A stretch of 64,000 bases of DNA, from the NCBI GenBank assembly GCA_038145405.1, contig JAYQPQ010000002.1:6535-70534 (forward strand), given 5' to 3'. Both the position numbers and the translations under genes were made by a program. How positions within the stretch are numbered: the first letter of the stretch is position 1; the number at the start of each line of letters is the position of its first letter. The DNA comes from Porticoccaceae bacterium. Its GTDB lineage: Bacteria; Pseudomonadota; Gammaproteobacteria; Pseudomonadales; GM7GCV1. A model generated the notes under the pieces. The model searched no databases. It was not told where the DNA came from and was given only the letters and a program-made list of their open reading frames with translations. Positions 1 through 64,000 of the stretch are shown in pieces.

Positions 1-525
1 GAGAATGCGCGAGCCCTGCTTCAGGTTGTTAACCGCACCGCGAATGTTGGCGCGCACGGCGTGCTTCACCAGCGCTTCGTGGTCGTGCTTGAGATCGGTT
101 TCGGCCAGGGTGACGACAAAGGGGCGAATACGATCGACGATAGACGGCAGATTTTGCGAACGCATGGGCTGGTCGCTTTCGAGGGATTCGATGGTAGCCA
201 GAATGGCTCCACACATGGAATGTCCCAACACCACCACCAGCCGGGTACCAAAGCGCTCGGCAGCGAACTCCACGCTGCCGATTTGAGAGGGCGCAACGAT
301 ATTGCCGGCTACGCGAATTACAAAGAGATCGCCCAGTCCCTGGTCGAAGACGATCTCGGCCGGTACGCGCGAGTCGGAACAACCCAGAATGATGGCGGTA
401 GGTTCCTGCGCCACGACCAGCTCGTTGCGGCGGGCGACGCAGTCCTCATCCGAATTTTTCAGACTCTGAACGAAGCGGCGGTTGCCTTCCTGCAAACGTT
501 GCAGCGCCTCTTGGGCAGAAATCAT
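1..525 (-). CDS. beta-class carbonic anhydrase (C-terminus beyond window edge)
   Basis: My own translation of the minus strand from ATG at 525; it is absent from the ORF track because it runs off the window. Sequence: MISAQEALQRLQEGNRRF...ILGCSDSRVPAEIVFDQGLGDLFVIRVAGN...VVLGHSMCGAI. It has the CxDxR and HxxC zinc-ligand motifs of beta-carbonic anhydrases. A GAGAGGAAG Shine-Dalgarno lies about 5 nt upstream. Confidence 0.85.
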   Translation of the reverse strand, partial: MISAQEALQRLQEGNRRFVQSLKNSDEDCVARRNELVVAQEPTAIILGCSDSRVPAEIVFDQGLGDLFVIRVAGNIVAPSQIGSVEFAAERFGTRLVVVLGHSMCGAILATIESLESDQPMRSQNLPSIVDRIRPFVVTLAETDLKHDHEALVKHAVRANIRGAVNNLKQGSRIL

Positions 526-565
526 GCTTTCTTCCTCTCGCCGGGTCGGATTGATAGTTTGGCTG

Positions 566-1798
566 CTAGCTTAGCAGCGCAACAAGCTGAAATACCAAAA
601 GAGTCACACAAAGCAGCACACCCAGTCCGGGTGCCGAGGGCAGCCAGGGTACCGACTTCATGCGTCCGGCGCGAACCAGCCGCCACAACGAAAGGTTCAC
701 CAGCACGAAAATGAAAAGCACCACCAGGCTGGTCAGCTTGGCCAGAGTAACCAGCGGCAGTGCCAGGGCAAAGACCCAGACCAGCAGCGCGGCAACCAGG
801 GTTGCGAGCCAGGGGGTGCGAGTGCGCGACGAGACCAGAGCAAAGGCGCGCGGCGCGTGCTGACGCAAGGCCATACCGTAAAGCATGCGCGAGGCCATGA
901 TGATTTGAATCAGAATGCCGTTGATGACGGCAAAGAGGCTGATCCATACCAGCGCTTGTGCCGCCTGCGGATGCTGCTCGACCAGCAGGTCGCGCAACGG
1001 GGCGCCGCTTGCCCCGAGTTGGGCGGGACTGAGGGTCAAAACTGCCACCACAGCCACCAGCAGGTAGAGCAGTGTGGCGCAGCCCATGGCCAGCATGATG
1101 GCGACTGGCATGGTGCGTTCAGGCACCCGGACTTCCTCGACGATGTTGACCATGTCTTCAAAGCCGAGGAAGGCGTAGAAAGCCAGCAGCGCACCGGCGG
1201 CCACGCCCAGGCCGTGACTCCAGGAGGACAGCACCAGCAGATCGCTCCAGCGATCGGGAATTACGGCAAGACTCTCCCCGGTCAGCAGAATTACGATGAG
1301 CAGACCGCCGATCTCAATCAGGGTAATAAGTGCTGCAACCCAGAGGGATTCCGCGATACCCCAGAGGGCGAGAGCAGTCATGGCCCCCACCACCAGACTG
1401 ATGACCAGTGCATCCGGCAGATCAACCAATACCTGCAGGTAACCGACAAATCCATTGGCCAGCGTTGCCGCCGATACGATGCCGGTCAGGATCACCAGGT
1501 GCCCCGTAAAGGCACTTAGCCAGGCCCGCTTCAGGCCCTCGTGCACAAAAAGTGCCGCACCCGAGCTGTGCGGAAAGGCGACCACCAGCTGGCAGTAGCT
1601 CAGTGCCGTCACCAGGGCTACCAGCCCAGCCAAAAGAAAGGACAGGGGTGCCGCCATGCCCGCCGCGCCGGCCACCTGGCCTACCAGCACATAAATGCCT
1701 GCACCCAGAATGGTTCCCAGTCCATAGAAGGTCAGCAGCGGAAGGCCAATGCGGCGAGCCAGTGTGGCTCGCGGTGTTTCGTTAGGGATTGCCGTCAT
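566..1798 (-). CDS. APC-family amino acid permease
   Basis: Polytopic hydrophobic protein. The N-terminal LTFYGLGTILGAGIYVLVG region is typical of amino acid-polyamine-organocation permeases. The ORF-track start (TTG 1936) abuts the upstream terminator, so ATG 1798 (MTAIPNETP...) is preferred. Confidence 0.8.
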   Translation of the reverse strand: MTAIPNETPRATLARRIGLPLLTFYGLGTILGAGIYVLVGQVAGAAGMAAPLSFLLAGLVALVTALSYCQLVVAFPHSSGAALFVHEGLKRAWLSAFTGHLVILTGIVSAATLANGFVGYLQVLVDLPDALVISLVVGAMTALALWGIAESLWVAALITLIEIGGLLIVILLTGESLAVIPDRWSDLLVLSSWSHGLGVAAGALLAFYAFLGFEDMVNIVEEVRVPERTMPVAIMLAMGCATLLYLLVAVVAVLTLSPAQLGASGAPLRDLLVEQHPQAAQALVWISLFAVINGILIQIIMASRMLYGMALRQHAPRAFALVSSRTRTPWLATLVAALLVWVFALALPLVTLAKLTSLVVLFIFVLVNLSLWRLVRAGRMKSVPWLPSAPGLGVLLCVTLLVFQLVALLS

Positions 1799-1938
1799 GG
1801 CGATTCGGGAAGCCTGATGCGCGGCATGGTAAAGATCGCAGACCTCTGCTGGTTGATTTCCGGCCGACTGTAACAAACTCTGCGTCTTTGCAGAGCCACC
1901 GGACGAACCGCCAGCGAAATGCTCGCAGCTGGGCAAAG

Positions 1939-1964
1939 AAAAACCCCGCCAGCGGCGGGTTTTT
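1939..1964. terminator. bidirectional rho-independent terminator
   Basis: A-run, CCCGCC-agc-GGCGGG hairpin, then T-run (gaaaaaCCCCGCCagcGGCGGGttttt). It lies between the 1982..2539 gene and the permease. Confidence 0.6.
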
Positions 1965-1981
1965 GGTTCAGTGGAGTTTCG

Positions 1982-2539
1982 CTAAGGCGCCCATTTAATG
2001 AACTGGCGGAATTTCTTCTCGCCGATGATCGCCCACTGGTCGGAGCTTTGCTCGGAGCCGGCGGCTCGAACCTTCTGCAAGTGCCGACTCACTACCGACT
2101 GCATAATGGGCTCCTCGCCGGGCGAGCAGTCCACCTGCATGATGTGATTGCCGTTATCCAGAGCGCTCTGAAACCGGCGGAACTTGCGGTTGGGAATTTG
2201 GGTGCCGATAAATCCGGCTTCCCAGGTAGAAAACCCAATCAACACCAGGGCCAGGAAGATAAAGGGCGCCCAACCGATGTAGTCGTGCAGGCCCATCAGG
2301 TAGGCGACGAAGAGGCAAATGCTGGCAAAAATCACACCGAACACAACCCCGATATAGGTGGAATGCATGACATCGGTCTTGAACCAGCTATAGACCTGAT
2401 TGAGGTTGTGTTGATCAACCTCGTCATCCGCGTTGCTTAGTACATGGATTTGGCCCCTGGAAATGCCACGCTCTTCCAACTCACGCTCCAGTGCCTCGAA
2501 CTCATCCAGATCATCACTAATATAGAAATACCGCTTCAT
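1982..2539 (-). CDS. conserved membrane protein of unknown function (soluble N-domain plus 2-3 TM helices)
   Basis: 185-aa ORF with AGAGGGG Shine-Dalgarno about 9 nt upstream of the ATG. Acidic N-terminal domain (MKRYFYISDDLDEFEALERELEERGI) followed by hydrophobic helices. Followed by a terminator. Confidence 0.7.
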   Translation of the reverse strand: MKRYFYISDDLDEFEALERELEERGISRGQIHVLSNADDEVDQHNLNQVYSWFKTDVMHSTYIGVVFGVIFASICLFVAYLMGLHDYIGWAPFIFLALVLIGFSTWEAGFIGTQIPNRKFRRFQSALDNGNHIMQVDCSPGEEPIMQSVVSRHLQKVRAAGSEQSSDQWAIIGEKKFRQFIKWAP

Positions 2540-3057
2540 ACGTAGCGCCCCTCTATTTTTTAGTCGTTGGCGGGAATTAGGTTACTCCTGTCTTCCACAG
2601 AGTTCTAGAACCCTGCCAAGTCGTCGCCCCAGACACCCGATAGCCAGGGTGATGTGTGCGGTCGCACCACCGTCCCCACATCTCGAAAATTAGCCAACGA
2701 ACAGCTGCAACTCCATATAATATGCAAGGTTAATTGGTAGTGTGCACTAACAAAATTCATCGCAACGGATGCGCCGGATTCAGCAATTCTATCGGCAGTT
2801 GCCTTGCGGCCGTTGCTCCGGCGGGCGCCGGGCGTCTGCCGCCTCGCCCGGAAAAAGCCCGTTAATCGGCTTGGCTCAGGGTGCAACTACTTGATTTGTA
2901 CAGCGAAATCTGGAGGATATGCACCTCTCAATTCCGCGCCGGCGGCCCGACTGGGTCGTTAACCCGAAATTCGTAGTGTGCAGAGCGACTTGATCTTCGC
3001 AAGCCAAGTCGCCTTCCCGCTTTTTTTCCGGCTCCGGCAGAGGATGCAAACCAGGAG

Positions 3058-3564
3058 ATGCATGTGGAAAAGGTTCGAGTTGCCGTCGTCATGGGTTCCC
3101 GCTCTGATTGGGACACCATGAAGGCTGCCTGCGAAATGCTGGAGCTGTTTGGCGTGGCCCACGAGGTCGAGGTGGTCTCGGCGCACCGCACACCCAACAA
3201 GCTGATGAACTTTGCCAATGCCGCCGCCGGGCGGGGCATCCAGGTGATCATTGCCGGCGCGGGCGGCGCCGCCCATTTGCCGGGCATGATCGCCGCCTGC
3301 ACCCCGCTCCCAGTGCTGGGAGTTCCCGTTGAAAGCAAGGCCCTGAAAGGGCTCGATAGCCTGCTGTCCATCGCCCAGATGCCGCGCGGGGTGGCTGTCG
3401 GCACTCTGGCCATCGGCGCCAGTGGCGCCGCCAATGCCGGATTGCTGGCTACCCAGATACTGGCCCTGTCAGATGCCAAACTGGCCGAACGTGTGGCGGA
3501 GTTCCGCCAGCAGCAGACTGATCAGGTGCTGGCCAACCCGGATCCGCGTTTGCCTGCCGCATGA
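3058..3564 (+). CDS. purE: N5-carboxyaminoimidazole ribonucleotide mutase
   Basis: [11 protein letters not shown]...VSAHRTP...[14 protein letters not shown]...PVLGVPV motifs typical of PurE. AGGAG directly abuts ATG 3058, so in-frame GTG 3064 may be the true start. Confidence 0.95.
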
Positions 3565-4673
3565 AGCAAGCAGTCCTGCTGCTGGGAGGCGGGCAGCTCG
3601 GCCTGATGATGGCGGAAGCCGGTGCCCAACTGGCGCTGCATGTGGATCGCCTCGATCTGGCGCAGGAGCAAATCATTCCGGGCACCTCCGGTCTTCGCCT
3701 GCAAACAAGCCTGGCTCAGATACTGCAACAGTACCCGGTCATCAGTGCTGAATTGGAACACTTGCCCGACACGCCCCTGGTGCAGGAACTGATTCGCTCA
3801 CCCAACTGGGCCAACCCCGCCGCCTTTCAACACACCGCCGACCGCTTTAGCGAAAAAACCTTGCTGGACCGGCTGGGTATAGCCACCGCACCCTGGTGTT
3901 TGATTGCCCAGCCCGCCGATTTGCAGCGGGCACTTGCCGACATCGCCGATGAATTGGTGGTGAAGGTGATACGCGGTGGCTATGACGGTCGCGGTCAGTG
4001 GATGGTCGACACATCGAGGCTGGATCAGGTGCCCGCTGAATTGATGGGGCAGATCATCGCCGAACAGAAAATTACTTTCCGTCGCGAAGTCTCCCTGGTT
4101 GGCGCGCGGTCGCGCGATGGCAAGAAAATCTACCTACCCCTGGTAGAGAACCTGCACGACCAGGGCATTCTGCGATACAGCATCGCCCGCTGCACCAACG
4201 ACGCCAGCCTGCAGGCGTCGGCCGAAGCCATGCTCGGCGCGATCCTTGACGAGCTCAAGTATATCGGCGTGATGGCGATGGAGTGCTTTGAGACCGACCA
4301 GGGTCTGCTGGTCAATGAGTTGGCTCCGCGGGTGCACAACTCCGGGCACTGGAGCCAGCTGGGTGCCGAGCACGACCAGTTTGCCCTGCACCTGCGTGCT
4401 CTGGTGGATCTGCCGCTGCCCCGCCAGCAGATTTATCAGCCAACGCTGATGTTGAATCTGATCGGCTGTGAATTCCAGCCCGGCTGGCTGGAGATTACCG
4501 GTCTGCAATGTCACTGGTACGGCAAGGAACCACGACCTGGGCGCAAGGTGGGTCATATCAATATCAGTCTGGCCGATGCGGCCATCGCACAGGCCTGCAT
4601 GACCAGCCTCGACAGCCTGCTCGATGCAACTCATCGGGAGATGCTCGGCCGCGCGCGCCGCCAGCTTTTCTAA
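3561..4673 (+). CDS. purK: N5-carboxyaminoimidazole ribonucleotide synthase (ATP-grasp)
   Basis: 370-aa ATP-grasp protein ([11 protein letters not shown]..., [12 protein letters not shown]) with ATGA overlap on the purE stop. Classical purEK pair. Confidence 0.93.
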
Positions 4674-5239
4674 GCAGAGAGCTTGCGGTAGTTTTTGGAA
4701 AATTGGCCGCTGAGAAATTCCATCTGATCGGCGAGTATGCGCTTGCTGTTCACCAACGCCAGATACTCGGCCAAATTGGGACGATAGGGCAGCGCCAGCA
4801 GTTCGAGGCCGCATTCGTCGACACTGCGGTGTCCCTTGTGCTGATTGCAGCGTCGACAGGCCGCCACCACGTTCATCCAACTGTCCTTACCGCCGCGCGA
4901 TTTGGGCACGATGTGGTCGCGTGTCAGCTGGTGCTCGGCAAAAGGCTTGCCACAGTACATGCAGAAATAGCCGTCGCGTGCGAAGAGCGTGCGGTTGGTC
5001 AGGGGATAGGTACTGCGCGGCTTGATCAGCTTGTCGCCGGCACTGGCGATGATGCTAGGCACATCGACCACCGACTGTAGCCCAGTGCGGCGACACCAGC
5101 CGCCGCGCACGGTGCGCACCAGATCGCCGATGCTCCAGACCACGGCATCGCGCGAAAAGAGCACCACGGCCTCCTGCCAGTTGAGCCATTCCAGCGGCTG
5201 TCCGGAAGCATTGAGTCGAAGGATGCGGGGATCAGACAT
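4670..5239 (-). CDS. HNH endonuclease family protein
   Basis: CMYCGKPFAEHQLTRDHIVPKSRGG...NVVAACRRCNQHKG is an HNH motif with CxxC...CxxC. Its stop overlaps the purK stop on the opposite strand. Confidence 0.8.
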   Translation of the reverse strand: MSDPRILRLNASGQPLEWLNWQEAVVLFSRDAVVWSIGDLVRTVRGGWCRRTGLQSVVDVPSIIASAGDKLIKPRSTYPLTNRTLFARDGYFCMYCGKPFAEHQLTRDHIVPKSRGGKDSWMNVVAACRRCNQHKGHRSVDECGLELLALPYRPNLAEYLALVNSKRILADQMEFLSGQFSKNYRKLSA

Positions 5240-5547
5240 GGCCGCACTCCGGCCGGATGTGCAATAGCAGACGCAGAGGCGGCGCAGAGAGGCAGAAATC
5301 GGCGGCGGGCAGGTTCCTGTGAATGCCTCGGTCGCGGCATCCGTCGGGGAAATTCCTTGATCGGATCAGATAATGGAAAGCCAGGCTCCTCATACCAGGA
5401 CAGCAAAATTCTAAGTCAACGGCCCGCCCTGTCAACAGGCGCACGCTGCTCATGGCATAGCCGGGGCAATCCGCCTGAATATTTCCATTGACCCTTGCCA
5501 ACGCCTCGTTTAGGGTTGCGAACTCTCCGAAACCGAGCGGATTTGCC

Positions 5548-5784
5548 ATGGCCGAAAAGCCCAAAACCCTTGATTTTGAAAAGCAATTGAAAGAACTCGA
5601 ATCACTGGTGTCCAGCCTGGAATCCGGGGAACTGAGTCTCGATCAGGCGCTGCAAGCCTATGAAAAAGGTATCGCGCTAACGCGTGAATGCCAGGCAGCG
5701 CTCGAGCAGGCCCAGCAGCGCATTCAGGTGGTCAGTGAGCGCCACGGAGAGATCACCAGCGAGCCGCTCGATACCAGCGAATGA
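5548..5784 (+). CDS. xseB: exodeoxyribonuclease VII small subunit
   Basis: MAEKPKTLDFEKQLKELESLVSSLESGELSLDQALQAYEKGIAL is a typical XseB sequence. Upstream of ispA-dxs as in many gammaproteobacteria. The ORF-track start at 5488 is probably over-extended. Confidence 0.9.
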   Translation: MAEKPKTLDFEKQLKELESLVSSLESGELSLDQALQAYEKGIALTRECQAALEQAQQRIQVVSERHGEITSEPLDTSE

Positions 5785-6671
5785 GTGCCCTGCCTGCTTT
5801 CAGCGCCGAGGTGTGCCAGCAGGTTGATGCCCGGCTGGATAGCTTTCTTGGTGCCACCCAGCCCGAAACCGAGGGTCTGATAAAGGCTATGCGCTATGCC
5901 GTGCTGAATGGTGGCAAGCGCCTGCGCCCGGTGCTGGTGTTTGCCGCTGCAACCACCTGCGGCAAAACCTCGGCAGCCACTCTGAACTGTGCCTGCGCCG
6001 TGGAGCTGATCCACGCCTATTCGCTGGTGCACGACGACTTGCCAGCGATGGACAACGACGATCTGCGTCGCGGTCAGCCAACCTTGCATATCGCCTTTGA
6101 CGAAGCCACTGCCATTCTGGCCGGGGACGCCCTGCAGACGGCTGCATTTGAACTCCTGGCTCAAGCCGACTTTGCTACCCTGGACCAGGCTGGCGCCTGC
6201 TTCGAGGAGCTGGCGCGCGCCAGCGGTGCTCAGGGCATGGCCGGCGGCCAATACATCGACCTGCGCGCGGTGGGAACGCAACTGTCCGTGCCGCAACTGG
6301 AAACCATGCACCGCCTTAAGACCGGCGCCCTGATCGCTGCCTCGGTGCGCCTCGGCGTCCTAACCGCCGGCCTGGAACGCAGCTCCGCAGCTTTCACCAA
6401 GGCCAGCGAATTTGGCAAACTGCTGGGTCTGGCGTTTCAAATCAAGGACGATCTGCTCGATGCCACCGGCACCACCGAAACAATCGGCAAGCGCTCCGGT
6501 GCCGATGCCACCCTGAACAAGCCCAATTTTGTCAGCCTGCTCGGAGTTGAGGGTGCACAAACTGAACTCCAGCGCACCAGCCAGCAGGCGCTGGAAATAG
6601 CCCATCAACTGGGTAGCGAAGCCAACCTGCTCACCGAGCTGGTGCACTTCGTTGCCAACCGGAAGCTCTAG
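5781..6671 (+). CDS. ispA: farnesyl diphosphate synthase
   Basis: Two aspartate-rich motifs (LVHDDLPAMDNDDLRRG and FQIKDDLLD). ATGA overlap with xseB. Confidence 0.93.
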   Translation: MSALPAFSAEVCQQVDARLDSFLGATQPETEGLIKAMRYAVLNGGKRLRPVLVFAAATTCGKTSAATLNCACAVELIHAYSLVHDDLPAMDNDDLRRGQPTLHIAFDEATAILAGDALQTAAFELLAQADFATLDQAGACFEELARASGAQGMAGGQYIDLRAVGTQLSVPQLETMHRLKTGALIAASVRLGVLTAGLERSSAAFTKASEFGKLLGLAFQIKDDLLDATGTTETIGKRSGADATLNKPNFVSLLGVEGAQTELQRTSQQALEIAHQLGSEANLLTELVHFVANRKL

Positions 6672-6677
6672 TTTTTC

Positions 6678-8567
6678 ATGCAGACATTCGATCAGATTCC
6701 CTCCACTCGCCCGGAAACGCTACTGCTGGACCGCCTCGAAAGCCCGGCCGATCTGCGTCAATTGAGCGAGGCCGAATTGCCGTTGCTGGCGGATGAACTG
6801 CGCGCCTTCCTGCTCTGGGTCGTCGGCCAAACCGGCGGCCACTTCGGCGCCGGGCTGGGTGTAGTCGAGCTGACCATCGCCCTGCATTTTGTCTTTGCCA
6901 CGCCCGACGACCGCCTGGTCTGGGATGTCGGCCACCAGGCCTATCCGCACAAGATACTCACCAGCCGCCGCGAAGCCATGCTGTCGCTGCGTCAGCGCGG
7001 CGGACTGGCCGGGTTCCCCAAGCGTGGCGAAAGCGAATACGACACCTTCGGCGTCGGCCACAGCAGTACCTCGATCAGCGCGGCTCTGGGCATGGCGCTG
7101 GCGGCGCGGCAACTGGGCGTTGCGCGCAAGCACGTGGCGGTCATCGGCGATGGCGCCATGACGGCCGGTATGGCCTTCGAGGCACTGAACCACACCGCAG
7201 GCAGCGCGGCCGACTTGCTGGTGGTGCTGAATGACAACCGCATGTCGATTTCCGAGAACGTCGGTGCGCTCTCAACCTATTTCTCGCGCATCTGGGCCAG
7301 CAAGCTCTACAACCAGATTCGGCGCGAGGGGCAAAAGGTGCTGTCGCGAATTCCGCCGGCATCCGAGTTTGTCCGCCGAACCGAAGAGCACATGAAGGGC
7401 ATGGTGTCGCCGGGGACTCTGTTTGAGGAAATGGGCTTCAATTACATCGGTCCCATCGACGGCCACAATCTCGAATTGCTGGTCGATACCCTAACCAATT
7501 TGCGCACCCTGTCCGAACCGGTGCTGTTGCACGTCATTACGCAGAAGGGTCGCGGCTACGCCCCAGCCGAGGCGGATCCCATCAGCTACCACTCCCTGAG
7601 CAAGCTCGAGCCACCCTCCACCGATAGCAACGGCCTGGCCAAACCCAAGGCGCCCAAATATCAGGACGTTTTTGGCGACTGGCTATGCGACATGGCGGCC
7701 CAGGATCAGCGTTTGCTCGGTATCACGCCTGCCATGCGCGAAGGCTCCGGCATGGTGGAATTTTCGCGCCGCTTTCCCGAGCGCTACCAGGACGTTGCGA
7801 TTGCCGAACAGCATGCCGTCACACTGGCAGCCGGCGCCGCTTGCGACGGCCTCAAGCCGGTTGTGGCAATTTACTCCAGCTTTTTGCAGCGCGCCTATGA
7901 CCAGCTGATCCACGACGTCGCCCTGCAGAACCTGGATGTGCTCTTTGCCCTGGATCGCGCTGGCCTGGTCGGCGAAGACGGGCCGACGCACGCCGGCGCC
8001 TTCGATCTGAGCTACCTGCGCTGTATTCCCAATTTGCTGGTGATGGCGCCATCGGACGAAAACGAAACGCGCCGTTTGCTCAGCACCGGATTCCTGCACG
8101 CTGGCCCAGCTGCGGTGCGCTACCCGCGTGGTGGCGGCACCGGCGTCGCCATTGAACCCGGGTTGGAACCGCTACCCATCGGCAAGGGCGTTCTGCGCCG
8201 CCAAGGCAAGGGACTGGCGCTGCTATGTTTTGGCGTAACGGTGCAGGCCGGCCTGAATGTGGCCGAGCAACTGGACGCCAGCCTGGCCGATATGCGCTTC
8301 GTAAAACCGCTCGACACCGAGTTGATCGGTCAGCTGGCCAGTCACCATACCGCCCTGGTCACCATCGAGGAAAACGCGGTAGCCGGCGGCGCCGGCTCAG
8401 CGGTCAATGAGTGGCTCGCGAGCCAGGGTATCCAGTTGTCTGTGCTCAACCTGGGCCTGCCCGACTACTTTATCGACCACGGCACCCGCGGCGAGGTGCT
8501 GGCCGAAGCTGGCCTGGACGCCGCCTCCCTGCATCAGCGCATTAGCCGCTGGCACAAGCCCGGCTAA
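6678..8567 (+). CDS. dxs: 1-deoxy-D-xylulose-5-phosphate synthase
   Basis: 629 aa with [29 protein letters not shown] and [16 protein letters not shown] thiamine-diphosphate motifs. Completes the xseB-ispA-dxs operon. Confidence 0.97.
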
Positions 8568-8686
8568 CCATCCAGTGAGGGTGGCTGGACATGCCCACCC
8601 GTTACTTTATGATGATTGCATAGTGCTCAAGGCATTATCGAAGTAGAAGCACTGCAATAAAAATCATTTCTCTTAGAGGGTTTTGC

Positions 8687-10669
<1,983 letters not shown>

Positions 10670-10684
10670 TCTTCGCACCGGCAC

Positions 10685-10712
10685 AAAAAAGGCACCCTCG
10701 GGTGCCTTTTTT
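10685..10712. terminator. bidirectional rho-independent terminator (hppA / cysE)
   Basis: aaaaaaGGCACCCtcgGGGTGCCttttt: a perfect 7-bp stem flanked by an A-run and a T-run, between convergent genes. Confidence 0.8.
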
Positions 10713-10730
10713 CTTTTCCTCTGCTGTCCT

Positions 10731-11525
10731 CTAGCGACTGATGTCCTGATCCATATCCAGGGCCGGCGATTCCGCTAACGGATGACCGATCACCTTCGCT
10801 GGAACACCCGCTACGGTGGTGTGCGGTGCCACGGGTTCGAGGACCAGGCTGCCGGCGCCAACCTTGGCACCCTCGCCGACTTCGATGTTGCCGAGAATCT
10901 TGGCCCCTGCACCGATCAGCACGCCGCGACGAATCTTGGGATGGCGATCGCCGCATTCCTTGCCCGTGCCTCCCAGGGTGACGCCGTGCAGCATGGAAAC
11001 GTCGTCCTCGACCACGGCAGTCTCTCCGATCACCACGCCGGTGGCGTGATCGATCATGACACCCTTACCAATTTTGGCCGCCGGATGGATATCCACATCG
11101 TAGACCTGCGAAGCGCGCGCCTGCAGATAGAGGGCGAGGGCGGTACGGCCCTGCTGCCACAACCAGTTGGCAAATCGATATACCTGCAGGGCGTGATAGC
11201 CCTTGAAGTAAAGAAAGGCCGTCAGGTAACCCAGAGTCGCCGGATCGCGGTCCACGTGGGCCTGCAGATCCCGCATGGCGGCATCCAGAATACCGGGCTG
11301 GCTGCGGCTGGCCTCGGCAAAAGCCTGGTTGATCAGATCGGCGGGGACCTGCGAGGTCGCCAGCTGCGCACTGAGAACGCAGCGCACTGAGGCACCAAAA
11401 TCCGTGTGACGGGTCACACAGCCGGTAATGTAGTTGGCCAGTGCGGGTTCATCAGCCGCGACCTGTTGGGCTTCGCGAAAAAGCTGATCCCAAATGCCGT
11501 CCAGTTGTTCAGCCGGGAGTGCCAT
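10731..11525 (-). CDS. cysE: serine O-acetyltransferase
   Basis: N-terminal SATase helical domain followed by hexapeptide repeats (DIHPAAKIGKGVMIDHATGVVIGETAVV...GVLIGAGAKILGNIEVGEGAKVGAGSLV). Confidence 0.93.
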   Translation of the reverse strand: MALPAEQLDGIWDQLFREAQQVAADEPALANYITGCVTRHTDFGASVRCVLSAQLATSQVPADLINQAFAEASRSQPGILDAAMRDLQAHVDRDPATLGYLTAFLYFKGYHALQVYRFANWLWQQGRTALALYLQARASQVYDVDIHPAAKIGKGVMIDHATGVVIGETAVVEDDVSMLHGVTLGGTGKECGDRHPKIRRGVLIGAGAKILGNIEVGEGAKVGAGSLVLEPVAPHTTVAGVPAKVIGHPLAESPALDMDQDISR

Positions 11526-11557
11526 GGTTGACCCCGATGTCGAAAGCAGGCGCTATG

Positions 11558-12229
11558 TTAGGGGATTTGGATATAGCGCTCAAAAATTTCATCGAGATGG
11601 TCGAGAATCAGCGGCTTCAGCGCGATCTCAACCGATGCCAATACCGACCGCAGCTGGGCCGGCGAAATTTGCGCGGCAAAGCGGTCGGCCAAGGGCCGGT
11701 AACTGATATGCCAGGGCTCCGGCGCAATGCCGCCCCGATCGGCCTGATAGGGCTGAAAAAAGTCAAAGTGCTGCAGATGGCGGTCCATCCATTGGGCCAA
11801 AGCGGCAAAGGGTCCGCCGGGCAGATACTCTGCCGTATCCAGCTGCGGTCGCTCGCCCTCGGCCAAGCCGCGCACATCATACACATCCATGTCGGTACCC
11901 CAGTGATGCCGCGATGCACCGGGCAGCGCCGACCAGCGCAGAATGGCGTGCAGCAGCTCCGCTTCGCTCAGCTGCCCGATGTCCAATGGCCGGCCCTGGG
12001 CATCCAGCAACGGGCGGGCGCCGCTGGCTTTGGCGTTCCAGATCATCAATTGGCGTTCAAAGCTGCGGAAGGCGCTGGCCAGGGCCAGCTCGTGGCCCTG
12101 CTCGCGGGCAGCGTCCCGCAATCGCTGCACCTGCGGTGCCACTTCGACATGCAGTTGACCGGCAAATTCGCCCTGGGCAGCCAGGTGCTCGGTGGACTGC
12201 CCACACAGCAGCGAGGTACTGATCGGCAT
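11558..12229 (-). CDS. M15-family zinc peptidase (D-alanyl-D-alanine carboxypeptidase-like)
   Basis: SAFRSFERQ...W and SRHHWGTDMD motifs resemble the VanY/M15B metallopeptidase signature. Confidence 0.75.
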   Translation of the reverse strand: MPISTSLLCGQSTEHLAAQGEFAGQLHVEVAPQVQRLRDAAREQGHELALASAFRSFERQLMIWNAKASGARPLLDAQGRPLDIGQLSEAELLHAILRWSALPGASRHHWGTDMDVYDVRGLAEGERPQLDTAEYLPGGPFAALAQWMDRHLQHFDFFQPYQADRGGIAPEPWHISYRPLADRFAAQISPAQLRSVLASVEIALKPLILDHLDEIFERYIQIP

Positions 12230-12291
12230 CTTGGAACCCTCCTCCCGCTGAAGAGCTTTGCTAGAATGGCCCGCTTTTAGGGACGGGGTTT

Positions 12292-12948
12292 ATGGCGCTG
12301 GCACTTTTCGACCTGGACAACACCCTGATTGGCGGTGACAGCGACCATGCCTGGGGTGAATTCCTGGCTACCCAGAGCGCTGTCGATGCGCACCAGTATC
12401 ATCGCCAAAACCAGCTGTTTTTTGAAGATTACCTCGCTGGTCGGCTGGATATCAACGCCTATCTGCGCTTCGCCCTGCAACCGCTCGCTCGCATCGAACC
12501 GTCCGAGTTGCTGCGCCTGCGCGACAAATTCATGCGCGAAGTGATCAGCGAATTCGAACTGCCCAAGGCTCGTCATCTGGTGCGCCAGCACCTGGCCGAG
12601 GGGCACTGCTGTGTCGTCATCACTTCCACCAACCGCTTTGTGGCCGAACCGGTCGCGCGCGCCCTGGGCATAGAGCACGTCATTTGCAGCGAGCCCGAAA
12701 TCAAGGACGGGCGCTACACCGGCGACTATGTCGGTGTGCCCTGTTACCGCGAAGGCAAGATCAGCTGTCTGGCCGACTGGCTCGAAGGTCGCTCAGAAAC
12801 ACTTGAACACAGCTGGTTCTACTCGGATTCCCACAACGACCTGCCGCTGCTGCAGCAAGTGAGCTATCCGGTGGCCGTCGATCCGGACGACCGTCTGCGC
12901 GAAGTCGCCGAGGAAGTGGGCTGGCGCATCATTTCCCTGCGCGACTAG
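12292..12948 (+). CDS. HAD-IB family hydrolase
   Basis: LFDLDNTLIGGDS (motif I), ITSTN (motif II) and YSDSHNDLPLL (motif IV). Confidence 0.8.
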   Translation: MALALFDLDNTLIGGDSDHAWGEFLATQSAVDAHQYHRQNQLFFEDYLAGRLDINAYLRFALQPLARIEPSELLRLRDKFMREVISEFELPKARHLVRQHLAEGHCCVVITSTNRFVAEPVARALGIEHVICSEPEIKDGRYTGDYVGVPCYREGKISCLADWLEGRSETLEHSWFYSDSHNDLPLLQQVSYPVAVDPDDRLREVAEEVGWRIISLRD

Positions 12949-14144
12949 GAACGTCCCAGCACGGCGGCCATACTCGCTGCCAAGCGATCCATCTGTTCTG
13001 CCCTCGCCCCCGCCAGATTAATGCGGCTGGACTCAAGCATGTAGATGCCAAAATCGCGACGCAAGGTGCGCACCTGCTCCAACTCCAACCCCAGCAAGGA
13101 AAACATGCCCTGCTGACCGGCGATGGAATCAAAGCGGCTATTGCCCAGGTGACGTGTCAGCGCGCTGGCCATCAGCCGACGCAGATCGGCTATACGCAGG
13201 CGCATCTGCTCCAATTCGGCAAGCCAGGATTGGCGCAATTGCTGATCAGACAGCACTTCGGCAACCAACCAGGCACCGTGCGCGGGCGGCATGGAATAGA
13301 CCACGCGGCTGATGCTCATGAGGTTGCTCAGCGTGGCACGCGACTGTTCGGCATTACGCGAAATGCTGATCAGCGCGCCGGCGCGATCGCGATACAATCC
13401 AAAATTCTTCGATGCCGAGTAGGCCAACAACATTTCCGGAACCCGTTCGGCCATCATGCGAAAGCCCAGCGCGTCCTCCTCAAAGCCTGCACCCATGCCG
13501 TGATAGGCGGCATCGACAAAGGGCAGCAGATCGCGCTCCAGCACCAAATCGATCACTTCGCGCCACTGATCCAGACTGAGGTCGGCGCCGGTGGGGTTGT
13601 GGCAGCTGCCATGCAGCAGCAGGATATCGCCGGCCGGAATCTGTCGAATCTGCTCGCACATGGCGGCAAAGTCGAGTCTGGACCGGCGGCGATCGTAGTA
13701 GGCGTAGGTTTGCAGCTGCAGGCCGGCAGCCTTGAGCAGCGGTATGTGATTGCCCCAGGTGGGGTCGCTCACCCAGATGCGGGCGTCCTGCCGAATCGAC
13801 TTCAACAGCTCGGCGGCGATACGCAGGGCAGCCGACCCGCCGGTGGTTTGAATGGTGCCGACGCGCTGGTCATGCAGGCTGGGATGCGATTCGCCTAGCG
13901 CCAGACCGGTGACCAGCGCATTAAAACGCGTGTCGCCGACAACACCCAGGTAGGCCTTGGTGGATTCCTGCTCCAACAGGCGTCGCTCGGCCAGTTTGAC
14001 CGCTTGCATAATGGGCGTGTGGCCGGCTTCATCGCAGTACACCCCAACGCTCAGATCAATCTTGTCGGCACGCGTATCGGCGCGAGCGTCCTGCATCATC
14101 TGCAGAATGGGATCGCCGGGTTGAACGGGCAGGTTTTCAAACAT
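12945..14144 (-). CDS. aromatic/aspartate aminotransferase (class I, AspC/TyrB type)
   Basis: MFENLPVQPGDPIL...DLSVGVY...SASKNFGLYRDRAGAL (PLP-lysine region), 399 aa. Confidence 0.9.
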   Translation of the reverse strand: MFENLPVQPGDPILQMMQDARADTRADKIDLSVGVYCDEAGHTPIMQAVKLAERRLLEQESTKAYLGVVGDTRFNALVTGLALGESHPSLHDQRVGTIQTTGGSAALRIAAELLKSIRQDARIWVSDPTWGNHIPLLKAAGLQLQTYAYYDRRRSRLDFAAMCEQIRQIPAGDILLLHGSCHNPTGADLSLDQWREVIDLVLERDLLPFVDAAYHGMGAGFEEDALGFRMMAERVPEMLLAYSASKNFGLYRDRAGALISISRNAEQSRATLSNLMSISRVVYSMPPAHGAWLVAEVLSDQQLRQSWLAELEQMRLRIADLRRLMASALTRHLGNSRFDSIAGQQGMFSLLGLELEQVRTLRRDFGIYMLESSRINLAGARAEQMDRLAASMAAVLGRS

Positions 14145-14158
14145 GGAGCTGTCCTGAA

Positions 14159-15892
14159 CTAAGGTGCGTCAAGGTCTTCAAAGGCCGTCGAATGCAATCG
14201 GGCATAGGCGCCATTCTTGGCCAGCAATTCCTTGTGGGTGCCGGCCTCGATAATCAGACCCTTCTCCATCACCAGAATCAGGTCGGCACGCTCAATGGTA
14301 GAGAGCCGATGCGCAATGACCAGGGTGGTGCGATCGCGCATGACCACTTCCATGGCCTGTTGAATGTGACGCTCCGACTCGGTATCCAGGGCGGCAGTGG
14401 CCTCATCCAGTATCAGGATGGGAGCGTCGCGCAAAATAGCACGGGCAATGGCCAGGCGTTGGCGCTGGCCACCGGACAGCAATACGCCGTTTTCACCCAC
14501 CAGGGTGTCGTAGCCCTGCGGCATTGCTTCGATAAAATCGTGGGCGTGAGCGGCTCGGGCTGCGGCGATAACCGCCTCGCGTGTTGCACCCTCCGTCGCG
14601 CCATAGGCCATGTTGTTGTGCACGCTGTCGTTAAACAGGACGACATCCTGCGACACCATGGCGAACTGCGCGCGAAGGTTGGCCAGGCGATAGGCTTCGA
14701 TGGGCTGACCGTCGAGAGAAATGCCGCCGCTATAGCCGCCATAAAAACGCGGCAGCAGATTGACCAGTGTAGACTTGCCGCTGCCGGATCGACCCACCAG
14801 CGCCACCATCTTGCCCTGCTCAATTTTAAGGTCGATGCCCTTGAGAGCTGGTTCGGACGCGCCGGGGTAGGTAAAGCGCAGCTGGCAAAATTCGAGTTCG
14901 CCGCGCACGCGCTTGACCTGCAGTTGACCCTCATCCGGTTCGCTGGGTGCATCCAGCATTTCAAAGATGGATTCGGCCGCTGCCACGCCCTTCTGAATTT
15001 GCCCATGCACCTCGCTAATCGAGCGCAACGATTTGGGTAACAGCGCTGCGGCGGTGAGGTAGGCAATCAGCACACCGGCCTCATAGTCTTCGCGCATGGT
15101 CAGCACCGCATACATGACTACCGACATGGCGGAAATCACCAGGAACTGCATGACCGGTGAGTTCAGGGCGTTGGTAAACTCAAACTTGAGGGCCTGACGC
15201 AGGTTTTCCTTGCTGGCCTGCATGAAGCGCTGGATCTCGCGCGATTCGCCGCCGTGAATACGCACAACGCGGTAGCCGGTGACGGTCTCCGAGGTGACTC
15301 GTGCGATGTCGCCCATGGCATTCTGAATGCGGCTACTGAGACGACGCATGCGGCGACCCACCCAGTTCACCAGAAAGCCGATCGCCGGTCCGATGCAAAC
15401 AAAGATCAGGGTGAGCTTCCAGTTGTTGTAAAGCAGGTAGGCAAACAGGGCGATCACCGTCATGCCCTCGCGAAACAGCACGGTGATGGCTTTGGTGGCA
15501 GCGTTGGTCACCATGTTCACATTAAAGGTGATTTTCGATACCAGATGCCCGGTATTCTGCCGATCGTAGTAGCTCGAGGGCAGCAACAGCATGTGGTTGA
15601 ACAAGGCGCAACGCAGGTCGTGCACCACCCCCTGGCCGACAAAGCTGATGAAATAGGTGCCGCCAAAACTGCCGAGTCCGCGCACCATAGCAATGACGAC
15701 GCCGGCCAGGGGAACCTGATAAACCAGGTTTTGCGGTCCCCCCTGCAGGGCCTCGACAAAGTATTGCATCAGAGCAGCGAAGGCGGGCTGGGACAAGGCA
15801 AAGAGCAGGTTGCCACCGATGCTGAGGGCGAACAGTCCGCTGTAGGGTTTGACGTAGGTCAGCAGACGCCGATAGGGGCTGGCTGGTTTCAT
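14159..15892 (-). CDS. msbA: ABC exporter, fused permease/ATPase, MsbA-like lipid A flippase
   Basis: 577 aa. Six-TM exporter domain followed by Walker A GRSGSGKST, signature LSGGQRQR and Walker B ILILDEATAALD. Confidence 0.8.
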   Translation of the reverse strand: MKPASPYRRLLTYVKPYSGLFALSIGGNLLFALSQPAFAALMQYFVEALQGGPQNLVYQVPLAGVVIAMVRGLGSFGGTYFISFVGQGVVHDLRCALFNHMLLLPSSYYDRQNTGHLVSKITFNVNMVTNAATKAITVLFREGMTVIALFAYLLYNNWKLTLIFVCIGPAIGFLVNWVGRRMRRLSSRIQNAMGDIARVTSETVTGYRVVRIHGGESREIQRFMQASKENLRQALKFEFTNALNSPVMQFLVISAMSVVMYAVLTMREDYEAGVLIAYLTAAALLPKSLRSISEVHGQIQKGVAAAESIFEMLDAPSEPDEGQLQVKRVRGELEFCQLRFTYPGASEPALKGIDLKIEQGKMVALVGRSGSGKSTLVNLLPRFYGGYSGGISLDGQPIEAYRLANLRAQFAMVSQDVVLFNDSVHNNMAYGATEGATREAVIAAARAAHAHDFIEAMPQGYDTLVGENGVLLSGGQRQRLAIARAILRDAPILILDEATAALDTESERHIQQAMEVVMRDRTTLVIAHRLSTIERADLILVMEKGLIIEAGTHKELLAKNGAYARLHSTAFEDLDAP

Positions 15893-16671
15893 TACCCGGC
15901 TTCCTGAGCGTCGAGCAAATGGGGGGTCACGCGGAAAACCTCTTCAATGGTGGTATCGCCGCGGGCGACTTTCAGTGCGCCCGCATAGCGCAGATGGTGC
16001 CAGCCGCTGCGTACGGCCTCGCTGCGCGCGGCGTCCAAATCGCTTTGATCCTGGATCTGGTTGCGCTGGCGATCGGGAATCAGAAGCTCATAGATGCCCT
16101 GGCGGCCCCGATAGCCGGTGTTGCGGCACTCCAGGCAACCTCCAGCCGCATAAAGCTGTGCCTGCATCGGCAAAGCGTCGCCAACCAGCGAGCACCAGGC
16201 GCCGGCCTCTGCCGGTACCTGCCGACGACAGGCGGTACAAAGCCGGCGAACCAGGCGCACCTTGCGTCGGGTCATCTGTTCGATACTGCTGACCCAGTCG
16301 GTGCGATCCGGCCTGGCCGTCGCAATCACAATGGCTTTGGCTGTGCTCTCCACACAGAGAATCTGATGGCTCTTGGCAAAGCCAAAGCTCATCACTGCGG
16401 TGGTTTTCTCGACGTCGATGGACAGCGGATTAATACTGACAAAGGGAATCGCCAGACGCTCGGCGAGCCATTGGGTGAGCAGGCCTGAACTGAGGCGTCG
16501 ACTTGGTTGGCGGCGATCGACCAAATCCATGCGACTGAGCGCCAGGATGGGATGCTGTTGGGTCGATCCGCCCTGAGCGCGGCGAGCATCTGCCTGGTCG
16601 ATAATGCCTTCCTCAACCAGGTCACGTACCAGGGAACCCAGCGCAATCTTGGTAGTGGTGGATGCCGTCAC
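15892..16671 (-). CDS. GspE/PilB-family secretion ATPase-like ORF retaining only the N-terminal domain and the C-terminal tetracysteine module (no ATPase core)
   Basis: The N-terminal part resembles the T2SS/T4P ATPase N-domain. The C-terminal part has RLVRRLCTACRR...GGCLECRNTGYRGRQGIYELL...TTIEEVFRVT. No Walker A/B, Asp or His boxes. The stop overlaps the msbA ATG (TAATG). Confidence 0.6.
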   Translation of the reverse strand: MTASTTTKIALGSLVRDLVEEGIIDQADARRAQGGSTQQHPILALSRMDLVDRRQPSRRLSSGLLTQWLAERLAIPFVSINPLSIDVEKTTAVMSFGFAKSHQILCVESTAKAIVIATARPDRTDWVSSIEQMTRRKVRLVRRLCTACRRQVPAEAGAWCSLVGDALPMQAQLYAAGGCLECRNTGYRGRQGIYELLIPDRQRNQIQDQSDLDAARSEAVRSGWHHLRYAGALKVARGDTTIEEVFRVTPHLLDAQEAG

Positions 16672-16737
16672 TCAGGAGCCTTTTTGGTGTAGGCTGGCAT
16701 TGTACCCCCTCGATAAAAATACTGGCTATCTGAGCCC

Positions 16738-17889
16738 ATGCCGAAACGACTACCACCGCTCGACCAGATGCTCGACCGCCTGATTGCCCACCCCTCGGTC
16801 AGTTCGACTCAGAAGGAGCTGGATAGCGGCAACCGCGCGGTCATCGATGAACTCGCCAATTGGCTTGGCGATCTGGGATTTCGTATCGATATCCATCCGC
16901 TTTGCGCCGATGGTCAGAAGGCGAATCTGGTAGCGCGTCTTAGTCAGGGCGAAGGCGGGCTGATTTTTTCCGGCCATACCGATACGGTTCCCTGCGACGA
17001 AAACCTCTGGCAGTCCGACCCCTTCCGTGCCACCCGCACGGACGCCGGGTTCCGTGGCCTGGGTGCCACGGATATGAAGGGCTTTTTCGCCGTCGTGCTG
17101 GAGGCGCTGCAGGATATTCCGCTACATCAGTTACAGCAGCCGCTAACCCTGGTGGCTACGGCAGATGAGGAGTCCAGCTTTGCCGGTGCCAAGGCGCTGG
17201 GCGATCTGGATTTGCCGCGCCAGGCTGGCGTCATTATTGGTGAGCCGACCGATATGCGGCCGGTTAATCTGCACAAGGGCATCATGATGGAAGCTATCCG
17301 GGTCACCGGAGTGGCCGGTCACTCTTCCGATCCAAGCCTGGGCATCAATGCACTTGAGGTCATGGGGGAGGTGCTTGGAGAACTGCTGGCCTTTCGTCAG
17401 CAGCTGCAGTCGACCTACCGCCACGAAGGCTTCAGCCTGCCTATGCCGACACTGAACCCGGGTTGCATTCACGGCGGCGACAACCCCAACCGCATTTGCA
17501 GCAAATGTGAAATCCAGTTTGATCTGCGCCTGATTCCGGGAATGCAGCCAGGGGAACTGCAGCAGGCTATCGATGAACGGCTGCTGCCGATTGCCAAGCG
17601 CTGGCAGGTTCCCATCGAGCGTCGCAGCCTGCTCGATCCCGTGCACGCCTTTGAACAGCCCCCTGAATCCGAACTGGTACGTCAGCTATCGGCGCTCACC
17701 GGCCAAGCTCCGCGCGCGGTAGCCTTCGCCACCGAGGCGCCCTTTTACCAGCAGCTCGGCCTGGACACCCTAATCCTGGGTCCCGGTTCCATCAGCCAGG
17801 CGCACCAAGCCAATGAGATGATCTCGCTCGAGCAGATAGAACAGGGCAAAGATATTTATCAGAAAATCATCAGAAAGTTCTGTTTTTAG
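16738..17889 (+). CDS. argE: acetylornithine deacetylase
   Basis: M20 peptidase family; LIAHPSVSS...ANLVARL...LIFSGHTDTVP...GATDMKGF and 383 aa fit ArgE. Confidence 0.9.
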   Translation: MPKRLPPLDQMLDRLIAHPSVSSTQKELDSGNRAVIDELANWLGDLGFRIDIHPLCADGQKANLVARLSQGEGGLIFSGHTDTVPCDENLWQSDPFRATRTDAGFRGLGATDMKGFFAVVLEALQDIPLHQLQQPLTLVATADEESSFAGAKALGDLDLPRQAGVIIGEPTDMRPVNLHKGIMMEAIRVTGVAGHSSDPSLGINALEVMGEVLGELLAFRQQLQSTYRHEGFSLPMPTLNPGCIHGGDNPNRICSKCEIQFDLRLIPGMQPGELQQAIDERLLPIAKRWQVPIERRSLLDPVHAFEQPPESELVRQLSALTGQAPRAVAFATEAPFYQQLGLDTLILGPGSISQAHQANEMISLEQIEQGKDIYQKIIRKFCF

Positions 17890-17912
17890 CTTAGATAACT
17901 CGCATTATTCTC

Positions 17913-17940
17913 TTTTAATAAACACTTTGTTTTATTAAAA
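17913..17940. promoter_or_regulatory. AT-only near-perfect inverted repeat (candidate operator) immediately upstream of argA
   Basis: TTTTAATAAAC-acttt-GTTTTATTAAAA: arms of 11 and 12 nt with one unpaired A. It sits in the 50-bp AT-rich argE-argA spacer. A stem with no G:C pairs makes it an unlikely terminator. Confidence 0.35.
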
Positions 17941-19469
17941 TGCGCATCTCTCCCCGGGAGCGCACCATGGATCACTATCTGGCTCAACTGGAAAATTGGC
18001 GCAAGGCACAGAGCGGCAAGAAGGCCCGCAAGGTGTATATGGCCGAACAGCTGGGCTTACCCAGCGTTACCAACTACACCAATTGGCTGCGTCGAGGCAG
18101 CTTGCCGAAGGCCTACATCGATAAGGCGCGTACCTTTCTCGAGCAGCAGGCTAGTGGTCAGTTTGCCTTCAGCACCCTGGACTCCGGCTTTATCAGCCGG
18201 TTTCGCCATGCCGCGCCCTACATTCAGGCACACCGGGATCGGGTGGTGGTGGTGGCCATGCCAGGCGACGCCTTCGATTCCCCGGTTTTCGATCATCTGA
18301 TTCACGATCTCGCTCTGCTCGCCTGTCTAGGAATCAAGCTGGTGATTGTGCACGGCGCGCGCGCGCAAATTGACGCCAGCCTCGAGCGGGCCGGCCTGGT
18401 GACTCGCATTGTCGAACAGATTCGCGTCACCGAGGATGATCAACTTCCCTTGGTGGTGCAGTCGATTAACGATCTGACCACACGTCTGCTGTCTGCCTTC
18501 AGCACCGGCCTGCCAAATACGCCGCGCTTTGGTGTTCAGCTGTCAGTGATGAGCGGCAATTTCGTTGTTGCCCGCCCCATGGGCGTTCGACATGGCGTCG
18601 ATTTTCAGCACACCGGCGTCGTGCGGCAGATCCAAGCGGATCGCATCCGCTCCGCCATCGACAACGGCAATATTGTTATCGTGCCTTCCCTTGGTTACTC
18701 GCTGACCGGCGAGCTGTTCAATCTGGGTATTCAGGATCTGGTGTCTGAGATCGCTATGACGCTCCGCGCTGACAAGCTCATTTGTTTAACCACGGCACGG
18801 GTGATTGGGCAACTCGAATTGGGCGCCGGCACGGTGATAGATGCCGGCGAACTCGAGCGCATCATGAATCACCTGGAGGAGCCTGCAGCACTGCTGCAGT
18901 CGATCACTCCCAAGGTGCTGGGCAGCGGTTGCCGCTGCCACCTGATTGATTTCAATTCGGATGGCGCATTGCTGCAGGAGCTGTTCACACCCGAGGGCCA
19001 GGGCGTGATGGTAGTGGACGAGGACTATCAGAAATTGCGCAAGGCCAACATTGAAGATATCGGTGGCATTCTGGACTTGATTCGCCCGCTGGAGGATCGC
19101 GGCGTGCTGGTCAAGCGCTCACGCGACCTGATCGAGCGCCACATCGACTATTATATGGTGATCGAGTGCGATGCCATGATCGTGGCCTGTGGCGCCATGA
19201 TTCCCTATAGCACGCATACTGCAGAACTGGCCTGCATCGCCACGCATCCTGGATTCAGCAACCAGGGCCTGGGCCGTCGGCTGGTAGACGCGCTGGTAAG
19301 CATGGCGCGCAAGGGAGGCATGAAACGCGTCTTTACTCTCACCACCGAGGGCGAGCACTGGTTTATTGAGCGCAGCTTTCGCGAAGCCAGTCTGTACGAT
19401 CTGCCCGACGAGAAAAAGCAGGCCTACAACTACCAGCGCAACTCCAAGGTGCTGATTCGCGAAATCTGA
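17940..19469 (+). CDS. argA: amino-acid N-acetyltransferase (N-acetylglutamate synthase) with extra N-terminal HTH-like segment
   Basis: The core from FISRFRHAAPYIQAHRDRVVVVAM to YNYQRNSKVLIREI follows ArgA (amino-acid kinase domain plus GNAT). ATG 17967 (MDHYL...) has the best Shine-Dalgarno (GGGAG, 6-nt spacing). Even the latest possible ATG (18039) leaves about 50 extra residues. Confidence 0.9.
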   Translation: MRISPRERTMDHYLAQLENWRKAQSGKKARKVYMAEQLGLPSVTNYTNWLRRGSLPKAYIDKARTFLEQQASGQFAFSTLDSGFISRFRHAAPYIQAHRDRVVVVAMPGDAFDSPVFDHLIHDLALLACLGIKLVIVHGARAQIDASLERAGLVTRIVEQIRVTEDDQLPLVVQSINDLTTRLLSAFSTGLPNTPRFGVQLSVMSGNFVVARPMGVRHGVDFQHTGVVRQIQADRIRSAIDNGNIVIVPSLGYSLTGELFNLGIQDLVSEIAMTLRADKLICLTTARVIGQLELGAGTVIDAGELERIMNHLEEPAALLQSITPKVLGSGCRCHLIDFNSDGALLQELFTPEGQGVMVVDEDYQKLRKANIEDIGGILDLIRPLEDRGVLVKRSRDLIERHIDYYMVIECDAMIVACGAMIPYSTHTAELACIATHPGFSNQGLGRRLVDALVSMARKGGMKRVFTLTTEGEHWFIERSFREASLYDLPDEKKQAYNYQRNSKVLIREI

Positions 19470-19487
19470 GCCGGGCCTGGCCCGGCT
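19469..19487. terminator. GC hairpin between convergent argA and tonB-like genes (no U-run)
   Basis: AGCCGGGC-ctg-GCCCGGCT: 8-bp stem with no flanking T-run. Confidence 0.3.
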
Positions 19488-19497
19488 AAGTAGCCGG

Positions 19498-20106
19498 CTA
19501 TGCAGTTATCTCAAAGCGAAACTGCTCCTGGTGCCGGGTTTCGACTGGCTGCCCGTTGACTCGACGTGGCTGATATTTGAGCCGTGCCGCAGCGCGCTCG
19601 GTGGCGCTGGCGAAGATCCGGTTAGAGCAGGCTTCGACTACGATGTCGCGGGTGGTGCCAGCTGTGGTCACGATAAAGCTCACCGTGCAGTAACCTTCCA
19701 GCCCTCGCTCCAAGGCGGAAGGCGGGTATTCCGGCTGTACCGCAACGATCATCAGCAGATTGCCATCGCCGGCGCCATTAATCACGGGATCAACCGGATC
19801 TACTGGCTCCGGACCAATCGGTTCGAGGTAACCGCCAGGTTCTTTCGGTTCAGTGAAGGTGGGGCGCGTCGGCGGAGGCAGCACCGGTTCCGGAGTTTGG
19901 AGTTCCTCGTCCAGCGGCGGCGGTAGGGGCGGGGAATCCTGCCAAATATCTACCATGCTAAAGGTTTCTATCGGATCCGGTTCACCCAGGTCTACGCTGA
20001 TCATGGCGTTCAACCCCAGAAACAGCAGGAATACGACTAGACTGGCGAGCGTTGCGGCGGGGAAATAGGGAAAATCAACTCTCGGTTTGAAACTCCTGCT
20101 TGTCAT
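19498..20106 (-). CDS. tonB: TonB-family energy transducer, proline-rich-linker paralog
   Basis: N-terminal TM anchor, Pro-rich linker (PPLPPPLDEELQTPEPVLPPPTRPTFTEPKEP) and TonB C-domain (VQPEYPPSALERGLEGYCTVSFIVTTAGTTRDIVV). ATG 20106 is preceded by AAGGAGGG. Confidence 0.85.
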   Translation of the reverse strand: MTSRSFKPRVDFPYFPAATLASLVVFLLFLGLNAMISVDLGEPDPIETFSMVDIWQDSPPLPPPLDEELQTPEPVLPPPTRPTFTEPKEPGGYLEPIGPEPVDPVDPVINGAGDGNLLMIVAVQPEYPPSALERGLEGYCTVSFIVTTAGTTRDIVVEACSNRIFASATERAAARLKYQPRRVNGQPVETRHQEQFRFEITA

Positions 20107-20355
20107 GCTTCTACCCTCCTTAGTTGTCCGGAGCGAAATGCCTAGCGCCACTCAGTCGGCGGACAAGCTGCGTTGCATACCCGGTCGGTGCTTTTACCTC
20201 AAAGTCACTGCTGAGGAGCAGAGCGCCTTGATTCAAGCTACGCCTCTGCCCTCCTGCTGTCCCAATTGTTAATTTATATTAAGCGCCTACTTTCCCGACT
20301 ATCGTAGCGTCAGCCTGGCGATGCCAGAAATGGGCAGCGACTTTGGCCAGGCCAC

Positions 20356-20386
20356 AAAAAAAGGCCGGTCGGTGACCGGCCTTTTT
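20356..20386. terminator. bidirectional rho-independent terminator ending the TonB2-type operon
   Basis: aaaaaaaGGCCGGTCggtGACCGGCCttttt: 8-bp stem flanked by an A-run and a T-run, directly after the TPR gene stop. Confidence 0.8.
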
Positions 20387-20404
20387 GCGTCCAGCTAATT
20401 TGGT

Positions 20405-21760
20405 CTAGCCGTTGATATCCCGGCGAATCGCATCGATATCAATACCGGAGGCGCGCAATTGACGCTCGCGCGCCGCTTCGCTTTCCGTGTAGCGAATCCA
20501 GGTGCGTGCGTACTCGATGCTGTCGGCATCGCGCACGGCACGGAACAAGCGCAGGGCTTCATCGTAACGATACATGTAAAGCAGGGAGATGCCGGCTTGC
20601 AGACGCACTGCATCGGGCTCTTCCAAACCGCCCTTTTCCAGAGCTTCCATTGCCGCTTCGTAGCCTTCCCCGTAGCGCTCCATGGAGTTATAGATATTGG
20701 CCAGACGGGCAAAAGACTCGCCGTTTTCTGCCAGCTGAGCTGCACGCTCCATCCAGGTTAGTGCCTTATTGAAGTCATGCGCGGTGTAATAAGCCTGGCC
20801 GATGATTTGAAAATTCTTTTCATTCTCTTCGATCAGGCCGTCTTCCATGCCCTTGATGATGACTTCTGCACCCTGTACAGGGGCACCTTTGGACATATAC
20901 ATAAAGCCCAGGCCCAGTGCCTGACTCTCTGAGGTCAAGCCACCTTGCAGCCAGGCCAGGTCATAAGCGGCCATTTGCTGGTCGATCTGCTCGAGTTCGG
21001 CGTACATACCACCCAGTTCTCGCCAGTAGCGGACATTGGGATAATAAACAATCAGCTTTTTGAGAATCTCAATAACCTTGGGAAAGTTATTGCGGGTGTA
21101 GTAGATGGTGCGCTGAATGGCGTACCAGTTCTCCTGACCGATTTCACCGATATCCTCGCGCATGGTGATGGCGCGCTCGATATAGCTCAATGAATTGTCG
21201 AAGTCTTCCAGGCTGTAGTAGATGGTTCCGATCAGCGCATAGTCATTGGCGCCGATAATGGTCTGGTAGGACATCCACTCGAGATAGAGGTCCAGTGCCT
21301 GCTGGTACTCCTCGTCAATCATGTGCAACTGGGCCAGCGTCTTGATGGTACGAACCACCAGTGGCGCGTTGGCCTCAGGCTCGTCGATCACGCGACGGTA
21401 ATAGCCTTTGGCCTGTTGATTATCTTCCAACAAGTAGTAGATAAAACCGTAAAGATTATAGACCTCAGCCTTTTCGTGGCTGGGCAGACGATCCACGTTG
21501 ACCTTGCGAATTTCAACCAGCGCTGCTTGCGGATTGGGTTCCGGTACCGGCCCACCCTCCACTTCGGGTTCTGGCGCCAGGAAAGCGCGTACCGGATCCA
21601 GTGCTCTTGCCGTGGTCGGGCTCAAGGCACGAACGCGGGCGGTTTCGACATCTTCAAAGCGGCGCTCTTCTTCCTGAGCCTGCAAGGGCAGACTCGTTAC
21701 CGCCGAGATAGCCATCAGGGCGGCTACGAAGGTAGCCTGTAGCTTAAAGTTAATGCCCAT
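20405..21760 (-). CDS. secreted tetratricopeptide-repeat protein, last gene of the TonB2-type cluster (TtpD-like)
   Basis: Signal peptide (FVAALMAISAVTSLPLQAQ) followed by repeated TPR-like A/Y/L patterns. Occupies the position of TtpD in Vibrio TonB2 systems. Confidence 0.75.
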   Translation of the reverse strand: MGINFKLQATFVAALMAISAVTSLPLQAQEEERRFEDVETARVRALSPTTARALDPVRAFLAPEPEVEGGPVPEPNPQAALVEIRKVNVDRLPSHEKAEVYNLYGFIYYLLEDNQQAKGYYRRVIDEPEANAPLVVRTIKTLAQLHMIDEEYQQALDLYLEWMSYQTIIGANDYALIGTIYYSLEDFDNSLSYIERAITMREDIGEIGQENWYAIQRTIYYTRNNFPKVIEILKKLIVYYPNVRYWRELGGMYAELEQIDQQMAAYDLAWLQGGLTSESQALGLGFMYMSKGAPVQGAEVIIKGMEDGLIEENEKNFQIIGQAYYTAHDFNKALTWMERAAQLAENGESFARLANIYNSMERYGEGYEAAMEALEKGGLEEPDAVRLQAGISLLYMYRYDEALRLFRAVRDADSIEYARTWIRYTESEAARERQLRASGIDIDAIRRDING

Positions 21761-21799
21761 ATCTCCCTCTAACTCCTCATCAACTGACGCGCAAAAACC

Positions 21800-22429
21800 T
21801 TAGCGCTCGTCAGCCATCTCAAAGGTGAATTTATACTGGTGCGCGACCTCGACGGGCCGGCCGTCGATGATACGCGGGCGATACTTGAGTTTTTCGGCAG
21901 CCCGGATACTGTCACGCAGGAACACCGAGTTGGTGCATTCCACTTCGACGATGTCAGCGGTGGTACCGGCGGTGGTAATGGTAAAGCCCACCACGCAGTA
22001 ACCCTCCAGGCCACGCTCGGCAGCGCGCGCCGGGTAATTGGGCTGAATCGCCACCAGCGGAATAATATCGCCATCGCTAAATGCGGTGCCAATGTTGATT
22101 TCCACACTGGTATCGGCACGTGCCACAGAAATATTGACCGAATCCATGCTGGCATCCAGCTCCATGGTGATATCCGGAATTTCCGGCTGTTCTTCCGGCT
22201 CTTCAATTTCCTCGACCTGGCGCTCCTTGACCTGGTCTTCAATCACCTCATCTTCCTGCCAGATATCACCGATGTTGATACGCTCGGTTTCCTCCGGTTC
22301 TTGCAGATCGGCATTGATCAACGCCTGCATCAGAAACAGGAGGAAAAAGGTCACCACCACCGCCAACAGGGCGGAGGGGATCAGCAAAAGGTAGCCAGGC
22401 TGGCCTGAACCATTGAGCTTCATTATCAA
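21800..22429 (-). CDS. tonB: TonB-family energy transducer, acidic-linker form (TonB2-like)
   Basis: TM anchor, Glu-rich linker (QEPEETERI...EDEVIEDQVKERQVEEIEEPEEQPEIPD) and TonB C-domain (IQPNYPARAAERGLEGYCVVGFTITTAGTTADIV). ATGA overlap with exbD. Confidence 0.85.
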   Translation of the reverse strand: MIMKLNGSGQPGYLLLIPSALLAVVVTFFLLFLMQALINADLQEPEETERINIGDIWQEDEVIEDQVKERQVEEIEEPEEQPEIPDITMELDASMDSVNISVARADTSVEINIGTAFSDGDIIPLVAIQPNYPARAAERGLEGYCVVGFTITTAGTTADIVEVECTNSVFLRDSIRAAEKLKYRPRIIDGRPVEVAHQYKFTFEMADER

Positions 22430-22827
22430 CCCTCCTCTGCAGAAATTTGCACGAGTTCAACGCCCACATCCTTGGCTGCATCTGCTACGGCTGCAATCTG
22501 GCGCACCTGGGCATCCTGGTCGGCTTGAATGACCAGTGCACCCTTAGGGTTATCTGCATAAAGCGCGGCGATGCTCGTGCGCAGGAAGCGGGGGTCAATC
22601 TGCTCGCGGTTGATCCAGATATTGCTGTTGGCGTCGATAGCTACCAGCATGCTGGGCTTCAAGTCCTCAGCGTTACCCGCCAGCGGCTTAAGCACGTCGG
22701 TTCCCGGCAGCTTAATAAAGGTCGCCGTCACGATAAAGAAAATCAGCATGATAAAGACCACGTCCAACATGGGCGTCAGGTCGATTTGCTGTTCTTCGGG
22801 TGAACTGGTTTGCCTTCTCTGTCTCAT
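22426..22827 (-). CDS. exbD: biopolymer transport protein ExbD/TolR
   Basis: 133 aa. IDLTPMLDVVFIMLIFFIV TM segment followed by an ExbD periplasmic domain. Confidence 0.9.
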   Translation of the reverse strand: MRQRRQTSSPEEQQIDLTPMLDVVFIMLIFFIVTATFIKLPGTDVLKPLAGNAEDLKPSMLVAIDANSNIWINREQIDPRFLRTSIAALYADNPKGALVIQADQDAQVRQIAAVADAAKDVGVELVQISAEEG

Positions 22828-22850
22828 ATTCGTTTGACCTCAAAGTCGCC

Positions 22851-23381
22851 CTAATGATCCATGGTCATATGATCTTCGAGCAGTGCAGTTTCCTTGTCGG
22901 CGATACGGTTCAGGTAGGTGTCGGCAAAAACGCCGGCGATGGCTACCACCATGCCCGACAGTGTCGGGATGGTAGCGCGGAACACACCGCCAGCCATTTG
23001 GCGGGCGTCGCCGCCACCGGTGATGGCCATGACCTCAAATACGGAGATCATGCCTGTTACCGTACCCAACAAACCGAAAAGGGGAGCTACAGCCACCATG
23101 GTTTTGACCATGGGCAGACTCGCGCGCACCTTTTCACTGGCTTCGGAAATCAACTTCTCACGGACCTTGTGAGCGAACCAGGAGGTGCGCTCGGCGCGCG
23201 TCTCCCAGATAGAAATGGCAAGGTTCACGTCAGCTTGCACGCCGCCGCCCTTGTAGTACCAAATGCGCTCGACAATCAGCGTCCACATGGCAAAGGCCAG
23301 GCCAGCGATGGCCCAGAGCACCGGGCCACCCATTTCCATGTAGCGTGAAATCGCTTCAAGCGAATCGTAGAACCACAACAT
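22851..23381 (-). CDS. exbB: MotA/TolQ/ExbB proton channel protein
   Basis: 176 aa with three TM helices. APLFGLLGTVTGMISVFEVM is a typical ExbB/TolQ motif. Confidence 0.9.
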   Translation of the reverse strand: MLWFYDSLEAISRYMEMGGPVLWAIAGLAFAMWTLIVERIWYYKGGGVQADVNLAISIWETRAERTSWFAHKVREKLISEASEKVRASLPMVKTMVAVAPLFGLLGTVTGMISVFEVMAITGGGDARQMAGGVFRATIPTLSGMVVAIAGVFADTYLNRIADKETALLEDHMTMDH

Positions 23382-23383
23382 GG

Positions 23384-24751
23384 TTACTTGGCCTCAGCCC
23401 GCTCCGCCACGATACCTGCCGACTGCTCATCCAGAATATGGATGATGCGCATGGCGCGGCTATTGAGCAGCGTGTGCAGAAGCACGGTGGGGATAGCCAC
23501 CACAAGGCCCAGTACGGTGGTTACCAGAGCCTGGGAAATACCACCAGCCATGCCCTGTACGTCGCCGGCACCGAAGAGGGTAATGCCCTGGAACACGATG
23601 ATCATACCGGTCACCGTACCCAGCAGACCCAGCAGGGGCGCCACTGCGGCAATAATCTTGATCACATTCAGCCAGGACTCGATGCGCGGACGCTCCTTAA
23701 GGATGGCCTCACCCAGCTTCAGCTCCAGTGTTTCTACATCGGCGCTGCGGCTGTTTTCGTAAACCTTCAGCACGCGACCCAGCGGGTTGTCTTCGTTGGC
23801 AACCTTGGATTTGAGCTGGCGACTTACCTTGCCGCTGATGGTCATCAGGTCGAACAGACGAATCAGCGAGATGATGACGGCAATGACGAACAATCCGGTA
23901 ATCACGTATCCCACGTAACCGCCCTGATGCCATTTCTCAACCAGGGTCGGCGTGGCAATGATGGCGCGCAGGAAGCTGCCGCCATTGGGGCCGGTCGGGT
24001 CTAAGCCCACGCGGGTGAAGCCACTGCTTTCGTCTTGCAGGTCGCTGGCACCGCTCAGATAGCGGCCGGCCGGCTGGCTCGGCAGCACAGAAATGAGCTT
24101 GGTGCCCGGATCGTAAGCCAGGTATTCGCCCTCGGAAAGGAGGTTGTAGTTGCCCACGCGAATCACTTCGCGCTGCTGTTGCTGGCCATCGGGGGTCACC
24201 ACGGTAGCGTTAAAACGCACCACTTCGCTGGAGTAAATAATTTCGTCCAGGGTTTCGGCCCAGAGGCGCTGTACTTCGGCAACCGTCGGCAATCGGGTGG
24301 TACTGGACATCTTCTCGATCATGGGATCGATAAAGTCCGTACGCGCAGGAAATTGCGCAGAGGTGATGGACAGATCGATGGTTTCGCGCACGTCACCGGC
24401 AAAGCCAGTCAGATGACCAAAGAGTTCGCGCAGGGTACCCAGACGCTCGGAGAGCTGCTGAGAACGGTCGGCAATGGCGATTTCATTGGCGTCGTACTGA
24501 TCTTTCAACTGCTCGCTGCGGCGCTCGAGGGCGGCGCGATCGGCGTTAGCTTCCTGCAGCAGGCGCTGCTGGTTGGCACGATTCTGGCGAAACTCGGCTT
24601 CGCGTTGGCGTAATTGTTGGTCCTGGATCTCGGTCGCTGAGCGAACGATAGCCATCAGTTCTTGCAGGCTGGCAGCAGCCGGCTGTTCCTGGGCCTGTAG
24701 CGACCCGGAGACCAGTACGGCAGCAATCGCAGTTAGAATTAACTTCTTCAT
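23384..24751 (-). CDS. large MotA/TolQ/ExbB-family protein with N-terminal periplasmic coiled-coil domain (TtpC-like)
   Basis: 455 aa. Signal peptide, long soluble domain, then a C-terminal ExbB-like module (APLLGLLGTVTGMIIVFQGI). This is the architecture of TtpC in TonB2 systems. Confidence 0.85.
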   Translation of the reverse strand: MKKLILTAIAAVLVSGSLQAQEQPAAASLQELMAIVRSATEIQDQQLRQREAEFRQNRANQQRLLQEANADRAALERRSEQLKDQYDANEIAIADRSQQLSERLGTLRELFGHLTGFAGDVRETIDLSITSAQFPARTDFIDPMIEKMSSTTRLPTVAEVQRLWAETLDEIIYSSEVVRFNATVVTPDGQQQQREVIRVGNYNLLSEGEYLAYDPGTKLISVLPSQPAGRYLSGASDLQDESSGFTRVGLDPTGPNGGSFLRAIIATPTLVEKWHQGGYVGYVITGLFVIAVIISLIRLFDLMTISGKVSRQLKSKVANEDNPLGRVLKVYENSRSADVETLELKLGEAILKERPRIESWLNVIKIIAAVAPLLGLLGTVTGMIIVFQGITLFGAGDVQGMAGGISQALVTTVLGLVVAIPTVLLHTLLNSRAMRIIHILDEQSAGIVAERAEAK

Positions 24752-24754
24752 TTC

Positions 24755-25531
24755 TTACCCCTTAGGCGCCGCGATGGGCAGGCTCATGATATCGATGGCA
24801 GCTTGCTGCTTGGCGATGCGCAAGCCATTGGCGACTGCACTTTTGTAGGCGCCGGATGGCAACTGCTCCCACTCCTCGGTGGTGGCGTTCCAAGCACCGG
24901 TGATGGCCTGATCCTTGGTTTGGTACATCAGCGCGATTCGGCCGACGCGCAGAATATCGACTTCTAGTTCGATGCCATTGATGACCACGGTATCAGAATA
25001 GTTTTCAATATTTTTGCCGTAGTCGGTTTCGATGCGATAGGCCTCGAGAATCTGACGGAATTTCTCGGCGGTGGTCAGGTCAGAGCGCTCCATGTTGGCG
25101 GCCAGGCGCTCGACGCGCTCGCGGCGCTCTTCGAGACTGAAGGGCAGATCCATTTCGACAAACTGGGCGAGGGCATCAACCATTTGCAGCTGCAGCGGTA
25201 CCAGGTTCACTTCCATGCTGGTGGCTTCATCGATGGACTGTGCCAGATCGGCCAGCTGCTGAACCTGATCGGCGATCTGCAGTTCGAGCTGAGCGTTATA
25301 AACGCGCAGGTTTTCGATCTGCTTCAGCACTTGTCGGTAGTCGACAATGACCTGATCGGTTTCGTTGGCGATGGCATCAACGCGTTGCTGCGAGTCGGCG
25401 GCTTGTTGAATGCGCGCACTGTCTGCTTGCGTGACGCCATCGACTGACTGGGCGGAAGCCTGACCCATGAGCGCCAGGCTCAGGGCTGCTCCGGCCAGGG
25501 AAGCGAAATATTTCAGTCGCATATGATTCAT
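24755..25531 (-). CDS. periplasmic coiled-coil protein, DUF3450/TtpB-like, first gene of the TonB2-type cluster
   Basis: Signal peptide (LKYFASLAGAALSLALMGQASAQ) and heptad-rich sequence. Start ATG 25531 is preceded by GAGGGA. The ORF-track start at 25570 is probably over-extended. Confidence 0.7.
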   Translation of the reverse strand: MNHMRLKYFASLAGAALSLALMGQASAQSVDGVTQADSARIQQAADSQQRVDAIANETDQVIVDYRQVLKQIENLRVYNAQLELQIADQVQQLADLAQSIDEATSMEVNLVPLQLQMVDALAQFVEMDLPFSLEERRERVERLAANMERSDLTTAEKFRQILEAYRIETDYGKNIENYSDTVVINGIELEVDILRVGRIALMYQTKDQAITGAWNATTEEWEQLPSGAYKSAVANGLRIAKQQAAIDIMSLPIAAPKG

Positions 25532-25713
25532 GATTCCCTCGGTACTAAAATTACTGAATATTGATCTCACTGCTCATTCCTCTGACGAGGCATGGCACCA
25601 GATTTTTTAAGGGTGACGAATTGCTCGCCCTCTGCGCTTGACGCGCAAAGGAAGCCAGATAGCGTAAATTGAAAATTGAATAACTTCTACCCTGACCCGG
25701 ATGTTAGCACTAT

Positions 25714-26217
25714 CTATGCGCATTTCTCCAGTGTTTGGAAGCAAATTTGCAGCCCTCCATCTACTTCGAACTGAGAGTCCACTACAGACCACTCTTGACC
25801 CAGTTCGGGAAACCTCGCGTCACCCTCCGGGGCGCGGGGGATCAATGTTCGGTAGATTCTGTCGGCCCTGTCAAGAAAAAGAGTGTAAAGCTCGGCGCCG
25901 CCCGCCACCATGATTTCTGTGGCGCCCACCTGCTGCGCCACCTCATCGGCACGCAGCAGCGCCGCTTCGGCACTAAGAACTACATCCACGCCGGGAGCCG
26001 ACCAGGTGGCGTCCCGCGTCAATACAATAAAGTGTCGGCCCGGCAGCGGGCGGCCAATGGAGTCAAAGGTCTTGCGCCCGAGAACAACTGGCTTGCCCAT
26101 AGTTATGGCTTTGAAGTGGCGCAAGTCCGCGGGCAGGTGCCAGGGCATCTGGTTATCGCGGCCGATGACACCGTTTTCGGCAACTGCGACGATAAGACAG
26201 AGTTGGGGTTTTCTCAT
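25714..26217 (-). CDS. folA: dihydrofolate reductase
   Basis: [57 protein letters not shown] 26217 overlaps the thyA TGA (ATGA). Confidence 0.93.
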
Positions 26218-27065
26218 ACGGAGAAGGGGTACTCGATAGGGTCGTGGCACTGGTATCCGACCAGCTTAAAATCCTCAAGACTAACCCAGGTTTCGAGATC
26301 TTCCAGCGAGCGGATTTCGGGATTGATTTCCAGCTGCGGCGAGGGAAAGGGTTCGCGCTTTAACTGCACATCCCGCATCAACGCAAGCTGGTCTTCGTAG
26401 ATGTGAGCGTTGACGATTTTGTGATACGCCAAGGCGGGTCGATGCCCGGTGATCTGGGCAATCAGCGCCAATAGGGTAAATACCTGCACCTGGTTAAAAT
26501 TCAGTCCGAGCGGCACATCGCAGGAGCGCTGATAGCTGGTCAGAAAGAGTTCATCGCCGACCAATGAAAAGGTATGGGTGTGCATGCAGGGACGCAGGCA
26601 GCCAAGCTCAAATTCGCCGGGGTTATAGAAGGTCAGTATCTCGCCGCGATCGTCGATACCGCTGGTCAGGTTGTCCACCAATTTGCGCAACTGATCAAGG
26701 GGCTCGCCGGATGGTCGGCGCCAGGCGCGACCCTGCACCCCGTATACGCGGCCCATATCATCCTCTCCGCGTCGCGCCGGGTTAGTAAGCCAGGCGGGGT
26801 TCTGATTGGCGTTGGCATCCCAGCTGCGCGTGCCGAGGGCGCGAAAGTCAGCAGCACTGTCATAGCCGCGCAAATAGCCAAGCAGTTCAGCGATGGCTGC
26901 CTTCCAGTAGCTTTTGCGCGTGGTCACCAGCGGAAAGACGTTACCGCCCACGTCGTAGCACAGGTCGGCATTGATTGCCGTCAGGCAACGCTTGCCGGTG
27001 CGCGCGTTCTCCACCCAGGCCCCCCCATCGACAATGCGCCGGCACAAATCCAGATATTGCTTCAC
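26214..27065 (-). CDS. thyA: thymidylate synthase (ThyA, 283-aa form)
   Basis: [14 protein letters not shown]...[13 protein letters not shown]...[13 protein letters not shown]...HIYEDQ. GTG 27065 overlaps the lgt TGA (GTGA). The longer ORF-track version would overlap lgt. Confidence 0.95.
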
Positions 27066-27853
27066 GCCGGTCGCCTCGCTGCCCGTTGCGCCAATATCAA
27101 CAGGCCGAGCCCAACCAGAATCATGGGTACCGAAAGCAACTGGCCGCGCGTCATCCAACCAAAAAGCAGGATGCTGATGTGGGCATCAGGCTCGCGGGCA
27201 AACTCCACCACAAACCGCGCCAAACCGTAGAGCAGCAGGAAGACGCCGGAGATCATGCCGGCCTGCCGCGGGCGTCGCGACAAGAAAAGGAGAATGGCGA
27301 ACAGAACGACGCCCTCCAAGATGGCCTCGTATAGTTGCGAGGGGTGGCGGGGCAGTTGAAAGGGATCGCGTGGAAAGACCATGGCATACCAACCGGTGGT
27401 AGGCCGCCCCCAGAGCTCCTGTCCAACAAAATTGGCGATACGTCCGAGGAACAAACCGATCGGCACCGCAGGCGCTACCCGATCCGACAGAACCAGAAAG
27501 GGGATAGCCTGGCGCCGGGCAAACAACAACATCGCCAGGATCACGCCGACCAGTCCGCCGTGAAAGGACATGCCACCCTCCCAAACGCGCAGCAGCCACA
27601 GCGGGTCCGTCAAAAACTGGTCGAACTTGTACAGGAACACGTAGCCAAGGCGGCCGCCCAACACCACGCCCAGCGCACCGTAAAACACCAGATCTTCGAT
27701 CTGCTCCGCGCGCAGCGGGCTCCAGGGCTGTTGGGTGCGCTGACGCAGCAGTAGCCAGACGAGCACAAAGCTGGCTAGGTAGGCCAAGCCATACCAATGC
27801 ACCTGGAGCGGACCCAAACTGAAGGCAACCGGGTCGATAGAGGGATAGCGCAT
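27062..27853 (-). CDS. lgt: prolipoprotein diacylglyceryl transferase
   Basis: [24 protein letters not shown]...[12 protein letters not shown]...[16 protein letters not shown]. Confidence 0.95.
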
Positions 27854-30141
27854 CAGCTTTTGCCCAGGCCGGGCGCCAATGCTGTCAATCTGCGCAGCTG
27901 TGGATCGGAGACGAACTCCAGCATCAATGCGCGCACTTCCTCGGCCGTGGAGGATTTCAGCGCGCGCCGCAAAATCGGCTTGAGTTGCTTCGACTGAATT
28001 TGCCGAATAAAGGCTTTCACCCGCAGCAGATTGGAAGCATTCATGGACAGTGTGTCATAGCCCATGGCCATGAGCAGCGTGGCGCCGAGCGGGTCACCTG
28101 CCAGTTCGCCGCAGACACCCGCCGGGCGGCCCTCCGCATGGGCAGCCTTGACGACGTGATTCAGTGCCGCCAGCACGGCGGGGTGCATGGCCTGGTAGAG
28201 GTCGGCTACGCGCGAATTATTGCGATCGACAGCCAGAATGTATTGCGTCAGGTCGTTGCTACCCACCGACAAAAAGTCGACGCGCCGTGCCAGATCGCGC
28301 GCCAGGAACACAGCCGAGGGTACTTCGATCATGACGCCGATCTTCGGCATGCGGAGGGCAAAGCCTTCCTCTTCCGTCAGCTCGCGAAAGGCTCGCCGAA
28401 TGAGCACCAGAGATTCCTCCAGCTCGGTCACGCCGGAAATCATGGGCAGCAGAATGGACAGGTTATCCAGGCCTACCGAGGCCTTCATCATGGCGCGCGT
28501 CTGCGCCAGAAAGAGCTCTGGATGATCGAGCGTGACGCGAATGCCGCGCCAGCCGAGGAAGGGGTTTTCCTCGCGAATGGGGAAGTAGGGCAGCGACTTG
28601 TCGCCACCGATATCCAGGGTGCGCATAATAACCGGCCGCGGTGCAAAGGGCACCAACAGATCGCGATAAATTTTGCGCTGCTCTTCCTCGATGGGGAAAC
28701 GATCGCGTGAGAGGAAGGGCACTTCGCTGCGAAATAAGCCCACGCCCTCGGCACCGCGCTCCAGCGATACCTTCACGTCGGCCATCAAACCGGTATTCAC
28801 CAGCAAGGATATGCGTGCGCCATCCAAGGTCACCGCCGGCTCGTTGCGCAACACTTCCAGTTCGGCTAGCAATTGCCGATCTTCGCGCAGAACTTCCTCA
28901 AAATGCGCCCGGTGTGCCGGGGTCGCATTGAGAAAAATGAGGCCGTAATAGCCATCGACGATGATTTCCTGGCCGCGCAAGCGGCCGATGCGCAGTCCGC
29001 CAACACCCACCACCGTGGGAATGCCCATGGCGCGAGCCAGTATGGCTAGATGGGAGTTGGTGGAACCTTTCACCGATACCAGCCCGCTCAGCTTTTCCGG
29101 CGGCACCATGCCCAGAATGGAGGCGGTCAGTTCCTCGCCAACCAGGATGGTGTTATCGGGAAACACAATTTCCTCGACATCGCGCTCCTGCATGTGGCCC
29201 AGTACCCGGCGACCGATGTCGCGCAGATCCGAAGCACGCTCGCGCAGATAGGCATCGCCCATCTCCTCAAAGCGTCGACAGTGCGCCAGGATGACCTCAC
29301 TCCAGGCCGATTGGGCCGACTGGCCATCGGCGATGCGCGCCAGCACTTCCTTGCCAAGACTCTGGTCGTCCAGCATCTGGATGTAGGCACTAAAGAGTAG
29401 GCGTTCCTGCTCATTGATGTGTGTCGTGAGACTGTGCTCGAGATCGCGAATGTCCTTGCGGGTTTTTTCCACCGCCAGGCGGTATTCCTCCAGCTCAAGC
29501 TTTTCGCCCCGGCTGGACACGGCCGAGGTGGCGTAAAGATCCGCCACCGGTGAAATAACCACCACCTGTCCGATGGCGACGCCGGGCGCTCCAGGAATGC
29601 CGTGAAACTCGATTTCTCTTTTGCCGTCTACATCACCCTGCGTGAGCTGCGCCAGGTCCCCGGTGGACTCGGCATGGGCAATGACGCCAGCCAGCTGCGC
29701 GGAGAGCGTGGTGAGGAAAGCTTCATCACTTTCATCAAAACGTCGCTTGGCCTTCTGCTGCACGACCAGCACGCCGAGCACGCGTCGATGATGGATGATG
29801 GGAACGCCGAGAAAGGAACTGTATTTTTCCTCGCCGGTCTCGGGAATATAGTGGAAGCGCGGGTGCTGGTCGGCAGATTCGAGGTTAATCGGCTCTTCGC
29901 GGGTCGCCACCAGACCGACCAGACCTTCTTCTGTGCTCAGGCTAACTTTGCGAATGGCGCGTCGTTTCAGCCCCTGGGTCGCCATCAGGACGTAGCGACC
30001 GGATGCACCGTCGCGCAGGTAGACCGAGCAGACATTGACGCGCATGACCTGCTTCACGCGGCGCACGATGATCTCCAGGGCCAATCCCAGATCGGTGGAA
30101 TCACTGACCTGTTGGACGATGGAGCGCAACGATTCCAGCAT
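27853..30141 (-). CDS. ptsP: phosphoenolpyruvate-protein phosphotransferase PtsP (EI-Ntr, GAF domain)
   Basis: 762 aa. N-terminal GAF domain, then PEP-utilizing enzyme domains (GSTNSHLAILARAMGIPTVVG, FLSVGSNDLTQY). Confidence 0.93.
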   Translation of the reverse strand: MLESLRSIVQQVSDSTDLGLALEIIVRRVKQVMRVNVCSVYLRDGASGRYVLMATQGLKRRAIRKVSLSTEEGLVGLVATREEPINLESADQHPRFHYIPETGEEKYSSFLGVPIIHHRRVLGVLVVQQKAKRRFDESDEAFLTTLSAQLAGVIAHAESTGDLAQLTQGDVDGKREIEFHGIPGAPGVAIGQVVVISPVADLYATSAVSSRGEKLELEEYRLAVEKTRKDIRDLEHSLTTHINEQERLLFSAYIQMLDDQSLGKEVLARIADGQSAQSAWSEVILAHCRRFEEMGDAYLRERASDLRDIGRRVLGHMQERDVEEIVFPDNTILVGEELTASILGMVPPEKLSGLVSVKGSTNSHLAILARAMGIPTVVGVGGLRIGRLRGQEIIVDGYYGLIFLNATPAHRAHFEEVLREDRQLLAELEVLRNEPAVTLDGARISLLVNTGLMADVKVSLERGAEGVGLFRSEVPFLSRDRFPIEEEQRKIYRDLLVPFAPRPVIMRTLDIGGDKSLPYFPIREENPFLGWRGIRVTLDHPELFLAQTRAMMKASVGLDNLSILLPMISGVTELEESLVLIRRAFRELTEEEGFALRMPKIGVMIEVPSAVFLARDLARRVDFLSVGSNDLTQYILAVDRNNSRVADLYQAMHPAVLAALNHVVKAAHAEGRPAGVCGELAGDPLGATLLMAMGYDTLSMNASNLLRVKAFIRQIQSKQLKPILRRALKSSTAEEVRALMLEFVSDPQLRRLTALAPGLGKS

Positions 30142-30144
30142 GGG

Positions 30145-30636
30145 CTAGGCCTCTTGCAGCAAGCGATTGTGCATGGGCGCTAATTCAGTCATGGCGCGTC
30201 GATAAACGTCGCGCTTGAAGGCGACTACCTGACCGACAGGGTACCAGTAGCTGACCCAGCGCCAGTCAACAAACTCGGGCTTGGTCCCGGCGTACAGATT
30301 GATGGCCTCTGCCTCTGCCTCCAAGCGCAACAGAAACCACTTTTGTTTCTGTCCAACGCACTGCGGTTTCTGCTTGCGCCGCATCAGGTGCGGCGGGATG
30401 CGATAGCGCAACCAGGACTGGGTCTGGCCAAGCACGCGAACCTGTTCTGGCTGCAGCCCCACCTCTTCATAGAGTTCACGGAACATGGCGTCGCGCGGAC
30501 TTTCGCCCGAATCAATGCCGCCCTGCGGGAATTGCCAGGAATCGCCCTGCTGCACCCGCTTGGCCCAGAATACCTGGCCAGCACCATTGGCAATAATGAT
30601 GCCTACGTTGGAGCGAAAGCCGTCGGCGTCGATCAC
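30145..30636 (-). CDS. rppH: RNA pyrophosphohydrolase (Nudix)
   Basis: [14 protein letters not shown]...[28 protein letters not shown] (Nudix box). GTG 30636 gives the canonical N-terminus. The ORF-track start is 30666. Confidence 0.9.
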
Positions 30637-30705
30637 ATTGTTCCAGAGACACCAGCACATCGCCACGATCCGGCCCGAAACCGGGTTCGCGCTGACTTGC
30701 CGGGC

Positions 30706-31098
30706 TCAGGCCTCCTCGATGATGTCGGCGTAGCCGTCGGCGTCGAGCGTATCGTCCAGTTCAGTGACATCCGTGGGCTGCACCCGGAAGAACCAGCCAT
30801 CGACGAAGGGTGACTGGTTAATCAGATCGGGCGCATCGACCAGGGCGTCGTTAACGGCGATCACTTCGCCGCTGACCAGGGAAAATACATCGGAAGCCGC
30901 CTTCACAGATTCCACTACGCCAGCTTCGCGGCCAGCCGTGACCTGATTGCCAACTTCGGGCAGTTCGACGTAAACCACATCACCCAGGGCTTCCTGAGCA
31001 TGGTCGGTGATGCCGATAGTCACCGTGCCGTCGTCGTTGAGTCGTGCCCATTCGTGACTGGCAAGGTACTTGAGATCAGCAGGTATTTCGCTCATCAA
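30706..31098 (-). CDS. gcvH: glycine cleavage system H protein
   Basis: [10 protein letters not shown]...[22 protein letters not shown]...[10 protein letters not shown] (lipoyl-lysine motif). Confidence 0.95.
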
Positions 31099-31127
31099 TC
31101 AATCTCTCTCGGTAAATTTTTCGTTGC

Positions 31128-32213
31128 TTACTTTTTGCTGCTTACAAAGGGTGGGCGAACCAGGCGGGCCGTAAGCCGCTTGTCGCGCATTTCCACCTGA
31201 ACTTCGCCAGATACTGACACCGGAAGACGCGCCAAGGCAATACTTTTGCCCAAAACCGGGGAGAAGCTGCCGCTGGTGATTTCGCCAATACAGTGATCGC
31301 CCTGCCAGACCTGCTGGCCCTGACGCAAAACCCCGCGATCCAGCAGTTCCAGACCGATCAGCTGGTGTGCTACGCCCGCTTTCCGCTGTTGTTCCAGCGC
31401 GGTGCGACCGATGAACTGGCGCTCGGCCGGTTGCCAGGCAATAGTCCAGCCAAGCCCTGCTTCCAACGGACTGGTCTGTGCGTCCATTTCGTGGCCATAG
31501 AGACACAGACCGGCCTCGAGCCGCAGGGTATCCCTGGCACCCAGTCCACAGGGGCTGGCCCCGGCCTGCACCAGCGCATGCCACAGAGGCTGCAGCTCGG
31601 TAACCGGCATCACCAGTTCAAATCCGTCTTCGCCGGTATAGCCGGTGCGGGCAATCATCAGATCGCCGGTTTCCATGCAATGGAAGCGTCGCAACCTGTC
31701 TATGTGTGGCGCTGCAGCGGGCAGCACCTGAGCCAAAATGGCCACAGCCTGTGGACCTTGTAAAGCCAGGATACCCATGTCGTCGCGCCGTTCCAGGCGG
31801 GTTTCGAAACCCGTCAGCTCGGCGCGCATCCAGGCCATGTCCGTTTCGCGGTTGCCGGCGTTAATAATGAGGCGGTAGCGCTGGTCGTCGCGGCGATAGG
31901 CGAGCAGATCGTCCACCACGCCGCCGCCTTGATTCAGCATGAGGGTATAAAGGGCAGAGCCTGCCTCCAACCGCGCCGCATCATTGGCCAGGAGGTGACG
32001 CAAAAAGGCCAATGCGTCTGCTCCCTCGACGTCGACGGCTGCCATGTGGCTGACATCAAATAGCCCTGCTTTTTCGCGCACCTGCCGGTGCTCTTCAATT
32101 TGCGAACCGTAGTGCAGGGGCATATCCCAGCCGGAGAAATCGACCATGCGTGCCCCGGCTGCCCGGTGTATCGCATTGAGTGGGGTGAACAATTTTTCTG
32201 GATTAGTAGACAT
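31128..32213 (-). CDS. gcvT: glycine cleavage system aminomethyltransferase T
   Basis: GARMVDFSGWDMPLHYGSQIEEHRQVREKAGLFDVSHM. ATG 32213 gives an N-terminus of normal length. The ORF-track GTG 32255 directly abuts an AAGGAG, so spacing is zero. Confidence 0.93.
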   Translation of the reverse strand: MSTNPEKLFTPLNAIHRAAGARMVDFSGWDMPLHYGSQIEEHRQVREKAGLFDVSHMAAVDVEGADALAFLRHLLANDAARLEAGSALYTLMLNQGGGVVDDLLAYRRDDQRYRLIINAGNRETDMAWMRAELTGFETRLERRDDMGILALQGPQAVAILAQVLPAAAPHIDRLRRFHCMETGDLMIARTGYTGEDGFELVMPVTELQPLWHALVQAGASPCGLGARDTLRLEAGLCLYGHEMDAQTSPLEAGLGWTIAWQPAERQFIGRTALEQQRKAGVAHQLIGLELLDRGVLRQGQQVWQGDHCIGEITSGSFSPVLGKSIALARLPVSVSGEVQVEMRDKRLTARLVRPPFVSSKK

Positions 32214-32384
32214 CGGAAGGCACGCGTAAAATCCCCGACAGTATAGTCGGAGCACTCCTTACTGTCCCGCCGTCCTTCCGGGAATAGGCATCCATCGGCG
32301 AACCCAGATCAGCGCTCGGCGTTGCTGCCACTACCGCTACAATAGACCCCTTCTGGTTTGCGAGTACTTTGCCGAGTCTTCTGC

Positions 32385-33278
32385 ATGCACCCACTTCTCA
32401 AGTTACTGGCCACCGACCTGAAGCGTCATAAACGCATCGGACCGTACTGGCGTCTGATGCGTCTCGACCGCCCGGTGGGAACCTTGCTGATTCTCTGGCC
32501 CACTCTGGTCGGTCTGTGGCTGGCCACTGCAGGTCACCCGCCGCTGGGCCTGCTGGTAATCTTTGTAGTCGGCACCTTCCTGATGCGCGCAGCAGGTTGT
32601 GTGATCAATGATTTTGCCGACCGTCGAGTGGATGGCGCGGTGGAGCGCACGCGCACGCGCCCGCTGGCCACCGGCGAACTGCAACCGCAGCAGGCACTGC
32701 GCCTCTTTGTGTTGCTCTGTGTACTGGCTTTCGGACTGGTGCTCTTCACCAATTGGCTGACGATTGGCATGTCGTTAATTGGTGCATTGCTCGCTGCGAT
32801 CTACCCCTTCCTCAAGCGCTTCACCCACCTGCCGCAGGTCTGGCTCGGCATGGCCATGAACTGGGGTATTGTCATGGCCTGGACGGCAGGAACCGCTACC
32901 TTGGGTCGCGAAATCTGGGAGTTCTATCTGGCCGCTCTGTGCTGGACGGTAGCCTACGACACCTGCTACGCCATGGTGGATCGCGAGGACGATCTGCGCA
33001 TTGGGGTGAAATCCATCGCCATTCTGTTTGGCGACCTGGATCGCGCCATGATCGGGCTGCTGCAGTTACTCTGCCTGATGGCTCTGGCCCTGGGTGGCAA
33101 AGCCTTTGAACTAGGTCCGGTCTACCATCTGGCGCTGCTGACCATCGCAGCGCTATTCGGTTATCAGCAGTGGCTGATTCGCGGGCGCCAGCGCGATGCC
33201 TGTTTCGCTGCCTTCATGAACAATCGCTGGGTGGGGCTGGCGATGTTCCTCGGCGTCGGGCTGCACTACCTGTTGTGA
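32385..33278 (+). CDS. ubiA: 4-hydroxybenzoate polyprenyltransferase
   Basis: YWRLMRLDRPVGTLLILWPT...AGCVINDFADRRVDGAVERTRTRPLA (UbiA prenyltransferase Asp-rich motif). Confidence 0.93.
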   Translation: MHPLLKLLATDLKRHKRIGPYWRLMRLDRPVGTLLILWPTLVGLWLATAGHPPLGLLVIFVVGTFLMRAAGCVINDFADRRVDGAVERTRTRPLATGELQPQQALRLFVLLCVLAFGLVLFTNWLTIGMSLIGALLAAIYPFLKRFTHLPQVWLGMAMNWGIVMAWTAGTATLGREIWEFYLAALCWTVAYDTCYAMVDREDDLRIGVKSIAILFGDLDRAMIGLLQLLCLMALALGGKAFELGPVYHLALLTIAALFGYQQWLIRGRQRDACFAAFMNNRWVGLAMFLGVGLHYLL

Positions 33279-34411
33279 AGCTGGACATTCTGGATCGCCT
33301 GGACGCCGTCTCCCCGGCACGCTGGCAGAGCCTGGTGGGCTCCGACACACCCTTTACCTGCCACAGGTTTCTGTCTGCATTGGAAAGCTCGGGCTGTGTT
33401 TCAGCAGCGACCGGCTGGCAGCCTCACCATCTGACCTGGCACCAGAGCGGTGAGGTACAGGCGGTGATGCCCTGCTACCTTAAGCATCACTCTTACGGGG
33501 AGTATGTTTTCGACTGGAGCTGGGCCGACGCCATGCAGCAATTGGGCCGATCTTATTTCCCCAAGCTGGTAACGGCCATTCCCTTTACGCCGGTTACTGG
33601 ACCTCGCCTGTTGAGGGCGCCGGGCCTGCAGCCAAATGAATTGGTTGCGCAGGCCATGGACTGGTTGCACAGCACCCTGCCGCAGCGCGGCATTTCCAGC
33701 TTTCACCTGCTGTTTGCCGAGGACGACCTGGCAGCACCGCTGCAGGCGTCCGGTCTGGCCGAGCGTCAGGCCGTGCAGTTTCTCTGGCGCAACCCGGGCT
33801 ACGGCAGCTTCGAGGATTTTCTGGGCCTGATGAAATCCGCCAAACGCAAGCAGATCCGGCGCGAGAGAGCGCGGGTAGCGGAGCAGGGCATCGAGATACG
33901 ACGCTTTCTGGCTGACGACCTGAGCCTGGACGTCCTGGCCATCTTTCTGGCCTGCTATCAGGACACCTACCTCAAGCGTTCCGGACACAGCGGTTATCTG
34001 AATGAGGCCTTTTTTCAATCGCTTTGGCTGCACATGCGCGACCGCATATTGCTGCTGGTCGCGCAGCGTGGGGGTCAGCCGCTCGCCAGTGCGCTTTTTC
34101 TGTTCGACCAGAGCGGCCTTTACGGTCGCTATTGGGGCGCGCTGGAGCCGGTCGACTGTCTGCATTTTGAGCTCTGCTACTATCAGGGCATCGACTTTGC
34201 CATCGAGCGCGGTCTGCCCTGCTTCAATCCCGGCACCCAGGGCGAACACAAGTTGATGCGCGGATTCGAACCGGTTCTCAGCCGCTCCTTTCATTGGATT
34301 GCCGAGCCCGCCTTTCACCAGGCGGTATGTCAGGCCACCCGTCGCGAGCGCACCCGGGTGCAGGCCTATGCCGAGGCGGCACGGCATCATCTTCCCTTTC
34401 GCCACGCATGA
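33275..34411 (+). CDS. FemAB/GNAT-like acyltransferase family protein (DUF482-type), function unknown
   Basis: About 378 aa from GTG 33275, which overlaps the ubiA TGA (GTGA). FLSALESSGCV...YGEYVFDWSWA...FYGRYWG pattern recalled from the DUF482 family. Assignment made by memory only. Confidence 0.65.
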   Translation: MKLDILDRLDAVSPARWQSLVGSDTPFTCHRFLSALESSGCVSAATGWQPHHLTWHQSGEVQAVMPCYLKHHSYGEYVFDWSWADAMQQLGRSYFPKLVTAIPFTPVTGPRLLRAPGLQPNELVAQAMDWLHSTLPQRGISSFHLLFAEDDLAAPLQASGLAERQAVQFLWRNPGYGSFEDFLGLMKSAKRKQIRRERARVAEQGIEIRRFLADDLSLDVLAIFLACYQDTYLKRSGHSGYLNEAFFQSLWLHMRDRILLLVAQRGGQPLASALFLFDQSGLYGRYWGALEPVDCLHFELCYYQGIDFAIERGLPCFNPGTQGEHKLMRGFEPVLSRSFHWIAEPAFHQAVCQATRRERTRVQAYAEAARHHLPFRHA

Positions 34412-34429
34412 GGCGAAGATTCAGGCGGA

Positions 34430-34457
34430 TGTCACAGAGCTGTCATAGGGCCTTCAT
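34430..34457 (+). promoter_or_regulatory. Pho box upstream of phoB
   Basis: TGTCACagagcTGTCATagggcCTTCAT: hexamers at 11-bp phase matching the CTGTCAT-N4-CTGTCAT PhoB site, followed by a TAAAAT -10-like element. Confidence 0.6.
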
Positions 34458-34490
34458 AAAATGACGGAAAAACCAGCGGATAGCTTGCCC

Positions 34491-35201
34491 ATGGAACGCA
34501 AGACCATATTGATCGTCGACGATGAGCGCGCCATTCGCGACATGCTCAAGGTCGCTCTGGATATGGCCGATTTCAACTGTCTCGAGGCGCAGAATGCGCG
34601 CGAGGCCCAGGTCTGTGTCGTCGACCAGCGTCCCGACCTGGTGTTGCTGGACTGGATGATGCCCGAGGTCAGCGGTATTGAACTGCTGCGGCGCTGGCGA
34701 CGCAGCGAGCAGACGCGCGATCTGCCGGTGATCATGCTGACTGCACGGGGCGAAGAAGAGAACACCATCAAGGGTCTCGACTCGGGCGCTGACGACTATC
34801 TGTCCAAGCCCTTTTCGCCGCGCGAACTGGTGGCGCGAATTCGCTCGCTGCTGCGCCGCACCGCGCCCGAAACCAGCGAAGAGCAGCTGACCGTCGGCGG
34901 CCTGGTGATGGATCCGGTAAGCCGCGCCGTAACCATCGAGGGTGTGCCAGTGGTGCTGGGTCCCACGGAATATCGTTTGCTGGAATTCTTCCTGACTCAC
35001 CCCAATCGCGCTTATACCCGCAATCAGTTGCTGAATAACGTTTGGGGCGCCAATGTCTTCATTGACGAGCGCACCATCGACGTTCACATAGGCCGGCTGC
35101 GCAAGGCCATTGCACATCGGGGCTACGACGCCTGTGTGCAGACGGTTCGCGGCTTTGGCTATCGATTTTCCCAGGAAGCTTTGGTTAAATCAGCGCCCTG
35201 A
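34491..35201 (+). CDS. phoB: phosphate regulon response regulator
   Basis: ILIVDDERAIRDML...LDWMMPEVSGIEL...MLTARGEEE...LSKPFSPRELVARI plus a winged-helix C-domain. ATG 34491 is preferred because the Pho box and -10 element overlap the ORF-track start at 34461. Confidence 0.93.
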   Translation: MERKTILIVDDERAIRDMLKVALDMADFNCLEAQNAREAQVCVVDQRPDLVLLDWMMPEVSGIELLRRWRRSEQTRDLPVIMLTARGEEENTIKGLDSGADDYLSKPFSPRELVARIRSLLRRTAPETSEEQLTVGGLVMDPVSRAVTIEGVPVVLGPTEYRLLEFFLTHPNRAYTRNQLLNNVWGANVFIDERTIDVHIGRLRKAIAHRGYDACVQTVRGFGYRFSQEALVKSAP

Positions 35202-35232
35202 TCCCAACCCGGCGAGGCATCGCCCCGGAGCC

Positions 35233-36552
35233 GTGCAGAATCCACTCAAGGCCGAGTCCGGCCCCATCCTGATCACGGTTATCGTAGGCCTCGGCCTGGG
35301 GATTGCCAGCGGCCACCTCTTTCTGGGGTTGTTCCTGTCCCTGACCGGTTATATCGCCTGGCAGCTTGCGCAGCTCAACAAGGTGCTGACGTGGATGCAG
35401 AACCCCAAGCGCGAGAATGCACCTGAAACCGCGGGCGCACTCGAGGATCTGGTTGCGCGCATCCAGAAAACGCTGCGCATCCAGGAGCTGGAAAGCGGCG
35501 TATTGCGGGCCAACCTCGACCAGCAGACCCGGCTCATATCCGAAGTGCGCGATGGCGTCATGGTCACGCGCGCCGGGGGTCGAATTTTGTGGACCAACAA
35601 GCAGGCTCAGTCTCTACTGCACATCCGTCCGGAGCGCGATCACGGCCTGCCCCTGACCCACGTTATCCGCAATCCGCATCTGCACAACTACCTGGCTAGC
35701 GAAAACTTTGCCGAACCCCTGCGCCTCAAGCTGGATCAGCTGCAGCGGCGCTGGTGCGAAATCAGCATCACGCCCTACCCAACCGGGGAACGCCTGTTCC
35801 TGATTCGCGACGTAACCCGGCTGCAGCAGCTGGAGCAGATGCGAAGGGACTTTGTGGCCAATCTCTCGCACGAATTGAAGACCCCGCTGACCGTGTTGCG
35901 CGGCTATCTGGAGACCCTGCCCGTGCACGAAGGGACATCGCCCTCGGTGGCACGCATTCACCAGGAGATGGAGAAACAGTGCGACCGCATGTCCAGCCTG
36001 CTGAAGGATCTGCTCCTGCTGGCCCAGCTCGAGGATGCCGACTCAGAAATGTTTTTCGGCAGTGTCGACGTGCCGCAGATGATCAAGCGCATCGTTGCCG
36101 ATGCCGAACGTCTTAGCGACGCTAGCCATGCGATCAGCCTCAAGGTCGACCCGGATTTGCGCCTGACGGCGGTGGAAGTCGAGCTGTTCAGCGCCTTTAG
36201 CAATCTGGTGGTGAATGCCGTGCGCCATACACCGCCGGGTACCCCTATCGAAGTGCAATGGTTTGCCGATGCTCGCGGAGCCCATTTTGTGGTGGTCGAC
36301 CAAGGTCCGGGTATAGACGAGCGTCATCGGAGTCGCCTGACCGAGCGGTTCTACCGCGTCGAGTCGAGCAGGAATTCGGCAACCGGGGGCACCGGCCTGG
36401 GGCTGGCTATCGTCAAGCACGTGCTGCTGCGCCAGGGCGCCGAGCTGCAAATTGAAAGTCAGATCGGCGAGGGCAGCCACTTCAGCTGCCATTTCCCGCC
36501 CGAGCAAATTGCATCCGCAAGCGAGGCGCGCGCCCGCTTGGCAGGTCAGTAG
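35233..36552 (+). CDS. phoR: phosphate regulon sensor histidine kinase
   Basis: Two N-terminal TM helices, a PAS-like region, H-box FVANLSHELKTPLTVLRGY, and an HATPase domain (GGTGLGLAIVKHVL). GTG 35233 avoids overlap with phoB. Confidence 0.9.
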   Translation: MQNPLKAESGPILITVIVGLGLGIASGHLFLGLFLSLTGYIAWQLAQLNKVLTWMQNPKRENAPETAGALEDLVARIQKTLRIQELESGVLRANLDQQTRLISEVRDGVMVTRAGGRILWTNKQAQSLLHIRPERDHGLPLTHVIRNPHLHNYLASENFAEPLRLKLDQLQRRWCEISITPYPTGERLFLIRDVTRLQQLEQMRRDFVANLSHELKTPLTVLRGYLETLPVHEGTSPSVARIHQEMEKQCDRMSSLLKDLLLLAQLEDADSEMFFGSVDVPQMIKRIVADAERLSDASHAISLKVDPDLRLTAVEVELFSAFSNLVVNAVRHTPPGTPIEVQWFADARGAHFVVVDQGPGIDERHRSRLTERFYRVESSRNSATGGTGLGLAIVKHVLLRQGAELQIESQIGEGSHFSCHFPPEQIASASEARARLAGQ

Positions 36553-36561
36553 TTCAGCGGA

Positions 36562-37014
36562 TCAGTAAATAAAGGCGAGAAAGCGTCGCGTGCGCTTCAT
36601 GTAGTCGCGGTAGTCGCCGGACTCCTGCGCTAGCAATTCCTCTTCCATGCGTGCCTTGTAGTCGAGCACCAGGGCCAGCAAGGCGCAGGCAATGCCGTTG
36701 GGCAAAGACGGGTTGCACAGGGCAATACCGGCTACTGCCAGCATCAGGGAGACATACATGGGGTGGCGAATGAGTCGATAGGGTCCGCCGAAACACAGCT
36801 GCGCGCCCGGCTTGGGCAGGGGCGACACATTGAAGTTTTCCGGGCTGTTGGTTTTCAGCGTCCAGGCGCCCAGAATCAGGCCGATACACAGCAAGCTGAT
36901 ACCCCAGGGGTCCTGCGTGGGCCGACCGGCAAAGGGCATGACTGCCACCAGGGTGAAGAAAAACTGGGCCCCTACCAGCCCATGTGCTTTCGACAGTGTC
37001 GCGTCGATGACCAT
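36562..37014 (-). CDS. isoprenylcysteine carboxyl / phospholipid methyltransferase-family membrane protein
   Basis: 150-aa membrane protein with GPYRLIRHPMYVSLML, characteristic of the ICMT/PEMT family. Confidence 0.75.
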   Translation of the reverse strand: MVIDATLSKAHGLVGAQFFFTLVAVMPFAGRPTQDPWGISLLCIGLILGAWTLKTNSPENFNVSPLPKPGAQLCFGGPYRLIRHPMYVSLMLAVAGIALCNPSLPNGIACALLALVLDYKARMEEELLAQESGDYRDYMKRTRRFLAFIY

Positions 37015-37104
37015 AGCGCTGCATTAACTTTGCTGGATTTGGCTGGCCATGCTAATCGGTTTCTCTATCATGGGTAAAGTGCTTCACCCCCCGAACTTCT
37101 TCGA

Positions 37105-38571
37105 ATGACCGCAAACTCCGCCGAATCGGTGCGCTGGGAGAATCTGTATCGCCAGCTCGGGCCCGCCTTCCACACAGCCATTCGGCCAGCGCCGCTGAAC
37201 AATGCCCGTCTGGTCCACCTCAACGCGGAACTGGCAGGCCAGCTGAGGCTGGATGGCGCCCATGCGGAGCAGCTGCTACGCCAATTCAACGGCGAAACGC
37301 CGCTCGATGGGCGCGAACCCCTGGCTAGCCTCTATGCGGGACACCAGTTCGGCAGCTGGGTCAGTCAGCTGGGCGATGGCCGCGCTGCACTGATTGGCCA
37401 ACGCCGCGATGCCGCAGGTCAATTGTGGGATATCCAGAGCAAGGGCTGCGGCCCGACCCCCTACTCGCGTCATGCCGATGGACGCGCCGTGTTGCGGTCC
37501 TGTATCCGCGAGTATCTGTGCAGTGAATCCATGCACGGCCTGGGCATTCCCACCACCCGCGCACTGGCGCTGCTGGATTCGGACACCCCCGTCTATCGGG
37601 AGCAGGTCGAACGCGGTGCCATCCTGGTGCGCGTTGCCGAATCCCATCTGCGCTTCGGCCATTTCGAGGTGTTCGCTTCGCGTCAGCAAAAGGATGAGGT
37701 TCGGGTGCTGGCCGACTACCTCCTCGCACATCACTTTGCCCATCTGGCCGATGTGTCCGACCCTTATCTGGCGCTTTATCGGGAAGTGCTCGAACGCAGC
37801 GCCGACCTGATGGCTCAGTGGCAGGCGGTTGGCTTTTGTCATGGCGTGATGAACACCGACAACATGTCGATCCTGGGCCTGACCCTGGATTACGGCCCCT
37901 TCGGCTTCATGGAGGAATACGATCCGGCCCACATCTGCAACCACTCCGACTTCCAGGGCCGCTACGCCTACCAGGCGCAACCCCGGGTGGCCCATTGGAA
38001 TCTGGCCTGTCTCGGCCAGGCGCTGCTCGACCTGATCGACTTCGAGGCGGCGCAGGCAGTGCTGCAAAGCTTTCCCGCCCGCTTTGCCGACGCCTATCAG
38101 CGGCGCATGGCGCCCAAGCTCGGGTTATCAGCGCAGGATCCCGAGCTGGAAGGGCTATTGAACGGCTGGCTGAATTTACTGGCGGCGCATCGCGTCGACT
38201 TCACCCTGGCTTTCCGCCGCCTGGCGGAGCTGGCAGCGGGGGACGCCCTTGCCGAGGCCTGGCTGGAAGACGCCCTGCAGGCAGATCCTGCCTGGCAGCT
38301 GTGGCGCGAGAACTATCTGCGCAGGCTGCGCGTCGAGTCGGGGAGCGTCGAGAAGCGTGTGCAAGCCATGTTCATGGCCAACCCACTGTATATTCTGCGC
38401 AATGCCTTTGCCCAACGCGCGATTGAGCGCGCGGAGCACGGCGACTACGGCGAGATCAATCGGCTGTTTCACCTGCTGCGCCATCCCTATCAGGCGCAAG
38501 CCGACGGCAACCCTTATGAAAATCCGGCGCCGCAACAGGAGCGTCACCTCGCTGTCAGCTGCTCGTCCTAG
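37105..38571 (+). CDS. selO: protein adenylyltransferase SelO (YdiU)
   Basis: LYAGHQFGSWVSQLGDGRA...SKGCGPTPYSRHADGRAVLRSCIREYLCSE...GVMNTDNMSILGLTLDYGPFGF. Confidence 0.92.
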   Translation: MTANSAESVRWENLYRQLGPAFHTAIRPAPLNNARLVHLNAELAGQLRLDGAHAEQLLRQFNGETPLDGREPLASLYAGHQFGSWVSQLGDGRAALIGQRRDAAGQLWDIQSKGCGPTPYSRHADGRAVLRSCIREYLCSESMHGLGIPTTRALALLDSDTPVYREQVERGAILVRVAESHLRFGHFEVFASRQQKDEVRVLADYLLAHHFAHLADVSDPYLALYREVLERSADLMAQWQAVGFCHGVMNTDNMSILGLTLDYGPFGFMEEYDPAHICNHSDFQGRYAYQAQPRVAHWNLACLGQALLDLIDFEAAQAVLQSFPARFADAYQRRMAPKLGLSAQDPELEGLLNGWLNLLAAHRVDFTLAFRRLAELAAGDALAEAWLEDALQADPAWQLWRENYLRRLRVESGSVEKRVQAMFMANPLYILRNAFAQRAIERAEHGDYGEINRLFHLLRHPYQAQADGNPYENPAPQQERHLAVSCSS

Positions 38572-40442
38572 CGGGTGGCGAGCGGAACTTCCAGGGCAAA
38601 CAGCACGCCGCTGCCGTCGGCAAGATTGACAGCGGTCAACTTGCCGCCGTGAAATTCGGCAATGCGTCGGGCAATGCTCAAGCCCAGACCCAGGTGGCCG
38701 TCAGCCGCCTTCTCAGCCGGCCGCAGGGACACCATGGAAGCAAAGATGTCCTGCTCTGCTCCCTCGGGCAGCAGGGGTCCCCTATTGGTGATCGACATGC
38801 GCCAGATATCGCCGAGGCGTCCCGACTGTACCCGAATTTCGGTGCCCGGCTCGGCAAAGCTCAATGCATTCTCCACCAGCTTGTCGACCAGCTGGGCCAG
38901 CAGGTCGGGCGAGCCATCGAGCCGCCCCCCACGCGCTTCGTCCAGTGCACGATAAGTCACCCGCGCCTGCGGAAAGGCCTGGCCGTAGGCGGCGACCAGC
39001 TCCCTGATCAGGGCATCCGCATCAAAATTGCAGCGCGCGGTGCGCTCGATGCCCGACTCCAGAGAATTGGCTTCGGCCATGCTGCGCAGCATCTTGCGCA
39101 GGCGCTCAATGCCCTGGCGTGCGCGTTCGGCAAAGACTGCTCGCTCCTCCGGGTCGTCGGCGCTGTCCAGGTTGTCGAGGGAAGAGCCGATGATAGTGAG
39201 CGGGGTGCGCATTTCATGCGACAGACGACCCGCCATGCCCTCCATATAGTCCGTATATTTTTGCAGCCGCCGGGTGAGCTGGGCATAGGCCCGCGTCAGC
39301 TCACCCAGTTCGTCGGCGGAGCGGGACGGTGCAAAATCACCATCGACCCGGCCGTGCTCATCGATTAGCCCATGCGTCCAGCGACTGAGCTGGCGCAGGC
39401 GGCGGGACAGCCAGCCGGCATAGGCAAACAAACCCGCCAACACCAGCACCAACAACCCCAGGCTGGCGAGAAGCCACTGCCTGAGCAAATCCGCATAGAG
39501 TTGCAGAAAGCTGTGCAGCTCGCTTTGCAGCACCAGTCGACCTACAGCGAGACCCGAAATTCGCACCGGCAGGCGCAGTTCCAGTTGCGGCGCAGTTCCG
39601 TCCCAGATCCAGACAACCTCACCCGAGCCCTGATCCAGACTGGCGTCGAACTGACGAGGCAGCCAGCGAGCTGCCGAGGTCGACCAGCGCGAAGGGGAAA
39701 CAAATTCGGGAACGGATCCAGCGGCGGCAACTTCCCAGCCGTCGGTGGTAAGAAATGCCAGTCTGGTGCCTCCATCGGCAAAGACACTCAGGTCATCCTG
39801 CAAGCCTTCCGGCTGTGTTATCCAGGCCAGCGGCTTGCCCTGACTCCCCAGACCCCAACTCCGATTCGCCGTGCCCAGCGCCGCCAGGGTCAGACCCACC
39901 TGCGGGCCAATCTGACTGGTTGGAAAAGCTAATTCCAGGACCAGCTGTTCGCCGCGTACCTGCCAGCGACCCAGCACGCCAAGAGCTCGATAGGCCGGCT
40001 CCGGTTGCAACAAGCCATCCAGTTGCAACTCGAGTTCGATGCGTGCCGCACCGGTCCACAATGCCATCTGCACCTCACCGGGCGCTCGCGCTGGCAGTCG
40101 TGTCCCGAGAAAAAGCGTGTCGCCGACACGAAGTCGATACAGCTCTGGAACGCCCTGCGGTGCTGCGGGCTGCAGCGGCCAGTCGGCGAGATCGCCGTCG
40201 ACCAGGGGCGGCTGCGGTGCCGACGGAAAATAGATGCGCTGGCTGCTATCGAGCTGAATCAGATCGCGAAACTGCTCTGGCTGCGACTGCAGATAGGCAA
40301 CGATGAGTTGGGCACGGGCGCGCTGGGCGTCGAGCTCACCCTGCAACAACAGACCGACCAGTTGAGAAAATACCTGATAGCCGGCCCAGGGCAATGCCAG
40401 CAGCAGCAGGCTCAGTAACAGGAGCTGGCGACTGAGGCTCAA
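38568..40442 (-). CDS. sensor histidine kinase with a periplasmic domain of about 300 aa
   Basis: TM1 (LLLLSLLLLALPWAG), a large extracytoplasmic region, TM2 (LLASLGLLVLVLAGLFAYAGW), H-box RLSHEMRTPLT, and HATPase (GLGLSIARRIAEFHGG). The TTG start overlaps the regulator TGA (TTGA). Confidence 0.85.
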   Translation of the reverse strand: MSLSRQLLLLSLLLLALPWAGYQVFSQLVGLLLQGELDAQRARAQLIVAYLQSQPEQFRDLIQLDSSQRIYFPSAPQPPLVDGDLADWPLQPAAPQGVPELYRLRVGDTLFLGTRLPARAPGEVQMALWTGAARIELELQLDGLLQPEPAYRALGVLGRWQVRGEQLVLELAFPTSQIGPQVGLTLAALGTANRSWGLGSQGKPLAWITQPEGLQDDLSVFADGGTRLAFLTTDGWEVAAAGSVPEFVSPSRWSTSAARWLPRQFDASLDQGSGEVVWIWDGTAPQLELRLPVRISGLAVGRLVLQSELHSFLQLYADLLRQWLLASLGLLVLVLAGLFAYAGWLSRRLRQLSRWTHGLIDEHGRVDGDFAPSRSADELGELTRAYAQLTRRLQKYTDYMEGMAGRLSHEMRTPLTIIGSSLDNLDSADDPEERAVFAERARQGIERLRKMLRSMAEANSLESGIERTARCNFDADALIRELVAAYGQAFPQARVTYRALDEARGGRLDGSPDLLAQLVDKLVENALSFAEPGTEIRVQSGRLGDIWRMSITNRGPLLPEGAEQDIFASMVSLRPAEKAADGHLGLGLSIARRIAEFHGGKLTAVNLADGSGVLFALEVPLATR

Positions 40443-41128
40443 GCGGTGTCCGACCAGCGATAGCCCATACCATAGGCTGTCTTGATGGCATCAAAGCCGG
40501 TGTCCACCTGCTGGAATTTCTGGCGAATGCGCTTGATATGACTGGTAATGGTGCCCTCGTCGAGAACCACCTTAGCGGCGTCCATCAACTGTTGCCGGCT
40601 GCGCAGATGGCCGGGGTGCCGCGCCAGCGCATGCACCATCCAGAATTCCGTCAGCGTCAGATCCAGGGCCTGTCCGCGCCAACTGGCCGACATGCGGTCG
40701 AGATCGAGCAACAGGTCGCCGCGTTCCAGCCGCTCTTCCTGTGGTTGATTGTCCTGCTGGCTGCGTCGCAACAGGGCGGATACCCGCGCCAGCAACTGCT
40801 GCTGACTGACATCCTTGCTGACGTAGTCATCGGCGCCTACGCGCAATCCCGAGACCACGTCGTAGTCCGAGTCCCTGGCCGAAAGGATAATGATGGGCAG
40901 TTGCGCCGAACGGCTGCGCAGATCGCGGCATAGTTCGAAGCCGCCCTCGAGGTCGTCGCCTAGCCCGATATCCAGAATGGCCAGGTCGGGCAAGCCGATC
41001 TGGAATGCCTGCTGGGCTTCCTGGCGAGAGGCGAAGGTCTGCACCCGATAGCCCTGGCGGCCGAGCATGGCCGCATAGTTGGCTGCGATAGCTGGCTCGT
41101 CTTCGACGATGACTATGCGACTCTTCAC
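40439..41128 (-). CDS. OmpR-family response regulator
   Basis: From GTG 41128: KSRIVIVEDEPAIAANY...DLAILDIGLGDD...ILSARDSDYD plus a winged-helix domain (LTLTEFWMVHALARHPG...YGMGYRW). The 351-aa ORF-track version is an over-extension into the OmpA gene. Confidence 0.88.
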   Translation of the reverse strand: MKSRIVIVEDEPAIAANYAAMLGRQGYRVQTFASRQEAQQAFQIGLPDLAILDIGLGDDLEGGFELCRDLRSRSAQLPIIILSARDSDYDVVSGLRVGADDYVSKDVSQQQLLARVSALLRRSQQDNQPQEERLERGDLLLDLDRMSASWRGQALDLTLTEFWMVHALARHPGHLRSRQQLMDAAKVVLDEGTITSHIKRIRQKFQQVDTGFDAIKTAYGMGYRWSDTA

Positions 41129-41252
41129 GTCCCACCCCAGGTCTTCAATGGCCCACCATGGTAACCAAATTTGTGCGGGCTCCACAGCACGTCGCACCCA
41201 GAAAAAAGGGCCGCCGGAGGGCGCGGCCCGAAGGGGACAGAGGGAAAAGGAC

Positions 41253-41945
41253 TCAGGGATCCATGGCAACGGCATTGGTAGTTTCGCCGACCTGGAACAC
41301 CTCGATCTCGACGCGGCGCTGCAGAGCGAAGGTATCGAGGTCATAGCTGGCACCGGTGGGCATGCTGGCACCATGGTGGAAAATGGCGATGCGGCTCTTG
41401 GGTACGCCAAGCTGATTGAGTGCGGCGGCGACGTTCTGGGCGCGGTACATGGCAAGGACGTTGTTGTACTCATCCGTGCCTCGTGGGTCGGCATAGCCGT
41501 CCAGTCGTACCTGCAAATCGGGATTGCGTATCAGGTAGCCGGCGAGCATCTTGAGTCGCTCGAAATCTTCGCTGTTCAACTCGTCGGTGCCGGTGGCAAA
41601 CATCACCTGAAAAGCCAGACGCGAGTACAGCGCCGAGCTCATGTCATCGAGCCTTAGTTCCAGCTGATCAATTTGCTGACGCTGGCGATGGCTTTCCTCG
41701 GCGACGCGATTGCGCTCCCGTTCGACCTGGCCGAGTCGGTCCGCTCGTTCGATGTGCTCACCCAGCCAGCCGCCCCCGGCGGCGCCGAATACCATTCCCA
41801 CCGGTCCGGCGGCCAGCGTACCGGCCAAGGTCGTGGTGAATAGCGTTAGCCCCTGTTTCCAGGCCGTGCTTGTTTCGATTGGGTCGGTGTTGGTGTCTGC
41901 CAGTGCAAGGCTGGGCAGAAGCAGAAGGATCAGTGCTTTGTTCAT
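41253..41945 (-). CDS. OmpA-family protein (signal peptide, Gly-rich hydrophobic segment, coiled coil, OmpA_C domain)
   Basis: MNKALILLLLPSLALA signal, GPVGMVFGAAGGGWLG, coiled coil ERERNRVAEESHRQRQQIDQLELRL, then VMFATGTDEL...VRLDGYADPRGTDEYNNVLAMYRAQNV. Confidence 0.85.
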   Translation of the reverse strand: MNKALILLLLPSLALADTNTDPIETSTAWKQGLTLFTTTLAGTLAAGPVGMVFGAAGGGWLGEHIERADRLGQVERERNRVAEESHRQRQQIDQLELRLDDMSSALYSRLAFQVMFATGTDELNSEDFERLKMLAGYLIRNPDLQVRLDGYADPRGTDEYNNVLAMYRAQNVAAALNQLGVPKSRIAIFHHGASMPTGASYDLDTFALQRRVEIEVFQVGETTNAVAMDP

Positions 41946-42000
41946 GAGGGTTTTCTCCAGGTTTTGTCAGGTTCCGGCTTTCCCGGTGTGTCCATTGAAG

Positions 42001-42047
42001 AAAACAAAAAAGGCCTGGCGCGGACCGATTAGGGCATCGCGCCGACC
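42001..42047 (-). terminator. rho-independent terminator after the TSUP gene
   Basis: Minus strand: GGTCGGCGCG-loop-CGCGCC(A)GGCC followed by TTTTTTGTTTT. Confidence 0.55.
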
Positions 42048-42075
42048 AAAGATGGCGAATTGTGGCAGTGGCCGA

Positions 42076-42825
42076 CTAGAACATCAGCTTGAGAATGAAG
42101 AGCAGGATGACCACCAAAAATACGCGTCGTATCAGGGGTTCGCCGCGCGTCAGGGTCATGTGTGCTCCGAGCCAGCCGCCGAGAAAATTCCCCAGCGCGA
42201 GACTCAAGCCCACCAACCAGAGCACCTGGCCGCTGTGCATAAATATGACCGTGGCCACGAGCGTGTACACCAGCACGATAAAGACCTTGTGCTGGTTTAC
42301 CCGAACCAGGTCTATGCCCAGAATGCGGTTCAACGCCGGCATCAGCAGAAAGCCGACACCGACCTGTATCAGGCCGCCCCAGAAGCCGATCCCCAGCATC
42401 GCCAGATGGCCAACCACCTGGCGGCCCCGACTCAGCTGCACCTGTTGCGGACTTCTGGCAGCGGGTGGCCGCAGCATCAGGAGCATGACCACCACCATGG
42501 TCAAGGCCAATAGCCGGTCAAAATTCTCACCGGCCAGGCGCGTGCCCAGCACGGCACCCGCCGCGGCGCCGGGCAAGGTCGCCAGCGCCAGACTCAGACC
42601 CAGGCGCCAGTCCGGGTAGCCGCGATAAAAAAAGGTGGAGCAGGCCGAAATGCTTTGCAACACCACACCAATGCGATTCGTTCCATTGGCCACTGGGCCG
42701 GGGATGCCCAGAAAAAGCATGATGGGTATGGTTAACAGCGAACCGCCGCCGGCCAGCACGTTGATCCAGCCGGCCACCAGTCCAGCCAAGGCGAGCAGGG
42801 GAAAATGCCAGAGTTCCAGGCTCAA
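42076..42825 (-). CDS. TSUP (TauE/SafE) family sulfite/anion exporter
   Basis: LLALAGLVAGWINVLAGGGSLLTIPIMLFLGIPGPVANGTNRIG and a repeated half. TTG 42825 is preceded by AGGGGG at 6-nt spacing and overlaps the upstream ORF's TGA (TTGA). Confidence 0.85.
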   Translation of the reverse strand: MSLELWHFPLLALAGLVAGWINVLAGGGSLLTIPIMLFLGIPGPVANGTNRIGVVLQSISACSTFFYRGYPDWRLGLSLALATLPGAAAGAVLGTRLAGENFDRLLALTMVVVMLLMLRPPAARSPQQVQLSRGRQVVGHLAMLGIGFWGGLIQVGVGFLLMPALNRILGIDLVRVNQHKVFIVLVYTLVATVIFMHSGQVLWLVGLSLALGNFLGGWLGAHMTLTRGEPLIRRVFLVVILLFILKLMF

Positions 42826-43025
42826 GCAATGCCCCCTGTAGGATCGCGCAAAAATACTGGCGTCCCTGATCTGGATGCGTCTGCAGCGTAACAATGGTCT
42901 TCCAGGTTGTAGCCGGCCGAATCATAGAAGCGCCTTGGAGCCAGGCGCTCTGCACGGGTAGTTTTGGTCGCAACTGGGACAGATGCGCAATCCAGGGTCT
43001 TGGCCGGCGCGAGCAAAATCAGCAT
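42822..43025 (-). pseudogene. yaaA: yaaA (UPF0246 peroxide-stress protein) remnant: N-terminus fused in frame to C-terminus
   Basis: 67 aa. MLILLAPAKTLDCASVPVATKTT compares with E. coli YaaA MLILISPAKTLDY (from memory). The tail FYDSAGYNLEDH...GTPVFLRD compares with the YaaA C-terminus FNSEGYFFDED...GELVFKR. About 190 central residues are missing. Confidence 0.6.
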
Positions 43026-43109
43026 GATGTGATGTAGGACTTAGTTGGCTCGGAAATTCGGATTATAAATCGCCCTGTCGAGCCACAGTGTTATTCGAGG
43101 TATTGTTCG

Positions 43110-44231
43110 ATGTCATTACGCTCTCTCCTGATTCTGTCACTTAGCCTGCTCGGTGCGACTTCCTGCACCACCAATCCGGTCACTGGTGAACGCGAGCTGT
43201 CCATCGTGTCAGAGGCCCAGGCACGACAGATTGGCGCGGCGCAGTACCGCGAGGGCCAACAGACTCAGGGTGGCATCTATTACCTGGATCCCGGTCTGAA
43301 TGCCTATGTCGCCGCCGTCGGCCGCAAGCTGGCGGCGGTTTCCGACGTGCCCAACCTCGACTACGAGTTTGTCGTGCTGAACAATCCAGTGCCCAACGCC
43401 TGGGCGTTGCCGGGCGGCAAAATCGCCGTCAACCGCGGTCTGCTGACCTATCTGGAAGATGAATCCCAGCTGGCTGCGGTGCTGGCTCACGAAATTGTGC
43501 ACGCGGCGGCGGGGCATGGCGCCAGCCAGATGTCGCGCTCGGTGCTCCTGGGAATCGGCTTACAGGTGGCTGGAGCCGCAACCGCCACTAGCGAATTTGG
43601 CGATCTGGTGCAGGCGGGTTCGGAGCTGGGGTCGGCAGCCTGGATGGCCAGCTACGGCAGAGATGATGAACTCGAAGCAGATCGCTACGGCATGCTTTAC
43701 ATGTCGCGAGCAGGCTACGATCCTCAGGGTGCCGTCGCATTGCAGCGCACCTTTGTACGACTGAGTGAAGGGCGTAGCGCCAGCTTCGCCGATGGGCTGT
43801 TTGCCAGCCACCCGCCGTCGCAGCAACGCGTCGATGCCAATATTCGCACCGCGAGCCAGCTGCCCGTCGGCGAAACCGGTCGAGCCGCCTACCAGAATGC
43901 CTTTCGGCAGGTGCGCGCCGACCAGGCGGCGTATGAGGCACAGGACAAGGCCATTGCCGCACTGAACAATAACGACCCGCGCACGGCGCATCAGCAGCTG
44001 AACATAGCAATCGATCTGCAGCCCAACGAGGGTCAGTTCTGGGAGCTGCGCGGTCACGCCTTCCGTATGCAGGAAGATTTTGTGCGCGCTGAGGAGGCCT
44101 ACAGTACTGCCATTCAGCGCAATCCGGACTACTACCACCACTGGGCAGCGCGTGGATCCCTGCGCGAGAGCCGCGGCCAGACCCAGGCAGCCGAGCGCGA
44201 CTATCAGCGCGCACGGGAACTGCTCGAATAA
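43110..44231 (+). CDS. M48-family zinc metalloprotease lipoprotein with C-terminal TPR repeats
   Basis: Lipobox LLGATSC, HEIVHAAAGH (HExxH), ELEADRYGMLYMSRAGYDP and a C-terminal TPR-like region. Confidence 0.85.
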   Translation: MSLRSLLILSLSLLGATSCTTNPVTGERELSIVSEAQARQIGAAQYREGQQTQGGIYYLDPGLNAYVAAVGRKLAAVSDVPNLDYEFVVLNNPVPNAWALPGGKIAVNRGLLTYLEDESQLAAVLAHEIVHAAAGHGASQMSRSVLLGIGLQVAGAATATSEFGDLVQAGSELGSAAWMASYGRDDELEADRYGMLYMSRAGYDPQGAVALQRTFVRLSEGRSASFADGLFASHPPSQQRVDANIRTASQLPVGETGRAAYQNAFRQVRADQAAYEAQDKAIAALNNNDPRTAHQQLNIAIDLQPNEGQFWELRGHAFRMQEDFVRAEEAYSTAIQRNPDYYHHWAARGSLRESRGQTQAAERDYQRARELLE

Positions 44232-44257
44232 CCCGAAAGCGATTCAAGGACGAAACC

Positions 44258-44881
44258 ATGACAGATTCCAGCCTGCCCCCCCTGGCTACTTCCATTCTGA
44301 ATTTCTGGTTCGGGGCAGAACCCCTCACGCCGGCCACCGCCGAACGTCAAAAGGCGCTCTGGTGGTCGGGTTCGAAAAATGTCGATTTCGATATCGAGCG
44401 GCGCTTCGGCAAGTTGGTGGGTCTGGCGGGTTCCGGAATTTTCGATGCCTGGATGGACTCGCCGAAGACCAGCGTTGCGCTCCTGCTTCTGCTGGATCAG
44501 TTTCCACGCAACATTTTTCGCGGCAAGGCAGATGCCTTCGCCTTTGATGCCGCGGCTTTGGTCTGCGCTGACCGCTTGGTGACTTCTGCTAGTTTTGCCG
44601 AGCTTAATCCGCTGCTTCGAAGTTTCAGCCTGCTGCCGCTAGAACACAGCGAATCGCTGCAGGATCAGCAGCGCTGTCTAAACGAATTCGAGCGTTTAAT
44701 TGAGGAAAGCGATGCGTCTTGGCACGCCCTGTTGCGCGGCTATCGGGATTACGCCGAGAAACACTACCGCATTATCGAGCAGTTTGGCCGCTTTCCGCAC
44801 CGCAACGCGGCACTGGGGAGAGTCTCAACGCCGGACGAACTGACCTACCTGGAATCCAATGCCAGCCGCTTTGGCCAGTAG
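44258..44881 (+). CDS. DUF924 family protein
   Basis: ILNFWFG...LWWSGS...ALLLLLDQFPRNIFRG...LLPLEHSE pattern recalled for DUF924. Confidence 0.7.
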   Translation: MTDSSLPPLATSILNFWFGAEPLTPATAERQKALWWSGSKNVDFDIERRFGKLVGLAGSGIFDAWMDSPKTSVALLLLLDQFPRNIFRGKADAFAFDAAALVCADRLVTSASFAELNPLLRSFSLLPLEHSESLQDQQRCLNEFERLIEESDASWHALLRGYRDYAEKHYRIIEQFGRFPHRNAALGRVSTPDELTYLESNASRFGQ

Positions 44882-44908
44882 TGGTGATTTTCCACCAGCT
44901 TGTGCGGC

Positions 44909-45631
44909 TCAGTTGTCCTGAACTTGTTCTTCCATCTCCTTGAATGAGCTGTGGCGCACATCCACGCCTTTGACCATATAGATCAGCTGCTCGGAGAGAT
45001 TCTTGACGTGGTCGCCAATGCGCTCCAGAGAGCGCAGCGCCCAGATGATATTCAAGACTTTGGAAATGGAGCGCGGGTCTTCCATCATGTAGGTGACCAT
45101 TTCGCGCAGTGCAGTGCGGTACTCCTGGTCCACCAGCTTGTCCTGCTTGGCAATATCCACGCTGCCCTCGGCGTCGAGCCGACCGTAGGCATTGAGCAGA
45201 TTGCTCAGCATCGCCGTCACCAGACTGGCGACATGGCGTATTTCGATGTAGCCGCGCGCAGCGGCTTCTTCTTCAATCAACTTGATAGCCATCTTGGCAA
45301 TCTTGTTGGCTTCGTCGCCGATGCGCTCAAGATCCTGTACCGACTTGCTGATACCCAGAATCAGGCGTAAATCCGAAGCGGTCGGTTGGCGTGTGGCGAT
45401 GAGACGTACACAAGCCTTGTCGATTTGCACATCGTACTCGTTCACCTGAGCCTCATTGGCAATCACCGCAGCGGCCAGCTCGGAGTCGGGTGCCTCCAGC
45501 GAGTTCAGGGCGTCGGACAGCTGCTTTTCCACCACTCCGCCCATTTCCAGAAACTTGCTGATCAAGCTACTCAGCTCGTCATCGAACTTGTGGAAAATGT
45601 GCTTTTCCAAGGGTGCTCCTTCTTTCGGCAT
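44909..45631 (-). CDS. phoU: phosphate signalling complex protein PhoU
   Basis: Two PhoU repeats (IGDEANKIAKMA and IGDHVKNLSEQL). Last gene of the pst operon. Confidence 0.95.
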   Translation of the reverse strand: MPKEGAPLEKHIFHKFDDELSSLISKFLEMGGVVEKQLSDALNSLEAPDSELAAAVIANEAQVNEYDVQIDKACVRLIATRQPTASDLRLILGISKSVQDLERIGDEANKIAKMAIKLIEEEAAARGYIEIRHVASLVTAMLSNLLNAYGRLDAEGSVDIAKQDKLVDQEYRTALREMVTYMMEDPRSISKVLNIIWALRSLERIGDHVKNLSEQLIYMVKGVDVRHSSFKEMEEQVQDN

Positions 45632-45639
45632 AAGCGACC

Positions 45640-46506
45640 TCAGCCAAATCGGCCCGTGATGTAGTCTTCAGTTAACTGGTGCTCAGGATTGGTGAACACC
45701 ACTTCGGTCGAGTTCACCTCGATCAGTTTACCCAAGTGGAAGTAGGCTGTCCGGTTCGACACGCGCGCGGCCTGCTGCATGGAGTGAGTAACGATGGCGA
45801 TGGTGTAGTTGTTGGACAACTCCGTCATCAGTTCCTCAATGCGCGCTGTCGCAATGGGGTCCAGTGCCGAACAGGGTTCATCCATCAGGATTACCTCGGG
45901 GCTGATGGCAATGGCCCGCGCGATACAGAGGCGCTGCTGCTGGCCTCCGGAAAGCCCGGTACCCGGCGAGTGCAGTCGATCCTTCACTTCGTCCCAAAGG
46001 CCAGCGCGGCGCAGGCTGGTTTCCACTACCTCATCCAGATCCTCCTTGCGCGAACAGAGGCCGTGAATTTTCGGCCCATAGGCGACATTCTCGTAAATGG
46101 TCTTGGGAAAGGGATTGGGCTTCTGAAATACCATCCCAACCCGGGCGCGCAACTTCACCGGATCCATGTCGCGGCGGTAGACCTCTTCGCCGTCCAGCAG
46201 AATATCCCCGCTGACCCGACAGCCGGGAATGGTGTCGTTCATGCGATTAAGACAGCGCAGGAAGGTCGACTTGCCGCAACCCGAGGGGCCGATCATGGCG
46301 ATGATCTCGTTACGCGCAATGTCCAGGCTGACATCGAATATGGCCTGCTTTTCGCCGTAAAAGACGTTGATATTGCGCATGGAAAACTTGGCGCTTTCCA
46401 GCAGCGCTTTGCCTACGGTTTTCACATGTTCGTGCTCGGTGAGCATGCTTGCCTCGGTGCCTTTTGCAGAAGCGGTGTGGGCCAGGCCCAGATCCAGGGT
46501 TGTCAT
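45640..46506 (-). CDS. pstB: phosphate ABC transporter ATP-binding protein
   Basis: [47 protein letters not shown]. The alternative start ATG 46446 has a better Shine-Dalgarno (GAGG). Confidence 0.95.
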
Positions 46507-46513
46507 GAAAATG

Positions 46514-47800
46514 CTACCAGCGTCGTTCGAGTTTTTTGCGCAGCAGCACGGCTGCGGAGTTCATACTGATAAGGAAGGCCAAGAGTACCAGAATGGCTCC
46601 GGATGTCTTCTCCACAAAGGCGCGCTCGGGGCTGTCGGCCCACAGATAAATCTGCACCGGCAGCACGGTGGAGGAATCGGTCAGCGAACCCGGCACATCG
46701 ACGATAAAGGCCACCATGCCGATCATCAGCAACGGAGCCGTTTCACCCAGGGCGCGCGCCATGCCGATAATGGACCCGGTGAGCATGCCCGGCATTGCCA
46801 GCGGCAGGACGTGGTGCATCACGGTCTGGGTATGTGATGCGCCAACACCCAGCGCCGCCTCGCGAATCGAGGGTGGCACCGCCTTGATGGACGAGCGGCT
46901 GGAAATAATGATGGTCGGCAGGGTCATGACCGTCAGCACCAGACCACCTACTAAGGGCGCCGAACGAGGCATGCCAAAGAAGTTGATAAATATTGCCAGG
47001 CCGAGCAAGCCAAAAATAATGGAGGGCACGGCGGCCAGGTTATTAATATTCACCTCGATGATCTGGGTGAAGCGATTTCGCGGAGCGAACTCCTCCAGGT
47101 AGAGCGCGGCCGCCACGCCGATCGGAAAGGACAGCGCCAGGGTCACCACCAGGGTCAGCAGGGACCCCACCACGGCGCCGAGAATGCCGGCTTGCTCGGG
47201 TTCGCGCGAATCGCCAGAGGTAAAGAAGGCACCGTTGAAAGCCAGGCGCAGGGCGCCCTGCTGCTCGAGTTCGTCGAGCCACTGCAGCTTGAGGTCGGAT
47301 ACCCGGCGTTGAGTCTCCGGCAGGCTGGTATTGATATAGCCCTTGCGGTACATATCGACTTCGTCGTCGGCGGTGAGCCAAAGCCTTTGTCGCGTCCCCA
47401 GCCACGCGGGATTTTCCTGCAAGGCGTCGGCCAGGTAATAAGTGGCCCCCGAGCTCACTAGGCTGAGCAGATCGCGCCGTTCGGCGCGCGCCGTGACATG
47501 GGGAAAGCGCTCGAAGATGGCTTCGCGCAGAGCGGCATCCACATTGGCATCGGCCAGATCTTCGGCGCTGGCGGAAGCGGGCAGGCCCAGACGTTCCGGA
47601 CTGAAATCCACTTCCAGCTGCACCTGAGCCTGAAAAAAGGCGAGGTGGCCCTTGCGCAAAATGTCGCCAAACAGCAGCGCCAGCACGGCTAGACCGAAGA
47701 AAATTGCCAGGCGTCCATACCACTGGAATCGGGCCTCGGCGCGGTAGCGTCTTTGCAAACCGGCATTGATCAGGGCGAGGCTTTCCGAGGGGCTATTCAT
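46514..47800 (-). CDS. pstA: phosphate ABC transporter permease PstA (long form)
   Basis: Second permease in the pstSCAB order. Has the EAA-loop region [14 protein letters not shown]. 8-nt overlap with pstC. Confidence 0.9.
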
Positions 47801-49175
47801 ATTGCTCCCGATAACGGTTCACCACCCAGAGGGCAATGATGTTCAGAATCAGGGTGACGACAAAGAGCACCAAGCCCAAGGCAAAGGCTGCCAGGGTCTT
47901 GGCACTGTCAAACTCCTGATCGCCCACCAGCAGAGTGACGATCTGCACTGTTACCGTGGTTACCGATTCCAGGGGATTGGCCGTGAGGTTGGCCGCCAGG
48001 CCGGCTGCCATGACCACGATCATGGTTTCGCCAATGGCCCGCGACACGGCCAGCAGCACGCCACCGACAATGCCCGGCAGCGCCGCTGGGATAATCACGC
48101 GGCGCACTGTCTCGGACTGGGTTGCACCCAAGCCGAAAGAGCCATCGCGCAAGGATTGGGGCACGGCGTTGATGACATCGTCCGATAGCGACGATACGAA
48201 GGGAATAATCATTATGCCCATGACTAGACCGGCGGCCAGCGCGCTCTCCGATGAGGTGACAAAGCCCAGTTGCTCGCCCCAGTCGCGGATAAAGGGAGCC
48301 ACTGTTAAGGCAGCAAAGAATCCGTACACCACGGTGGGAATGCCCGCCAACACTTCCAGCAGCGGTTTGGCGATGCCACGCAGTCGGGGGCTGGCGTATT
48401 CGGCCAGATAGATGGCAGACATGAGGCCGACGGGTACGGCTACACACATGGCCACAAAGGAAATTTGCAGGGTACCGACGAACAGCGGCACCGCGCCGAA
48501 GGAACCGGAAGCACCCACCTGATCCGTACGAATGGCGGTTTGCGGACTCCAGTGCAGACCACCAATAAACTCCCAGAAGGACACCTGCTGGAAAAACCGA
48601 AGAGCTTCAAACAGCACGGAGAGCACTATGCCCAGGGTGGTGAGGATGGCGATCAGCGAGCAGGCCATCAACAGCGCGCGCAGGGTAAATTCAACCTCAT
48701 TGCGCGCCGCCAGTTGCGGGCGAATGCGGCGCACCGCCAACACCAGTCCGACCAGCGACAAGGCCAGTACCACCAGGGTCATCCACCAGCGATTGACGCG
48801 CACCAGATTCTGGCTGTAATCGGCGGCCGCCAGCAGGGTGGGGTCAGTCGAGACCAGCGTACCGCTGGCGACATTGGCGATTTGCGCCAGTAGCAGACTG
48901 CGTTCGCCCGGCGTGGCGGGCAGCTGGGCCTCGGGGATAGACAGCAGAGTCAGCTCGCGGATAAGTAGGTCATCGAGCCCAAACCAGAGCAACAACAGTA
49001 CGAGTGCGGGCAGGCCCGACCAGTAGGCCACCATGCTGCCGTAATAGGAGGGCAGCGAATGCAGGAAACGCTGGCCACCCACGCCCTGGGCGAGCTGACG
49101 GGAACGGAGGCGCCCGAGGACGAAGCCGAAACCCGCCAGCAACACGACCAGGATGAGAAGAGATGAAAACCCCAT
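47793..49175 (-). CDS. pstC: phosphate ABC transporter permease PstC (long form)
   Basis: First permease after pstS. Has RDGSFGLGATQSETV (EAA loop) and multiple TM helices. Confidence 0.9.
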   Translation of the reverse strand: MGFSSLLILVVLLAGFGFVLGRLRSRQLAQGVGGQRFLHSLPSYYGSMVAYWSGLPALVLLLLWFGLDDLLIRELTLLSIPEAQLPATPGERSLLLAQIANVASGTLVSTDPTLLAAADYSQNLVRVNRWWMTLVVLALSLVGLVLAVRRIRPQLAARNEVEFTLRALLMACSLIAILTTLGIVLSVLFEALRFFQQVSFWEFIGGLHWSPQTAIRTDQVGASGSFGAVPLFVGTLQISFVAMCVAVPVGLMSAIYLAEYASPRLRGIAKPLLEVLAGIPTVVYGFFAALTVAPFIRDWGEQLGFVTSSESALAAGLVMGIMIIPFVSSLSDDVINAVPQSLRDGSFGLGATQSETVRRVIIPAALPGIVGGVLLAVSRAIGETMIVVMAAGLAANLTANPLESVTTVTVQIVTLLVGDQEFDSAKTLAAFALGLVLFVVTLILNIIALWVVNRYREQYE

Positions 49176-49222
49176 GCTGCAATGATATCAGCAGACGGAT
49201 GACATGCAGATGACTAAGGCGA

Positions 49223-50347
49223 TCAGTGGTGCACGACCGCCATATTTTCCAGGCTTTCCACCAATGCGTCGTATTCATCTGCGGCCAGCGGAATCAGTCC
49301 GCGGTCGGACAAATAGCCAAATTCACCCACCGCGTTCTCACTGACGAACTCGTTGAGGAATTCCATCATGCCGGGTACCACGCCAATGTGGTTCTTCTTG
49401 ACGTAGATGAAGAGGGGGCGAGATACCGCGTAATCGCCGCTGGCGATGGCATCGAAGTCCGGTGCCACACCCTCGATGGCGTGTCCGCGCACGATGTCCT
49501 GGTTCTGGTCGAGAAAGCTAAAGCCCATGATGCCCACCGCACGCGGGTTGGCGCCGAGCTTCTGCACGATCAGATTGTCGTTCTCGCCGGCTTCGATGAA
49601 CTTGCCGTCTTCGCGAATTTTGAAGGAGAGGAGTTCGACCAGGTCCGCGCCGGTGGGGTTACCCAAGCCACGCGTCATCTCGGCATAGGCTTCGGCATTG
49701 ACACCGAGACCGGTCAGAGCCTCACGCAGGTCAGCCGCGCTCACGCCTTCCAGTTCGTGCAGCAACTCAATGCTCTCGGCGCCCGGCAGCATGACGAGTT
49801 CCAAAAAGGCGTCGCGCGTGCCAGAGGTCGGCGGCGGGCCGAGCACTTCGATGGCTTCATTGGGCAGTGCCGGATTCACCTGCTGCCAGGTCTGGTAGGG
49901 GTTGCGCACCAGTTGACCTGAGGCGTTGGGCACCCAGGCAGCCAGTGCCAGATATATATCGCGCAGACTCAGACTCATCTGCTGACCTGCCATGGAGCTG
50001 ACCAGCACGATGCCGTCATAGCCGATTTTCAATTCGACCACCTCAACGCCCCTGGCTTCACAGTCGGCCAGTTCAGAATCGGTGATGGCGCGCGAGGCAT
50101 TGGTTACATCGGGGAAGGCTTCGCCGACGCCGGCGCAAAATTGTTTCATGCCACCGCCGGTGCCAGTAGACTCCACCTTTGGCGTCTTGAACCCGGTGGA
50201 ACGACCAAAACGTTCGGCAACCAGCGTAGTAAAGGGATATACGGTAGAGGATCCGACCACGCTGATCTGATCGCGGGCCGCCCACACCGGGCTGGTACCA
50301 AGCAGGGTTAAGCTGAACAGTGCGCTGAGAATGCGAAGTTTAGACAT
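49223..50347 (-). CDS. pstS: phosphate ABC transporter substrate-binding protein (PstS family, PBP_like_2 type)
   Basis: Signal peptide, then ISVVGSSTVYPFTTLVAERF, typical of this PstS subfamily. Heads the pst operon behind the Pho boxes. Confidence 0.88.
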   Translation of the reverse strand: MSKLRILSALFSLTLLGTSPVWAARDQISVVGSSTVYPFTTLVAERFGRSTGFKTPKVESTGTGGGMKQFCAGVGEAFPDVTNASRAITDSELADCEARGVEVVELKIGYDGIVLVSSMAGQQMSLSLRDIYLALAAWVPNASGQLVRNPYQTWQQVNPALPNEAIEVLGPPPTSGTRDAFLELVMLPGAESIELLHELEGVSAADLREALTGLGVNAEAYAEMTRGLGNPTGADLVELLSFKIREDGKFIEAGENDNLIVQKLGANPRAVGIMGFSFLDQNQDIVRGHAIEGVAPDFDAIASGDYAVSRPLFIYVKKNHIGVVPGMMEFLNEFVSENAVGEFGYLSDRGLIPLAADEYDALVESLENMAVVHH

Positions 50348-50384
50348 GATCTCTATTCGGGGTAGCTGAGGTTGGGCGCCAAAT

Positions 50385-50424
50385 TACTGCAGAATAATGA
50401 CAGAAATATGACACTCAGACAGCC
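50385..50424 (-). promoter_or_regulatory. Pho boxes of the pstS promoter
   Basis: Minus strand: GTGTCATatttCTGTCATtattCTGCAGT. Three 7-mers at exact 11-bp phase match CTGTCAT-N4-CTGTCAT, followed by TAATTT as a possible -10. Confidence 0.65.
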
Positions 50425-50460
50425 AGGGGGCTGCCGGCAACAGGGTCGAGGGGGGCTGGC

Positions 50461-50982
50461 GTGAACCGAATTATTCAGCTTGTTGATAGCGCCAATGATT
50501 GGCTTGCGCGCCTGCTTGGTTGGGCGTTGATTGCCATGGTCTTAACCACCTGCGTACTAGTGCTACTGCGCTACCTGGCGAACGCTGGCAACCTGGTATT
50601 TCTGCAGGAGCTGATCATTTACCTGCACGCCACTTCCTTTATGCTCGGCGCGGCCTGGGTGCTCAAATGCGACAACCACGTGCGGGTGGATGTGTTCTAC
50701 CGCCGCGCCTCCGCGCGTCGAAAGGCATGGGTCAATGCACTGGGTAACCTGGTCTTTCTGATGCCGCTGGCGGTCTTCCTGCTGCTGTCGAGCCACTCCT
50801 TTGTGGCGCGCTCCTGGCAGTTTATGGAAGCCTCACCCGAGCCGGGCGGCATTCCGGCCGTGTTCCTCCTGAAAAGCCTGATACCGGCCATGGCGTTGCT
50901 GCTCCTGCTGCAGGGCGCGGTCGAACTGGCGCGCTCGGCGCTGACCCTGATAGACGCTGCATCGGAGCACGAAGATGGTTGA
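50461..50982 (+). CDS. TRAP transporter small permease subunit (DctQ-like)
   Basis: 173 aa with four TM helices. GTG start preceded by GAGGGGGG. 8-nt overlap with the large permease. Confidence 0.85.
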   Translation: MNRIIQLVDSANDWLARLLGWALIAMVLTTCVLVLLRYLANAGNLVFLQELIIYLHATSFMLGAAWVLKCDNHVRVDVFYRRASARRKAWVNALGNLVFLMPLAVFLLLSSHSFVARSWQFMEASPEPGGIPAVFLLKSLIPAMALLLLLQGAVELARSALTLIDAASEHEDG

Positions 50983-52339
50983 ATTCGTCCCCCTGCTGAT
51001 GTTTCTGACGGTATGCCTTGCCCTGATGCTGGGCTATCCGGTGGCCTTCACCCTGGGTGGCACGGCGCTTCTGTTTGCCGGTCTCGGAATCGTCGCCGGG
51101 GTCTTTGACCCGGCCCTGCTCCTGGCCATGCCAGATCGCATCTTCGGCATCATGATCAACGAGTCGCTGACCGCCGTACCGCTGTTTGTCTTTATGGGCG
51201 TTACCATGGAGAAGTCGCGCATCGCGGAAGCCCTGCTGGAGAACATGGCGCGCCTGTTCCGCGGCCTGCCGGCCGGGCTCGGCATCTCGGTGGTTTTTGT
51301 CGGCATGCTGCTGGCGGCCAGTACCGGCATCGTCGGCGCCACTGTGGTCGCCATGGGTCTGATGTCGCTGCCGACTATGCTCAAGCGCGGCTACGATCCC
51401 AGCCTGGCGACAGGCACCATCTGTGCCACCGGCACCCTGGGGCAGATCATTCCTCCTTCCATTACCCTGATTTTGCTTGGCGAGGTGATTTCCAACGCCT
51501 ACCAGCAAGCCCAGTTGGCCAGCGGCAGGTTCCAGACGGATACGGTGTCCATCGGCGACCTTTTCGCCGGCGCCTTTATCCCCGGGTTGATCCTGGTGGT
51601 GGCTTACGCGGTCTACCTGCTGCTGACGGGCATATTGAAGCCCCAATCGGCGCCGCGTATGGAGGAGAGCGCAGCACTGGATTGGCGCGATGTCGTTCTC
51701 AGTCTGTTGCCGCCGCTCATTTTGATTGTGGTGGTGCTGGGCTCGATCCTGGCTGGCATTGCCACCCCTTCGGAAGCCGCCGGTGTCGGCGCCCTGGGCT
51801 CCCTCATCATGGCCGCGTTGAAGCGCCAACTGAATCTGAATATCCTGCGTCAGGTGTCGCGCGAGACGCTCTCTACTACCGGCATGATCTTCCTTATTCT
51901 CATTGGTGCGTCGGTATTTTCGCTGGTGTTCCGCGGCTTTGGCGGCGAGATGCTGGTGCGGGATATTTTTGATCAGCTGCCAGGCGGCACCCTGGGTGCG
52001 CTGGCACTGGTGATGCTGGTGATTTTTCTACTTGGCTTTATTCTCGACTTTATCGAGATCACCTTCGTGGTGGTGCCCATCGTCGGTCCGGTGCTGCTGG
52101 CTATGGGCGTCGACCCCATCTGGCTGGGCGTCATGATCGCGCTCAACCTGCAAACCTCATTCCTGACACCACCCTTCGGTTTTGCGCTGTTTTATCTCCG
52201 GGCGGTGGCGCCGCCGGAAATTGAGACCATGCATATCTACCGCGGCGTGATTCCCTTTATCCTGATCCAGCTGGCAACACTGGTCGCGCTGATTCTCTGG
52301 CCCGCCCTGGCGACCTGGCTACCCGGCATCCTGGGTTAG
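50975..52339 (+). CDS. TRAP transporter large permease subunit (DctM-like)
   Basis: 454-aa polytopic protein. The N-terminus MVEFVPLLMFLTVCLALMLGYPVAFTLGG is typical of DctM-type permeases. Confidence 0.9.
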   Translation: MVEFVPLLMFLTVCLALMLGYPVAFTLGGTALLFAGLGIVAGVFDPALLLAMPDRIFGIMINESLTAVPLFVFMGVTMEKSRIAEALLENMARLFRGLPAGLGISVVFVGMLLAASTGIVGATVVAMGLMSLPTMLKRGYDPSLATGTICATGTLGQIIPPSITLILLGEVISNAYQQAQLASGRFQTDTVSIGDLFAGAFIPGLILVVAYAVYLLLTGILKPQSAPRMEESAALDWRDVVLSLLPPLILIVVVLGSILAGIATPSEAAGVGALGSLIMAALKRQLNLNILRQVSRETLSTTGMIFLILIGASVFSLVFRGFGGEMLVRDIFDQLPGGTLGALALVMLVIFLLGFILDFIEITFVVVPIVGPVLLAMGVDPIWLGVMIALNLQTSFLTPPFGFALFYLRAVAPPEIETMHIYRGVIPFILIQLATLVALILWPALATWLPGILG

Positions 52340-53466
52340 CGCAGGTTGTACATGGCCTGCTCGGAAATGCGATGCCAGGGCGTGACCTGCTGCTGAAACT
52401 CCCGGTAACTCTGGTAAATGCGCGCAAAGTCGGCATCGCTAGCGGCCTGTTCGGCGTAATAAGTTTCAGCGGTTTCGCGCAGCCAGTCGATGACGCTGTC
52501 CGGCAGCGGCTGGGGCACGATCCCGGATTCCGCCAGTTCGGCCAGGGCGACCGCGTTACCCATGGTGTACTCGTCGAGCATATCGCCGTTGACGGCGCGT
52601 GCGGCAACCTGAACGATGGCCTGCAGATCGGCCGGCAGCCGGTTCCAGGCATCCAGATTGATCAGAAATTCCAGCATCGAACCGGGTTCGTGCCAACCGG
52701 GGTAGTAGTAGTTGCGGCCCACTTCCTGCAGGCCGAAGGCGCGATCGTTGTAGGGTCCCACCCACTCGGTGGCGTCGATCACGCCGGTCTGCATGGACGA
52801 ATAGATATCGGCACCGGCCAGATTAAGAGCTGTGCCTCCGGCTTCCGAAAACACCTCGCCTGCCAAACCCGGGATGCGCATTTTGAGTCCGCGCAGGTCG
52901 GCAATACTGTTGACCTCGCGGTTGAACCAGCCCGCCATCTGCACGCCGGTGTTGCCGCCAGGCAGGGGCAGAACGTCGTAGGGTCGGTAAATCTCCTGCC
53001 AAAGTTCGAGCCCGCCGCCGTAGTAAATCCAGGCGTTCATTTCCTGCGCGTTCATGCCAAAAGGAATGCTGGAGAAGAAGGGTGCGCTGGGGATCTTGCC
53101 CTTGATGTAGTAGGCGCCGGAGTGGCCCATTTCCACGCTGCCGGATGAAACGGCGTCGAAGACGCCCAGTGCGGGAACCAACTCGCCGCCGCCGTAAACT
53201 TCGATCTGCAGACGCGCTGCCGACATGCGCTCGACCATCTCGGCAAATTTTTCCGGGCCCGCACCCAGTCCGGGAAAGTTTTTCGGCCAGGCTGTCACCA
53301 TGCGCCAATGGAACTGGGTCCCGGCCTGGCTGCCATCGGCGATGACCACCGCCCCACTGCGATCAAAATGCGCCGCTTTTTCGGCGACGAAGAGACCGCT
53401 GACCAATACCAGCAGCGCCACCAGGCCGAGAATGACCAAGGGTGTGTAGGATCGATCAGTAGGCAT
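52336..53466 (-). CDS. TRAP transporter substrate-binding protein (DctP family) with N-terminal hydrophobic anchor
   Basis: WRMVTAWPKNFPGLG...VFDAVSSGSVEMGHSGAYY...FFSSIPFGM pattern of DctP-type binding proteins. ATG 53466 (MPTDRSYTPLVILGLVALLVLV). Confidence 0.88.
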   Translation of the reverse strand: MPTDRSYTPLVILGLVALLVLVSGLFVAEKAAHFDRSGAVVIADGSQAGTQFHWRMVTAWPKNFPGLGAGPEKFAEMVERMSAARLQIEVYGGGELVPALGVFDAVSSGSVEMGHSGAYYIKGKIPSAPFFSSIPFGMNAQEMNAWIYYGGGLELWQEIYRPYDVLPLPGGNTGVQMAGWFNREVNSIADLRGLKMRIPGLAGEVFSEAGGTALNLAGADIYSSMQTGVIDATEWVGPYNDRAFGLQEVGRNYYYPGWHEPGSMLEFLINLDAWNRLPADLQAIVQVAARAVNGDMLDEYTMGNAVALAELAESGIVPQPLPDSVIDWLRETAETYYAEQAASDADFARIYQSYREFQQQVTPWHRISEQAMYNLR

Positions 53467-53517
53467 AGTCCCCCCGCTGCAGATTTTTGTGCAGTCTACT
53501 CCATCTGCCTTCGACAA

Positions 53518-55692
53518 TCAGGCCTGCTGCAGACGAGCATAGGACAGCACCAGCCACTTACTGCCGGCCTGGTCAAAATTGACCTGTACCCGGGCGTGAG
53601 CGCCCTGCCCCTCGAAGCTCAAAATGACGCCCGGGCCAAAACTGGGGTGCAACACGCGTTGACCCAAGGCAAAGCCGGTGGCAGTGCCCGGATCGCTGGT
53701 GCTAAAACGCCGCGATGCCGTGCCTGGCCGCGACAGAGGAGCAGGGCGCGGCGCGATCTGCACGCGTACTTCTTCCCGCAATTCAGCCGGAATATCCCGC
53801 ACGAATCGCGATATGCCGTTGTACCTTTCGTCGCCATGCAGTCGCCGCGATTCGGCATAGGTCAGCACCAGTTTTCTCATGGCGCGGGTGATGCCCACAT
53901 AGCAGAGACGGCGTTCTTCTTCGAGACGGCCCGGCTCATCCGCTGACATCGAATGGGGAAAGAGGTTTTCCTCCATCCCGGCCATGATCACCAGCGGAAA
54001 CTCCAAGCCCTTGGCCGAGTGGAAGGTCATCATCTGCACCGCGTCCTCGTGCGCTTCTGCCTGCTGCTCGCCCGCTTCCAGAGTGGCCTGCGCCAGGAAC
54101 TGCGGCAGCACTAGCTCCTCAGTATTTTCCGGTTCAAAGGATTTACAGGCGCTGACCAGTTCGAACAGGTTGTCCACGCGCGCCTGACCTCGCTCGCCTT
54201 TTTCTGCACGATGGAATTCCAGCAGACCGGTGCTGTTGAGCAAATGGTCGACGCCTTCGTGCAAGCTCAGGGACGCAAGATCCTGCTCGAGCTGATTGAC
54301 CAGCTGCAGAAAACCATAAAGCGCGTTGGCCGCGCGCGCTGCCAGGGCACCGGAATCGATCAGCTGCAGGGCGGCCTGCCACAAGGACATACGCCGCTCG
54401 CGCGCGAGACTGCGCACCTCGTCGATGGTCTTGTTACCAATGCCGCGCGTCGGTGTGTTGACTACGCGTTCAAAGCCTTGGTCGTCGTTGCGATTGACCA
54501 CCAGACGCAAATAGCCCAGGGCATTCTTGATTTCCAGACGCTCGTAGAAACGCTGCCCACCATAGATGCGATAGGGTATCTGCAGGCGCAGCAGGGATTC
54601 CTCGATCACCCGCGACTGGGCGTTGGATCGATAAAGAATGGCCATTTCCGAGCGATTGGTACCCGCTTCAAAGGCGCGCTGCAGGGTGTCGGCGATAAAG
54701 CGCGCTTCGTCCTGTTCGTTGAACGCCGCATAGAGCGCAATGGGCTCGCCATGCGGCAGATCGGTCCAGAGATTCTTGCCAAGCCGTTCGGCGTTGCGCG
54801 AGATGACCGCGTTGGCAGCCTGCAGAATGGTGCCGGTAGAGCGGTAATTCTGCTCCAGTCGGACAGTGACGGTGTCCGCGTGGGCACGGGCAAATTCGCG
54901 AATATTTTCTACGCGCGCTCCACGCCAGCCGTAAATGGACTGGTCGTCGTCTCCCACAACCGTGAGGGCCGCGCTGTTTCCCGCCAGCAATTTTAGCCAG
55001 GCGTACTGGATATGGTTGGTATCCTGAAATTCGTCGACCAGAATATGGCGGAACTGACGACGGTAGTGTGCCAACAAATTTTCGTCGTCGCGCAACAGCT
55101 CGAAACAGCGCAGCAACAGTTCACCAAAGTCGACCACGCCCTGGGCGCGGCAGTAGTCCTCATAGGCTTGGTAGATACGCCCCTGGGTGGCGGCGAAGGG
55201 ATCGCTGTCGGTCCGGCATTGGGCCGCTCGCTCCCCTTCATCCTTGCGCGCATTGATAAACCACTGGGCCTGACGCGGCGACCAGCGCGTGTCGTCCAGG
55301 CCCAATCCCAGGATGACCCGCTTGATCAAGCGCTGCTGATCATCGGCATCGATGATCTGAAAGTGTTGCGGCAAACCGGCCTCGGCATGATGCTGACTGA
55401 GCAGACGATGGGCCAGTCCGTGAAAGGTGCCTACCCACGTGCCACGGGTCGGAATGCCGAGCATGGCTTCGATGCGTTCGCGCATTTCCCGCGCCGCCTT
55501 ATTGGTAAAGGTCACCGCCAGGATGGCGTAGGGCGACAGACGCTCGACATCGAGCAGCCAGGCAATGCGATGCACCAGCACGCGCGTCTTGCCGCTACCG
55601 GCTCCGGCCAGCACCAGTAGGTGGGGTGATTCACAAGTGACAGCTTCCCGCTGGGCAGGATTCAAGGCGTCGAGAATGGGGGTAATATCCAA
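53518..55692 (-). CDS. uvrD: DNA helicase II (UvrD)
   Basis: LNPAQREAV...LVLAGAGSGKTRVL (Walker A), ILVDEFQDTN, and VMTFHSAKGLEFPLV...RRLCYVGITRA. TTG 55692 (MDITPILDALN) is the likely start. The ORF-track start is 55737. Confidence 0.93.
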   Translation of the reverse strand: MDITPILDALNPAQREAVTCESPHLLVLAGAGSGKTRVLVHRIAWLLDVERLSPYAILAVTFTNKAAREMRERIEAMLGIPTRGTWVGTFHGLAHRLLSQHHAEAGLPQHFQIIDADDQQRLIKRVILGLGLDDTRWSPRQAQWFINARKDEGERAAQCRTDSDPFAATQGRIYQAYEDYCRAQGVVDFGELLLRCFELLRDDENLLAHYRRQFRHILVDEFQDTNHIQYAWLKLLAGNSAALTVVGDDDQSIYGWRGARVENIREFARAHADTVTVRLEQNYRSTGTILQAANAVISRNAERLGKNLWTDLPHGEPIALYAAFNEQDEARFIADTLQRAFEAGTNRSEMAILYRSNAQSRVIEESLLRLQIPYRIYGGQRFYERLEIKNALGYLRLVVNRNDDQGFERVVNTPTRGIGNKTIDEVRSLARERRMSLWQAALQLIDSGALAARAANALYGFLQLVNQLEQDLASLSLHEGVDHLLNSTGLLEFHRAEKGERGQARVDNLFELVSACKSFEPENTEELVLPQFLAQATLEAGEQQAEAHEDAVQMMTFHSAKGLEFPLVIMAGMEENLFPHSMSADEPGRLEEERRLCYVGITRAMRKLVLTYAESRRLHGDERYNGISRFVRDIPAELREEVRVQIAPRPAPLSRPGTASRRFSTSDPGTATGFALGQRVLHPSFGPGVILSFEGQGAHARVQVNFDQAGSKWLVLSYARLQQA

Positions 55693-55756
55693 AAGGCTTC
55701 CAATCAAAAAATAACGTACCGGGCGGACAGACGCCACCCGGACTTAAAGCGTCAAA

Positions 55757-56020
55757 CTAGATACCCATGCGCGCCAGGGTATCGCCGATCTCGCGCAAGA
55801 TGGGGGTCAAGCTGGGATGGCGCACAGCGAACTCAGCGGCCAGCTGATCCATGCGCTGTGTCAGCGACTCACCGGGTTTCGACTCGTCCTCATGCACCAG
55901 GCGATGAATGTCTTCGTCCAGCTGCGCCACCAGTTCGACCAGATCCGCATCCAGATGTTCGGTCGCGTTCAGCTCAGCGTGCAACCGCTTGAGCGAATCC
56001 TTCAGCGCGTCTTTTTCCAT
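55757..56020 (-). CDS. small helical protein, DUF4404-like
   Basis: 87-aa acidic helical ORF (LKRLHAELNATEHLDADLVELVAQLDEDIHRLV). Family assignment by memory only. Confidence 0.55.
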   Translation of the reverse strand: MEKDALKDSLKRLHAELNATEHLDADLVELVAQLDEDIHRLVHEDESKPGESLTQRMDQLAAEFAVRHPSLTPILREIGDTLARMGI

Positions 56021-56089
56021 GCCGGAGTCTCCCGAAAGGCCTGTCAGTCGGTCACCATTATAGCGCTCCGTCCGGCTCTCTGGTCCTCT

Positions 56090-59000
56090 CTAGTCGCGCT
56101 CGATCTCGTAAATGAGATCCATGCTCTGAGAGTTGCCGGAGCGTGCCTTAAGACGCAGCTGATTACTGATTCGATATTCGAGCTGTACGCTGCTGGACGA
56201 CTCAAACAATCCCTGCGCCCACTCGACATACAGGCGCGGCAGCAGGTAGGTACCGGCGACGATGGATTGGCCGTTTTCCGCATCGTTGCGCACGCCAAAT
56301 TCGCTCAGTCCAAAATTTTTCTCGAGGCGATCGGCAATGGATGCGCCCCCTACGATGCCCAGTTGAGTCACGGCATCGAGCAGGGTCGGCGCTTCGCTGG
56401 CCGCCATGGTCTCGAGTTTCTGGCCGGTGAGCAGCACCGCCAGAATGTCGCTTTGCGCCATCACCGGCGTCGAGTACAGCGTGGGGGTCGGCTCCTGGGC
56501 GGTGCCGCCCAGATGTATACCCACCAGGTAGTCGGGGTAGCTCTGCTCGGCGTCGATATCCAGCGCGGGGTTGTCCAGCTCGCCCTGAAACACCATGCGG
56601 CCGCGGCGCATCTCCAGGGTGCGACTATAGGCCTGGTATTCGCCTTCGAGTAGCTCGATGGCGCCAAAGGTGCGCAGTGGGTCGCCGCTCTGCTGACTCA
56701 GTTCCATGGTGCCGGCTACCCGGGTGCTGAGACCAAAGCCTTCAAAGCGAACGCGGGAACCCGGCTCGATCTGCACGTCAATCTGTCGTTGCAAGCGACG
56801 CTCCTTCGGCCCGGCGCTGTCACCCACAATGATTTCGTCCTCCGACACCCGCACTCCGCCAGCCGGCAGCACACGCACGCGGGCAAGGGCTTCGGGGACA
56901 CCCAGTCGACCCGCTACCTGCAACTGGGTCGAATTCAGCAGGAGCTCGAGCTGCGGATCGACGCGCAGGCGCAGGTCTGAGCGATCCAGGGCGAGAAAAT
57001 TGCTGCCCTCAACTTGTACAGCGACTTCCAGCGACTGCAGAGAAGCAGCTGTCAGGGTACCCGACATCCGCAGTTCGCCGCCTCCCGAAGTGACACTGGC
57101 CAGCAGAGCGATGCGATTCTGATCGTCGGTGCTGACGCGCAGGTTAATGGCGTCTAGTTCGATGCCCGCCTGGGGCAGAATAAAACGGCCATTCTCCAGG
57201 GCCCCGGCCAGACGGAAGGCTGGGTTTTGCCAGGGCCCGCTGGTTTGCAGCTCGAGATTCAAGCCGCCGCCGATGCCATCCAGTTGCGGAAAGACAGCTT
57301 CCAGCCACTGGATGGACGAAAAATCGAACAGCGCGCGCGACACCAGCTCGGGCGTCGTCTCAGCAAAATCGATCTGGCCCTGCCATTGGGCGCGACCGGT
57401 TTCGCCCAGTTCCACCAGGGCGGAGCCCTCCAGCCGTTGGTAAGTGACCTGCGCCTGCAGGCTGAGCGCGCGATAGACCACGGGATCCGGAATCTGGTCC
57501 TGACCGAGCACCACCAGGCTGCCGACTTCGCTGTACAGATCTGCCCGCAGATCGGGATAGCCCGAGCCGGTATCCAGAGACAGATTGCCATTGAGCTGGC
57601 CCTCAAGGCGCAACGGCAAGGGCGACAGATATTCGAGGAAGTTCAGCGGCAAATTGTCGAGATGCAACTCGGCCAGAATCCGGCTACCGGGCCGAATGTC
57701 CGCCTCACCACAGAGGCTGGCCTGGGTCGACAGCCAGCATCCGGAGCGCAGGCTCCACCCGTTGTCCAGCTGATCCAGCTGCAGGCCTTGCTCCAGGCGC
57801 CAGTTGCCCAGGGGTTCCGGGCTGAGCAGATCGAGCTGGTCGAGCTGCAGCTGCCACAAGGGATCGCGGTTTGCCCGTCCCGCCAACTCGAATGCCAATT
57901 CGCCGAGAGCAAGACTGGCATCAAAGCGGACATTGCCGTCGGCCAGGGAGGCTTCCAGGTTGAGGCCGCTGAGCTGGCGCCCACGCACCACTATTTGCGG
58001 CGTCTGCAGGTTCAAAGCATGCCCTTCGGCAGTGGGACGAATCTCCGCCTGCCAGGATTCCAACCTGACCTCGGGTGCAGTCAGGCTGCTGCCTTCCAGC
58101 CGCAGCGACAGGCGCGGCGCGGCATAGCTGCCTTCGAGTGAGCCCGTTGCGCTGAGCGACAGCTGGTCCAGTCCCCCGGGCACATAGGCCGAGGCCAATG
58201 CGGCGAGTTCGGGTCCCTGCAATTGCCAGGACAGCGCTAGATCAGGGTAGAGCCGGCCATTCAGTTGCAGACTGTTGGCGGTCGAACGCAGTTCGACGCC
58301 TGTCGAGCTGAACTGGCCATTCTCAAAGCGCACCGGCCCGCTGGCCACAATGGTCTCGCTGCCCAGTAAGGTCTCGGCCTGTCGAATTTGCACGGTGAGT
58401 TGCAAGCCCTCGGCAAACTGCAGTTCGAGGCCGCTCAAGTCTACCTGCAAAGGAGCTAGGGGTGCAGGCAAGGCCAGATCAGCCACCTGCAGTTGCTCGA
58501 CGTCGATGCGACGACTTTCGGCATCCAGACGCACAGTGGTTGCCGACAGCTCGCCGCGGGCGCTCTCTACGCTCAGCTGATCGAGTACCAGCTGCGGCTG
58601 CTCGAAACGGCCACTGGCGCTGACGCGGGCGTTGCCCAGCCAGGGCAGATTGGTTTGAAACCGCCCCTCGATGTCCAGCACTGCCAGCCCGCCGCGCGTG
58701 GCGAGCTCGACGTCCTCCAGCAGGCCGGCGTCGCCGAGTTGTTGGCGTAAATCCAGTTGCGCGGCGCGGTGCACGCCCTCCACGACCAGGTCTTCGATAT
58801 CCAGATCAGTTGGACGCTCGGGCAGAAACCAGGTCAGGCGCATGCCCGAATCCACCGCATAGGGCGCGGTGAGTTGGTGCTGTATTTGCACATCGGCAAG
58901 GCTGCCCAGCAGGCTGGCACGGCCCCGCCAGGCGGCAGCGTCATATTGCCACTCGACATCCAGACTGAGCGGGTAGGGCGCGGCCAGCACAATTTCGCCG

Positions 59001-59536
59001 GCCAGATGCAGGCTGTCGTCGGGGCGCTGAATGTCGAGCGACTCAAGGAGTAATCGGTTACCGACCACTTCCAGGCCCGCCTCGATCTGATCCACCAGCG
59101 CGCGCTGCTGCAAGCGCACTGCACTTATCGACAGATCGGCCAGTACCAGACGCAGGGGCAGCTGCAGGCGTGGCCATTGAGATTCTGCGGGGTCGCCGTC
59201 GGCCGCCGCATCGGTTTCGATATCCAGCGCGATCAGGCGTAAATGATCCAGCTTCAGGGTGCCAAACCATAGCATCTGCGGCTGCCAGGCAACGTCCAGC
59301 TGCGCGGCGCGCAGACTGAACCCCTCGCCTTCAATTCCGAAGTCGGCAAAATGCATGCCCTGCAATAGATTGCCCTGCATCTCGGAGTAGAGCACCTGCA
59401 CCGGCGCCCGTTGACGCAATTCGGCGAGCAACCAGCGACTGCCGGTTTCCGTGCGCACCAGCAAAAAGAGTCCGAGCGGCAGCGCCACCAGCACCACTAC
59501 CAGCAGAATCAATATGCCGACCAAAAAGCGTTTCAA
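56090..59536 (-). CDS. tamB: translocation and assembly module subunit TamB (DUF490)
   Basis: About 1150 aa. N-terminal signal anchor KRFLVGILILLVVVLVALPLG, long beta-rich body, and a DUF490-like C-terminus (YLLPRLYVEWAQG...LEYRISNQLRLKARSG). TTG 59536 overlaps the tamA TGA (TTGA). Confidence 0.85.
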   Translation of the reverse strand: MKRFLVGILILLVVVLVALPLGLFLLVRTETGSRWLLAELRQRAPVQVLYSEMQGNLLQGMHFADFGIEGEGFSLRAAQLDVAWQPQMLWFGTLKLDHLRLIALDIETDAAADGDPAESQWPRLQLPLRLVLADLSISAVRLQQRALVDQIEAGLEVVGNRLLLESLDIQRPDDSLHLAGEIVLAAPYPLSLDVEWQYDAAAWRGRASLLGSLADVQIQHQLTAPYAVDSGMRLTWFLPERPTDLDIEDLVVEGVHRAAQLDLRQQLGDAGLLEDVELATRGGLAVLDIEGRFQTNLPWLGNARVSASGRFEQPQLVLDQLSVESARGELSATTVRLDAESRRIDVEQLQVADLALPAPLAPLQVDLSGLELQFAEGLQLTVQIRQAETLLGSETIVASGPVRFENGQFSSTGVELRSTANSLQLNGRLYPDLALSWQLQGPELAALASAYVPGGLDQLSLSATGSLEGSYAAPRLSLRLEGSSLTAPEVRLESWQAEIRPTAEGHALNLQTPQIVVRGRQLSGLNLEASLADGNVRFDASLALGELAFELAGRANRDPLWQLQLDQLDLLSPEPLGNWRLEQGLQLDQLDNGWSLRSGCWLSTQASLCGEADIRPGSRILAELHLDNLPLNFLEYLSPLPLRLEGQLNGNLSLDTGSGYPDLRADLYSEVGSLVVLGQDQIPDPVVYRALSLQAQVTYQRLEGSALVELGETGRAQWQGQIDFAETTPELVSRALFDFSSIQWLEAVFPQLDGIGGGLNLELQTSGPWQNPAFRLAGALENGRFILPQAGIELDAINLRVSTDDQNRIALLASVTSGGGELRMSGTLTAASLQSLEVAVQVEGSNFLALDRSDLRLRVDPQLELLLNSTQLQVAGRLGVPEALARVRVLPAGGVRVSEDEIIVGDSAGPKERRLQRQIDVQIEPGSRVRFEGFGLSTRVAGTMELSQQSGDPLRTFGAIELLEGEYQAYSRTLEMRRGRMVFQGELDNPALDIDAEQSYPDYLVGIHLGGTAQEPTPTLYSTPVMAQSDILAVLLTGQKLETMAASEAPTLLDAVTQLGIVGGASIADRLEKNFGLSEFGVRNDAENGQSIVAGTYLLPRLYVEWAQGLFESSSSVQLEYRISNQLRLKARSGNSQSMDLIYEIERD

Positions 59537-61242
59537 ATTTCCGGCCCCATAAAGAGATGCAGGCGCGCACCGGTTCCGTCCGAGGGCCAGGCCAGGTCCA
59601 GACGGATGGTTCCAACCAGAGTGTGCCAACGGATGCCGACGCCAGCGCCACGCTTCAAGCTGGGCTCGTTATTGAAGGCATCACCGATGTCGACAAAGAG
59701 CGCCAAATCCCAGTTTTCGGCAATGGGCCGATCGTACTCCAGACTGGCGACGCTCAAGTGACGCCCGCCCACCACGTTGCCCTCGGCATCCCGAGGTCCC
59801 AGGGATTCAAAATCGTAGCCGCGCACCGAGTTATCGCCGCCGGCAAAATAGCGAATGGAGGCCGGCACTTCGCGAAAACGTGCCACCCAGGTAGCACCCA
59901 GCTCGACGCGGCCGATCAGCCGACCCTGCCCCAGGGGCAAAATCCCCTTGGCATCGAGATGGGCCTGCAGTAGCGAGGTATCGCTCAGCAGATTGTCGAG
60001 TGCCCCGGACAGATCGAAGCCGACGCGCCAGCCCTGGGCGATACGCCGCTCGCCAGTGCGCGCGCTTTTATGCAGGGCCAGGGACGGCAACAGCAGCTGG
60101 GACTCGACCTGGAGCGTGCCAATGGTGGAGGATTCACGGCTGTAGGAAGCACCCAAGGTGCGTATCCAGCCACCGTCCATCAAGCGCACGCGACTCCAGC
60201 CCAGCGATTGTCGGATACTGCGACTGGAATCGGTTTCCTCAGACAGAACACCCAACTGCCATTGCCGCAGTTCGCGGGTCGGATCCGCTAGTGGGTGGCG
60301 GTGGGTCAGCTCCAGCTGCTTGAGCAAGGGTGACAGGCTGGTCTCCATCGAGGCGCGATCGCCCTGCCCGTTGAGCAATCGATTTTCGACGGCCAGGCTG
60401 GCCCGCGGTCCGGAGTTGGTATCCACGCCGGCACCAACGGAAAAATGCCAGGTTTTCACCGGTTCCAGGCTGATGCGGATGTCCACCAGGCCATTCTGGC
60501 GCTGCTCAATTTGAGGGCGCACCGAGACCACGGAAAAATACTGGCTGTCGATGAGTCGCTGCTGCAGTTCGATAAGCTCGGCAGCGTCGACCGGATCACC
60601 GCTCGCATAGGGTATAAAGCGGTGCAGAAAATCTACCGAAGGTCCGGCTTCCTGGATCAGTGTTTGACCGTAGCGATAGCGCTCACCACTCAGAAAATGC
60701 AGAACGATGACGGCTTCGGCGCGCTCCGGCTCGACCTGGATTTGGCTGGTGGAAAAGCGCGCGTCGTAATAACCGCGACGCGTTGCCAGGCGCTGAAACT
60801 GGGTCTTGTAGGCTTCATAGCGTGCATGGTTGAGCTGATCGCCGACCGTGAAGGGTGCGCCCTGCACCAGTTCAATAAATGCGCCGTCGGCCTCGGCAGC
60901 ACCTTCGAGCTGAATGTCCAGACGCACGATGCGGGTCGCCTCACCCAGGCTGATATTAAGGCTGATCTGCCAGCAGCCCTGTTCGTCGCGAACCGAATGC
61001 TGGGTAATCTCGGGTCGATAGTAGCCAAAGGCCCGCAGCAGATCGCCCACTTGGGCCAGTGATTGGCGCGCGACCGCGCGTGCACGGGCCTCGGAAGCAG
61101 TACAGGGTGATTCGAAGGGGGTCAGATTATCGCGCAGTGTATTGGCCAGATTGTTACCAACACCCTCAATCAGCCACTGCGCCAGCGCCGGCGCTGGAGA
61201 AAGCAGCGCCAGCAGCAGAAAACCGCTGCAAAAACGTAACAT
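59533..61242 (-). CDS. tamA: outer-membrane Omp85-family protein TamA
   Basis: Signal peptide MLRFCSGFLLLALLSPAPALA, POTRA-like repeats, then a C-terminal beta-barrel (FFAGGDNSVRGY...GVGIRW). Paired with tamB. Confidence 0.85.
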   Translation of the reverse strand: MLRFCSGFLLLALLSPAPALAQWLIEGVGNNLANTLRDNLTPFESPCTASEARARAVARQSLAQVGDLLRAFGYYRPEITQHSVRDEQGCWQISLNISLGEATRIVRLDIQLEGAAEADGAFIELVQGAPFTVGDQLNHARYEAYKTQFQRLATRRGYYDARFSTSQIQVEPERAEAVIVLHFLSGERYRYGQTLIQEAGPSVDFLHRFIPYASGDPVDAAELIELQQRLIDSQYFSVVSVRPQIEQRQNGLVDIRISLEPVKTWHFSVGAGVDTNSGPRASLAVENRLLNGQGDRASMETSLSPLLKQLELTHRHPLADPTRELRQWQLGVLSEETDSSRSIRQSLGWSRVRLMDGGWIRTLGASYSRESSTIGTLQVESQLLLPSLALHKSARTGERRIAQGWRVGFDLSGALDNLLSDTSLLQAHLDAKGILPLGQGRLIGRVELGATWVARFREVPASIRYFAGGDNSVRGYDFESLGPRDAEGNVVGGRHLSVASLEYDRPIAENWDLALFVDIGDAFNNEPSLKRGAGVGIRWHTLVGTIRLDLAWPSDGTGARLHLFMGPEI

Positions 61243-61315
61243 CAGACTATTCGACCCCAAGCGGGGTCGGATCACCATTGCCCTTTGTTAATTTGGCCGC
61301 GCTGGACACCCCGCC

Positions 61316-63145
61316 TCACTCGACCGTGACGCTCTTGGCTAGGTTGCGCGGCTGGTCGACGTCGGTGCCCTTCATCAGCGCCACGTGGTAGGCCACCAGC
61401 TGAAGTGGCACCGAATAGACGATGGGTACCAGGCTGTCCGCCATGTTGGGCAATTCGATAATCTCGACGTCTTCCTCGGCCTCGAACTGGCTGTCGCGAT
61501 CGGCAAATACATAGAGCTTGCCGCCGCGGGCGCGCACCTCGTGCAGGTTGGACTTGAGCTTATCGAGCAATTCGTTGCTGGGTGCGATAGCCACCACCGG
61601 CATGTCGCTGTCGACCAACGCGAGCGGGCCGTGCTTGAGTTCGCCGGCGGCATAGGCTTCGGCGTGAATATAGGAAATCTCCTTCAGTTTGAGCGCACCT
61701 TCCATGGCTACCGGGTAGTTTACGCCGCGCCCCAGGTAGAGCGCGTGATGGCAGGCAGCAAAGGGCGCAAAGCGACGCAAAATCTGGTCGCCCAGCGCGA
61801 GTGCCTGGCGCACCAGATCCGGCGCCTGATGCAGTGCCTGAACAATCTGCTTCTCCTCGGCCGGTTCCAGCTCGCGGGTTTTGCCCAGCGCCAGCGCCAG
61901 CAGCTGCAGGGCCACCAACTGACTGGTGAACGCTTTGGTCGAGGCCACGCCGATTTCCGGCCCGGCCTGGGTGCAGAAGACAAAGTCGGATTCGCGCACC
62001 AGGGAACTGGTCGGCACGTTGCACACGGCAAAGCTGGCCAGGTAGCCAAATTCCTTGGCCTTGCGCAGTGCGGCCAGGGTGTCCGCCGTTTCGCCTGACT
62101 GCGAGATGGCGACAAAAAGTGTATTGGGGTGCACCAGAATGCGATCGTAGCGATACTCGCTGGCGATATCCACCTCGGTGTGAATACCGGCCCAGCCCTC
62201 CAGCCATTTCTTGGCAACTAACCCGGAGTGATAGCTGGTGCCACAGGCGACGATATGCACGTGTTCGACGCGAGCGAAGACGGCCTCGGCGTCCATGCCA
62301 AAGGCTCCCTGCAACAGATGGTCTTTGCCCAAATGCCCCTGCAAGGTGCGACGTATGACATCCGGTTGTTCGAATATCTCTTTCTCCATGAAATGGCGAT
62401 AGCCGGCCTTGTGCACTTCTTCGGCGGCCGCCTCGCTCTTCTCGGCGACGCGTTCGACCTGCTTGCCCTCGGCGTCAAAGATGCGCACACCTTCGGTGGT
62501 CACTTCGGCTAGGTCTCCCTCTTCGAGATAGCAAAAGCGGTCGGTCACCTGACGCAATGCCAGGCTATCGGAGGCAATAAACATTTCGTCGATACCGAAA
62601 CCGATCACCAGCGGACTGCCGCTGCGTGCCCCCACCAGCCGATCCGGTTCGCGCTCGGACATCACCACGATGCCATAGGCGCCCTCGAAGCGGCCGATCG
62701 CCTGGCGCACGGAATCCAGCAGCGACAGGCCAGTGCGATGCAGGCTTTCCACCAGGTGGACAATGACTTCGGTATCGGTCTGCGACTGAAAGTGAAATCC
62801 CTTGGCTTGCAGCTCCTGGCGCAGGATCTGGTGGTTTTCGATGATGCCGTTGTGCACGACCGCCACTGCACCCGAGGTGTGTGGATGCGCATTGACCGTA
62901 GTCGGCTTGCCATGGGTAGCCCAGCGCGTGTGGGCAATGCCGACATTGCCCTGTGCCTTGGTACTTTTAACCTCCTCGACGAGGGCGGCCACCTTGCCGG
63001 CCACTTTGACCGTCTGCAGGGGCTTTCCCTGATCCATCAGCGCTACACCAGCGGAGTCATAGCCGCGGTATTCAAGTCGCTTGAGACCTTCTAGCAGGGC
63101 CTTGGTAATAGTGCGTCCGGAGACGGCGCCGACGATGCCACACAT
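61316..63145 (-). CDS. glmS: glutamine--fructose-6-phosphate aminotransferase
   Basis: MCGIVGAV (N-terminal nucleophile Cys), two SIS domains, and a C-terminal PRNLAKSVTVE. ATG 63145 gives 609 aa. The ORF-track start is over-extended. Confidence 0.97.
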   Translation of the reverse strand: MCGIVGAVSGRTITKALLEGLKRLEYRGYDSAGVALMDQGKPLQTVKVAGKVAALVEEVKSTKAQGNVGIAHTRWATHGKPTTVNAHPHTSGAVAVVHNGIIENHQILRQELQAKGFHFQSQTDTEVIVHLVESLHRTGLSLLDSVRQAIGRFEGAYGIVVMSEREPDRLVGARSGSPLVIGFGIDEMFIASDSLALRQVTDRFCYLEEGDLAEVTTEGVRIFDAEGKQVERVAEKSEAAAEEVHKAGYRHFMEKEIFEQPDVIRRTLQGHLGKDHLLQGAFGMDAEAVFARVEHVHIVACGTSYHSGLVAKKWLEGWAGIHTEVDIASEYRYDRILVHPNTLFVAISQSGETADTLAALRKAKEFGYLASFAVCNVPTSSLVRESDFVFCTQAGPEIGVASTKAFTSQLVALQLLALALGKTRELEPAEEKQIVQALHQAPDLVRQALALGDQILRRFAPFAACHHALYLGRGVNYPVAMEGALKLKEISYIHAEAYAAGELKHGPLALVDSDMPVVAIAPSNELLDKLKSNLHEVRARGGKLYVFADRDSQFEAEEDVEIIELPNMADSLVPIVYSVPLQLVAYHVALMKGTDVDQPRNLAKSVTVE

Positions 63146-63146
63146 A

Positions 63147-64000
63147 CTAGTCTTGCTCCTGCTTGTCGCGCGGAATATTGGTTTGCCGGCCTCGGGCAAC
63201 CGCCAGATTGCCAGTCGGTACTTCCTTGGTAATGACCGAGCCGGCGCCGATATAGGCGCCAGCACCGATTTCCACTGGCGCTACCATGACCGAGTTAGCG
63301 CCGGTCGAGGCGTGATCGCCGATGCGGGTCTTGTGTTTGTGCTTGCCGTCATAGTTGGCCGTTATGGTGCCGGCACCCACATTCACTTTTTCGCCCAGCT
63401 CGGCATCGCCGATATAGCTCAGGTGATTGACCTTGCTGCCGGCACCGATGTGGGATTTCTTGATCTCGACAAAGTTGCCGATCTTGGCGCCCTCCGCCAG
63501 CACCGTGCCAGGGCGCAAGCGGGCGAAGGGTCCCACGCTGCAGCCGGCACCGACGATAGCGTCCTCCACCAGCGTGTTGGCCAGAATGTGAGCGCCTGCG
63601 CCGATCCGGCTATTGCGAATCAGACAGTTGGCTTCGATATGCACGCCGGTTTCGATTTCTACTTCGCCTTCCAGTACCAGATTGACATCGAAACTGACGT
63701 CCGCCGCAATGCGCGCCCGCCCCCGCACGTCAAAGCGCGCTGGATCGGCCAGGCTAACGCCGGCATCCATAAGCAGCCTGGCCTGCTGCAGCTGATAGTA
63801 GCGCTCCAGCTCTGCCAACTGGGCCCGCGTATTCACGCCGGCAACTTCGTCGGGATGATCCGGCTGGCTGGTAACCACCCCGATCCCTTCGGCGACTGCC
63901 ATGGCGATCAGATCGGTCAGGTAGTACTCGCTCTGGGCGTTATTACTGCGCAGTTGCGGCAGCCACTTCTTCAGCCGCTGCGCGGGCACGCAAAGAATAC
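63147..64000 (-). CDS. glmU: bifunctional GlcNAc-1-P uridyltransferase / GlcN-1-P acetyltransferase (N-terminus beyond window edge)
   Basis: NAQSEYYLTD plus a long left-handed beta-helix of hexapeptide repeats and a C-terminal VARGRQ. Directly upstream of glmS. The frame stays open to the window edge. Confidence 0.93.
   Translation of the reverse strand, partial: ILCVPAQRLKKWLPQLRSNNAQSEYYLTDLIAMAVAEGIGVVTSQPDHPDEVAGVNTRAQLAELERYYQLQQARLLMDAGVSLADPARFDVRGRARIAADVSFDVNLVLEGEVEIETGVHIEANCLIRNSRIGAGAHILANTLVEDAIVGAGCSVGPFARLRPGTVLAEGAKIGNFVEIKKSHIGAGSKVNHLSYIGDAELGEKVNVGAGTITANYDGKHKHKTRIGDHASTGANSVMVAPVEIGAGAYIGAGSVITKEVPTGNLAVARGRQTNIPRDKQEQD

Follow-up and report, generated by a model that had tools for sequence, protein, structure and literature searches.

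The 64-kb window, by which we mean the whole stretch of DNA analysed, contains an open reading frame (ORF) of 259 codons lodged between the gene for the lipid A exporter MsbA and a divergently oriented argE, which we used as a synteny marker (Table 1). The TAA of the ORF (15892–15894) and the msbA ATG (15890–15892) share one base, giving a TAATG overlap. This overlap had been described in an earlier note on this DNA, along with an open frame and two intact cysteine pairs, and all three were confirmed on the sequence. Between about 0.5 and 44 kb, the annotated neighbours are biosynthetic, TonB/ExbB, two-component and other genes, with no pilus or secretion genes among them, and no second T2SSE-type ATPase was found in the 64-kb window, in agreement with the same note.

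Table 1. Features of the msbA–argE interval and their supporting evidence.
Feature	Coordinates	Strand	Basis
msbA (lipid A exporter), 577 aa	14159..15892	-	NCBIfam TIGR02203 MsbA_lipidA, 735.5 bits vs cutoff 602
Internally deleted tfpB-like ORF, 259 codons	15892..16671	-	GTG start, TAA stop; ORF list and sequence
Nine-codon tail HLLDAQEAG plus TAA	15892..15921	-	Alignment of 3' ends
C-terminal part kept, aa 139-250: last core strand, four-cysteine zinc module, C-terminal helices	15922..16257	-	Pfam T2SSE
Deletion junction, single R-L-V (CGC CTG GTT)	16249..16257	-	...MTRRKV-RLV-RRLC...
N-terminal part kept, aa 1-138 (N1/MshEN-type domain without last strand and helix)	16258..16671	-	Pfam MshEN
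10-codon upstream ORF, MPAYTKKAPE-stop	16668..16700	-	TGA overlaps GTG start (GTGA)
Conserved 66-nt region, argE to remnant	16672..16737	-	75-81% identity to relatives
argE, divergent, synteny marker	16738..17889	+	NCBIfam NF003474, 514 bits

The earlier note had read the ORF as a GspE/PilB-like protein in which the N-terminal domain is joined directly to the C-terminal zinc module, and the Pfam, NCBIfam and PDB matches, all confined to the two ends, bear this out. In Pfam, the MshEN domain (formerly T2SSE_N) was recovered at residues 74–141 (E 3e-7; 30.6 bits versus a cutoff of 23.1) as a partial profile spanning positions 2–69 of 90, with the last strand and helix deleted, and T2SSE (PF00437) at residues 139–247 (E 1e-14), covering only positions 276–370 of 370. 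The NCBIfam models for TfpB, PilB and GspE likewise match the ORF in two pieces, at its N end and extreme C end, and the last ~115 residues of PilB and GspE chains in the PDB, zinc module included, match residues 138–249 of the query (112 residues). The tetracysteine CxxC...CxxC module is intact (C145, C148, C179 and C182, all with verified cysteine codons). The N-terminal part aligns to residues 11–148 of intact orthologues, and, of the 33 positions that show conservation across 70% or more of distant family members, the ORF keeps 31. At the other end, the tail runs past the stop position of the orthologues, with CAG in the window versus TAA in the relative L033 and TAG in L030, and includes a Shine-Dalgarno-like AGGAAG for msbA before ending in TAATG.

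Regular-expression checks found no Walker A (GxxGxGK[ST]), Asp box, Walker B or His box in the 259-aa protein, as had been claimed, and all four motifs are present in the L030 orthologue (GPTGSGKT at residue 350, EDPIE, DPDIIMVGEIRD and TGHLVLSTLH). The N2 domain, with its RPQDGR-containing region, is also absent, falling within the deleted residues ~149–477 in orthologue numbering. Judged from its sequence, the 259-aa product cannot be a motor ATPase or hydrolyze ATP. The deletion ignores domain boundaries, cutting MshEN at profile position 69 of 90 and leaving a C-terminal part that begins at the last core strand. AlphaFold2 modelled both parts of the protein confidently (mean pLDDT 86.7), and the Foldseek matches to the N-terminal part include the N-domains of MshE, PilB and XpsE; structure prediction and Foldseek confirm the two folds but are equally compatible with a stable mini-protein and with a remnant. 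A hairpin resembling a terminator, at 16449–16466 within the ORF, proved to be within chance expectation and was set aside.

The GspE/PilB-like label of the earlier note holds at the level of the family and can be sharpened to TfpB-like by the NCBIfam scores. The 259-aa protein scores 193.9 bits (in two pieces) with the TfpB model versus 81.8 with PilB and 75.9 with GspE, and the intact orthologues score 800–808 bits with TfpB, from model positions 6–8 to 583 of 584, versus 507 with GspE and 490 with PilB. As the curated cutoff of the TfpB model (NF053534) is 850 bits, the intact orthologues, which fall slightly under it, are TfpB-like and not certified equivalogs. By these profile scores, the closest family of the gene at this locus is TfpB, a PilB-type pilus extension ATPase. 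In Acinetobacter baylyi, TfpB is a second, phylogenetically distinct type IV pilus extension ATPase, whose gene is an orphan that is not beside pilC, pilD or other pilus genes (Ellison et al. 2021, PMC8213720). The gene at our locus is likewise an orphan with no adjoining pilus genes in its annotated neighborhood, but the copy in the window lacks ~329 residues and every ATPase motif, and its score is far below the cutoff.

Compared to the GspE, PilB and PilF structures (5TSG, 5TSH, 5ZFR, 4PHT and 1P9R), the ORF shares the C-terminal zinc module and the N1/MshEN-type fold but is without the N2 domain and the RecA-like core. Its residues ~10–140 are predicted to fold like the isolated MshEN/GSPII N-domains (MshE 5HTL, PilB-N with PilZ 7LKM and PilF GSPII 8PDK; Foldseek E 4e-4 to 1e-2, identity 14–21%), except that the domain of the ORF stops short, at profile position 69. 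The 24-residue c-di-GMP motif of MshEN domains reads RLGxx[LVI][LVI]xxG[LVI][LVI]xxxxLxxxLxxQ; searched as a regular expression, it had no match in the 259-aa protein or in the intact orthologues.

Since a word-index protein search with the ORF returned only itself at full coverage (all other matches cover only ~43% of the query), relatives were collected via MsbA. Three close relatives, L030, L031 and L033, whose MsbA proteins are 79–82% identical to that of the window, have an intact 594-aa TfpB-like gene directly upstream of msbA, with all the ATPase motifs present. In L030 (a contig of 798 kb) and L031, whose contigs include the upstream flank, argE lies on the other side of this gene, and the order is argA, argE, then divergently tfpB, msbA, an aminotransferase, a histidinol phosphatase, VanY, cysE, PPase and dxs; the contig of L033 is shorter and covers no more of this order than tfpB–msbA–aminotransferase. 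The argE arrangement is common to L008, L013, L030, L031 and L034, and the MsbA tree places the window as the sister of a clade that includes both intact and deleted forms. Because close relatives still have the intact gene at the same spot, the ORF of the window can be read as an ordinary gene remnant.

Where the window has a single RLV, the intact orthologues show an R/K-L-V triplet twice, at a spacing of 329 codons. In L033, RLV itself occurs twice at this spacing, as AGG TTG GTT (aa 149–151) and CGA TTG GTT (aa 478–480). The earlier suggestion of a microhomology-mediated in-frame deletion at R-L-V is thus supported by the presence of the tripeptide on both sides in L033 and once in the window, and the junction fits a deletion of ~987 bp (329 codons) between short direct repeats.

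It could be argued instead that the middle of the gene was collapsed during assembly or sequencing, the more so as the genome appears to derive from environmental sequencing and the contig L029 of a relative has probable homopolymer errors. However, L001 and L002, contigs from separate assemblies of two further sequencing runs, match the window across the junction over 4.1–4.6 kb at 100% identity, and this identity in independent assemblies means that the short form is not an artefact of any one of them; it also means that the two provide no population variation. Further, the junction repeat of at most 9 nt is far under assembler k-mer sizes, and comparable real deletions are found in relatives, one of them in two strains 18 SNPs apart. 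We hence regard an artefact as extremely improbable. Two candidate lesions in relatives were themselves rejected on inspection. First, L029 resembled a frameshifted pseudogene, but both of its shifts are losses of a single A in A-runs and, once the frame is restored, its translation departs from the intact L030 protein only at about one N-terminal residue; the shifts are thus probably sequencing errors. Second, the apparent C-terminal deletion of P0122 (L008) is actually an in-frame TAA on a contig with a coverage of 2.6x.

Remnants of different make-up occur elsewhere in the clade. In L013, the remnant is 210 aa long, with the junction WVA/LKG between GG GTN GCC repeats; it has lost the alpha/beta half of the N-domain entirely, and its C end is frameshifted, with a 2-nt deletion near the 3' end. 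The deletions of L013 and the window are not nested, as L013 keeps C-side residues that the window has lost and has lost N-side residues that the window keeps. L034 and L035 have a 65-aa remnant resulting from a separate deletion of the same gene. The junctions in the window and L013 and the first junction in L034 are in frame. On the sequences compared, the short architecture is not conserved, with the window, L013 and L034/L035 differing in both junctions and contents.

Searches for a short-form family gave a concordant picture, in that none was found among 1.84 billion representative proteins. Among 8879 phmmer matches, only the 262-aa P0135 covers both parts, and it does so with different junctions; we rejected it as a conserved short form since its three different internal junctions and its unrelated context, upstream of glnE–waaF, indicate that it is not the same architecture. 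The 90% cluster of the 259-aa protein has one member, and the contigs of GTDB species representatives returned only distant C-terminal matches to it (33–43% identity); the close relatives are not among them.

These observations bear on the second reading offered by the earlier note, namely that of a real short adaptor protein. Here, the 259-aa product would be a functional module combining an ATPase-less N1 domain with the zinc module, exapted for docking or regulation after the deletion, which might compete with PilB or TfpB for pilus-platform partners or bind a ligand. The open frame, the four cysteines, the retention of the family-conserved positions noted above and the confident AlphaFold2 model are consistent with such a role, as is the fact that isolated N-domains of MshE, PilB, PilF and XpsE fold alone and bind ligands or partners in solved structures. 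Moreover, L013 independently retains an N-terminal piece and the zinc module in frame. Against this, the remnants, at 259, 210 and 65 aa, have unlike junctions and contents, no such family emerged among the representative proteins, and the junction runs through both domains and not between them; as inferred from PilB and GspE structures, the C-terminal helices pack on the RecA core that is now missing. With the architecture not conserved, other junctions in its sisters and no short-form family, the adaptor is disfavored.

The rates of change in the retained parts can be accommodated by either reading. The dS values are saturated between the window and every relative (pS 0.71–0.87), so the dN/dS of the window branch is not estimable; in its place, we used dN ratios to msbA and relative-rate counts, which do not separate recency from constraint. 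In the retained N- and C-terminal parts, dN is 2.2–2.65 times that in msbA for pairs involving the window versus 2.4–3.0 times for intact pairs, and Tajima relative-rate counts showed no excess of window-specific changes. The lack of excess amino-acid change implies that either the deletion is recent or the retained parts are still constrained, and the results fit a very recent deletion and continued constraint on the polypeptide equally well. Thus, nonsynonymous change that is not in excess of that in intact orthologues speaks for a functional mini-protein, but a recent deletion explains the unaccelerated rate just as readily. Of the two marks of an ordinary pseudogene named in the earlier note, a full-length gene in close relatives was found in L030, L031 and L033, whereas neutral evolution was not measurable, the dN of this copy, scaled to msbA, being on a par with that of intact pairs. 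Weighing these points, we consider an exapted docking or regulatory module unlikely.

We next turn to the region between argE and the remnant. Its identity to relatives (Table 1) compares with 33–42% at msbA four-fold sites, and it holds a sigma-70-like TAGCCA-18-TACAAT (16728–16699), a GAGGGGG (16705–16711) and an ATG (16698–16700) that is the annotated start in relatives. The sigma-70-like site is the only promoter-like site on either strand between 14000 and 17000 in a consensus scan, which is weak evidence; the site is also present in L030 and L034. Because the divergent argE adjoins the same region, the sequence may have been conserved for argE and not for msbA. Relative to the ATG-started frame of the relatives, the 10-codon upstream ORF arises from a 1-nt deletion in an A-run. 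Whether this counts as a second lesion is ambiguous: it does so only on the premise that translation in relatives truly begins at the ATG, and a genuine -10 box at TACAAT would leave the ATG untranscribed and place the 1-nt indel in the 5' UTR.

The remnants resemble one another at their ends. All three remnant ORFs extend to the msbA start or beyond it, with an overlap of TAATG in the window, TTGA in L013 and 14 nt in L034, whereas all four intact genes stop 9–14 nt before it (Fisher's exact test by hand, p = 1/35; n = 3 versus 4, for a pattern posed post hoc). In operons, the remnants of pseudogenes can be constrained by the effects of Rho-dependent polarity or translational coupling on an essential gene downstream. 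The ORF of the window resembles such remnants in keeping its 5' signals, an in-frame junction and a stop overlapping the msbA start, but differs in that the constraint is inferred here from three independent remnants only. The retention in all three of the 5' region, together with an ORF that extends to the start of msbA, suggests that msbA expression imposes a constraint, although the argument was framed after seeing them.

The same features might also have come about by chance in a very recent and unconstrained pseudogene, with msbA served by an independent promoter of its own. A single deletion has a prior of 1/3 of being in frame, random stop codons are few in a genome of 60% G+C, the rate tests show nothing beyond recency, and, with the promoter scan being weak evidence, argE may account for the 5' conservation. 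Yet, each of the three independent remnants still has the 5' region and an ORF that continues as far as the start of msbA, and all of them overlap msbA where the intact genes stop short of it. Further, only 198 nt separate the conserved 5' region from msbA in L034, leaving little room for another promoter. On balance, coincidence strikes us as a rather improbable account of the locus.

Of the two readings in the earlier note, the evidence thus supports a deletion remnant kept for msbA expression signals: we think it likely that the ORF is what a single deletion at RLV left of a tfpB-like gene, with its survival shaped by msbA expression. As the comparisons show, a tfpB-like gene was present between argE and msbA in the ancestor of the clade, and one deletion of ~987 bp removed the end of N1, the whole of N2 and the RecA-like core with all four motifs, fusing residue ~148 in frame to residue ~478. 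The gene is probably dispensable in the clade and undergoing repeated loss, and msbA appears to be expressed from the conserved tfpB 5' region, a dependence that would constrain the survivors. Deletions that keep the 5' region and translation up to the msbA start would avoid the polar loss of the essential msbA, from which the open frame and the overlap of the stop with the msbA ATG would both follow. The probable reason why the remnant is tolerated is that the start signals of this essential gene lie within it. The 259-aa polypeptide itself is most likely without a function of its own, and a mini-protein function is unlikely. That the polypeptide has been kept as an ATPase-less N1 docking and zinc module, acting to regulate or block the pilus platform or some other partner, seems to us improbable; if it were so retained, the absence of excess change would reflect purifying selection and not recency.

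For annotation, the ORF should not be labelled a GspE/PulE-family ATPase but flagged as an internally deleted tfpB-like remnant. More generally, an orphan pilus motor gene upstream of msbA has been eroded at least three separate times in one small gammaproteobacterial clade, and each erosion spared the conserved 5' region and an ORF that continues into the start of msbA. If this pattern holds, msbA in these organisms would be expressed from the tfpB 5' region, and the locus would offer a clean natural example of an essential downstream gene shaping the decay of a dispensable upstream gene.

The coding sequence runs for 259 open codons from a GTG start, and its TAA stop and the ATG of the gene on its 3′ side, msbA (TIGR02203, 735 bits; cutoff 602), overlap by one base (TAATG). 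In Pfam, MshEN (formerly T2SSE_N) matches residues 74–141, covering only positions 2–69 of the 90-position profile, and T2SSE matches residues 139–247, corresponding to only the last quarter of the model (positions 276–370 of 370). The NCBIfam models for PilB, GspE and TfpB likewise match as two separate pieces, one N-terminal and one at the extreme C-terminus, and the last ~115 residues of solved PilB, GspE and PilF chains align with residues 138–249. Motif searches recovered a complete CxxC...CxxC module in the protein and none of the Walker A, Asp box, Walker B and His box motifs. These end-only matches, absent motifs, intact cysteine pairs and TAATG overlap show that the earlier note had described this ATPase-less GspE/PilB-like ORF correctly in every particular. 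Two contigs built from different sequencing runs match this locus at 100% identity; hence, the short form cannot be put down to an error in a single assembly. AlphaFold2 modeled both parts of the protein confidently (mean pLDDT 86.7, pTM 0.59), and a Foldseek search with this model recovered the C-termini of PilB, GspE and PilF along with the N-domains of MshE, PilB and XpsE. These matches to a predicted structure confirm the homology of both parts rather than the stability of the fusion. A terminator-like hairpin with a T-rich tail also lies inside the coding sequence; such matches are regionally below chance expectation, and it is probably meaningless.

Coordinates of the remnants and of neighboring features
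Feature	Location	Strand	Description
tfpB-like remnant	window 15892-16671	minus	259 codons
Deletion junction	window 16249-16257		single CGC CTG GTT (RLV)
Hairpin	window 16449-16466	minus	terminator-like
Upstream ORF	window 16668-16700		10 codons from ATG; TGA overlaps the remnant's GTG
L013 remnant	L013:1462-2094		210-aa ORF between argE and msbA; junction ...LLSHWVA joined to LKGVLAQRLVRRLC...
L034 remnant	L034:5817-6014		65 codons
L035 remnant	L035:1175-1372		65 codons
P0135	L010:240-1028		262-aa TfpB-like mosaic
P0122	L008:790-2423		distant full-length relative
L029 single-A losses	L029:770, L029:1015		in A-runs of tfpB-like gene
223-aa ORF	window 11558-12229		between histidinol phosphatase gene and cysE
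argA	window 17940-19469		509-aa product
TonB-dependent energy-transduction cluster	window 19498-25570	minus	two TonB_C, TPR protein, two MotA/ExbB-family (one 455 aa), DUF3450 protein

The top-scoring model for the remnant is NCBIfam NF053534 TfpB (193.9 bits; PilB 81.8, GspE 75.9). TfpB is a second, phylogenetically distinct type IV pilus extension ATPase described in Acinetobacter baylyi, encoded by an orphan gene that does not adjoin pilC and has homologues in other Gammaproteobacteria (PMC8213720; review PMC11656802). In line with this orphan status, there are no pilus or secretion genes among the annotated genes of the window; nor is another T2SSE-type ATPase encoded in its 64 kb. With phmmer run exhaustively against 1.84 billion representative proteins, the remnant protein had 8879 matches, the best being 570–600-aa proteins that each align in two stretches (query ~8–141 to subject ~9–145 and query ~139–250 to subject ~465–600). 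Alignment with full-length proteins places the ~330 absent residues between ...RRKV and RLVRRLC....

The remnant's protein cluster has a single member, word-index matches reach only its C-terminal 43%, and species-representative genomes include no close relative. As the remnant protein itself reached no close relatives, we used MsbA as the query. A metagenome scan yielded contig L013 (84% identity over MsbA residues 1–294), and the protein database yielded five further MsbA proteins 79–82% identical to that of the window, the next-best matches being at ~59% (Halopseudomonas, Pseudomonas, Zooshikella). The window shares with L030 (a 798-kb contig) and L031 the order TPR protein, argA, argE, divergent tfpB-like gene and msbA, followed by genes for an aminotransferase, histidinol phosphatase and VanY, then cysE, H+-PPase and dxs. 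Between argE and msbA, divergent from argE, both relatives code for an intact 594-aa MshEN+T2SSE protein; the same intact gene lies directly 5′ of msbA in L033, and L032 shows 189 or more residues of its C-terminal end, with Walker B and the His box among them. These orthologues possess all the ATPase motifs and match the TfpB model end to end at 800–808 bits, making it their best family by about 300 bits, just short of the 850-bit equivalog cutoff. A more distant full-length relative, P0122 on contig L008 (43% identical), is likewise oriented divergently from argE, whose L008 and window copies share 58% identity. Thus, given the intact gene at the same locus in relatives and the L008 context, the remnant is, by position, an orthologue of an intact tfpB-like gene.

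Several observations concern these relatives and the wider neighborhood. P0122, the closest of the more distant full-length relatives, has an in-frame TAA in its conserved C-terminal region with homologous coding sequence beyond it, reflecting either an error (contig coverage is only 2.6×) or another decaying copy. In L029, a Logan contig near-identical to L030, two single-A losses, one within the Walker A codons, split the full-length gene into three frames; these are probably sequencing errors, as the repaired translation is the intact L030 protein bar about one N-terminal residue. Orthologous regions differ strongly in base composition, with a G+C content of 60% in the window and 51–53% in L030–L035, and msbA starts with ATG in the window and with TTG or GTG in the relatives. 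At the position of the relatives' VanY (D-Ala-D-Ala carboxypeptidase family) gene, the window has a 223-aa ORF with no NCBIfam match. N-acetylglutamate synthase models match the argA product (500 aa in relatives) only from residue ~82, leaving about 80 unexplained N-terminal residues (MRISPRERTMDHYLAQLENWRKAQSGKKARKVYMAEQLGLPSVTNYTNWL...) whose length appears conserved across the clade. In L034, an ExbB-ExbD-TonB-TPR block comparable to the window's TonB-dependent cluster adjoins argA.

The intact gene of L033 reveals how the window's form arose. Its N side reads ...MTRRKV RLV VAAP... (AGG TTG GTT, aa 149–151) and its C side ...GVLAQ RLV RRLC... (CGA TTG GTT, aa 478–480), the two triplets being 329 codons apart, and the window retains one RLV in ...MTRRKV RLV RRLC...; L030 has KLV and RLV at the two places. 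The microhomology-mediated in-frame deletion at R-L-V proposed earlier is thereby borne out: on sequence grounds, the junction is the signature of an in-frame deletion of about 987 bp between 6–9-nt direct repeats. The cut disregards domain limits: N1 has lost its last strand and helix, N2 is wholly gone together with the RecA-like core, and the retained C part begins at the last core strand.

Sister lineages have lost the gene independently. L013 is close to L030 (97% identical MsbA), and its junction formed between GG-GTN-GCC repeats that are seen in L029; a further 2-nt deletion shifts the frame of its last 16 codons. It has the C-side LKGVLAQ that the window lacks and lacks the N-side residues 73–138 that the window has; as each retains residues that the other lost, neither deletion is derivable from the other. 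The L034 and L035 versions, from two strains with 18 SNPs in 4.9 kb, comprise the first 33 codons, about 20 C-terminal-region codons and a tail that overlaps the first 14 nt of msbA. A neighbor-joining tree of MsbA places the window as sister to the clade (L034, (L030, L031), (L032, L033)); therefore, the intact gene is ancestral and was lost at least three times. We found no family of short forms: P0135 is the only other database protein to span both ends at a length of about 260 aa, and we rejected it as the same form because it has three different internal junctions and sits 5′ of glnE-waaF on an unrelated scaffold. P0135 combines, as a mosaic, four in-frame segments of the full-length gene (its first ~107 aa, ~35 aa of N2, ~9 aa from the His box, and the zinc module). 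It lies directly 5′ of glnE-waaF-waaC-type LPS core genes in a metagenome scaffold; as this scaffold has N-runs, P0135 may be either a genuine remnant with several deletions or a product of assembly.

Synonymous divergence from the window is at saturation for all relatives (pS 0.71–0.87), which bars a dN/dS estimate for the window branch; hence, we substituted dN ratios to msbA and Tajima-type counts. The dN of the retained N and C parts relative to that of msbA in the same pair is 2.2–2.65 for window pairs versus 2.4–3.0 for intact pairs, with overlapping bootstrap intervals. Tajima-type counts against 13 distant outgroups showed no excess of window-specific changes, and the window keeps 31 of the 33 positions conserved in ≥70% of these outgroups. 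From the interval width, we estimate that neutral evolution over more than about a tenth of a synonymous substitution per site would probably have been visible in these comparisons. Thus, either the window deletion is recent on its long branch or the parts are still constrained. Between L013 and L030, omega is 0.14 at a dS of 0.42 in the shared parts; therefore, the L013 deletion is recent. The rates are compatible with a new function for the 259-aa mini-protein, the short-adaptor alternative of the earlier note, but this is unlikely as the architecture is not conserved and the cuts run through both domains. We conclude with high confidence that the ORF is what an internal deletion has left of a tfpB-like pilus motor gene, and that it is dead as an ATPase.

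The 5′ region might hold a second lesion. In the intact orthologues, the start assigned by gene callers is an ATG ten codons 5′ of the window's GTG (MPIYTKNGSD-VTA...), preceded by GAGGGGG. The window retains GAGGGGGTACAATG with one A missing from the A-run after codon 7, due to which its ATG opens only a 10-codon ORF. Whether this 1-nt loss damages the gene is ambiguous: the intact protein counted from GTG is 584 aa, exactly the TfpB model length, and the indel sits in the 5′ UTR if GTG is the true start. Only one sigma-70-like site, TAGCCA-18-TACAAT, occurs in this region, and its −10 box covers the upstream ATG. The window, L030 and L034 all share the site; L034 has no other such site between argE and msbA, and there it lies 198 nt 5′ of msbA. 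Identity to relatives across the 66-nt interval separating argE from the remnant is 75–81%, compared to 33–42% at four-fold degenerate sites of msbA.

This conserved 5′ region is kept in all three remnants, and none of their ORFs stops short of the msbA start (the window has TAATG, L013 has TTGA, and the L034 ORF overlaps by 14 nt), whereas the stops of four intact genes lie 9–14 nt 5′ of msbA (3/3 versus 0/4; Fisher's exact p = 1/35 for a pattern spotted post hoc). In the window, the overlap arises because the codon at the orthologues' stop position is CAG. The window, L013 and first L034 junctions are all in frame. On the simplest reading of these sequences, msbA would be transcribed from the tfpB 5′ region, and the surviving deletions would be those that keep this region and the ribosomes translating up to msbA, avoiding polar loss of an essential gene. 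Although this reading draws on three remnants recognized post hoc, and the divergent argE is served by this 5′ region as well, we consider with moderate confidence that the tidy form of the remnant was probably retained because of msbA expression. The recurrent ORF-preserving erosion 5′ of msbA is a small, neat evolutionary observation.

Follow-up and report, generated by a model that had tools for sequence, protein, structure and literature searches.

Analysis of the window, by which we mean the whole stretch of 64,000 nucleotides studied here, indicates that its argA gene encodes a complete classical N-acetylglutamate synthase (NAGS) that carries an additional N-terminal head, predicted to be a helix-turn-helix (HTH) domain of the Cro/CI type. 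This combination of an enzyme and a DNA-binding-type domain in one polypeptide, here called HTH-ArgA, is present as a single conserved open reading frame at nine distinct loci. Since a matching conserved palindrome lies in the promoter region of the gene, the enzyme probably represses its own synthesis, and we consider it fairly likely that HTH-ArgA acts by DNA binding as an enzyme-repressor of argA, possibly tuned by arginine. The conservation of the palindrome in the argE-argA spacer, and its recurrence beside genes for homologs of the head in phage immunity regions, give this idea of autoregulation independent support.

The gene, its start codon and the layout of the protein

The open reading frame at 17940..19469 on the forward strand is real and encodes 509 amino acids when read from 17940. 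The features of the gene and its product are the following.

16738..17889, + strand: argE (acetylornithine deacetylase), directly 5' of argA; NF003474, 514 bits
17956-17960, + strand: Shine-Dalgarno sequence GGGAG, 6 nt before ATG 17967 (about 6-7 nt in the orthologs)
17967..19469, + strand: HTH-ArgA coding sequence, 500 amino acids plus stop, with ATG 17967 as the conserved start
17967..18149, + strand: predicted N-terminal Cro/CI-type HTH domain, residues 1-61, five helices, pI about 10
18066..18095, + strand: predicted recognition helix VTNYTNWLRR, residues 34-43, followed by the invariant GSLPKAY
18150..18191, + strand: variable linker, probably flexible, residues 62-75
18192..19466, + strand: full classical ArgA core, residues 76-500, with N-terminal helix, amino-acid-kinase domain (about 18243-18794) and GNAT domain (about 19125-19346)
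18978..19007, + strand: arginine-binding loop motif ELFTPEGQGV, placed by alignment to ngNAGS and by the published motif

An earlier note on this DNA had named ATG 17940, ATG 17967 with its GGGAG and ATG 18039 as the usable starts, all of them far upstream of the ArgA core. Comparison with the orthologs upholds the second, whose start codon and Shine-Dalgarno sequence are conserved. The proteins of the eight clusters (496-500 aa) all begin with MD at the position equivalent to 17967, and an in-frame stop lies 0-6 nt 5' of the equivalent start in four orthologous loci. GTG is the start codon in five of the orthologous loci, and a GGAG-type Shine-Dalgarno sequence is kept at the same place in six of the first eight loci. 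The other two starts lack conservation: ATG 17940 is in frame in this genome only and overlaps the conserved TAAAAT/TTTAAT box, and the Met34 of ATG 18039 is replaced by Leu or Ile in the orthologs. Inspection of the sequence together with a check of the reading frame found no in-frame ATG, GTG or TTG between 18039 and the ArgA core, as the note had held, and a separate internal start for the core was rejected because the linker has no conserved ATG, GTG or TTG. The third-position bias reported before is also present, GC3 being 0.68 in the extension and 0.71 in the core (the spacer has a GC content of 0.39). The extension is therefore taken to be translated, and the stronger test, the pN/pS ratio given below, agrees.

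The whole protein scores 494.3 bits against the NCBIfam ArgA equivalog NF003641 (cutoff 344) and 447.1 bits against TIGR01890 (cutoff 202.85). Profile positions 7-440 of NF003641 align with residues 82-508 of the 509-aa reading frame, so that about 66-75 residues precede the usual ArgA N-terminus, in line with the extension of 50-75 aa first proposed. In the core, Pfam detected AA_kinase (PF00696, E 4.5e-18), Acetyltransf_1 (PF00583, E 3.8e-9) and also PF13508, and the core resembles the N. gonorrhoeae NAGS 2r8v (E 1e-74, aligned over residues 73-499). The published arginine-loop motif, E-[LI]-[FM]-[TS]-x-x-G-x-G-T, with the key residues K201 and E270 (PMC4490483), is matched by ELFTPEGQGV at nine of ten positions, the last Thr being replaced by Val, and the arginine-site Lys of ADKL and Glu of ELFT are invariant among the orthologs. 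Judged by these residues, the ArgA core probably still binds arginine. The linker is poorly conserved, varies in length by 3-4 aa without loss of frame in two of the orthologs (L007 and L008) and has pLDDT values below 50 in the full-length monomer model. On its two sides the charge differs, with a basic head (pI 9.2-10.3) and an acidic core (pI 5.4-6.5).

Conservation, distribution and selection

A survey of the N-termini of related ArgA proteins, which the earlier note had proposed, revealed that orthologs keep the extension at nine distinct loci with a related argE-argA pair (those of the eight protein clusters, and L013); it is absent from the syntenic sister clade and from thousands of other ArgA proteins. 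The order argE-argA is kept in all orthologous loci. At all nine loci the reading frame has no stop, and the indels are in frame and confined to the linker. The pN/pS ratio was 0.25 for residues 2-61, 0.058 for residues 26-50, 0.56 for the linker and 0.20 for the core, at a pS of about 0.74, that is, with synonymous sites near saturation; residues 26-50 include switches between the serine and between the arginine codon families. The predicted recognition helix and the GSLPKAY that follows it are invariant or nearly so across the eight protein clusters. The head is translated and selected.

Two scans of GTDB species genomes found none that encodes the head. The metagenome matches L014-L018 proved to be spurious, low-complexity hits, and four other long ArgA proteins (P0091, P0102, P0063 and P0056) were discarded as kin, their N-termini being unrelated.

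Identity of the N-terminal head

The segment AEQLGLPSVTNYTNWLRRGSLPKAY, first singled out as HTH-like by its spacing, corresponds to the predicted helix, turn and recognition helix of a five-helix domain of the Cro/CI (XRE) type, an assignment on which conservation, family and fold agree. The segment is nearly invariant in all orthologs and is under strong purifying selection. The AlphaFold2 model of the head (pLDDT 96.6) has helices at residues 3-13, 17-20, 22-29, 34-43 and 48-62, and this predicted model shows the five-helix lambda-repressor-like fold, so that the suggested structure prediction returned an HTH of the Cro/c2 kind. The best PDB matches found by Foldseek were Xfaso-1 Cro (TM 0.64, probability 0.90), the N15 Cro-DNA complex and the P22 c2-DNA complex, with HigA, ImmR and Aca HTH proteins also among the top structural matches; the E-values, from 0.2 to 10, are non-significant, as expected of a 63-residue domain. 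Phage HTH and CI proteins in BFVD reached TM values up to 0.77 against the head model.

The hmmscan of residues 1-85 that had been recommended gave no Pfam match at E<=1, and searches of Pfam, NCBIfam and PHROG returned no significant match for the head, the one NCBIfam hit being carph-isopro at E 0.063. Sequence-profile searches of the PDB with the head gave XRE-type matches alone, at E 0.3-1.4. Word-indexed protein searches returned nothing with head profile A2 and 10 small unnamed proteins only with profile A3. An exhaustive HMM search of 1.84 billion proteins, on the other hand, yielded 36 matches at E<1e-3, most of them proteins of 90-250 aa with the domain at the N-terminus, and the stand-alone members of the family were found by the ArgA-head profile at E 3e-7 to 8e-4. 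Five of them have a Peptidase_S24 domain or are recognized by phrog_4 ('transcriptional repressor'), the S24-bearing members being LexA/CI-like repressors. Among 40 family members, Pfam detected HTH_3 (PF01381) in 19 (best E 8e-6), Phage_CI_repr in 9 and HTH_31 in 8, as well as YdaS and HTH_19. As the head itself has no curated HTH match, its homology to these domains is transitive and runs through the intermediate members of the family. The residues invariant throughout the family (Y37, N39, W40, R43, S45, P47 and K48) are all kept in the ArgA head. Taken on sequence and model, these data support a Cro/CI-type HTH domain that is nearest to the heads of CI-position proteins in phages.

A conserved palindrome in the argE-argA spacer

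Two features were assigned in the spacer.

17913..17941, + strand: putative argA promoter, made up of a -35-like TTTTAA (17913-17918), a 17-nt spacer and a -10-like TAAAAT (17936-17941)
17920..17932, no strand: candidate operator palindrome AAACA-CTT-TGTTT, its centre 41 nt 5' of the start codon

In 9/9 loci no part of the spacer is as well conserved as the palindrome AAACA-N3-TGTTT, which lies 38-44 nt ahead of the start codon, the rest of the spacer having diverged; its positions +/-2 to 6 are complementary in 8-9 of the nine loci. Within the 64-kb window the palindrome occurs only once, with 0.05 copies expected by chance and a match in 5/100 shuffles, the half-sites being short and AT-rich within an AT-rich spacer. 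There is one copy per argA locus and orthologous contig, with none upstream of argE, and the three syntenic sister-clade spacers, whose argA lacks the HTH, do not contain it (0/3). In the putative promoter the palindrome falls within the 17-nt gap between the two boxes. The TTTAAT/TAAAAT box is conserved in all loci; a consensus promoter scan of the spacer made no call, and the -35 box is weak, with 3/6 matches.

Other roles for the spacer sequence were considered. The palindrome was rejected as a terminator, since its 5-bp stem is AT-rich and the terminator scan of the argE-argA spacer gave no terminator-like site; argA may also be transcribed by read-through from argE. A sigma-54 promoter was discarded by eye, there being no GG at the -24 position, and no ARG-box-like sequence was found near argE or argA. 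Rfam and tRNA scans of the window were empty. A hairpin over the Shine-Dalgarno sequence in the 5'-UTR is weak (-3.9 kcal/mol, one covarying pair).

Phage relatives of the head and their sites

In the phage contig L019, a homolog of the head (P0158) occupies the CI position; it points away from a Cro-like gene, behind which lie DnaT and lambda-P-like genes. This contig contains eight sites with at most one mismatch to the palindrome, against 0.64 expected, a number reached in 0/200 shuffles, and six of the eight make up two intergenic triplets, one of them at 4925-4990. An independent viral contig, L024, carries an exact AAACACATTGTTT between a homolog of the head and a Cro-like gene. The phage support for the palindrome thus comes from two phage lineages. 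Because the Cro-like proteins of both phages bear a similar YNW..RG.PK helix, we infer, rather than observe, which protein reads the phage site.

A search of viral contigs for the DNA pattern of NYNNW found one contig, L024, and the pattern of NYTNW found none. Scans of viral contigs with P0132, P0156 and P0126 gave nothing, and the scan with P0141 was set aside, its only matches, L022 and L023, being CI-like proteins of a generic kind whose head is different. The ArgA head differs from the phage heads by three residues inserted between helix 1 and helix 2, by TNYTNW in place of QNY(N/T)NW and by LRR in place of VYR.

A model for HTH-ArgA and its alternatives

In the model that we favor, the 61-residue HTH head precedes a complete classical N-acetylglutamate synthase, the two being joined through a flexible linker some 14 residues long. 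According to the NAGS literature, classical NAGS forms a hexamer that is nucleated by the AAK domains and has the N-terminal helices of neighboring subunits interlaced, and arginine binding shifts the N-terminal helix. HTH-ArgA would likewise oligomerize through its kinase-like domains, and the arrangement of the hexamer would pair the HTH heads. A pair of heads would then bind AAACA-N3-TGTTT between the -35-like and -10-like boxes and repress argA transcription, and arginine, by moving the N-terminal helix, might make occupancy of the operator arginine-dependent. The geometry of the hexamer and the effect of arginine are taken from other NAGS enzymes, our own model being a monomer, and we infer from these and from the sequence comparisons the DNA binding, the repression, the pairing of heads by the hexamer and the dependence on arginine.

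The extension could be thought an annotation artefact, either an untranslated leader or a separate small gene wrongly joined, given that most ArgA proteins do without it. This reading is effectively refuted by the absence of stops and of frame-breaking indels in any ortholog, by pN/pS values of 0.06-0.25 at saturated synonymous sites, by the conservation of the start and Shine-Dalgarno sequence at 17967 and by the lack of a conserved internal start ahead of the core. Nor do we give much credit to the idea that the protein is by now only a regulator, with a dead ArgA scaffold serving as its arginine sensor, which is very improbable: sensor domains derived from enzymes do occur in other regulators, but here the core exceeds the ArgA equivalog cutoff by a wide margin, evolves under purifying selection (pN/pS 0.20), keeps the residues invariant across ArgA and sits in the syntenic argA position beside argE, as in relatives.

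The function of the head leaves more room for alternatives. HTH folds sometimes serve protein contacts, as in RodZ, whose XRE-type HTH binds MreB, and the head might accordingly have a non-DNA role in protein docking or in stabilizing the oligomer, the palindrome belonging to the promoter or being bound by some other regulator. That the head falls below the threshold of every curated HTH model and that each locus has a single palindrome would fit such a role. It is nevertheless unlikely, as the head is strongly basic and keeps all residues invariant in the repressor-like family, the palindrome accompanies the head in 9/9 loci against 0/3 without it, and the same motif occurs in operator-like clusters beside phage homologs. 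It is rather doubtful, too, that HTH-ArgA is a wider arginine-responsive regulator of several arginine genes that replaces or supplements ArgR. The retained arginine-binding site, the lack of ARG-box-like sequences beside argE and argA and the absence of argR among the 20 annotated ORFs of the window speak for it; a single site in 64 kb and per orthologous contig, none of them upstream of argE, speaks against it. We therefore retain the enzyme-repressor of its own gene as the preferred reading.

Comparison with known systems and significance

HTH-ArgA is like classical ArgA (NF003641 / TIGR01890; 2R8V) in its AAK plus GNAT architecture, its N-terminal helix FRHAAPYIQAHR, its arginine-site Lys and Glu, its ELFT..G.G loop and its argE neighbor, and differs from it in the 61 extra N-terminal residues (HTH) plus linker. 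The NAGS review names the architectures classical, NAGS/K, S-NAGS, ArgH-fused, ArgO and C-NAGS, none of them with a DNA-binding domain. In line with the unusual architecture suspected at the outset, an HTH-fused ArgA is absent from that review and did not turn up in searches of the literature.

With Cro/CI (XRE) HTH domains the head shares the predicted five-helix fold, the basic surface and the pattern LE.WR...G..K..MA..LG....NY.NW..RGSLPK, but no Pfam or NCBIfam model scores it above threshold. It shares the nearby AAACA-N3-TGTTT palindromes with an uncurated Cro/CI subfamily of phage CI-position proteins and Peptidase_S24 repressors, in which, unlike in HTH-ArgA, the partner is an S24 peptidase or a short tail and not a metabolic enzyme. 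The head appears to be derived from this phage-type repressor family. 'Trigger enzymes' with a fused DNA-binding domain, a concept treated in PMC4016012 and PMC5397151, include BirA (group II biotin ligase), PutA, NadR and the archaeal RbkR. HTH-ArgA resembles them in having an N-terminal DNA-binding-type head on a pathway enzyme and a candidate operator in its own or the pathway promoter, whereas both its enzyme family and its HTH family are different.

Textbook control of arginine synthesis combines ArgR acting on transcription with allosteric inhibition of ArgA or ArgB. Like ArgR, HTH-ArgA would be a hexameric, arginine-binding repressor of an arginine-biosynthesis promoter; unlike ArgR, it has no Arg_repressor domain in Pfam or NCBIfam, its site is not an ARG box, and its arginine-binding fold is unrelated. 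A bolder version of the model, which we put forward as possible and as yet doubtful, makes HTH-ArgA at once the arginine sensor and the repressor in its uncultured marine gammaproteobacterial lineage, with a phage head captured by the feedback-inhibited hexameric enzyme, an arginine-moved N-terminal helix that directly switches operator binding and possibly a regulon that extends beyond argA, in replacement of ArgR. Enzyme inhibition and transcriptional repression would then share one arginine site.

The proposed operator, AAACA-N3-TGTTT, is specific, and the idea is therefore directly testable. If autoregulation is true, the transcriptional and allosteric layers of arginine control would be merged in one protein, HTH-ArgA would extend both the range of NAGS architectures and, beside BirA, PutA and NadR, that of enzymes fused to a DNA-binding domain, and it would offer a clear case of a phage repressor module co-opted for metabolic control.

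The argA reading frame, its start codon and its translation

The open reading frame at 17940..19469 (+), which an earlier note had read as ArgA, exists and encodes this enzyme according to both Pfam, which finds AA_kinase and GNAT domains, and NCBIfam, where the NF003641 equivalog reaches 494 bits (cutoff 344). Profile positions 7-440 of NF003641 align with residues 82-508 of the 509-aa ORF and, because the alignment begins only at residue 82, about 66-75 residues lie ahead of the point where ArgA proteins usually begin. From 18039 to the ArgA core there is no further ATG, GTG or TTG in frame. A search of 5.8 billion proteins recovered 5215 ArgA relatives at E<=1e-10. The extension is present in eight clusters (68-100% identity, 496-500 aa), all of which start with MD..., corresponding to ATG 17967. 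The remaining 112 matches listed show <=48% identity and are mostly 430-456 aa long (two are ~473 aa), and the extension was absent from every one that was aligned or inspected. Where other ArgA proteins are unusually long, their N-termini are unrelated.

At the DNA level, four of the orthologous loci (L001-L008) have an in-frame stop 0-6 nt 5' of the MD start; five use GTG as the start codon, and six place a GGAG Shine-Dalgarno ahead of it. ATG 17940, in frame in this genome only, overlaps a conserved TAAAAT/TTTAAT box, and the Met of ATG 18039 is replaced by Leu or Ile in the orthologs. Of the three starts proposed earlier, ATG 17967 is therefore retained and the two unconserved ones are set aside, which gives a protein of 500 aa, HTH-ArgA. 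The features discussed here are:

17967..19469 (+), HTH-ArgA (head, residues 1-61; linker, 62-75; ArgA core, 76-500)
17920-17932, palindrome AAACA-N3-TGTTT, candidate operator, sole exact match in the 64-kb window
Putative promoter, -35-like TTTTAA, 17-nt spacer containing the palindrome, -10-like TAAAAT

The codon bias on which translation of the extension had been proposed was borne out (GC3 0.68 in the extension against 0.71 in the core, with a spacer GC of 0.39). No ortholog has a stop codon inside the extension, and the linker changes length by in-frame indels only. The lowest pN/pS, in residues 26-50, stands on a pS of 0.74, with codon-family switches at Ser (AGC/TCN) and Arg (CGN/AGG). 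These sequence comparisons indicate that the extension is translated and under selection.

Ratio of nonsynonymous to synonymous differences (Nei-Gojobori counts, all ortholog pairs)
Region, pN/pS
Residues 2-61, 0.25
Residues 26-50 (AEQLGLPSVTNYTNWLRRGSLPKAY), 0.058
Linker, 0.56
ArgA core, 0.20

Family and predicted fold of the head

The head sequence of the window matched none of the curated models. A HMMER profile of the eight heads, searched against 1.84 billion representative proteins, found 36 at E<1e-3; four are repeat proteins, and the others are 90-250 aa long with the domain at the N-terminus. Five members carry a C-terminal Peptidase_S24 domain, three of them with weak LexA similarity, and all three Peptidase_S24 members scanned against PHROGs matched phrog_4, 'transcriptional repressor', end to end. 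In these members the domain therefore sits where a LexA/CI-type repressor has its DNA-binding head. Across the 40 aligned sequences the pattern is L..LE.WR...G..K..MA..LG....NY.NW..RGSLPK.Y, and none of its invariant residues is lost in the ArgA heads. Scanned singly against Pfam, 19 of the 40 members match HTH_3 (best E 8e-6), followed by Phage_CI_repr (9), YdaS (8), HTH_31 (8) and HTH_19 (7).

AlphaFold2 on this alignment produced a five-helix model with pLDDT 96.6. Its best PDB match is Xfaso-1 Cro (TM 0.64, probability 0.90), with N15 Cro on operator, P22 c2 on operator, HigA2, ImmR, Aca2 and C.Esp1396I among the further best matches; in BFVD, HTH and CI proteins of phages score best (TM <=0.77). 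Family homology and the Cro/c2-like predicted fold thus both support the helix-turn-helix suggested in the earlier note. Confidence in the full-length model is low for both the linker and the first helix of ArgA, which fits a tethered head. The head is basic (pI 9.2-10.3), against an acidic ArgA core (pI 5.4-6.5).

The subfamily (LE.WR...G.TK..MA..LG....NY.NW..RGSLPK; P0122-P0162) is rare, at 36 representatives per 1.84 billion proteins, and no Pfam or NCBIfam model reaches threshold on it. Its partner regions include Peptidase_S24, short acidic tails and, in P0128, a DUF4224/excisionase-like domain.

The argE-argA spacer

The order argE then argA is kept at all orthologous loci, with a spacer of 78-88 nt; metagenomes supplied two additional loci. 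The otherwise diverged spacers share a single conserved block, TTTnAAAnAAACAnTnTGTTTGnTTTAAT. In 8-9 of nine loci, positions +/-2 to 6 of its core, AAACA-N3-TGTTT, are complementary, and the core is centred 38-44 nt upstream of the start codon. The one exact match in the window compares with 0.05 expected, and 5 of 100 shuffles yield one. The flanking boxes tentatively suggest an argA promoter. The nearest head-less ArgA clade, at 48% identity, is syntenic (aminotransferase, MshEN/T2SS-E ATPase, argE, argA, TPR, TonB, ExbD, ExbB), and the palindrome was not found in its argE-argA spacers. Searches for an ARG box close to argE and argA, for a terminator-like site in the spacer and for Rfam matches were all negative.

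In this genome the palindrome is longer, with perfect 10-nt arms, TTTTAATAAA and TTTATTAAAA, at 17913-17940; these sit half a base out of register with the inner, conserved palindrome and overlap the -35-like and -10-like boxes, and their significance is uncertain because the sequence is AT-rich. The argA leader (17941-17965) has short GC-rich inverted repeats around the Shine-Dalgarno, TGCGC...GCGCA, with equivalents in the orthologous loci L002 (GAGCGCC...GGCGCTC) and L005 (GAGCG...CGCTC). These repeats could perhaps form a small Shine-Dalgarno-sequestering hairpin, which the alignment fold supports weakly (-3.9 kcal/mol, one covarying pair).

The same palindrome in phage loci

A stand-alone homolog of the head, P0158 (108 aa), is encoded on the phage contig L019 in a lambdoid-style module, divergent from a 69-aa Cro-like gene that is followed by DnaT-like and then lambda-P-like genes. 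The 100-nt divergent region contains AAAACAtagTGTTTT, AAACAcatTGTTT and AAAACtttttGTTTT. The 10-kb locus has eight sites with <=1 mismatch against 0.64 expected, a number reached in 0 of 200 shuffles, and two intergenic triplets hold six of the eight, a layout like that of the lambda OR and OL operators. The triplets lie at 4925-4990 and 7895-7980, with spacings of 23 and 18 nt and of 23 and 43 nt. On L024, a separate viral contig, another homolog is also divergent from a Cro-like gene, and an exact AAACACATTGTTT lies between them (region 7975-8040) beside two sequences that, by eye, resemble degenerate copies. The head family is therefore associated, in two phage lineages, with the palindrome that precedes argA. 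In lambdoid phages CI and Cro use common operators; because the phage Cro-like proteins have a similar YNW..RG.PK helix, the reader of the phage site is only inferred.

In both uncultured phages the lambda-like site clusters flank the CI-position HTH-family gene and the Cro-like gene, which looks like an immunity system, so far undescribed, whose operator code can be read.

Other genes in the window

Upstream of argE, at 15892-16671 (-), the gene for an MshEN/T2SS-E (TfpB-like) ATPase encodes only 259 aa, in which an MshEN-like N-terminus is joined to the last ~110 ATPase residues (profile positions 470-583 of 584). Its syntenic counterpart encodes 591-594 aa in L002 and in locus L009 and is reduced to a 65-aa ORF in L005, a pattern suggestive of an internal deletion or of gene decay in part of the clade. 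At 38568-41491 (-) lie the histidine kinase and response regulator of a 'proteobacterial dedicated sortase system' (TIGR03785, TIGR03787); the ~120 extra N-terminal residues of the response-regulator ORF, a longest-ORF call, may reflect an over-long start. The 413-aa ORF at 33170-34411 (+) has no NCBIfam match at E<=1e-25.

Distribution and proposed role of HTH-ArgA

The architectures of N-acetylglutamate synthase (NAGS) reviewed are classical, NAGS/K, S-NAGS, ArgH-fused, ArgO and C-NAGS, none with a DNA-binding domain (PMC4490483). We found no report of an HTH-ArgA fusion in the literature. The closest concept is found in group II BirA, PutA, NadR and RbkR, which also join an enzyme to a DNA-binding head but differ in both enzyme and HTH families. 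As far as the databases show, HTH-ArgA is confined to one uncultured marine gammaproteobacterial lineage, which is absent among GTDB species representatives.

The ArgA core aligns with N. gonorrhoeae NAGS at E 1e-74 and retains the Lys and Glu of the arginine site as well as the ELFT..G.G loop, in which Val replaces the final Thr. In classical NAGS the kinase-like domains nucleate a hexamer whose adjacent subunits interlace their N-terminal helices, and arginine binding shifts the helix and reshapes the ring (PMC4490483). The head is tethered ~14 residues ahead of this helix. We infer, as the simplest model, that the oligomer would present the heads in pairs, and that paired heads may bind the palindrome upstream of argA and so repress argA, possibly in an arginine-dependent manner.

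Follow-up and report, generated by a model that had tools for sequence, protein, structure and literature searches.

Does an OmpA-like protein encoded beside an OmpR-type regulator and a kinase with a large periplasmic domain belong to a proteobacterial dedicated sortase (Pds) system when no sortase is in sight? The 64-kb stretch of Porticoccaceae DNA analysed here (the window) raises this question. The initial annotation likened three genes to the accessory genes pdsO, pdsR and pdsS and described their function as unknown. Its structural statements hold on checking: the OmpA-like, regulator and kinase genes are co-oriented on the minus strand (Table 1), and PF02696 and PF01925 matches on either side identify the flanks as SelO and TauE/TSUP genes. 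The statement on function is outdated. PdsS/PdsR of Shewanella oneidensis have been renamed PghK/PghR, a pair that senses peptidoglycan damage and induces blaA, relV and the pdsO-target-sortase operon, raising pdsO more than 17-fold (bioRxiv 10.1101/2023.05.05.539549). The response is specific to peptidoglycan-targeting antibiotics and loss of PBP1a, and the associated beta-lactam resistance phenotype does not depend on the presence of the sortase genes (bioRxiv 10.1101/2023.05.05.539549). A point mutation in S. algae pdsS, G547W, increases pdsO 799-fold (PMC11580497). We consider it probable that the triad in the window is a very divergent PdsS/PdsR/PdsO module (PghK/PghR plus PdsO) that serves as a stress circuit for the envelope, most probably for the cell wall.

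Table 1. Features of the triad locus (window coordinates).
Feature	Position	Strand	Details
SelO gene (flank)	37105-38571	+	PF02696
Kinase gene	38568..40442	-	624 aa
Periplasmic sensor domain, kinase residues 23-325	39468..40376	-	hhalign and AlphaFold2
OmpR-type regulator gene	40439..41128	-	229 aa, GTG start
Promoter-like block 5' of regulator, GCACAAATTTGGTTACCATG	41157..41176	-	alignment of window, L002 and L003
Intrinsic terminator, gap between OmpA-like and regulator genes	41208..41229	-	7 G-C pairs, then TTTTTT
OmpA-like gene (PdsO-like)	41253..41945	-	230 aa
TTCAAT hexamer in block TTTTCTTCAATG, candidate -10 of OmpA-gene promoter	41994..41999	-	alignment
Predicted PdsR/PghR-type regulator box, AAAGATGGCGAATTGTGGCAG	42048..42068	+	PWM, 25.7 bits
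TauE/TSUP gene (flank)	42076-42894	-	PF01925

Family membership of the three proteins

The OmpR-family regulator passes the PdsR equivalog model TIGR03787 (360.1 bits, cut-off 335.7), contains the Pfam domains Response_reg and Trans_reg_C, and is 52.7% identical to Thalassotalea PdsR. Its phospho-acceptor is D53. Its recognition helix, TITSHIKRIRQKF, is identical to the family consensus; over 77 family regulators, conservation of this helix is at least 90%. Two longer readings of the gene, an open reading frame extending to 41494 and a 278-aa gene call (L001), were rejected as over-extensions because homologues are about 230 aa long, the TIGR03787 alignment spans residues 4-226, and the extension contains an intrinsic terminator.

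The top family of the kinase is TIGR03785 (PdsS; 362 bits, cut-off 612), and its full-length identity to PdsS-family kinases is 29-34%. The top NCBIfam match of the OmpA-like protein is TIGR03789 (pdsO; 84.6 bits, cut-off 152.2), followed by YiaD_Gzip_OmpA (NF053611; 76.6 bits, cut-off 175). The proposed TIGRFAM link thus stands outright for the regulator, and for the other two proteins as a best match below the cut-off; searches with TIGR03785, TIGR03787 and TIGR03789 do not leave all three below their cut-offs, since the regulator passes. The two low scores weigh little, because sortase-adjacent members fail as well. Kinases encoded immediately next to a genuine sortase-target pair score 573 and 566 bits against TIGR03785, and the box-preceded OmpA gene of the sortase-bearing locus L016, about 1 kb from its sortase, encodes a protein that scores 95.6 bits against TIGR03789. 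The next-best families, CreB (185 bits) and CreC (135 bits), score far lower than the Pds models.

The OmpA-like protein begins with a signal peptide that, by eye, looks cleavable and carries no lipobox cysteine. A Gly-zipper-like hydrophobic segment follows, in which G42, G47, P48, G50 and G58 are invariant across PdsO-like proteins, and then a charged helical linker. Pfam places an OmpA domain at residues 115-196, an OmpA_C domain of the peptidoglycan-binding type in which D153, R168 and the TDEYNxxL..R motif are all present. The protein can be aligned from end to end with PdsO proteins scoring above the cut-off and has their invariant residues. The signal peptide and Gly-zipper-like segment described earlier are therefore borne out; the coiled coil is recognised by eye only. 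As judged by sequence comparison, all three proteins are homologues of their Pds counterparts, with conserved catalytic residues.

A shortened sensor domain

The kinase runs from TM1 (about residues 5-22) through a periplasmic region (23 to about 322), TM2 (about 323-345) and a HAMP-like linker to HisKA (H409) and the HATPase domain, the last two matching Pfam HisKA and HATPase_c. The two helices around about 300 residues are as first described, and so is the TTG start at 40442-40440, which overlaps the regulator's TGA (40441-39); the first residue of the kinase lines up with that of its homologues. Pfam finds no domain between the two hydrophobic helices, over a stretch of about 300 residues. 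A phmmer search with the single sensor sequence against 1.84 billion representatives returned only four matches and did not reach the canonical PdsS sensors. Comparison of profiles built from periplasmic domains only, the window clade against 44 canonical sensors, gives an hhalign probability of 99.7% (E 5e-26, 303 columns). At this profile level the sensor is truly homologous to that of PdsS but shortened: it has about 55 residues fewer than the canonical domains and is 17-26% identical to them.

Structure prediction, which the initial annotation had proposed, yields an AlphaFold2 model (pLDDT 87.9) with an alpha/beta PAS/Cache-like subdomain and an inserted beta-sandwich. Foldseek returns weak matches to 2ivf_C, which we take to be a DOMON/CBM9-like fold, to CBM9 1i82_A and to the WalK Cache domain (4ywz/7dud); the CBM9 fold matches have TM below 0.5 and E of about 1e-2.

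The ligand may differ from that of canonical sensors, given this extreme divergence in identity and length, the missing Pfam match and the failure of single-sequence phmmer to find canonical relatives. It is even conceivable, if unlikely, that the sensor has been re-tooled, keeping the PdsR-to-pdsO output while responding to an envelope, nutrient or phosphate-linked cue other than peptidoglycan damage. A trimmed domain that is barely recognisable by sequence would suit such a change, as would the family's R-Y dipeptide, which reads R134-I135 in the window and varies within the clade; by a tentative mapping, its probable counterparts in PghK are the essential residues R177/Y178 in a probable ligand pocket. 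The triad also adjoins phoR-phoB and pst genes in all six clade members, but this synteny may simply mirror vertical inheritance. Further, the profile-level homology spans the whole domain, the family landmarks W88, D82-G83, G143, W160, E170 and P174 are retained, and the output gene still encodes a peptidoglycan-binding protein. Across the triad clade, identity is 43-44% for the kinases where measured (P0002-P0004) and 32-34% for the sensor domains of P0227-P0229.

Predicted control of the OmpA-like gene

A regulator box was derived from sequence 5' of regulator genes at other family loci, and its PWM was trained on 30 sites, all from other loci and none from the window clade. Over the 64 kb the best PWM match reaches 25.7 bits, the next 13.7, and the maximum over 100 shuffles 19.2; the IUPAC pattern has one exact match in the window versus none in 100 shuffles. 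The predicted box is a 21-bp direct repeat with a 10-11 bp period that starts 8 nt past the TauE stop, 103 bp upstream of the OmpA-like ATG. Boxes occupy the equivalent place in L002, L003, L088, L089 and four Microbulbifer species, and are present in all five clade members for which the OmpA upstream region is available. Across 1.45 Mb of loci, boxes of at least 17 bits lie nearly all upstream of the regulator or of OmpA-like or target genes. Those on the regulator side sit just upstream of it, usually in a divergent intergenic region; those on the effector side precede OmpA-like and target genes by roughly 20-270 bp (mostly 40-145), always on the strand opposite to the effector gene. The spacing and orientation of the window box fit this pattern. 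The box is a predicted site, a computational footprint, and the PghKR preprint gives no binding site (bioRxiv 10.1101/2023.05.05.539549).

In an ungapped alignment of the window, L002 and L003, TTCAAT is invariant and lies at a fixed distance from the box, which makes it a -10 candidate for the promoter of the OmpA-like gene; a consensus promoter scan did not flag this hexamer. A terminator-like hairpin and T-run between box and candidate -10 give the promoter an unusual layout.

No box was found over the 300 bp preceding the regulator, where the best PWM match is at noise level. The promoter-like block there, conserved among the same three loci, contains the -10-like hexamer TACCAT. L002 and L003 also have equivalent hairpins and T-runs at the position of the terminator between the OmpA-like and regulator genes. 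Because this terminator separates the OmpA-like gene and the regulator/kinase promoter is box-less, the local output would be the OmpA-like protein alone.

The same terminator, together with the two sub-cut-off scores, might suggest an unrelated envelope two-component system lying by chance beside an OmpA-family gene. We regard this as highly improbable, and it is already contradicted by the regulator's score, far above those for CreB and CreC, by the hhalign match of the sensor, by the family-specific box in front of the OmpA gene, and by conservation of the triad as a unit in the six genomes of the syntenic window clade. The box scores high, is unique in the window and shares a conserved geometry, alongside the terminator and conserved synteny.

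If the triad is a divergent PdsS/PdsR/PdsO module, the periplasmic domain of the kinase, a Cache/PAS-like fold bearing a reduced CBM9/DOMON-like beta-sandwich, would perceive a cell-wall-derived cue. The kinase would autophosphorylate at H409 and pass the phosphate to D53 of the regulator, which would then bind the tandem-repeat box and activate the adjacent promoter. The product, with its Gly-zipper membrane segment and peptidoglycan-binding OmpA_C domain, may reinforce or re-tether the envelope, while the regulator and kinase would be transcribed from their own box-less promoter. We infer the cell-wall cue by analogy with the Shewanella experiments; activation of the OmpA-like gene, as opposed to repression, and the envelope role of its product are presumptive. 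No blaA-like or relV-like target genes are visible in the 64-kb window.

The sortase and its target

The window indeed lacks both sortase and target, as first reported. For a class GN sortase and a VIT/VWA target, tblastn with the Thalassotalea proteins over the 64 kb gave a best E of 0.75, and hmmsearch of all six frames, using local profiles built from about 30 sortases and targets, gave no match at E<=1; neither gene was found on five syntenic clade contigs (up to 18 kb long). The idea that such triads occur mostly in sortase owners fares less well. Among 44 well-flanked family loci, each from a different species, 19 have a sortase or target within about 10 kb and 25 have neither, among them Alteromonas loci in which both kinase and PdsO score above the cut-offs.

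The triad might still be the accessory half of a full Pds system whose sortase and VIT/VWA LPXTG target lie elsewhere in the genome under control of the same box, a possibility that we consider rather unlikely. It is compatible with the sensing mechanism outlined above and differs solely in the regulon. The equivalog model that the regulator passes is named for the Pds system, a target or sortase adjoins the regulator in 34 of 80 family loci, and class GN sortases are very common (>8000 clusters). Scattered arrangements do exist, since in Thalassotalea some 5 kb separate the sortase gene from pdsO, and the sortase gene has a box of its own. The empty window and clade contigs, the 25 loci with neither gene, and the sortase-independent resistance phenotype in Shewanella argue the other way. 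In our preferred reading, the local module of the window lineage does not include the sortase and target.

Comparison with known systems

The closest characterised counterpart, PghK/PghR (SO2192/SO2193 of S. oneidensis MR-1; PdsS/PdsR, TIGR03785/TIGR03787), shares with the window pair the equivalog model passed by the regulator, a kinase in which two membrane helices enclose a large periplasmic sensor of two subdomains (alpha/beta plus beta-sandwich), conserved phospho-acceptor His and Asp, and a pdsO-type gene as neighbouring regulated output. The window sensor has about 300 residues versus 393, without a detectable CBM9 Pfam signal, and reads R-I at the probable R-Y pocket motif. Its effector gene lies upstream of and co-oriented with the regulator and kinase genes rather than divergent, no box lies directly 5' of the regulator, and there is no adjacent target or sortase and no blaA/relV visible nearby. 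The Pds system (TIGR03784-TIGR03789), as in Thalassotalea sp. ND16A (L005), has homologous regulator, kinase and OmpA-like proteins and a common regulator box before effector genes, but its defining sortase/target pair is absent from the window and its syntenic relatives, where kinase and PdsO score below the cut-offs.

Triads in Microbulbifer (L007, L010, L011, L018; M. bruguierae CP118605.1, M. aggregans, M. hainanensis and Microbulbifer sp. MCCC 1A16149) have identical gene order and orientation. In them the box precedes the OmpA gene by 41-137 bp and lies on the strand opposite to it, and the region upstream of the regulator contains no strong box (>=17 bits). They have no sortase within 10 kb, housekeeping genes around the triad, and an OmpA protein below the PdsO cut-off (106 bits). 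Their kinases (about 690-740 aa; TIGR03785 520 bits), unlike that of the window, retain the sensor at full length, and in an NJ tree they cluster with sortase-linked Cellvibrionales kinases. The chromosomal neighbourhood of these triads is another one.

YiaD-type lipoproteins (NF053611) resemble the OmpA-like protein in having a Gly-zipper segment followed by a peptidoglycan-binding OmpA_C domain. The window protein differs in having no lipobox cysteine and in its long helical linker, which is common to PdsO and absent in YiaD. In the cell-wall homeostasis systems WalK/WalR and VxrA/VxrB, an extracytoplasmic sensor likewise reports cell-wall status to an OmpR-family regulator, and the extracellular Cache domain of WalK (4ywz, 7dud) weakly matches the alpha/beta subdomain of the window sensor model; these systems have no sequence-level family relationship to the window pair, and their regulons and domain compositions are different.

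Family membership and gene layout

Judged by sequence, the three minus-strand genes belong to the envelope-stress module PdsS/PdsR/PdsO (PghKR), of which they are a rare and divergent member. The regulator scores 360.1 bits (E 4e-108) against TIGR03787 (PdsR) over residues 4-226 of 229, above the trusted cut-off of 335.7. The best family of the kinase is TIGR03785 (PdsS), at 362.1 bits against a cut-off of 612.2 and with the aligned part lying mainly in residues 281-620, while that of the OmpA-family protein is TIGR03789 (PdsO), at 84.6 bits against a cut-off of 152.2, followed by YiaD_Gzip_OmpA at 76.6 bits (NCBIfam). The resemblance to the Pds accessory genes proposed in the initial annotation therefore passes the HMM check for the regulator, but the kinase and the OmpA protein fall below their cut-offs.

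The cut-offs were calibrated on comparison loci whose sortases score above the TIGR03784 cut-off and whose targets score above that of TIGR03788. Only Alteromonadales-type kinases pass TIGR03785 among these loci (786 and 913 bits), and kinases that directly adjoin both a sortase and its target score 573 (L013) and 566 bits (L047). TIGR03789 is passed by the Thalassotalea (209 bits) and Alteromonas (187 bits) proteins but not by that of Microbulbifer (106.5 bits), and an OmpA gene that follows a regulator box and is located about 1 kb from the sortase of a Halieaceae locus scores 95.6 bits. Because sortase-adjacent members fail the cut-offs too, the low kinase and OmpA scores indicate divergence, not unrelatedness. 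A generic CreBC-like system was also considered. CreB (185 bits) and CreC (135 bits) are the next-best NCBIfam families of the regulator and kinase, against 360 and 362 bits for the Pds models, and this explanation was rejected.

The phospho-acceptor histidine of the kinase is H409, located in an LSHEMRTP motif (Pfam HisKA); this residue is invariant in an alignment with PdsS-family kinases. Sequence reading places the phospho-acceptor aspartate of the regulator at D53, in the conserved receiver motif (Pfam Response_reg). Homology to the family, the presence of the box and the gene layout are shown here; ORFs, Pfam and neighbouring genes show that the triad and its selO/TSUP flanks had been described accurately. 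The TTG start of the kinase overlaps the TGA of the regulator, and its residue 1 aligns with residue 1 in all homologues. Two longer versions of the regulator, the longest ORF (351 aa) and a gene call of 278 aa, were rejected as over-extensions. Pfam assigns only generic domains to the triad (OmpA; Response_reg and Trans_reg_C; HisKA and HATPase_c) and finds no domain across the roughly 300 residues separating the two hydrophobic helices of the kinase. An Rfam scan of the window returned no RNA families.

Features of the triad and its surroundings in the window
Feature	Coordinates	Strand	Basis
FemAB_like gene	33170-34411	+	PF04339
phoB-phoR	34461-36552	+	PhoR named from Pfam on syntenic relatives' contigs
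SelO flank	37105-38571	+	family assignment
Histidine kinase, 624 aa, TTG start	38568-40442	-	ORF reading
OmpR-type response regulator, 229 aa, GTG start	40439-41128	-	ORF reading
Strong intrinsic terminator after OmpA gene	41229-41208	-	conserved in relatives
OmpA-family protein, 230 aa	41253-41945	-	ORF reading
Terminator-like hairpin	42001-42042	-	
Predicted regulator box	42048-42068		PWM scan
TauE/TSUP permease flank	42076-42894	-	family assignment
ORF run resembling phoU-pstB-pstA-pstC-pstS	44909-50347	-	pst names by eye, PhoU via relatives' Pfam
1179-aa ORF with C-terminal TamB domain	56090-59629	-	PF04357

Within its reach, each of the five further contigs of the window clade keeps the order TauE, OmpA, regulator, kinase, ICMT/PEMT, phoR, phoB. 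The selO gene between kinase and ICMT/PEMT is found only in the window, where it is convergent with the kinase gene and overlaps its 3' end by 4 nt; the four other contigs long enough to cover this point (L002, L003, L088, L090) run directly from kinase to ICMT/PEMT. With phoB-phoR on one side and a phoU/pst-like run on the other, the triad appears embedded in a phosphate-regulon neighbourhood. The FemAB_like gene ("peptidoglycan biosynthesis/recognition") adjoins phoB, with a few genes between it and the triad, and occupies the same position in L002, L003 and L088; it is conserved clade-wide where contigs extend that far. The large TamB-domain ORF, an outer-membrane biogenesis component, is unrelated to the triad.

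A predicted regulator box upstream of the OmpA gene

In most family loci, the region 5' of the regulator gene carries a tandem direct repeat with the consensus AATTGTGACCAATTGTGGCAA and a period of 10-11 bp. A position weight matrix was trained on 30 of these sites, none of them from the window clade. Scanning the 64-kb window yields a single outstanding match of 25.7 bits, compared with 13.7 bits for the second-best site and a maximum of 19.2 over 100 shuffles. The degenerate pattern ATGRYNAATTRTGGC likewise has one match in the window and none in 100 shuffles. This family-specific predicted box lies 103 bp 5' of the ATG of the pdsO-like gene and is indirect evidence that this gene belongs to the regulon. 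L002, L003, L088 and L089 have it at the corresponding position (28-30 bits), as do four Microbulbifer species that share the gene order.

In related loci totalling 1.45 Mb, boxes of at least 17 bits fall, with few exceptions, at one of two places: just 5' of the regulator gene, usually in an intergenic region between divergent genes, or some 20-270 bp, in most cases 40-145 bp, 5' of OmpA-like or target genes, wherever these are located. Boxes before effector genes always sit on the strand opposite to the effector, and the window box has the same geometry. The recognition helix of the regulator, TITSHIKRIRxKF, is at least 90% conserved among 77 family members and identical in the window. No binding site for PghR, the Shewanella regulator, is reported in the PghKR preprint (bioRxiv 10.1101/2023.05.05.539549), and no description of the tandem-repeat box was found in the searchable literature.

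Upstream of the OmpA gene, three clade genomes, whose kinases are 43-44% identical to the window kinase, align without gaps and preserve the box, a TTTTCTTCAATG block at a fixed distance and the ribosome-binding site. The TTTTCTTCAATG block is a candidate -10 element. The regulator gene has its own conserved promoter-like block, which lacks a box; together with the terminator that follows the OmpA gene, this arrangement argues for separate transcription units. The box and the candidate -10 element are separated by a terminator-like hairpin (GGCGCG...CGCGCC plus a T-run), which has an equivalent in L002; it is presumably the TauE terminator, though it sits inside the presumed regulatory region.

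Boxes also occur in other settings. In Marinobacter daqiaonensis (L004/L052), a 29-bit box at 9185-9205 separates the regulator from a divergent 102-aa ORF without a Pfam match, and neither a sortase nor an OmpA-like gene lies within 10 kb, which suggests that further box-controlled effectors may exist. Six Steroidobacteraceae loci have a box 5' of the regulator and no sortase; a YiaD-type Gly-zipper OmpA lipoprotein (NF053611, 271 bits) is encoded on the other strand, a further 1.5-3.3 kb upstream. A Marinobacter MAG (L030) carries a second box (4818-4838, 27.8 bits) 266 bp 5' of the gene for a 163-aa Pal-like OmpA_C protein (5104-5595), another peptidoglycan-binding protein near the sortase operon under a predicted box.

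A remodelled sensor domain

The window kinase is 29-34% identical over its full length to PdsS-family kinases. Its periplasmic part keeps the landmarks D82-G83, W88, G143, W160, E170 and P174 but falls about 55 residues short of the length of canonical PdsS sensors. Used by itself as a single-sequence phmmer query on 1.84 billion representatives, the sensor recovers only itself and three relatives and does not reach the canonical sensors, so homology had to be sought by profile-profile comparison. Restricted to periplasmic domains, a comparison of seven window-clade with 44 canonical PdsS sequences (MR-1 PghK not among them) gives a probability of 99.7% and an E of 5e-26 over all 303 columns. 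Sensor homology is thus real but remote.

AlphaFold2 models the sensor with confidence (pLDDT 87.9, pTM 0.82) as an alpha/beta subdomain into which a beta-sandwich is inserted, with helices at both termini. PghK has been described as having this two-subdomain architecture too (bioRxiv 10.1101/2023.05.05.539549). Foldseek matches to the whole model are dominated by generic beta-sandwich and Ig folds, and the isolated beta-sandwich fares barely better. The weak matches include 2ivf_C (probability 0.99-1.0) and the family 9 CBM 1i82_A (probability 0.99, TMq 0.48), both at E about 1e-2 and with generic Ig folds similar in score. We take 2ivf_C, the gamma subunit of ethylbenzene dehydrogenase, to have a DOMON/CBM9-like fold. 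The other subdomain weakly resembles the extracellular Cache domain of WalK. Taken together, the beta-sandwich matches lend a CBM9 assignment tentative support. Pfam CBM9 has no match in the window sensor and a weak match in 5 of 48 relatives, and a profile search of solved structures recovers the cytoplasmic kinase core only.

Signalling by PghK requires the sensor-domain residues R177, Y178 and I289 (bioRxiv 10.1101/2023.05.05.539549). A family R-Y motif (for instance NRYVIS in Thalassotalea) probably corresponds to R177/Y178, a tentative mapping, and aligns to R134-I135 of the window kinase.

Most betaproteobacterial PghK homologues lack CBM9 according to the PghKR preprint (bioRxiv 10.1101/2023.05.05.539549). 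In five loci from Burkholderiales and other betaproteobacterial MAGs, among them L047, the kinases are short (ORFs of about 530-615 aa), match the window kinase by their C-terminal part only, from about residue 292-338, and directly adjoin target and sortase. Their short N-terminal part may reflect this lack of CBM9, in which case sortase linkage would be independent of the CBM9 subdomain.

Sortase linkage across the family

Neither a class GN sortase (TIGR03784) nor its VIT/VWA LPXTG target (TIGR03788) was found in the 64-kb window, which covers most of a 72.6-kb contig, by tblastn or by local profiles on six-frame translations (E<=1 for the sortase), bearing out the absence noted in the initial annotation. 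Neither was found on the five other clade contigs (L002, L003, L088-L090). A search for the sortase family returned >8000 clusters. A genome scan with the kinase alignment listed matches from 80 species, the window's own genome not among them, tabulated as 79 loci. Among these listed matches, 34 have a target or sortase, 23 an OmpA-like gene only and 22 neither; for the 44 listed loci flanked by at least 8 kb on the upstream side and at least 5 kb on the downstream side, the counts are 19, 17 and 8. Sensor, regulator and PdsO-like gene thus form a unit that often lacks an adjacent sortase. In a neighbour-joining tree of the kinases, sortase linkage is scattered over the clades and the window clade forms a long branch.

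The DXS protein encoded in the window is about 80% identical to metagenomic proteins and about 70% identical to those of Porticoccaceae, Spongiibacteraceae and Pseudomonadales MAGs, which places its host among the uncultured Gammaproteobacteria of the Cellvibrionales/Pseudomonadales radiation. It is conceivable, though rather unlikely, that the window represents a sortase-free lineage with a minimal, rewired module, whose sensor, heavily remodelled and with a changed putative ligand pocket, controls a PdsO-like peptidoglycan-binding protein only. In that case PdsO, rather than sortase and target, would form the effector core throughout the PdsRS/PghKR family, and the name "dedicated sortase" would describe a secondary add-on.

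Proposed mechanism and relation to PghKR

The mechanism with the best support among those considered runs from kinase through regulator and box to PdsO. A periplasmic cell-wall cue would act on the kinase, which would signal to the regulator; the regulator would then occupy the box upstream of the OmpA-like gene, and box occupancy would induce the PdsO-like peptidoglycan-binding protein. Work in Shewanella is the basis for the signal, regulatory direction and physiological role proposed here for the triad.

The function of the triad, given as unknown in the initial annotation, has since been clarified in that genus, where PghKR is a sensor of peptidoglycan damage (bioRxiv 10.1101/2023.05.05.539549). 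Yin et al. studied SO2192/SO2193 of S. oneidensis, the PdsS/PdsR pair now renamed PghK/PghR (bioRxiv 10.1101/2023.05.05.539549). Activation is specific to peptidoglycan-targeting antibiotics and loss of PBP1a/LpoA, and PghKR induces blaA, relV and the divergent pdsO-target-srtA operon, the last by >17-fold (bioRxiv 10.1101/2023.05.05.539549). The resulting beta-lactam resistance is independent of the sortase genes (bioRxiv 10.1101/2023.05.05.539549). A pdsS mutation that recurs in S. algae, G547W, raises pdsO 799-fold (PMC11580497), and PghKR has been used as a biosensor for cell-wall antibiotics (2026; PMC13488354).

PdsS/PdsR were long annotated merely as accessories of an enigmatic Gram-negative sortase, and recent work recasts them as a peptidoglycan-damage sensor driving beta-lactam resistance. 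The locus and the comparative survey do not overturn this understanding; they refine the annotation and yield testable predictions on regulator binding and regulon. The added value is modest, namely a module often found without an adjacent sortase and a predicted regulator box. The sensor domain tolerates heavy remodelling, and the conserved tandem-repeat box, which marks genes predicted to be regulated, offers a direct handle for regulon prediction in any genome.
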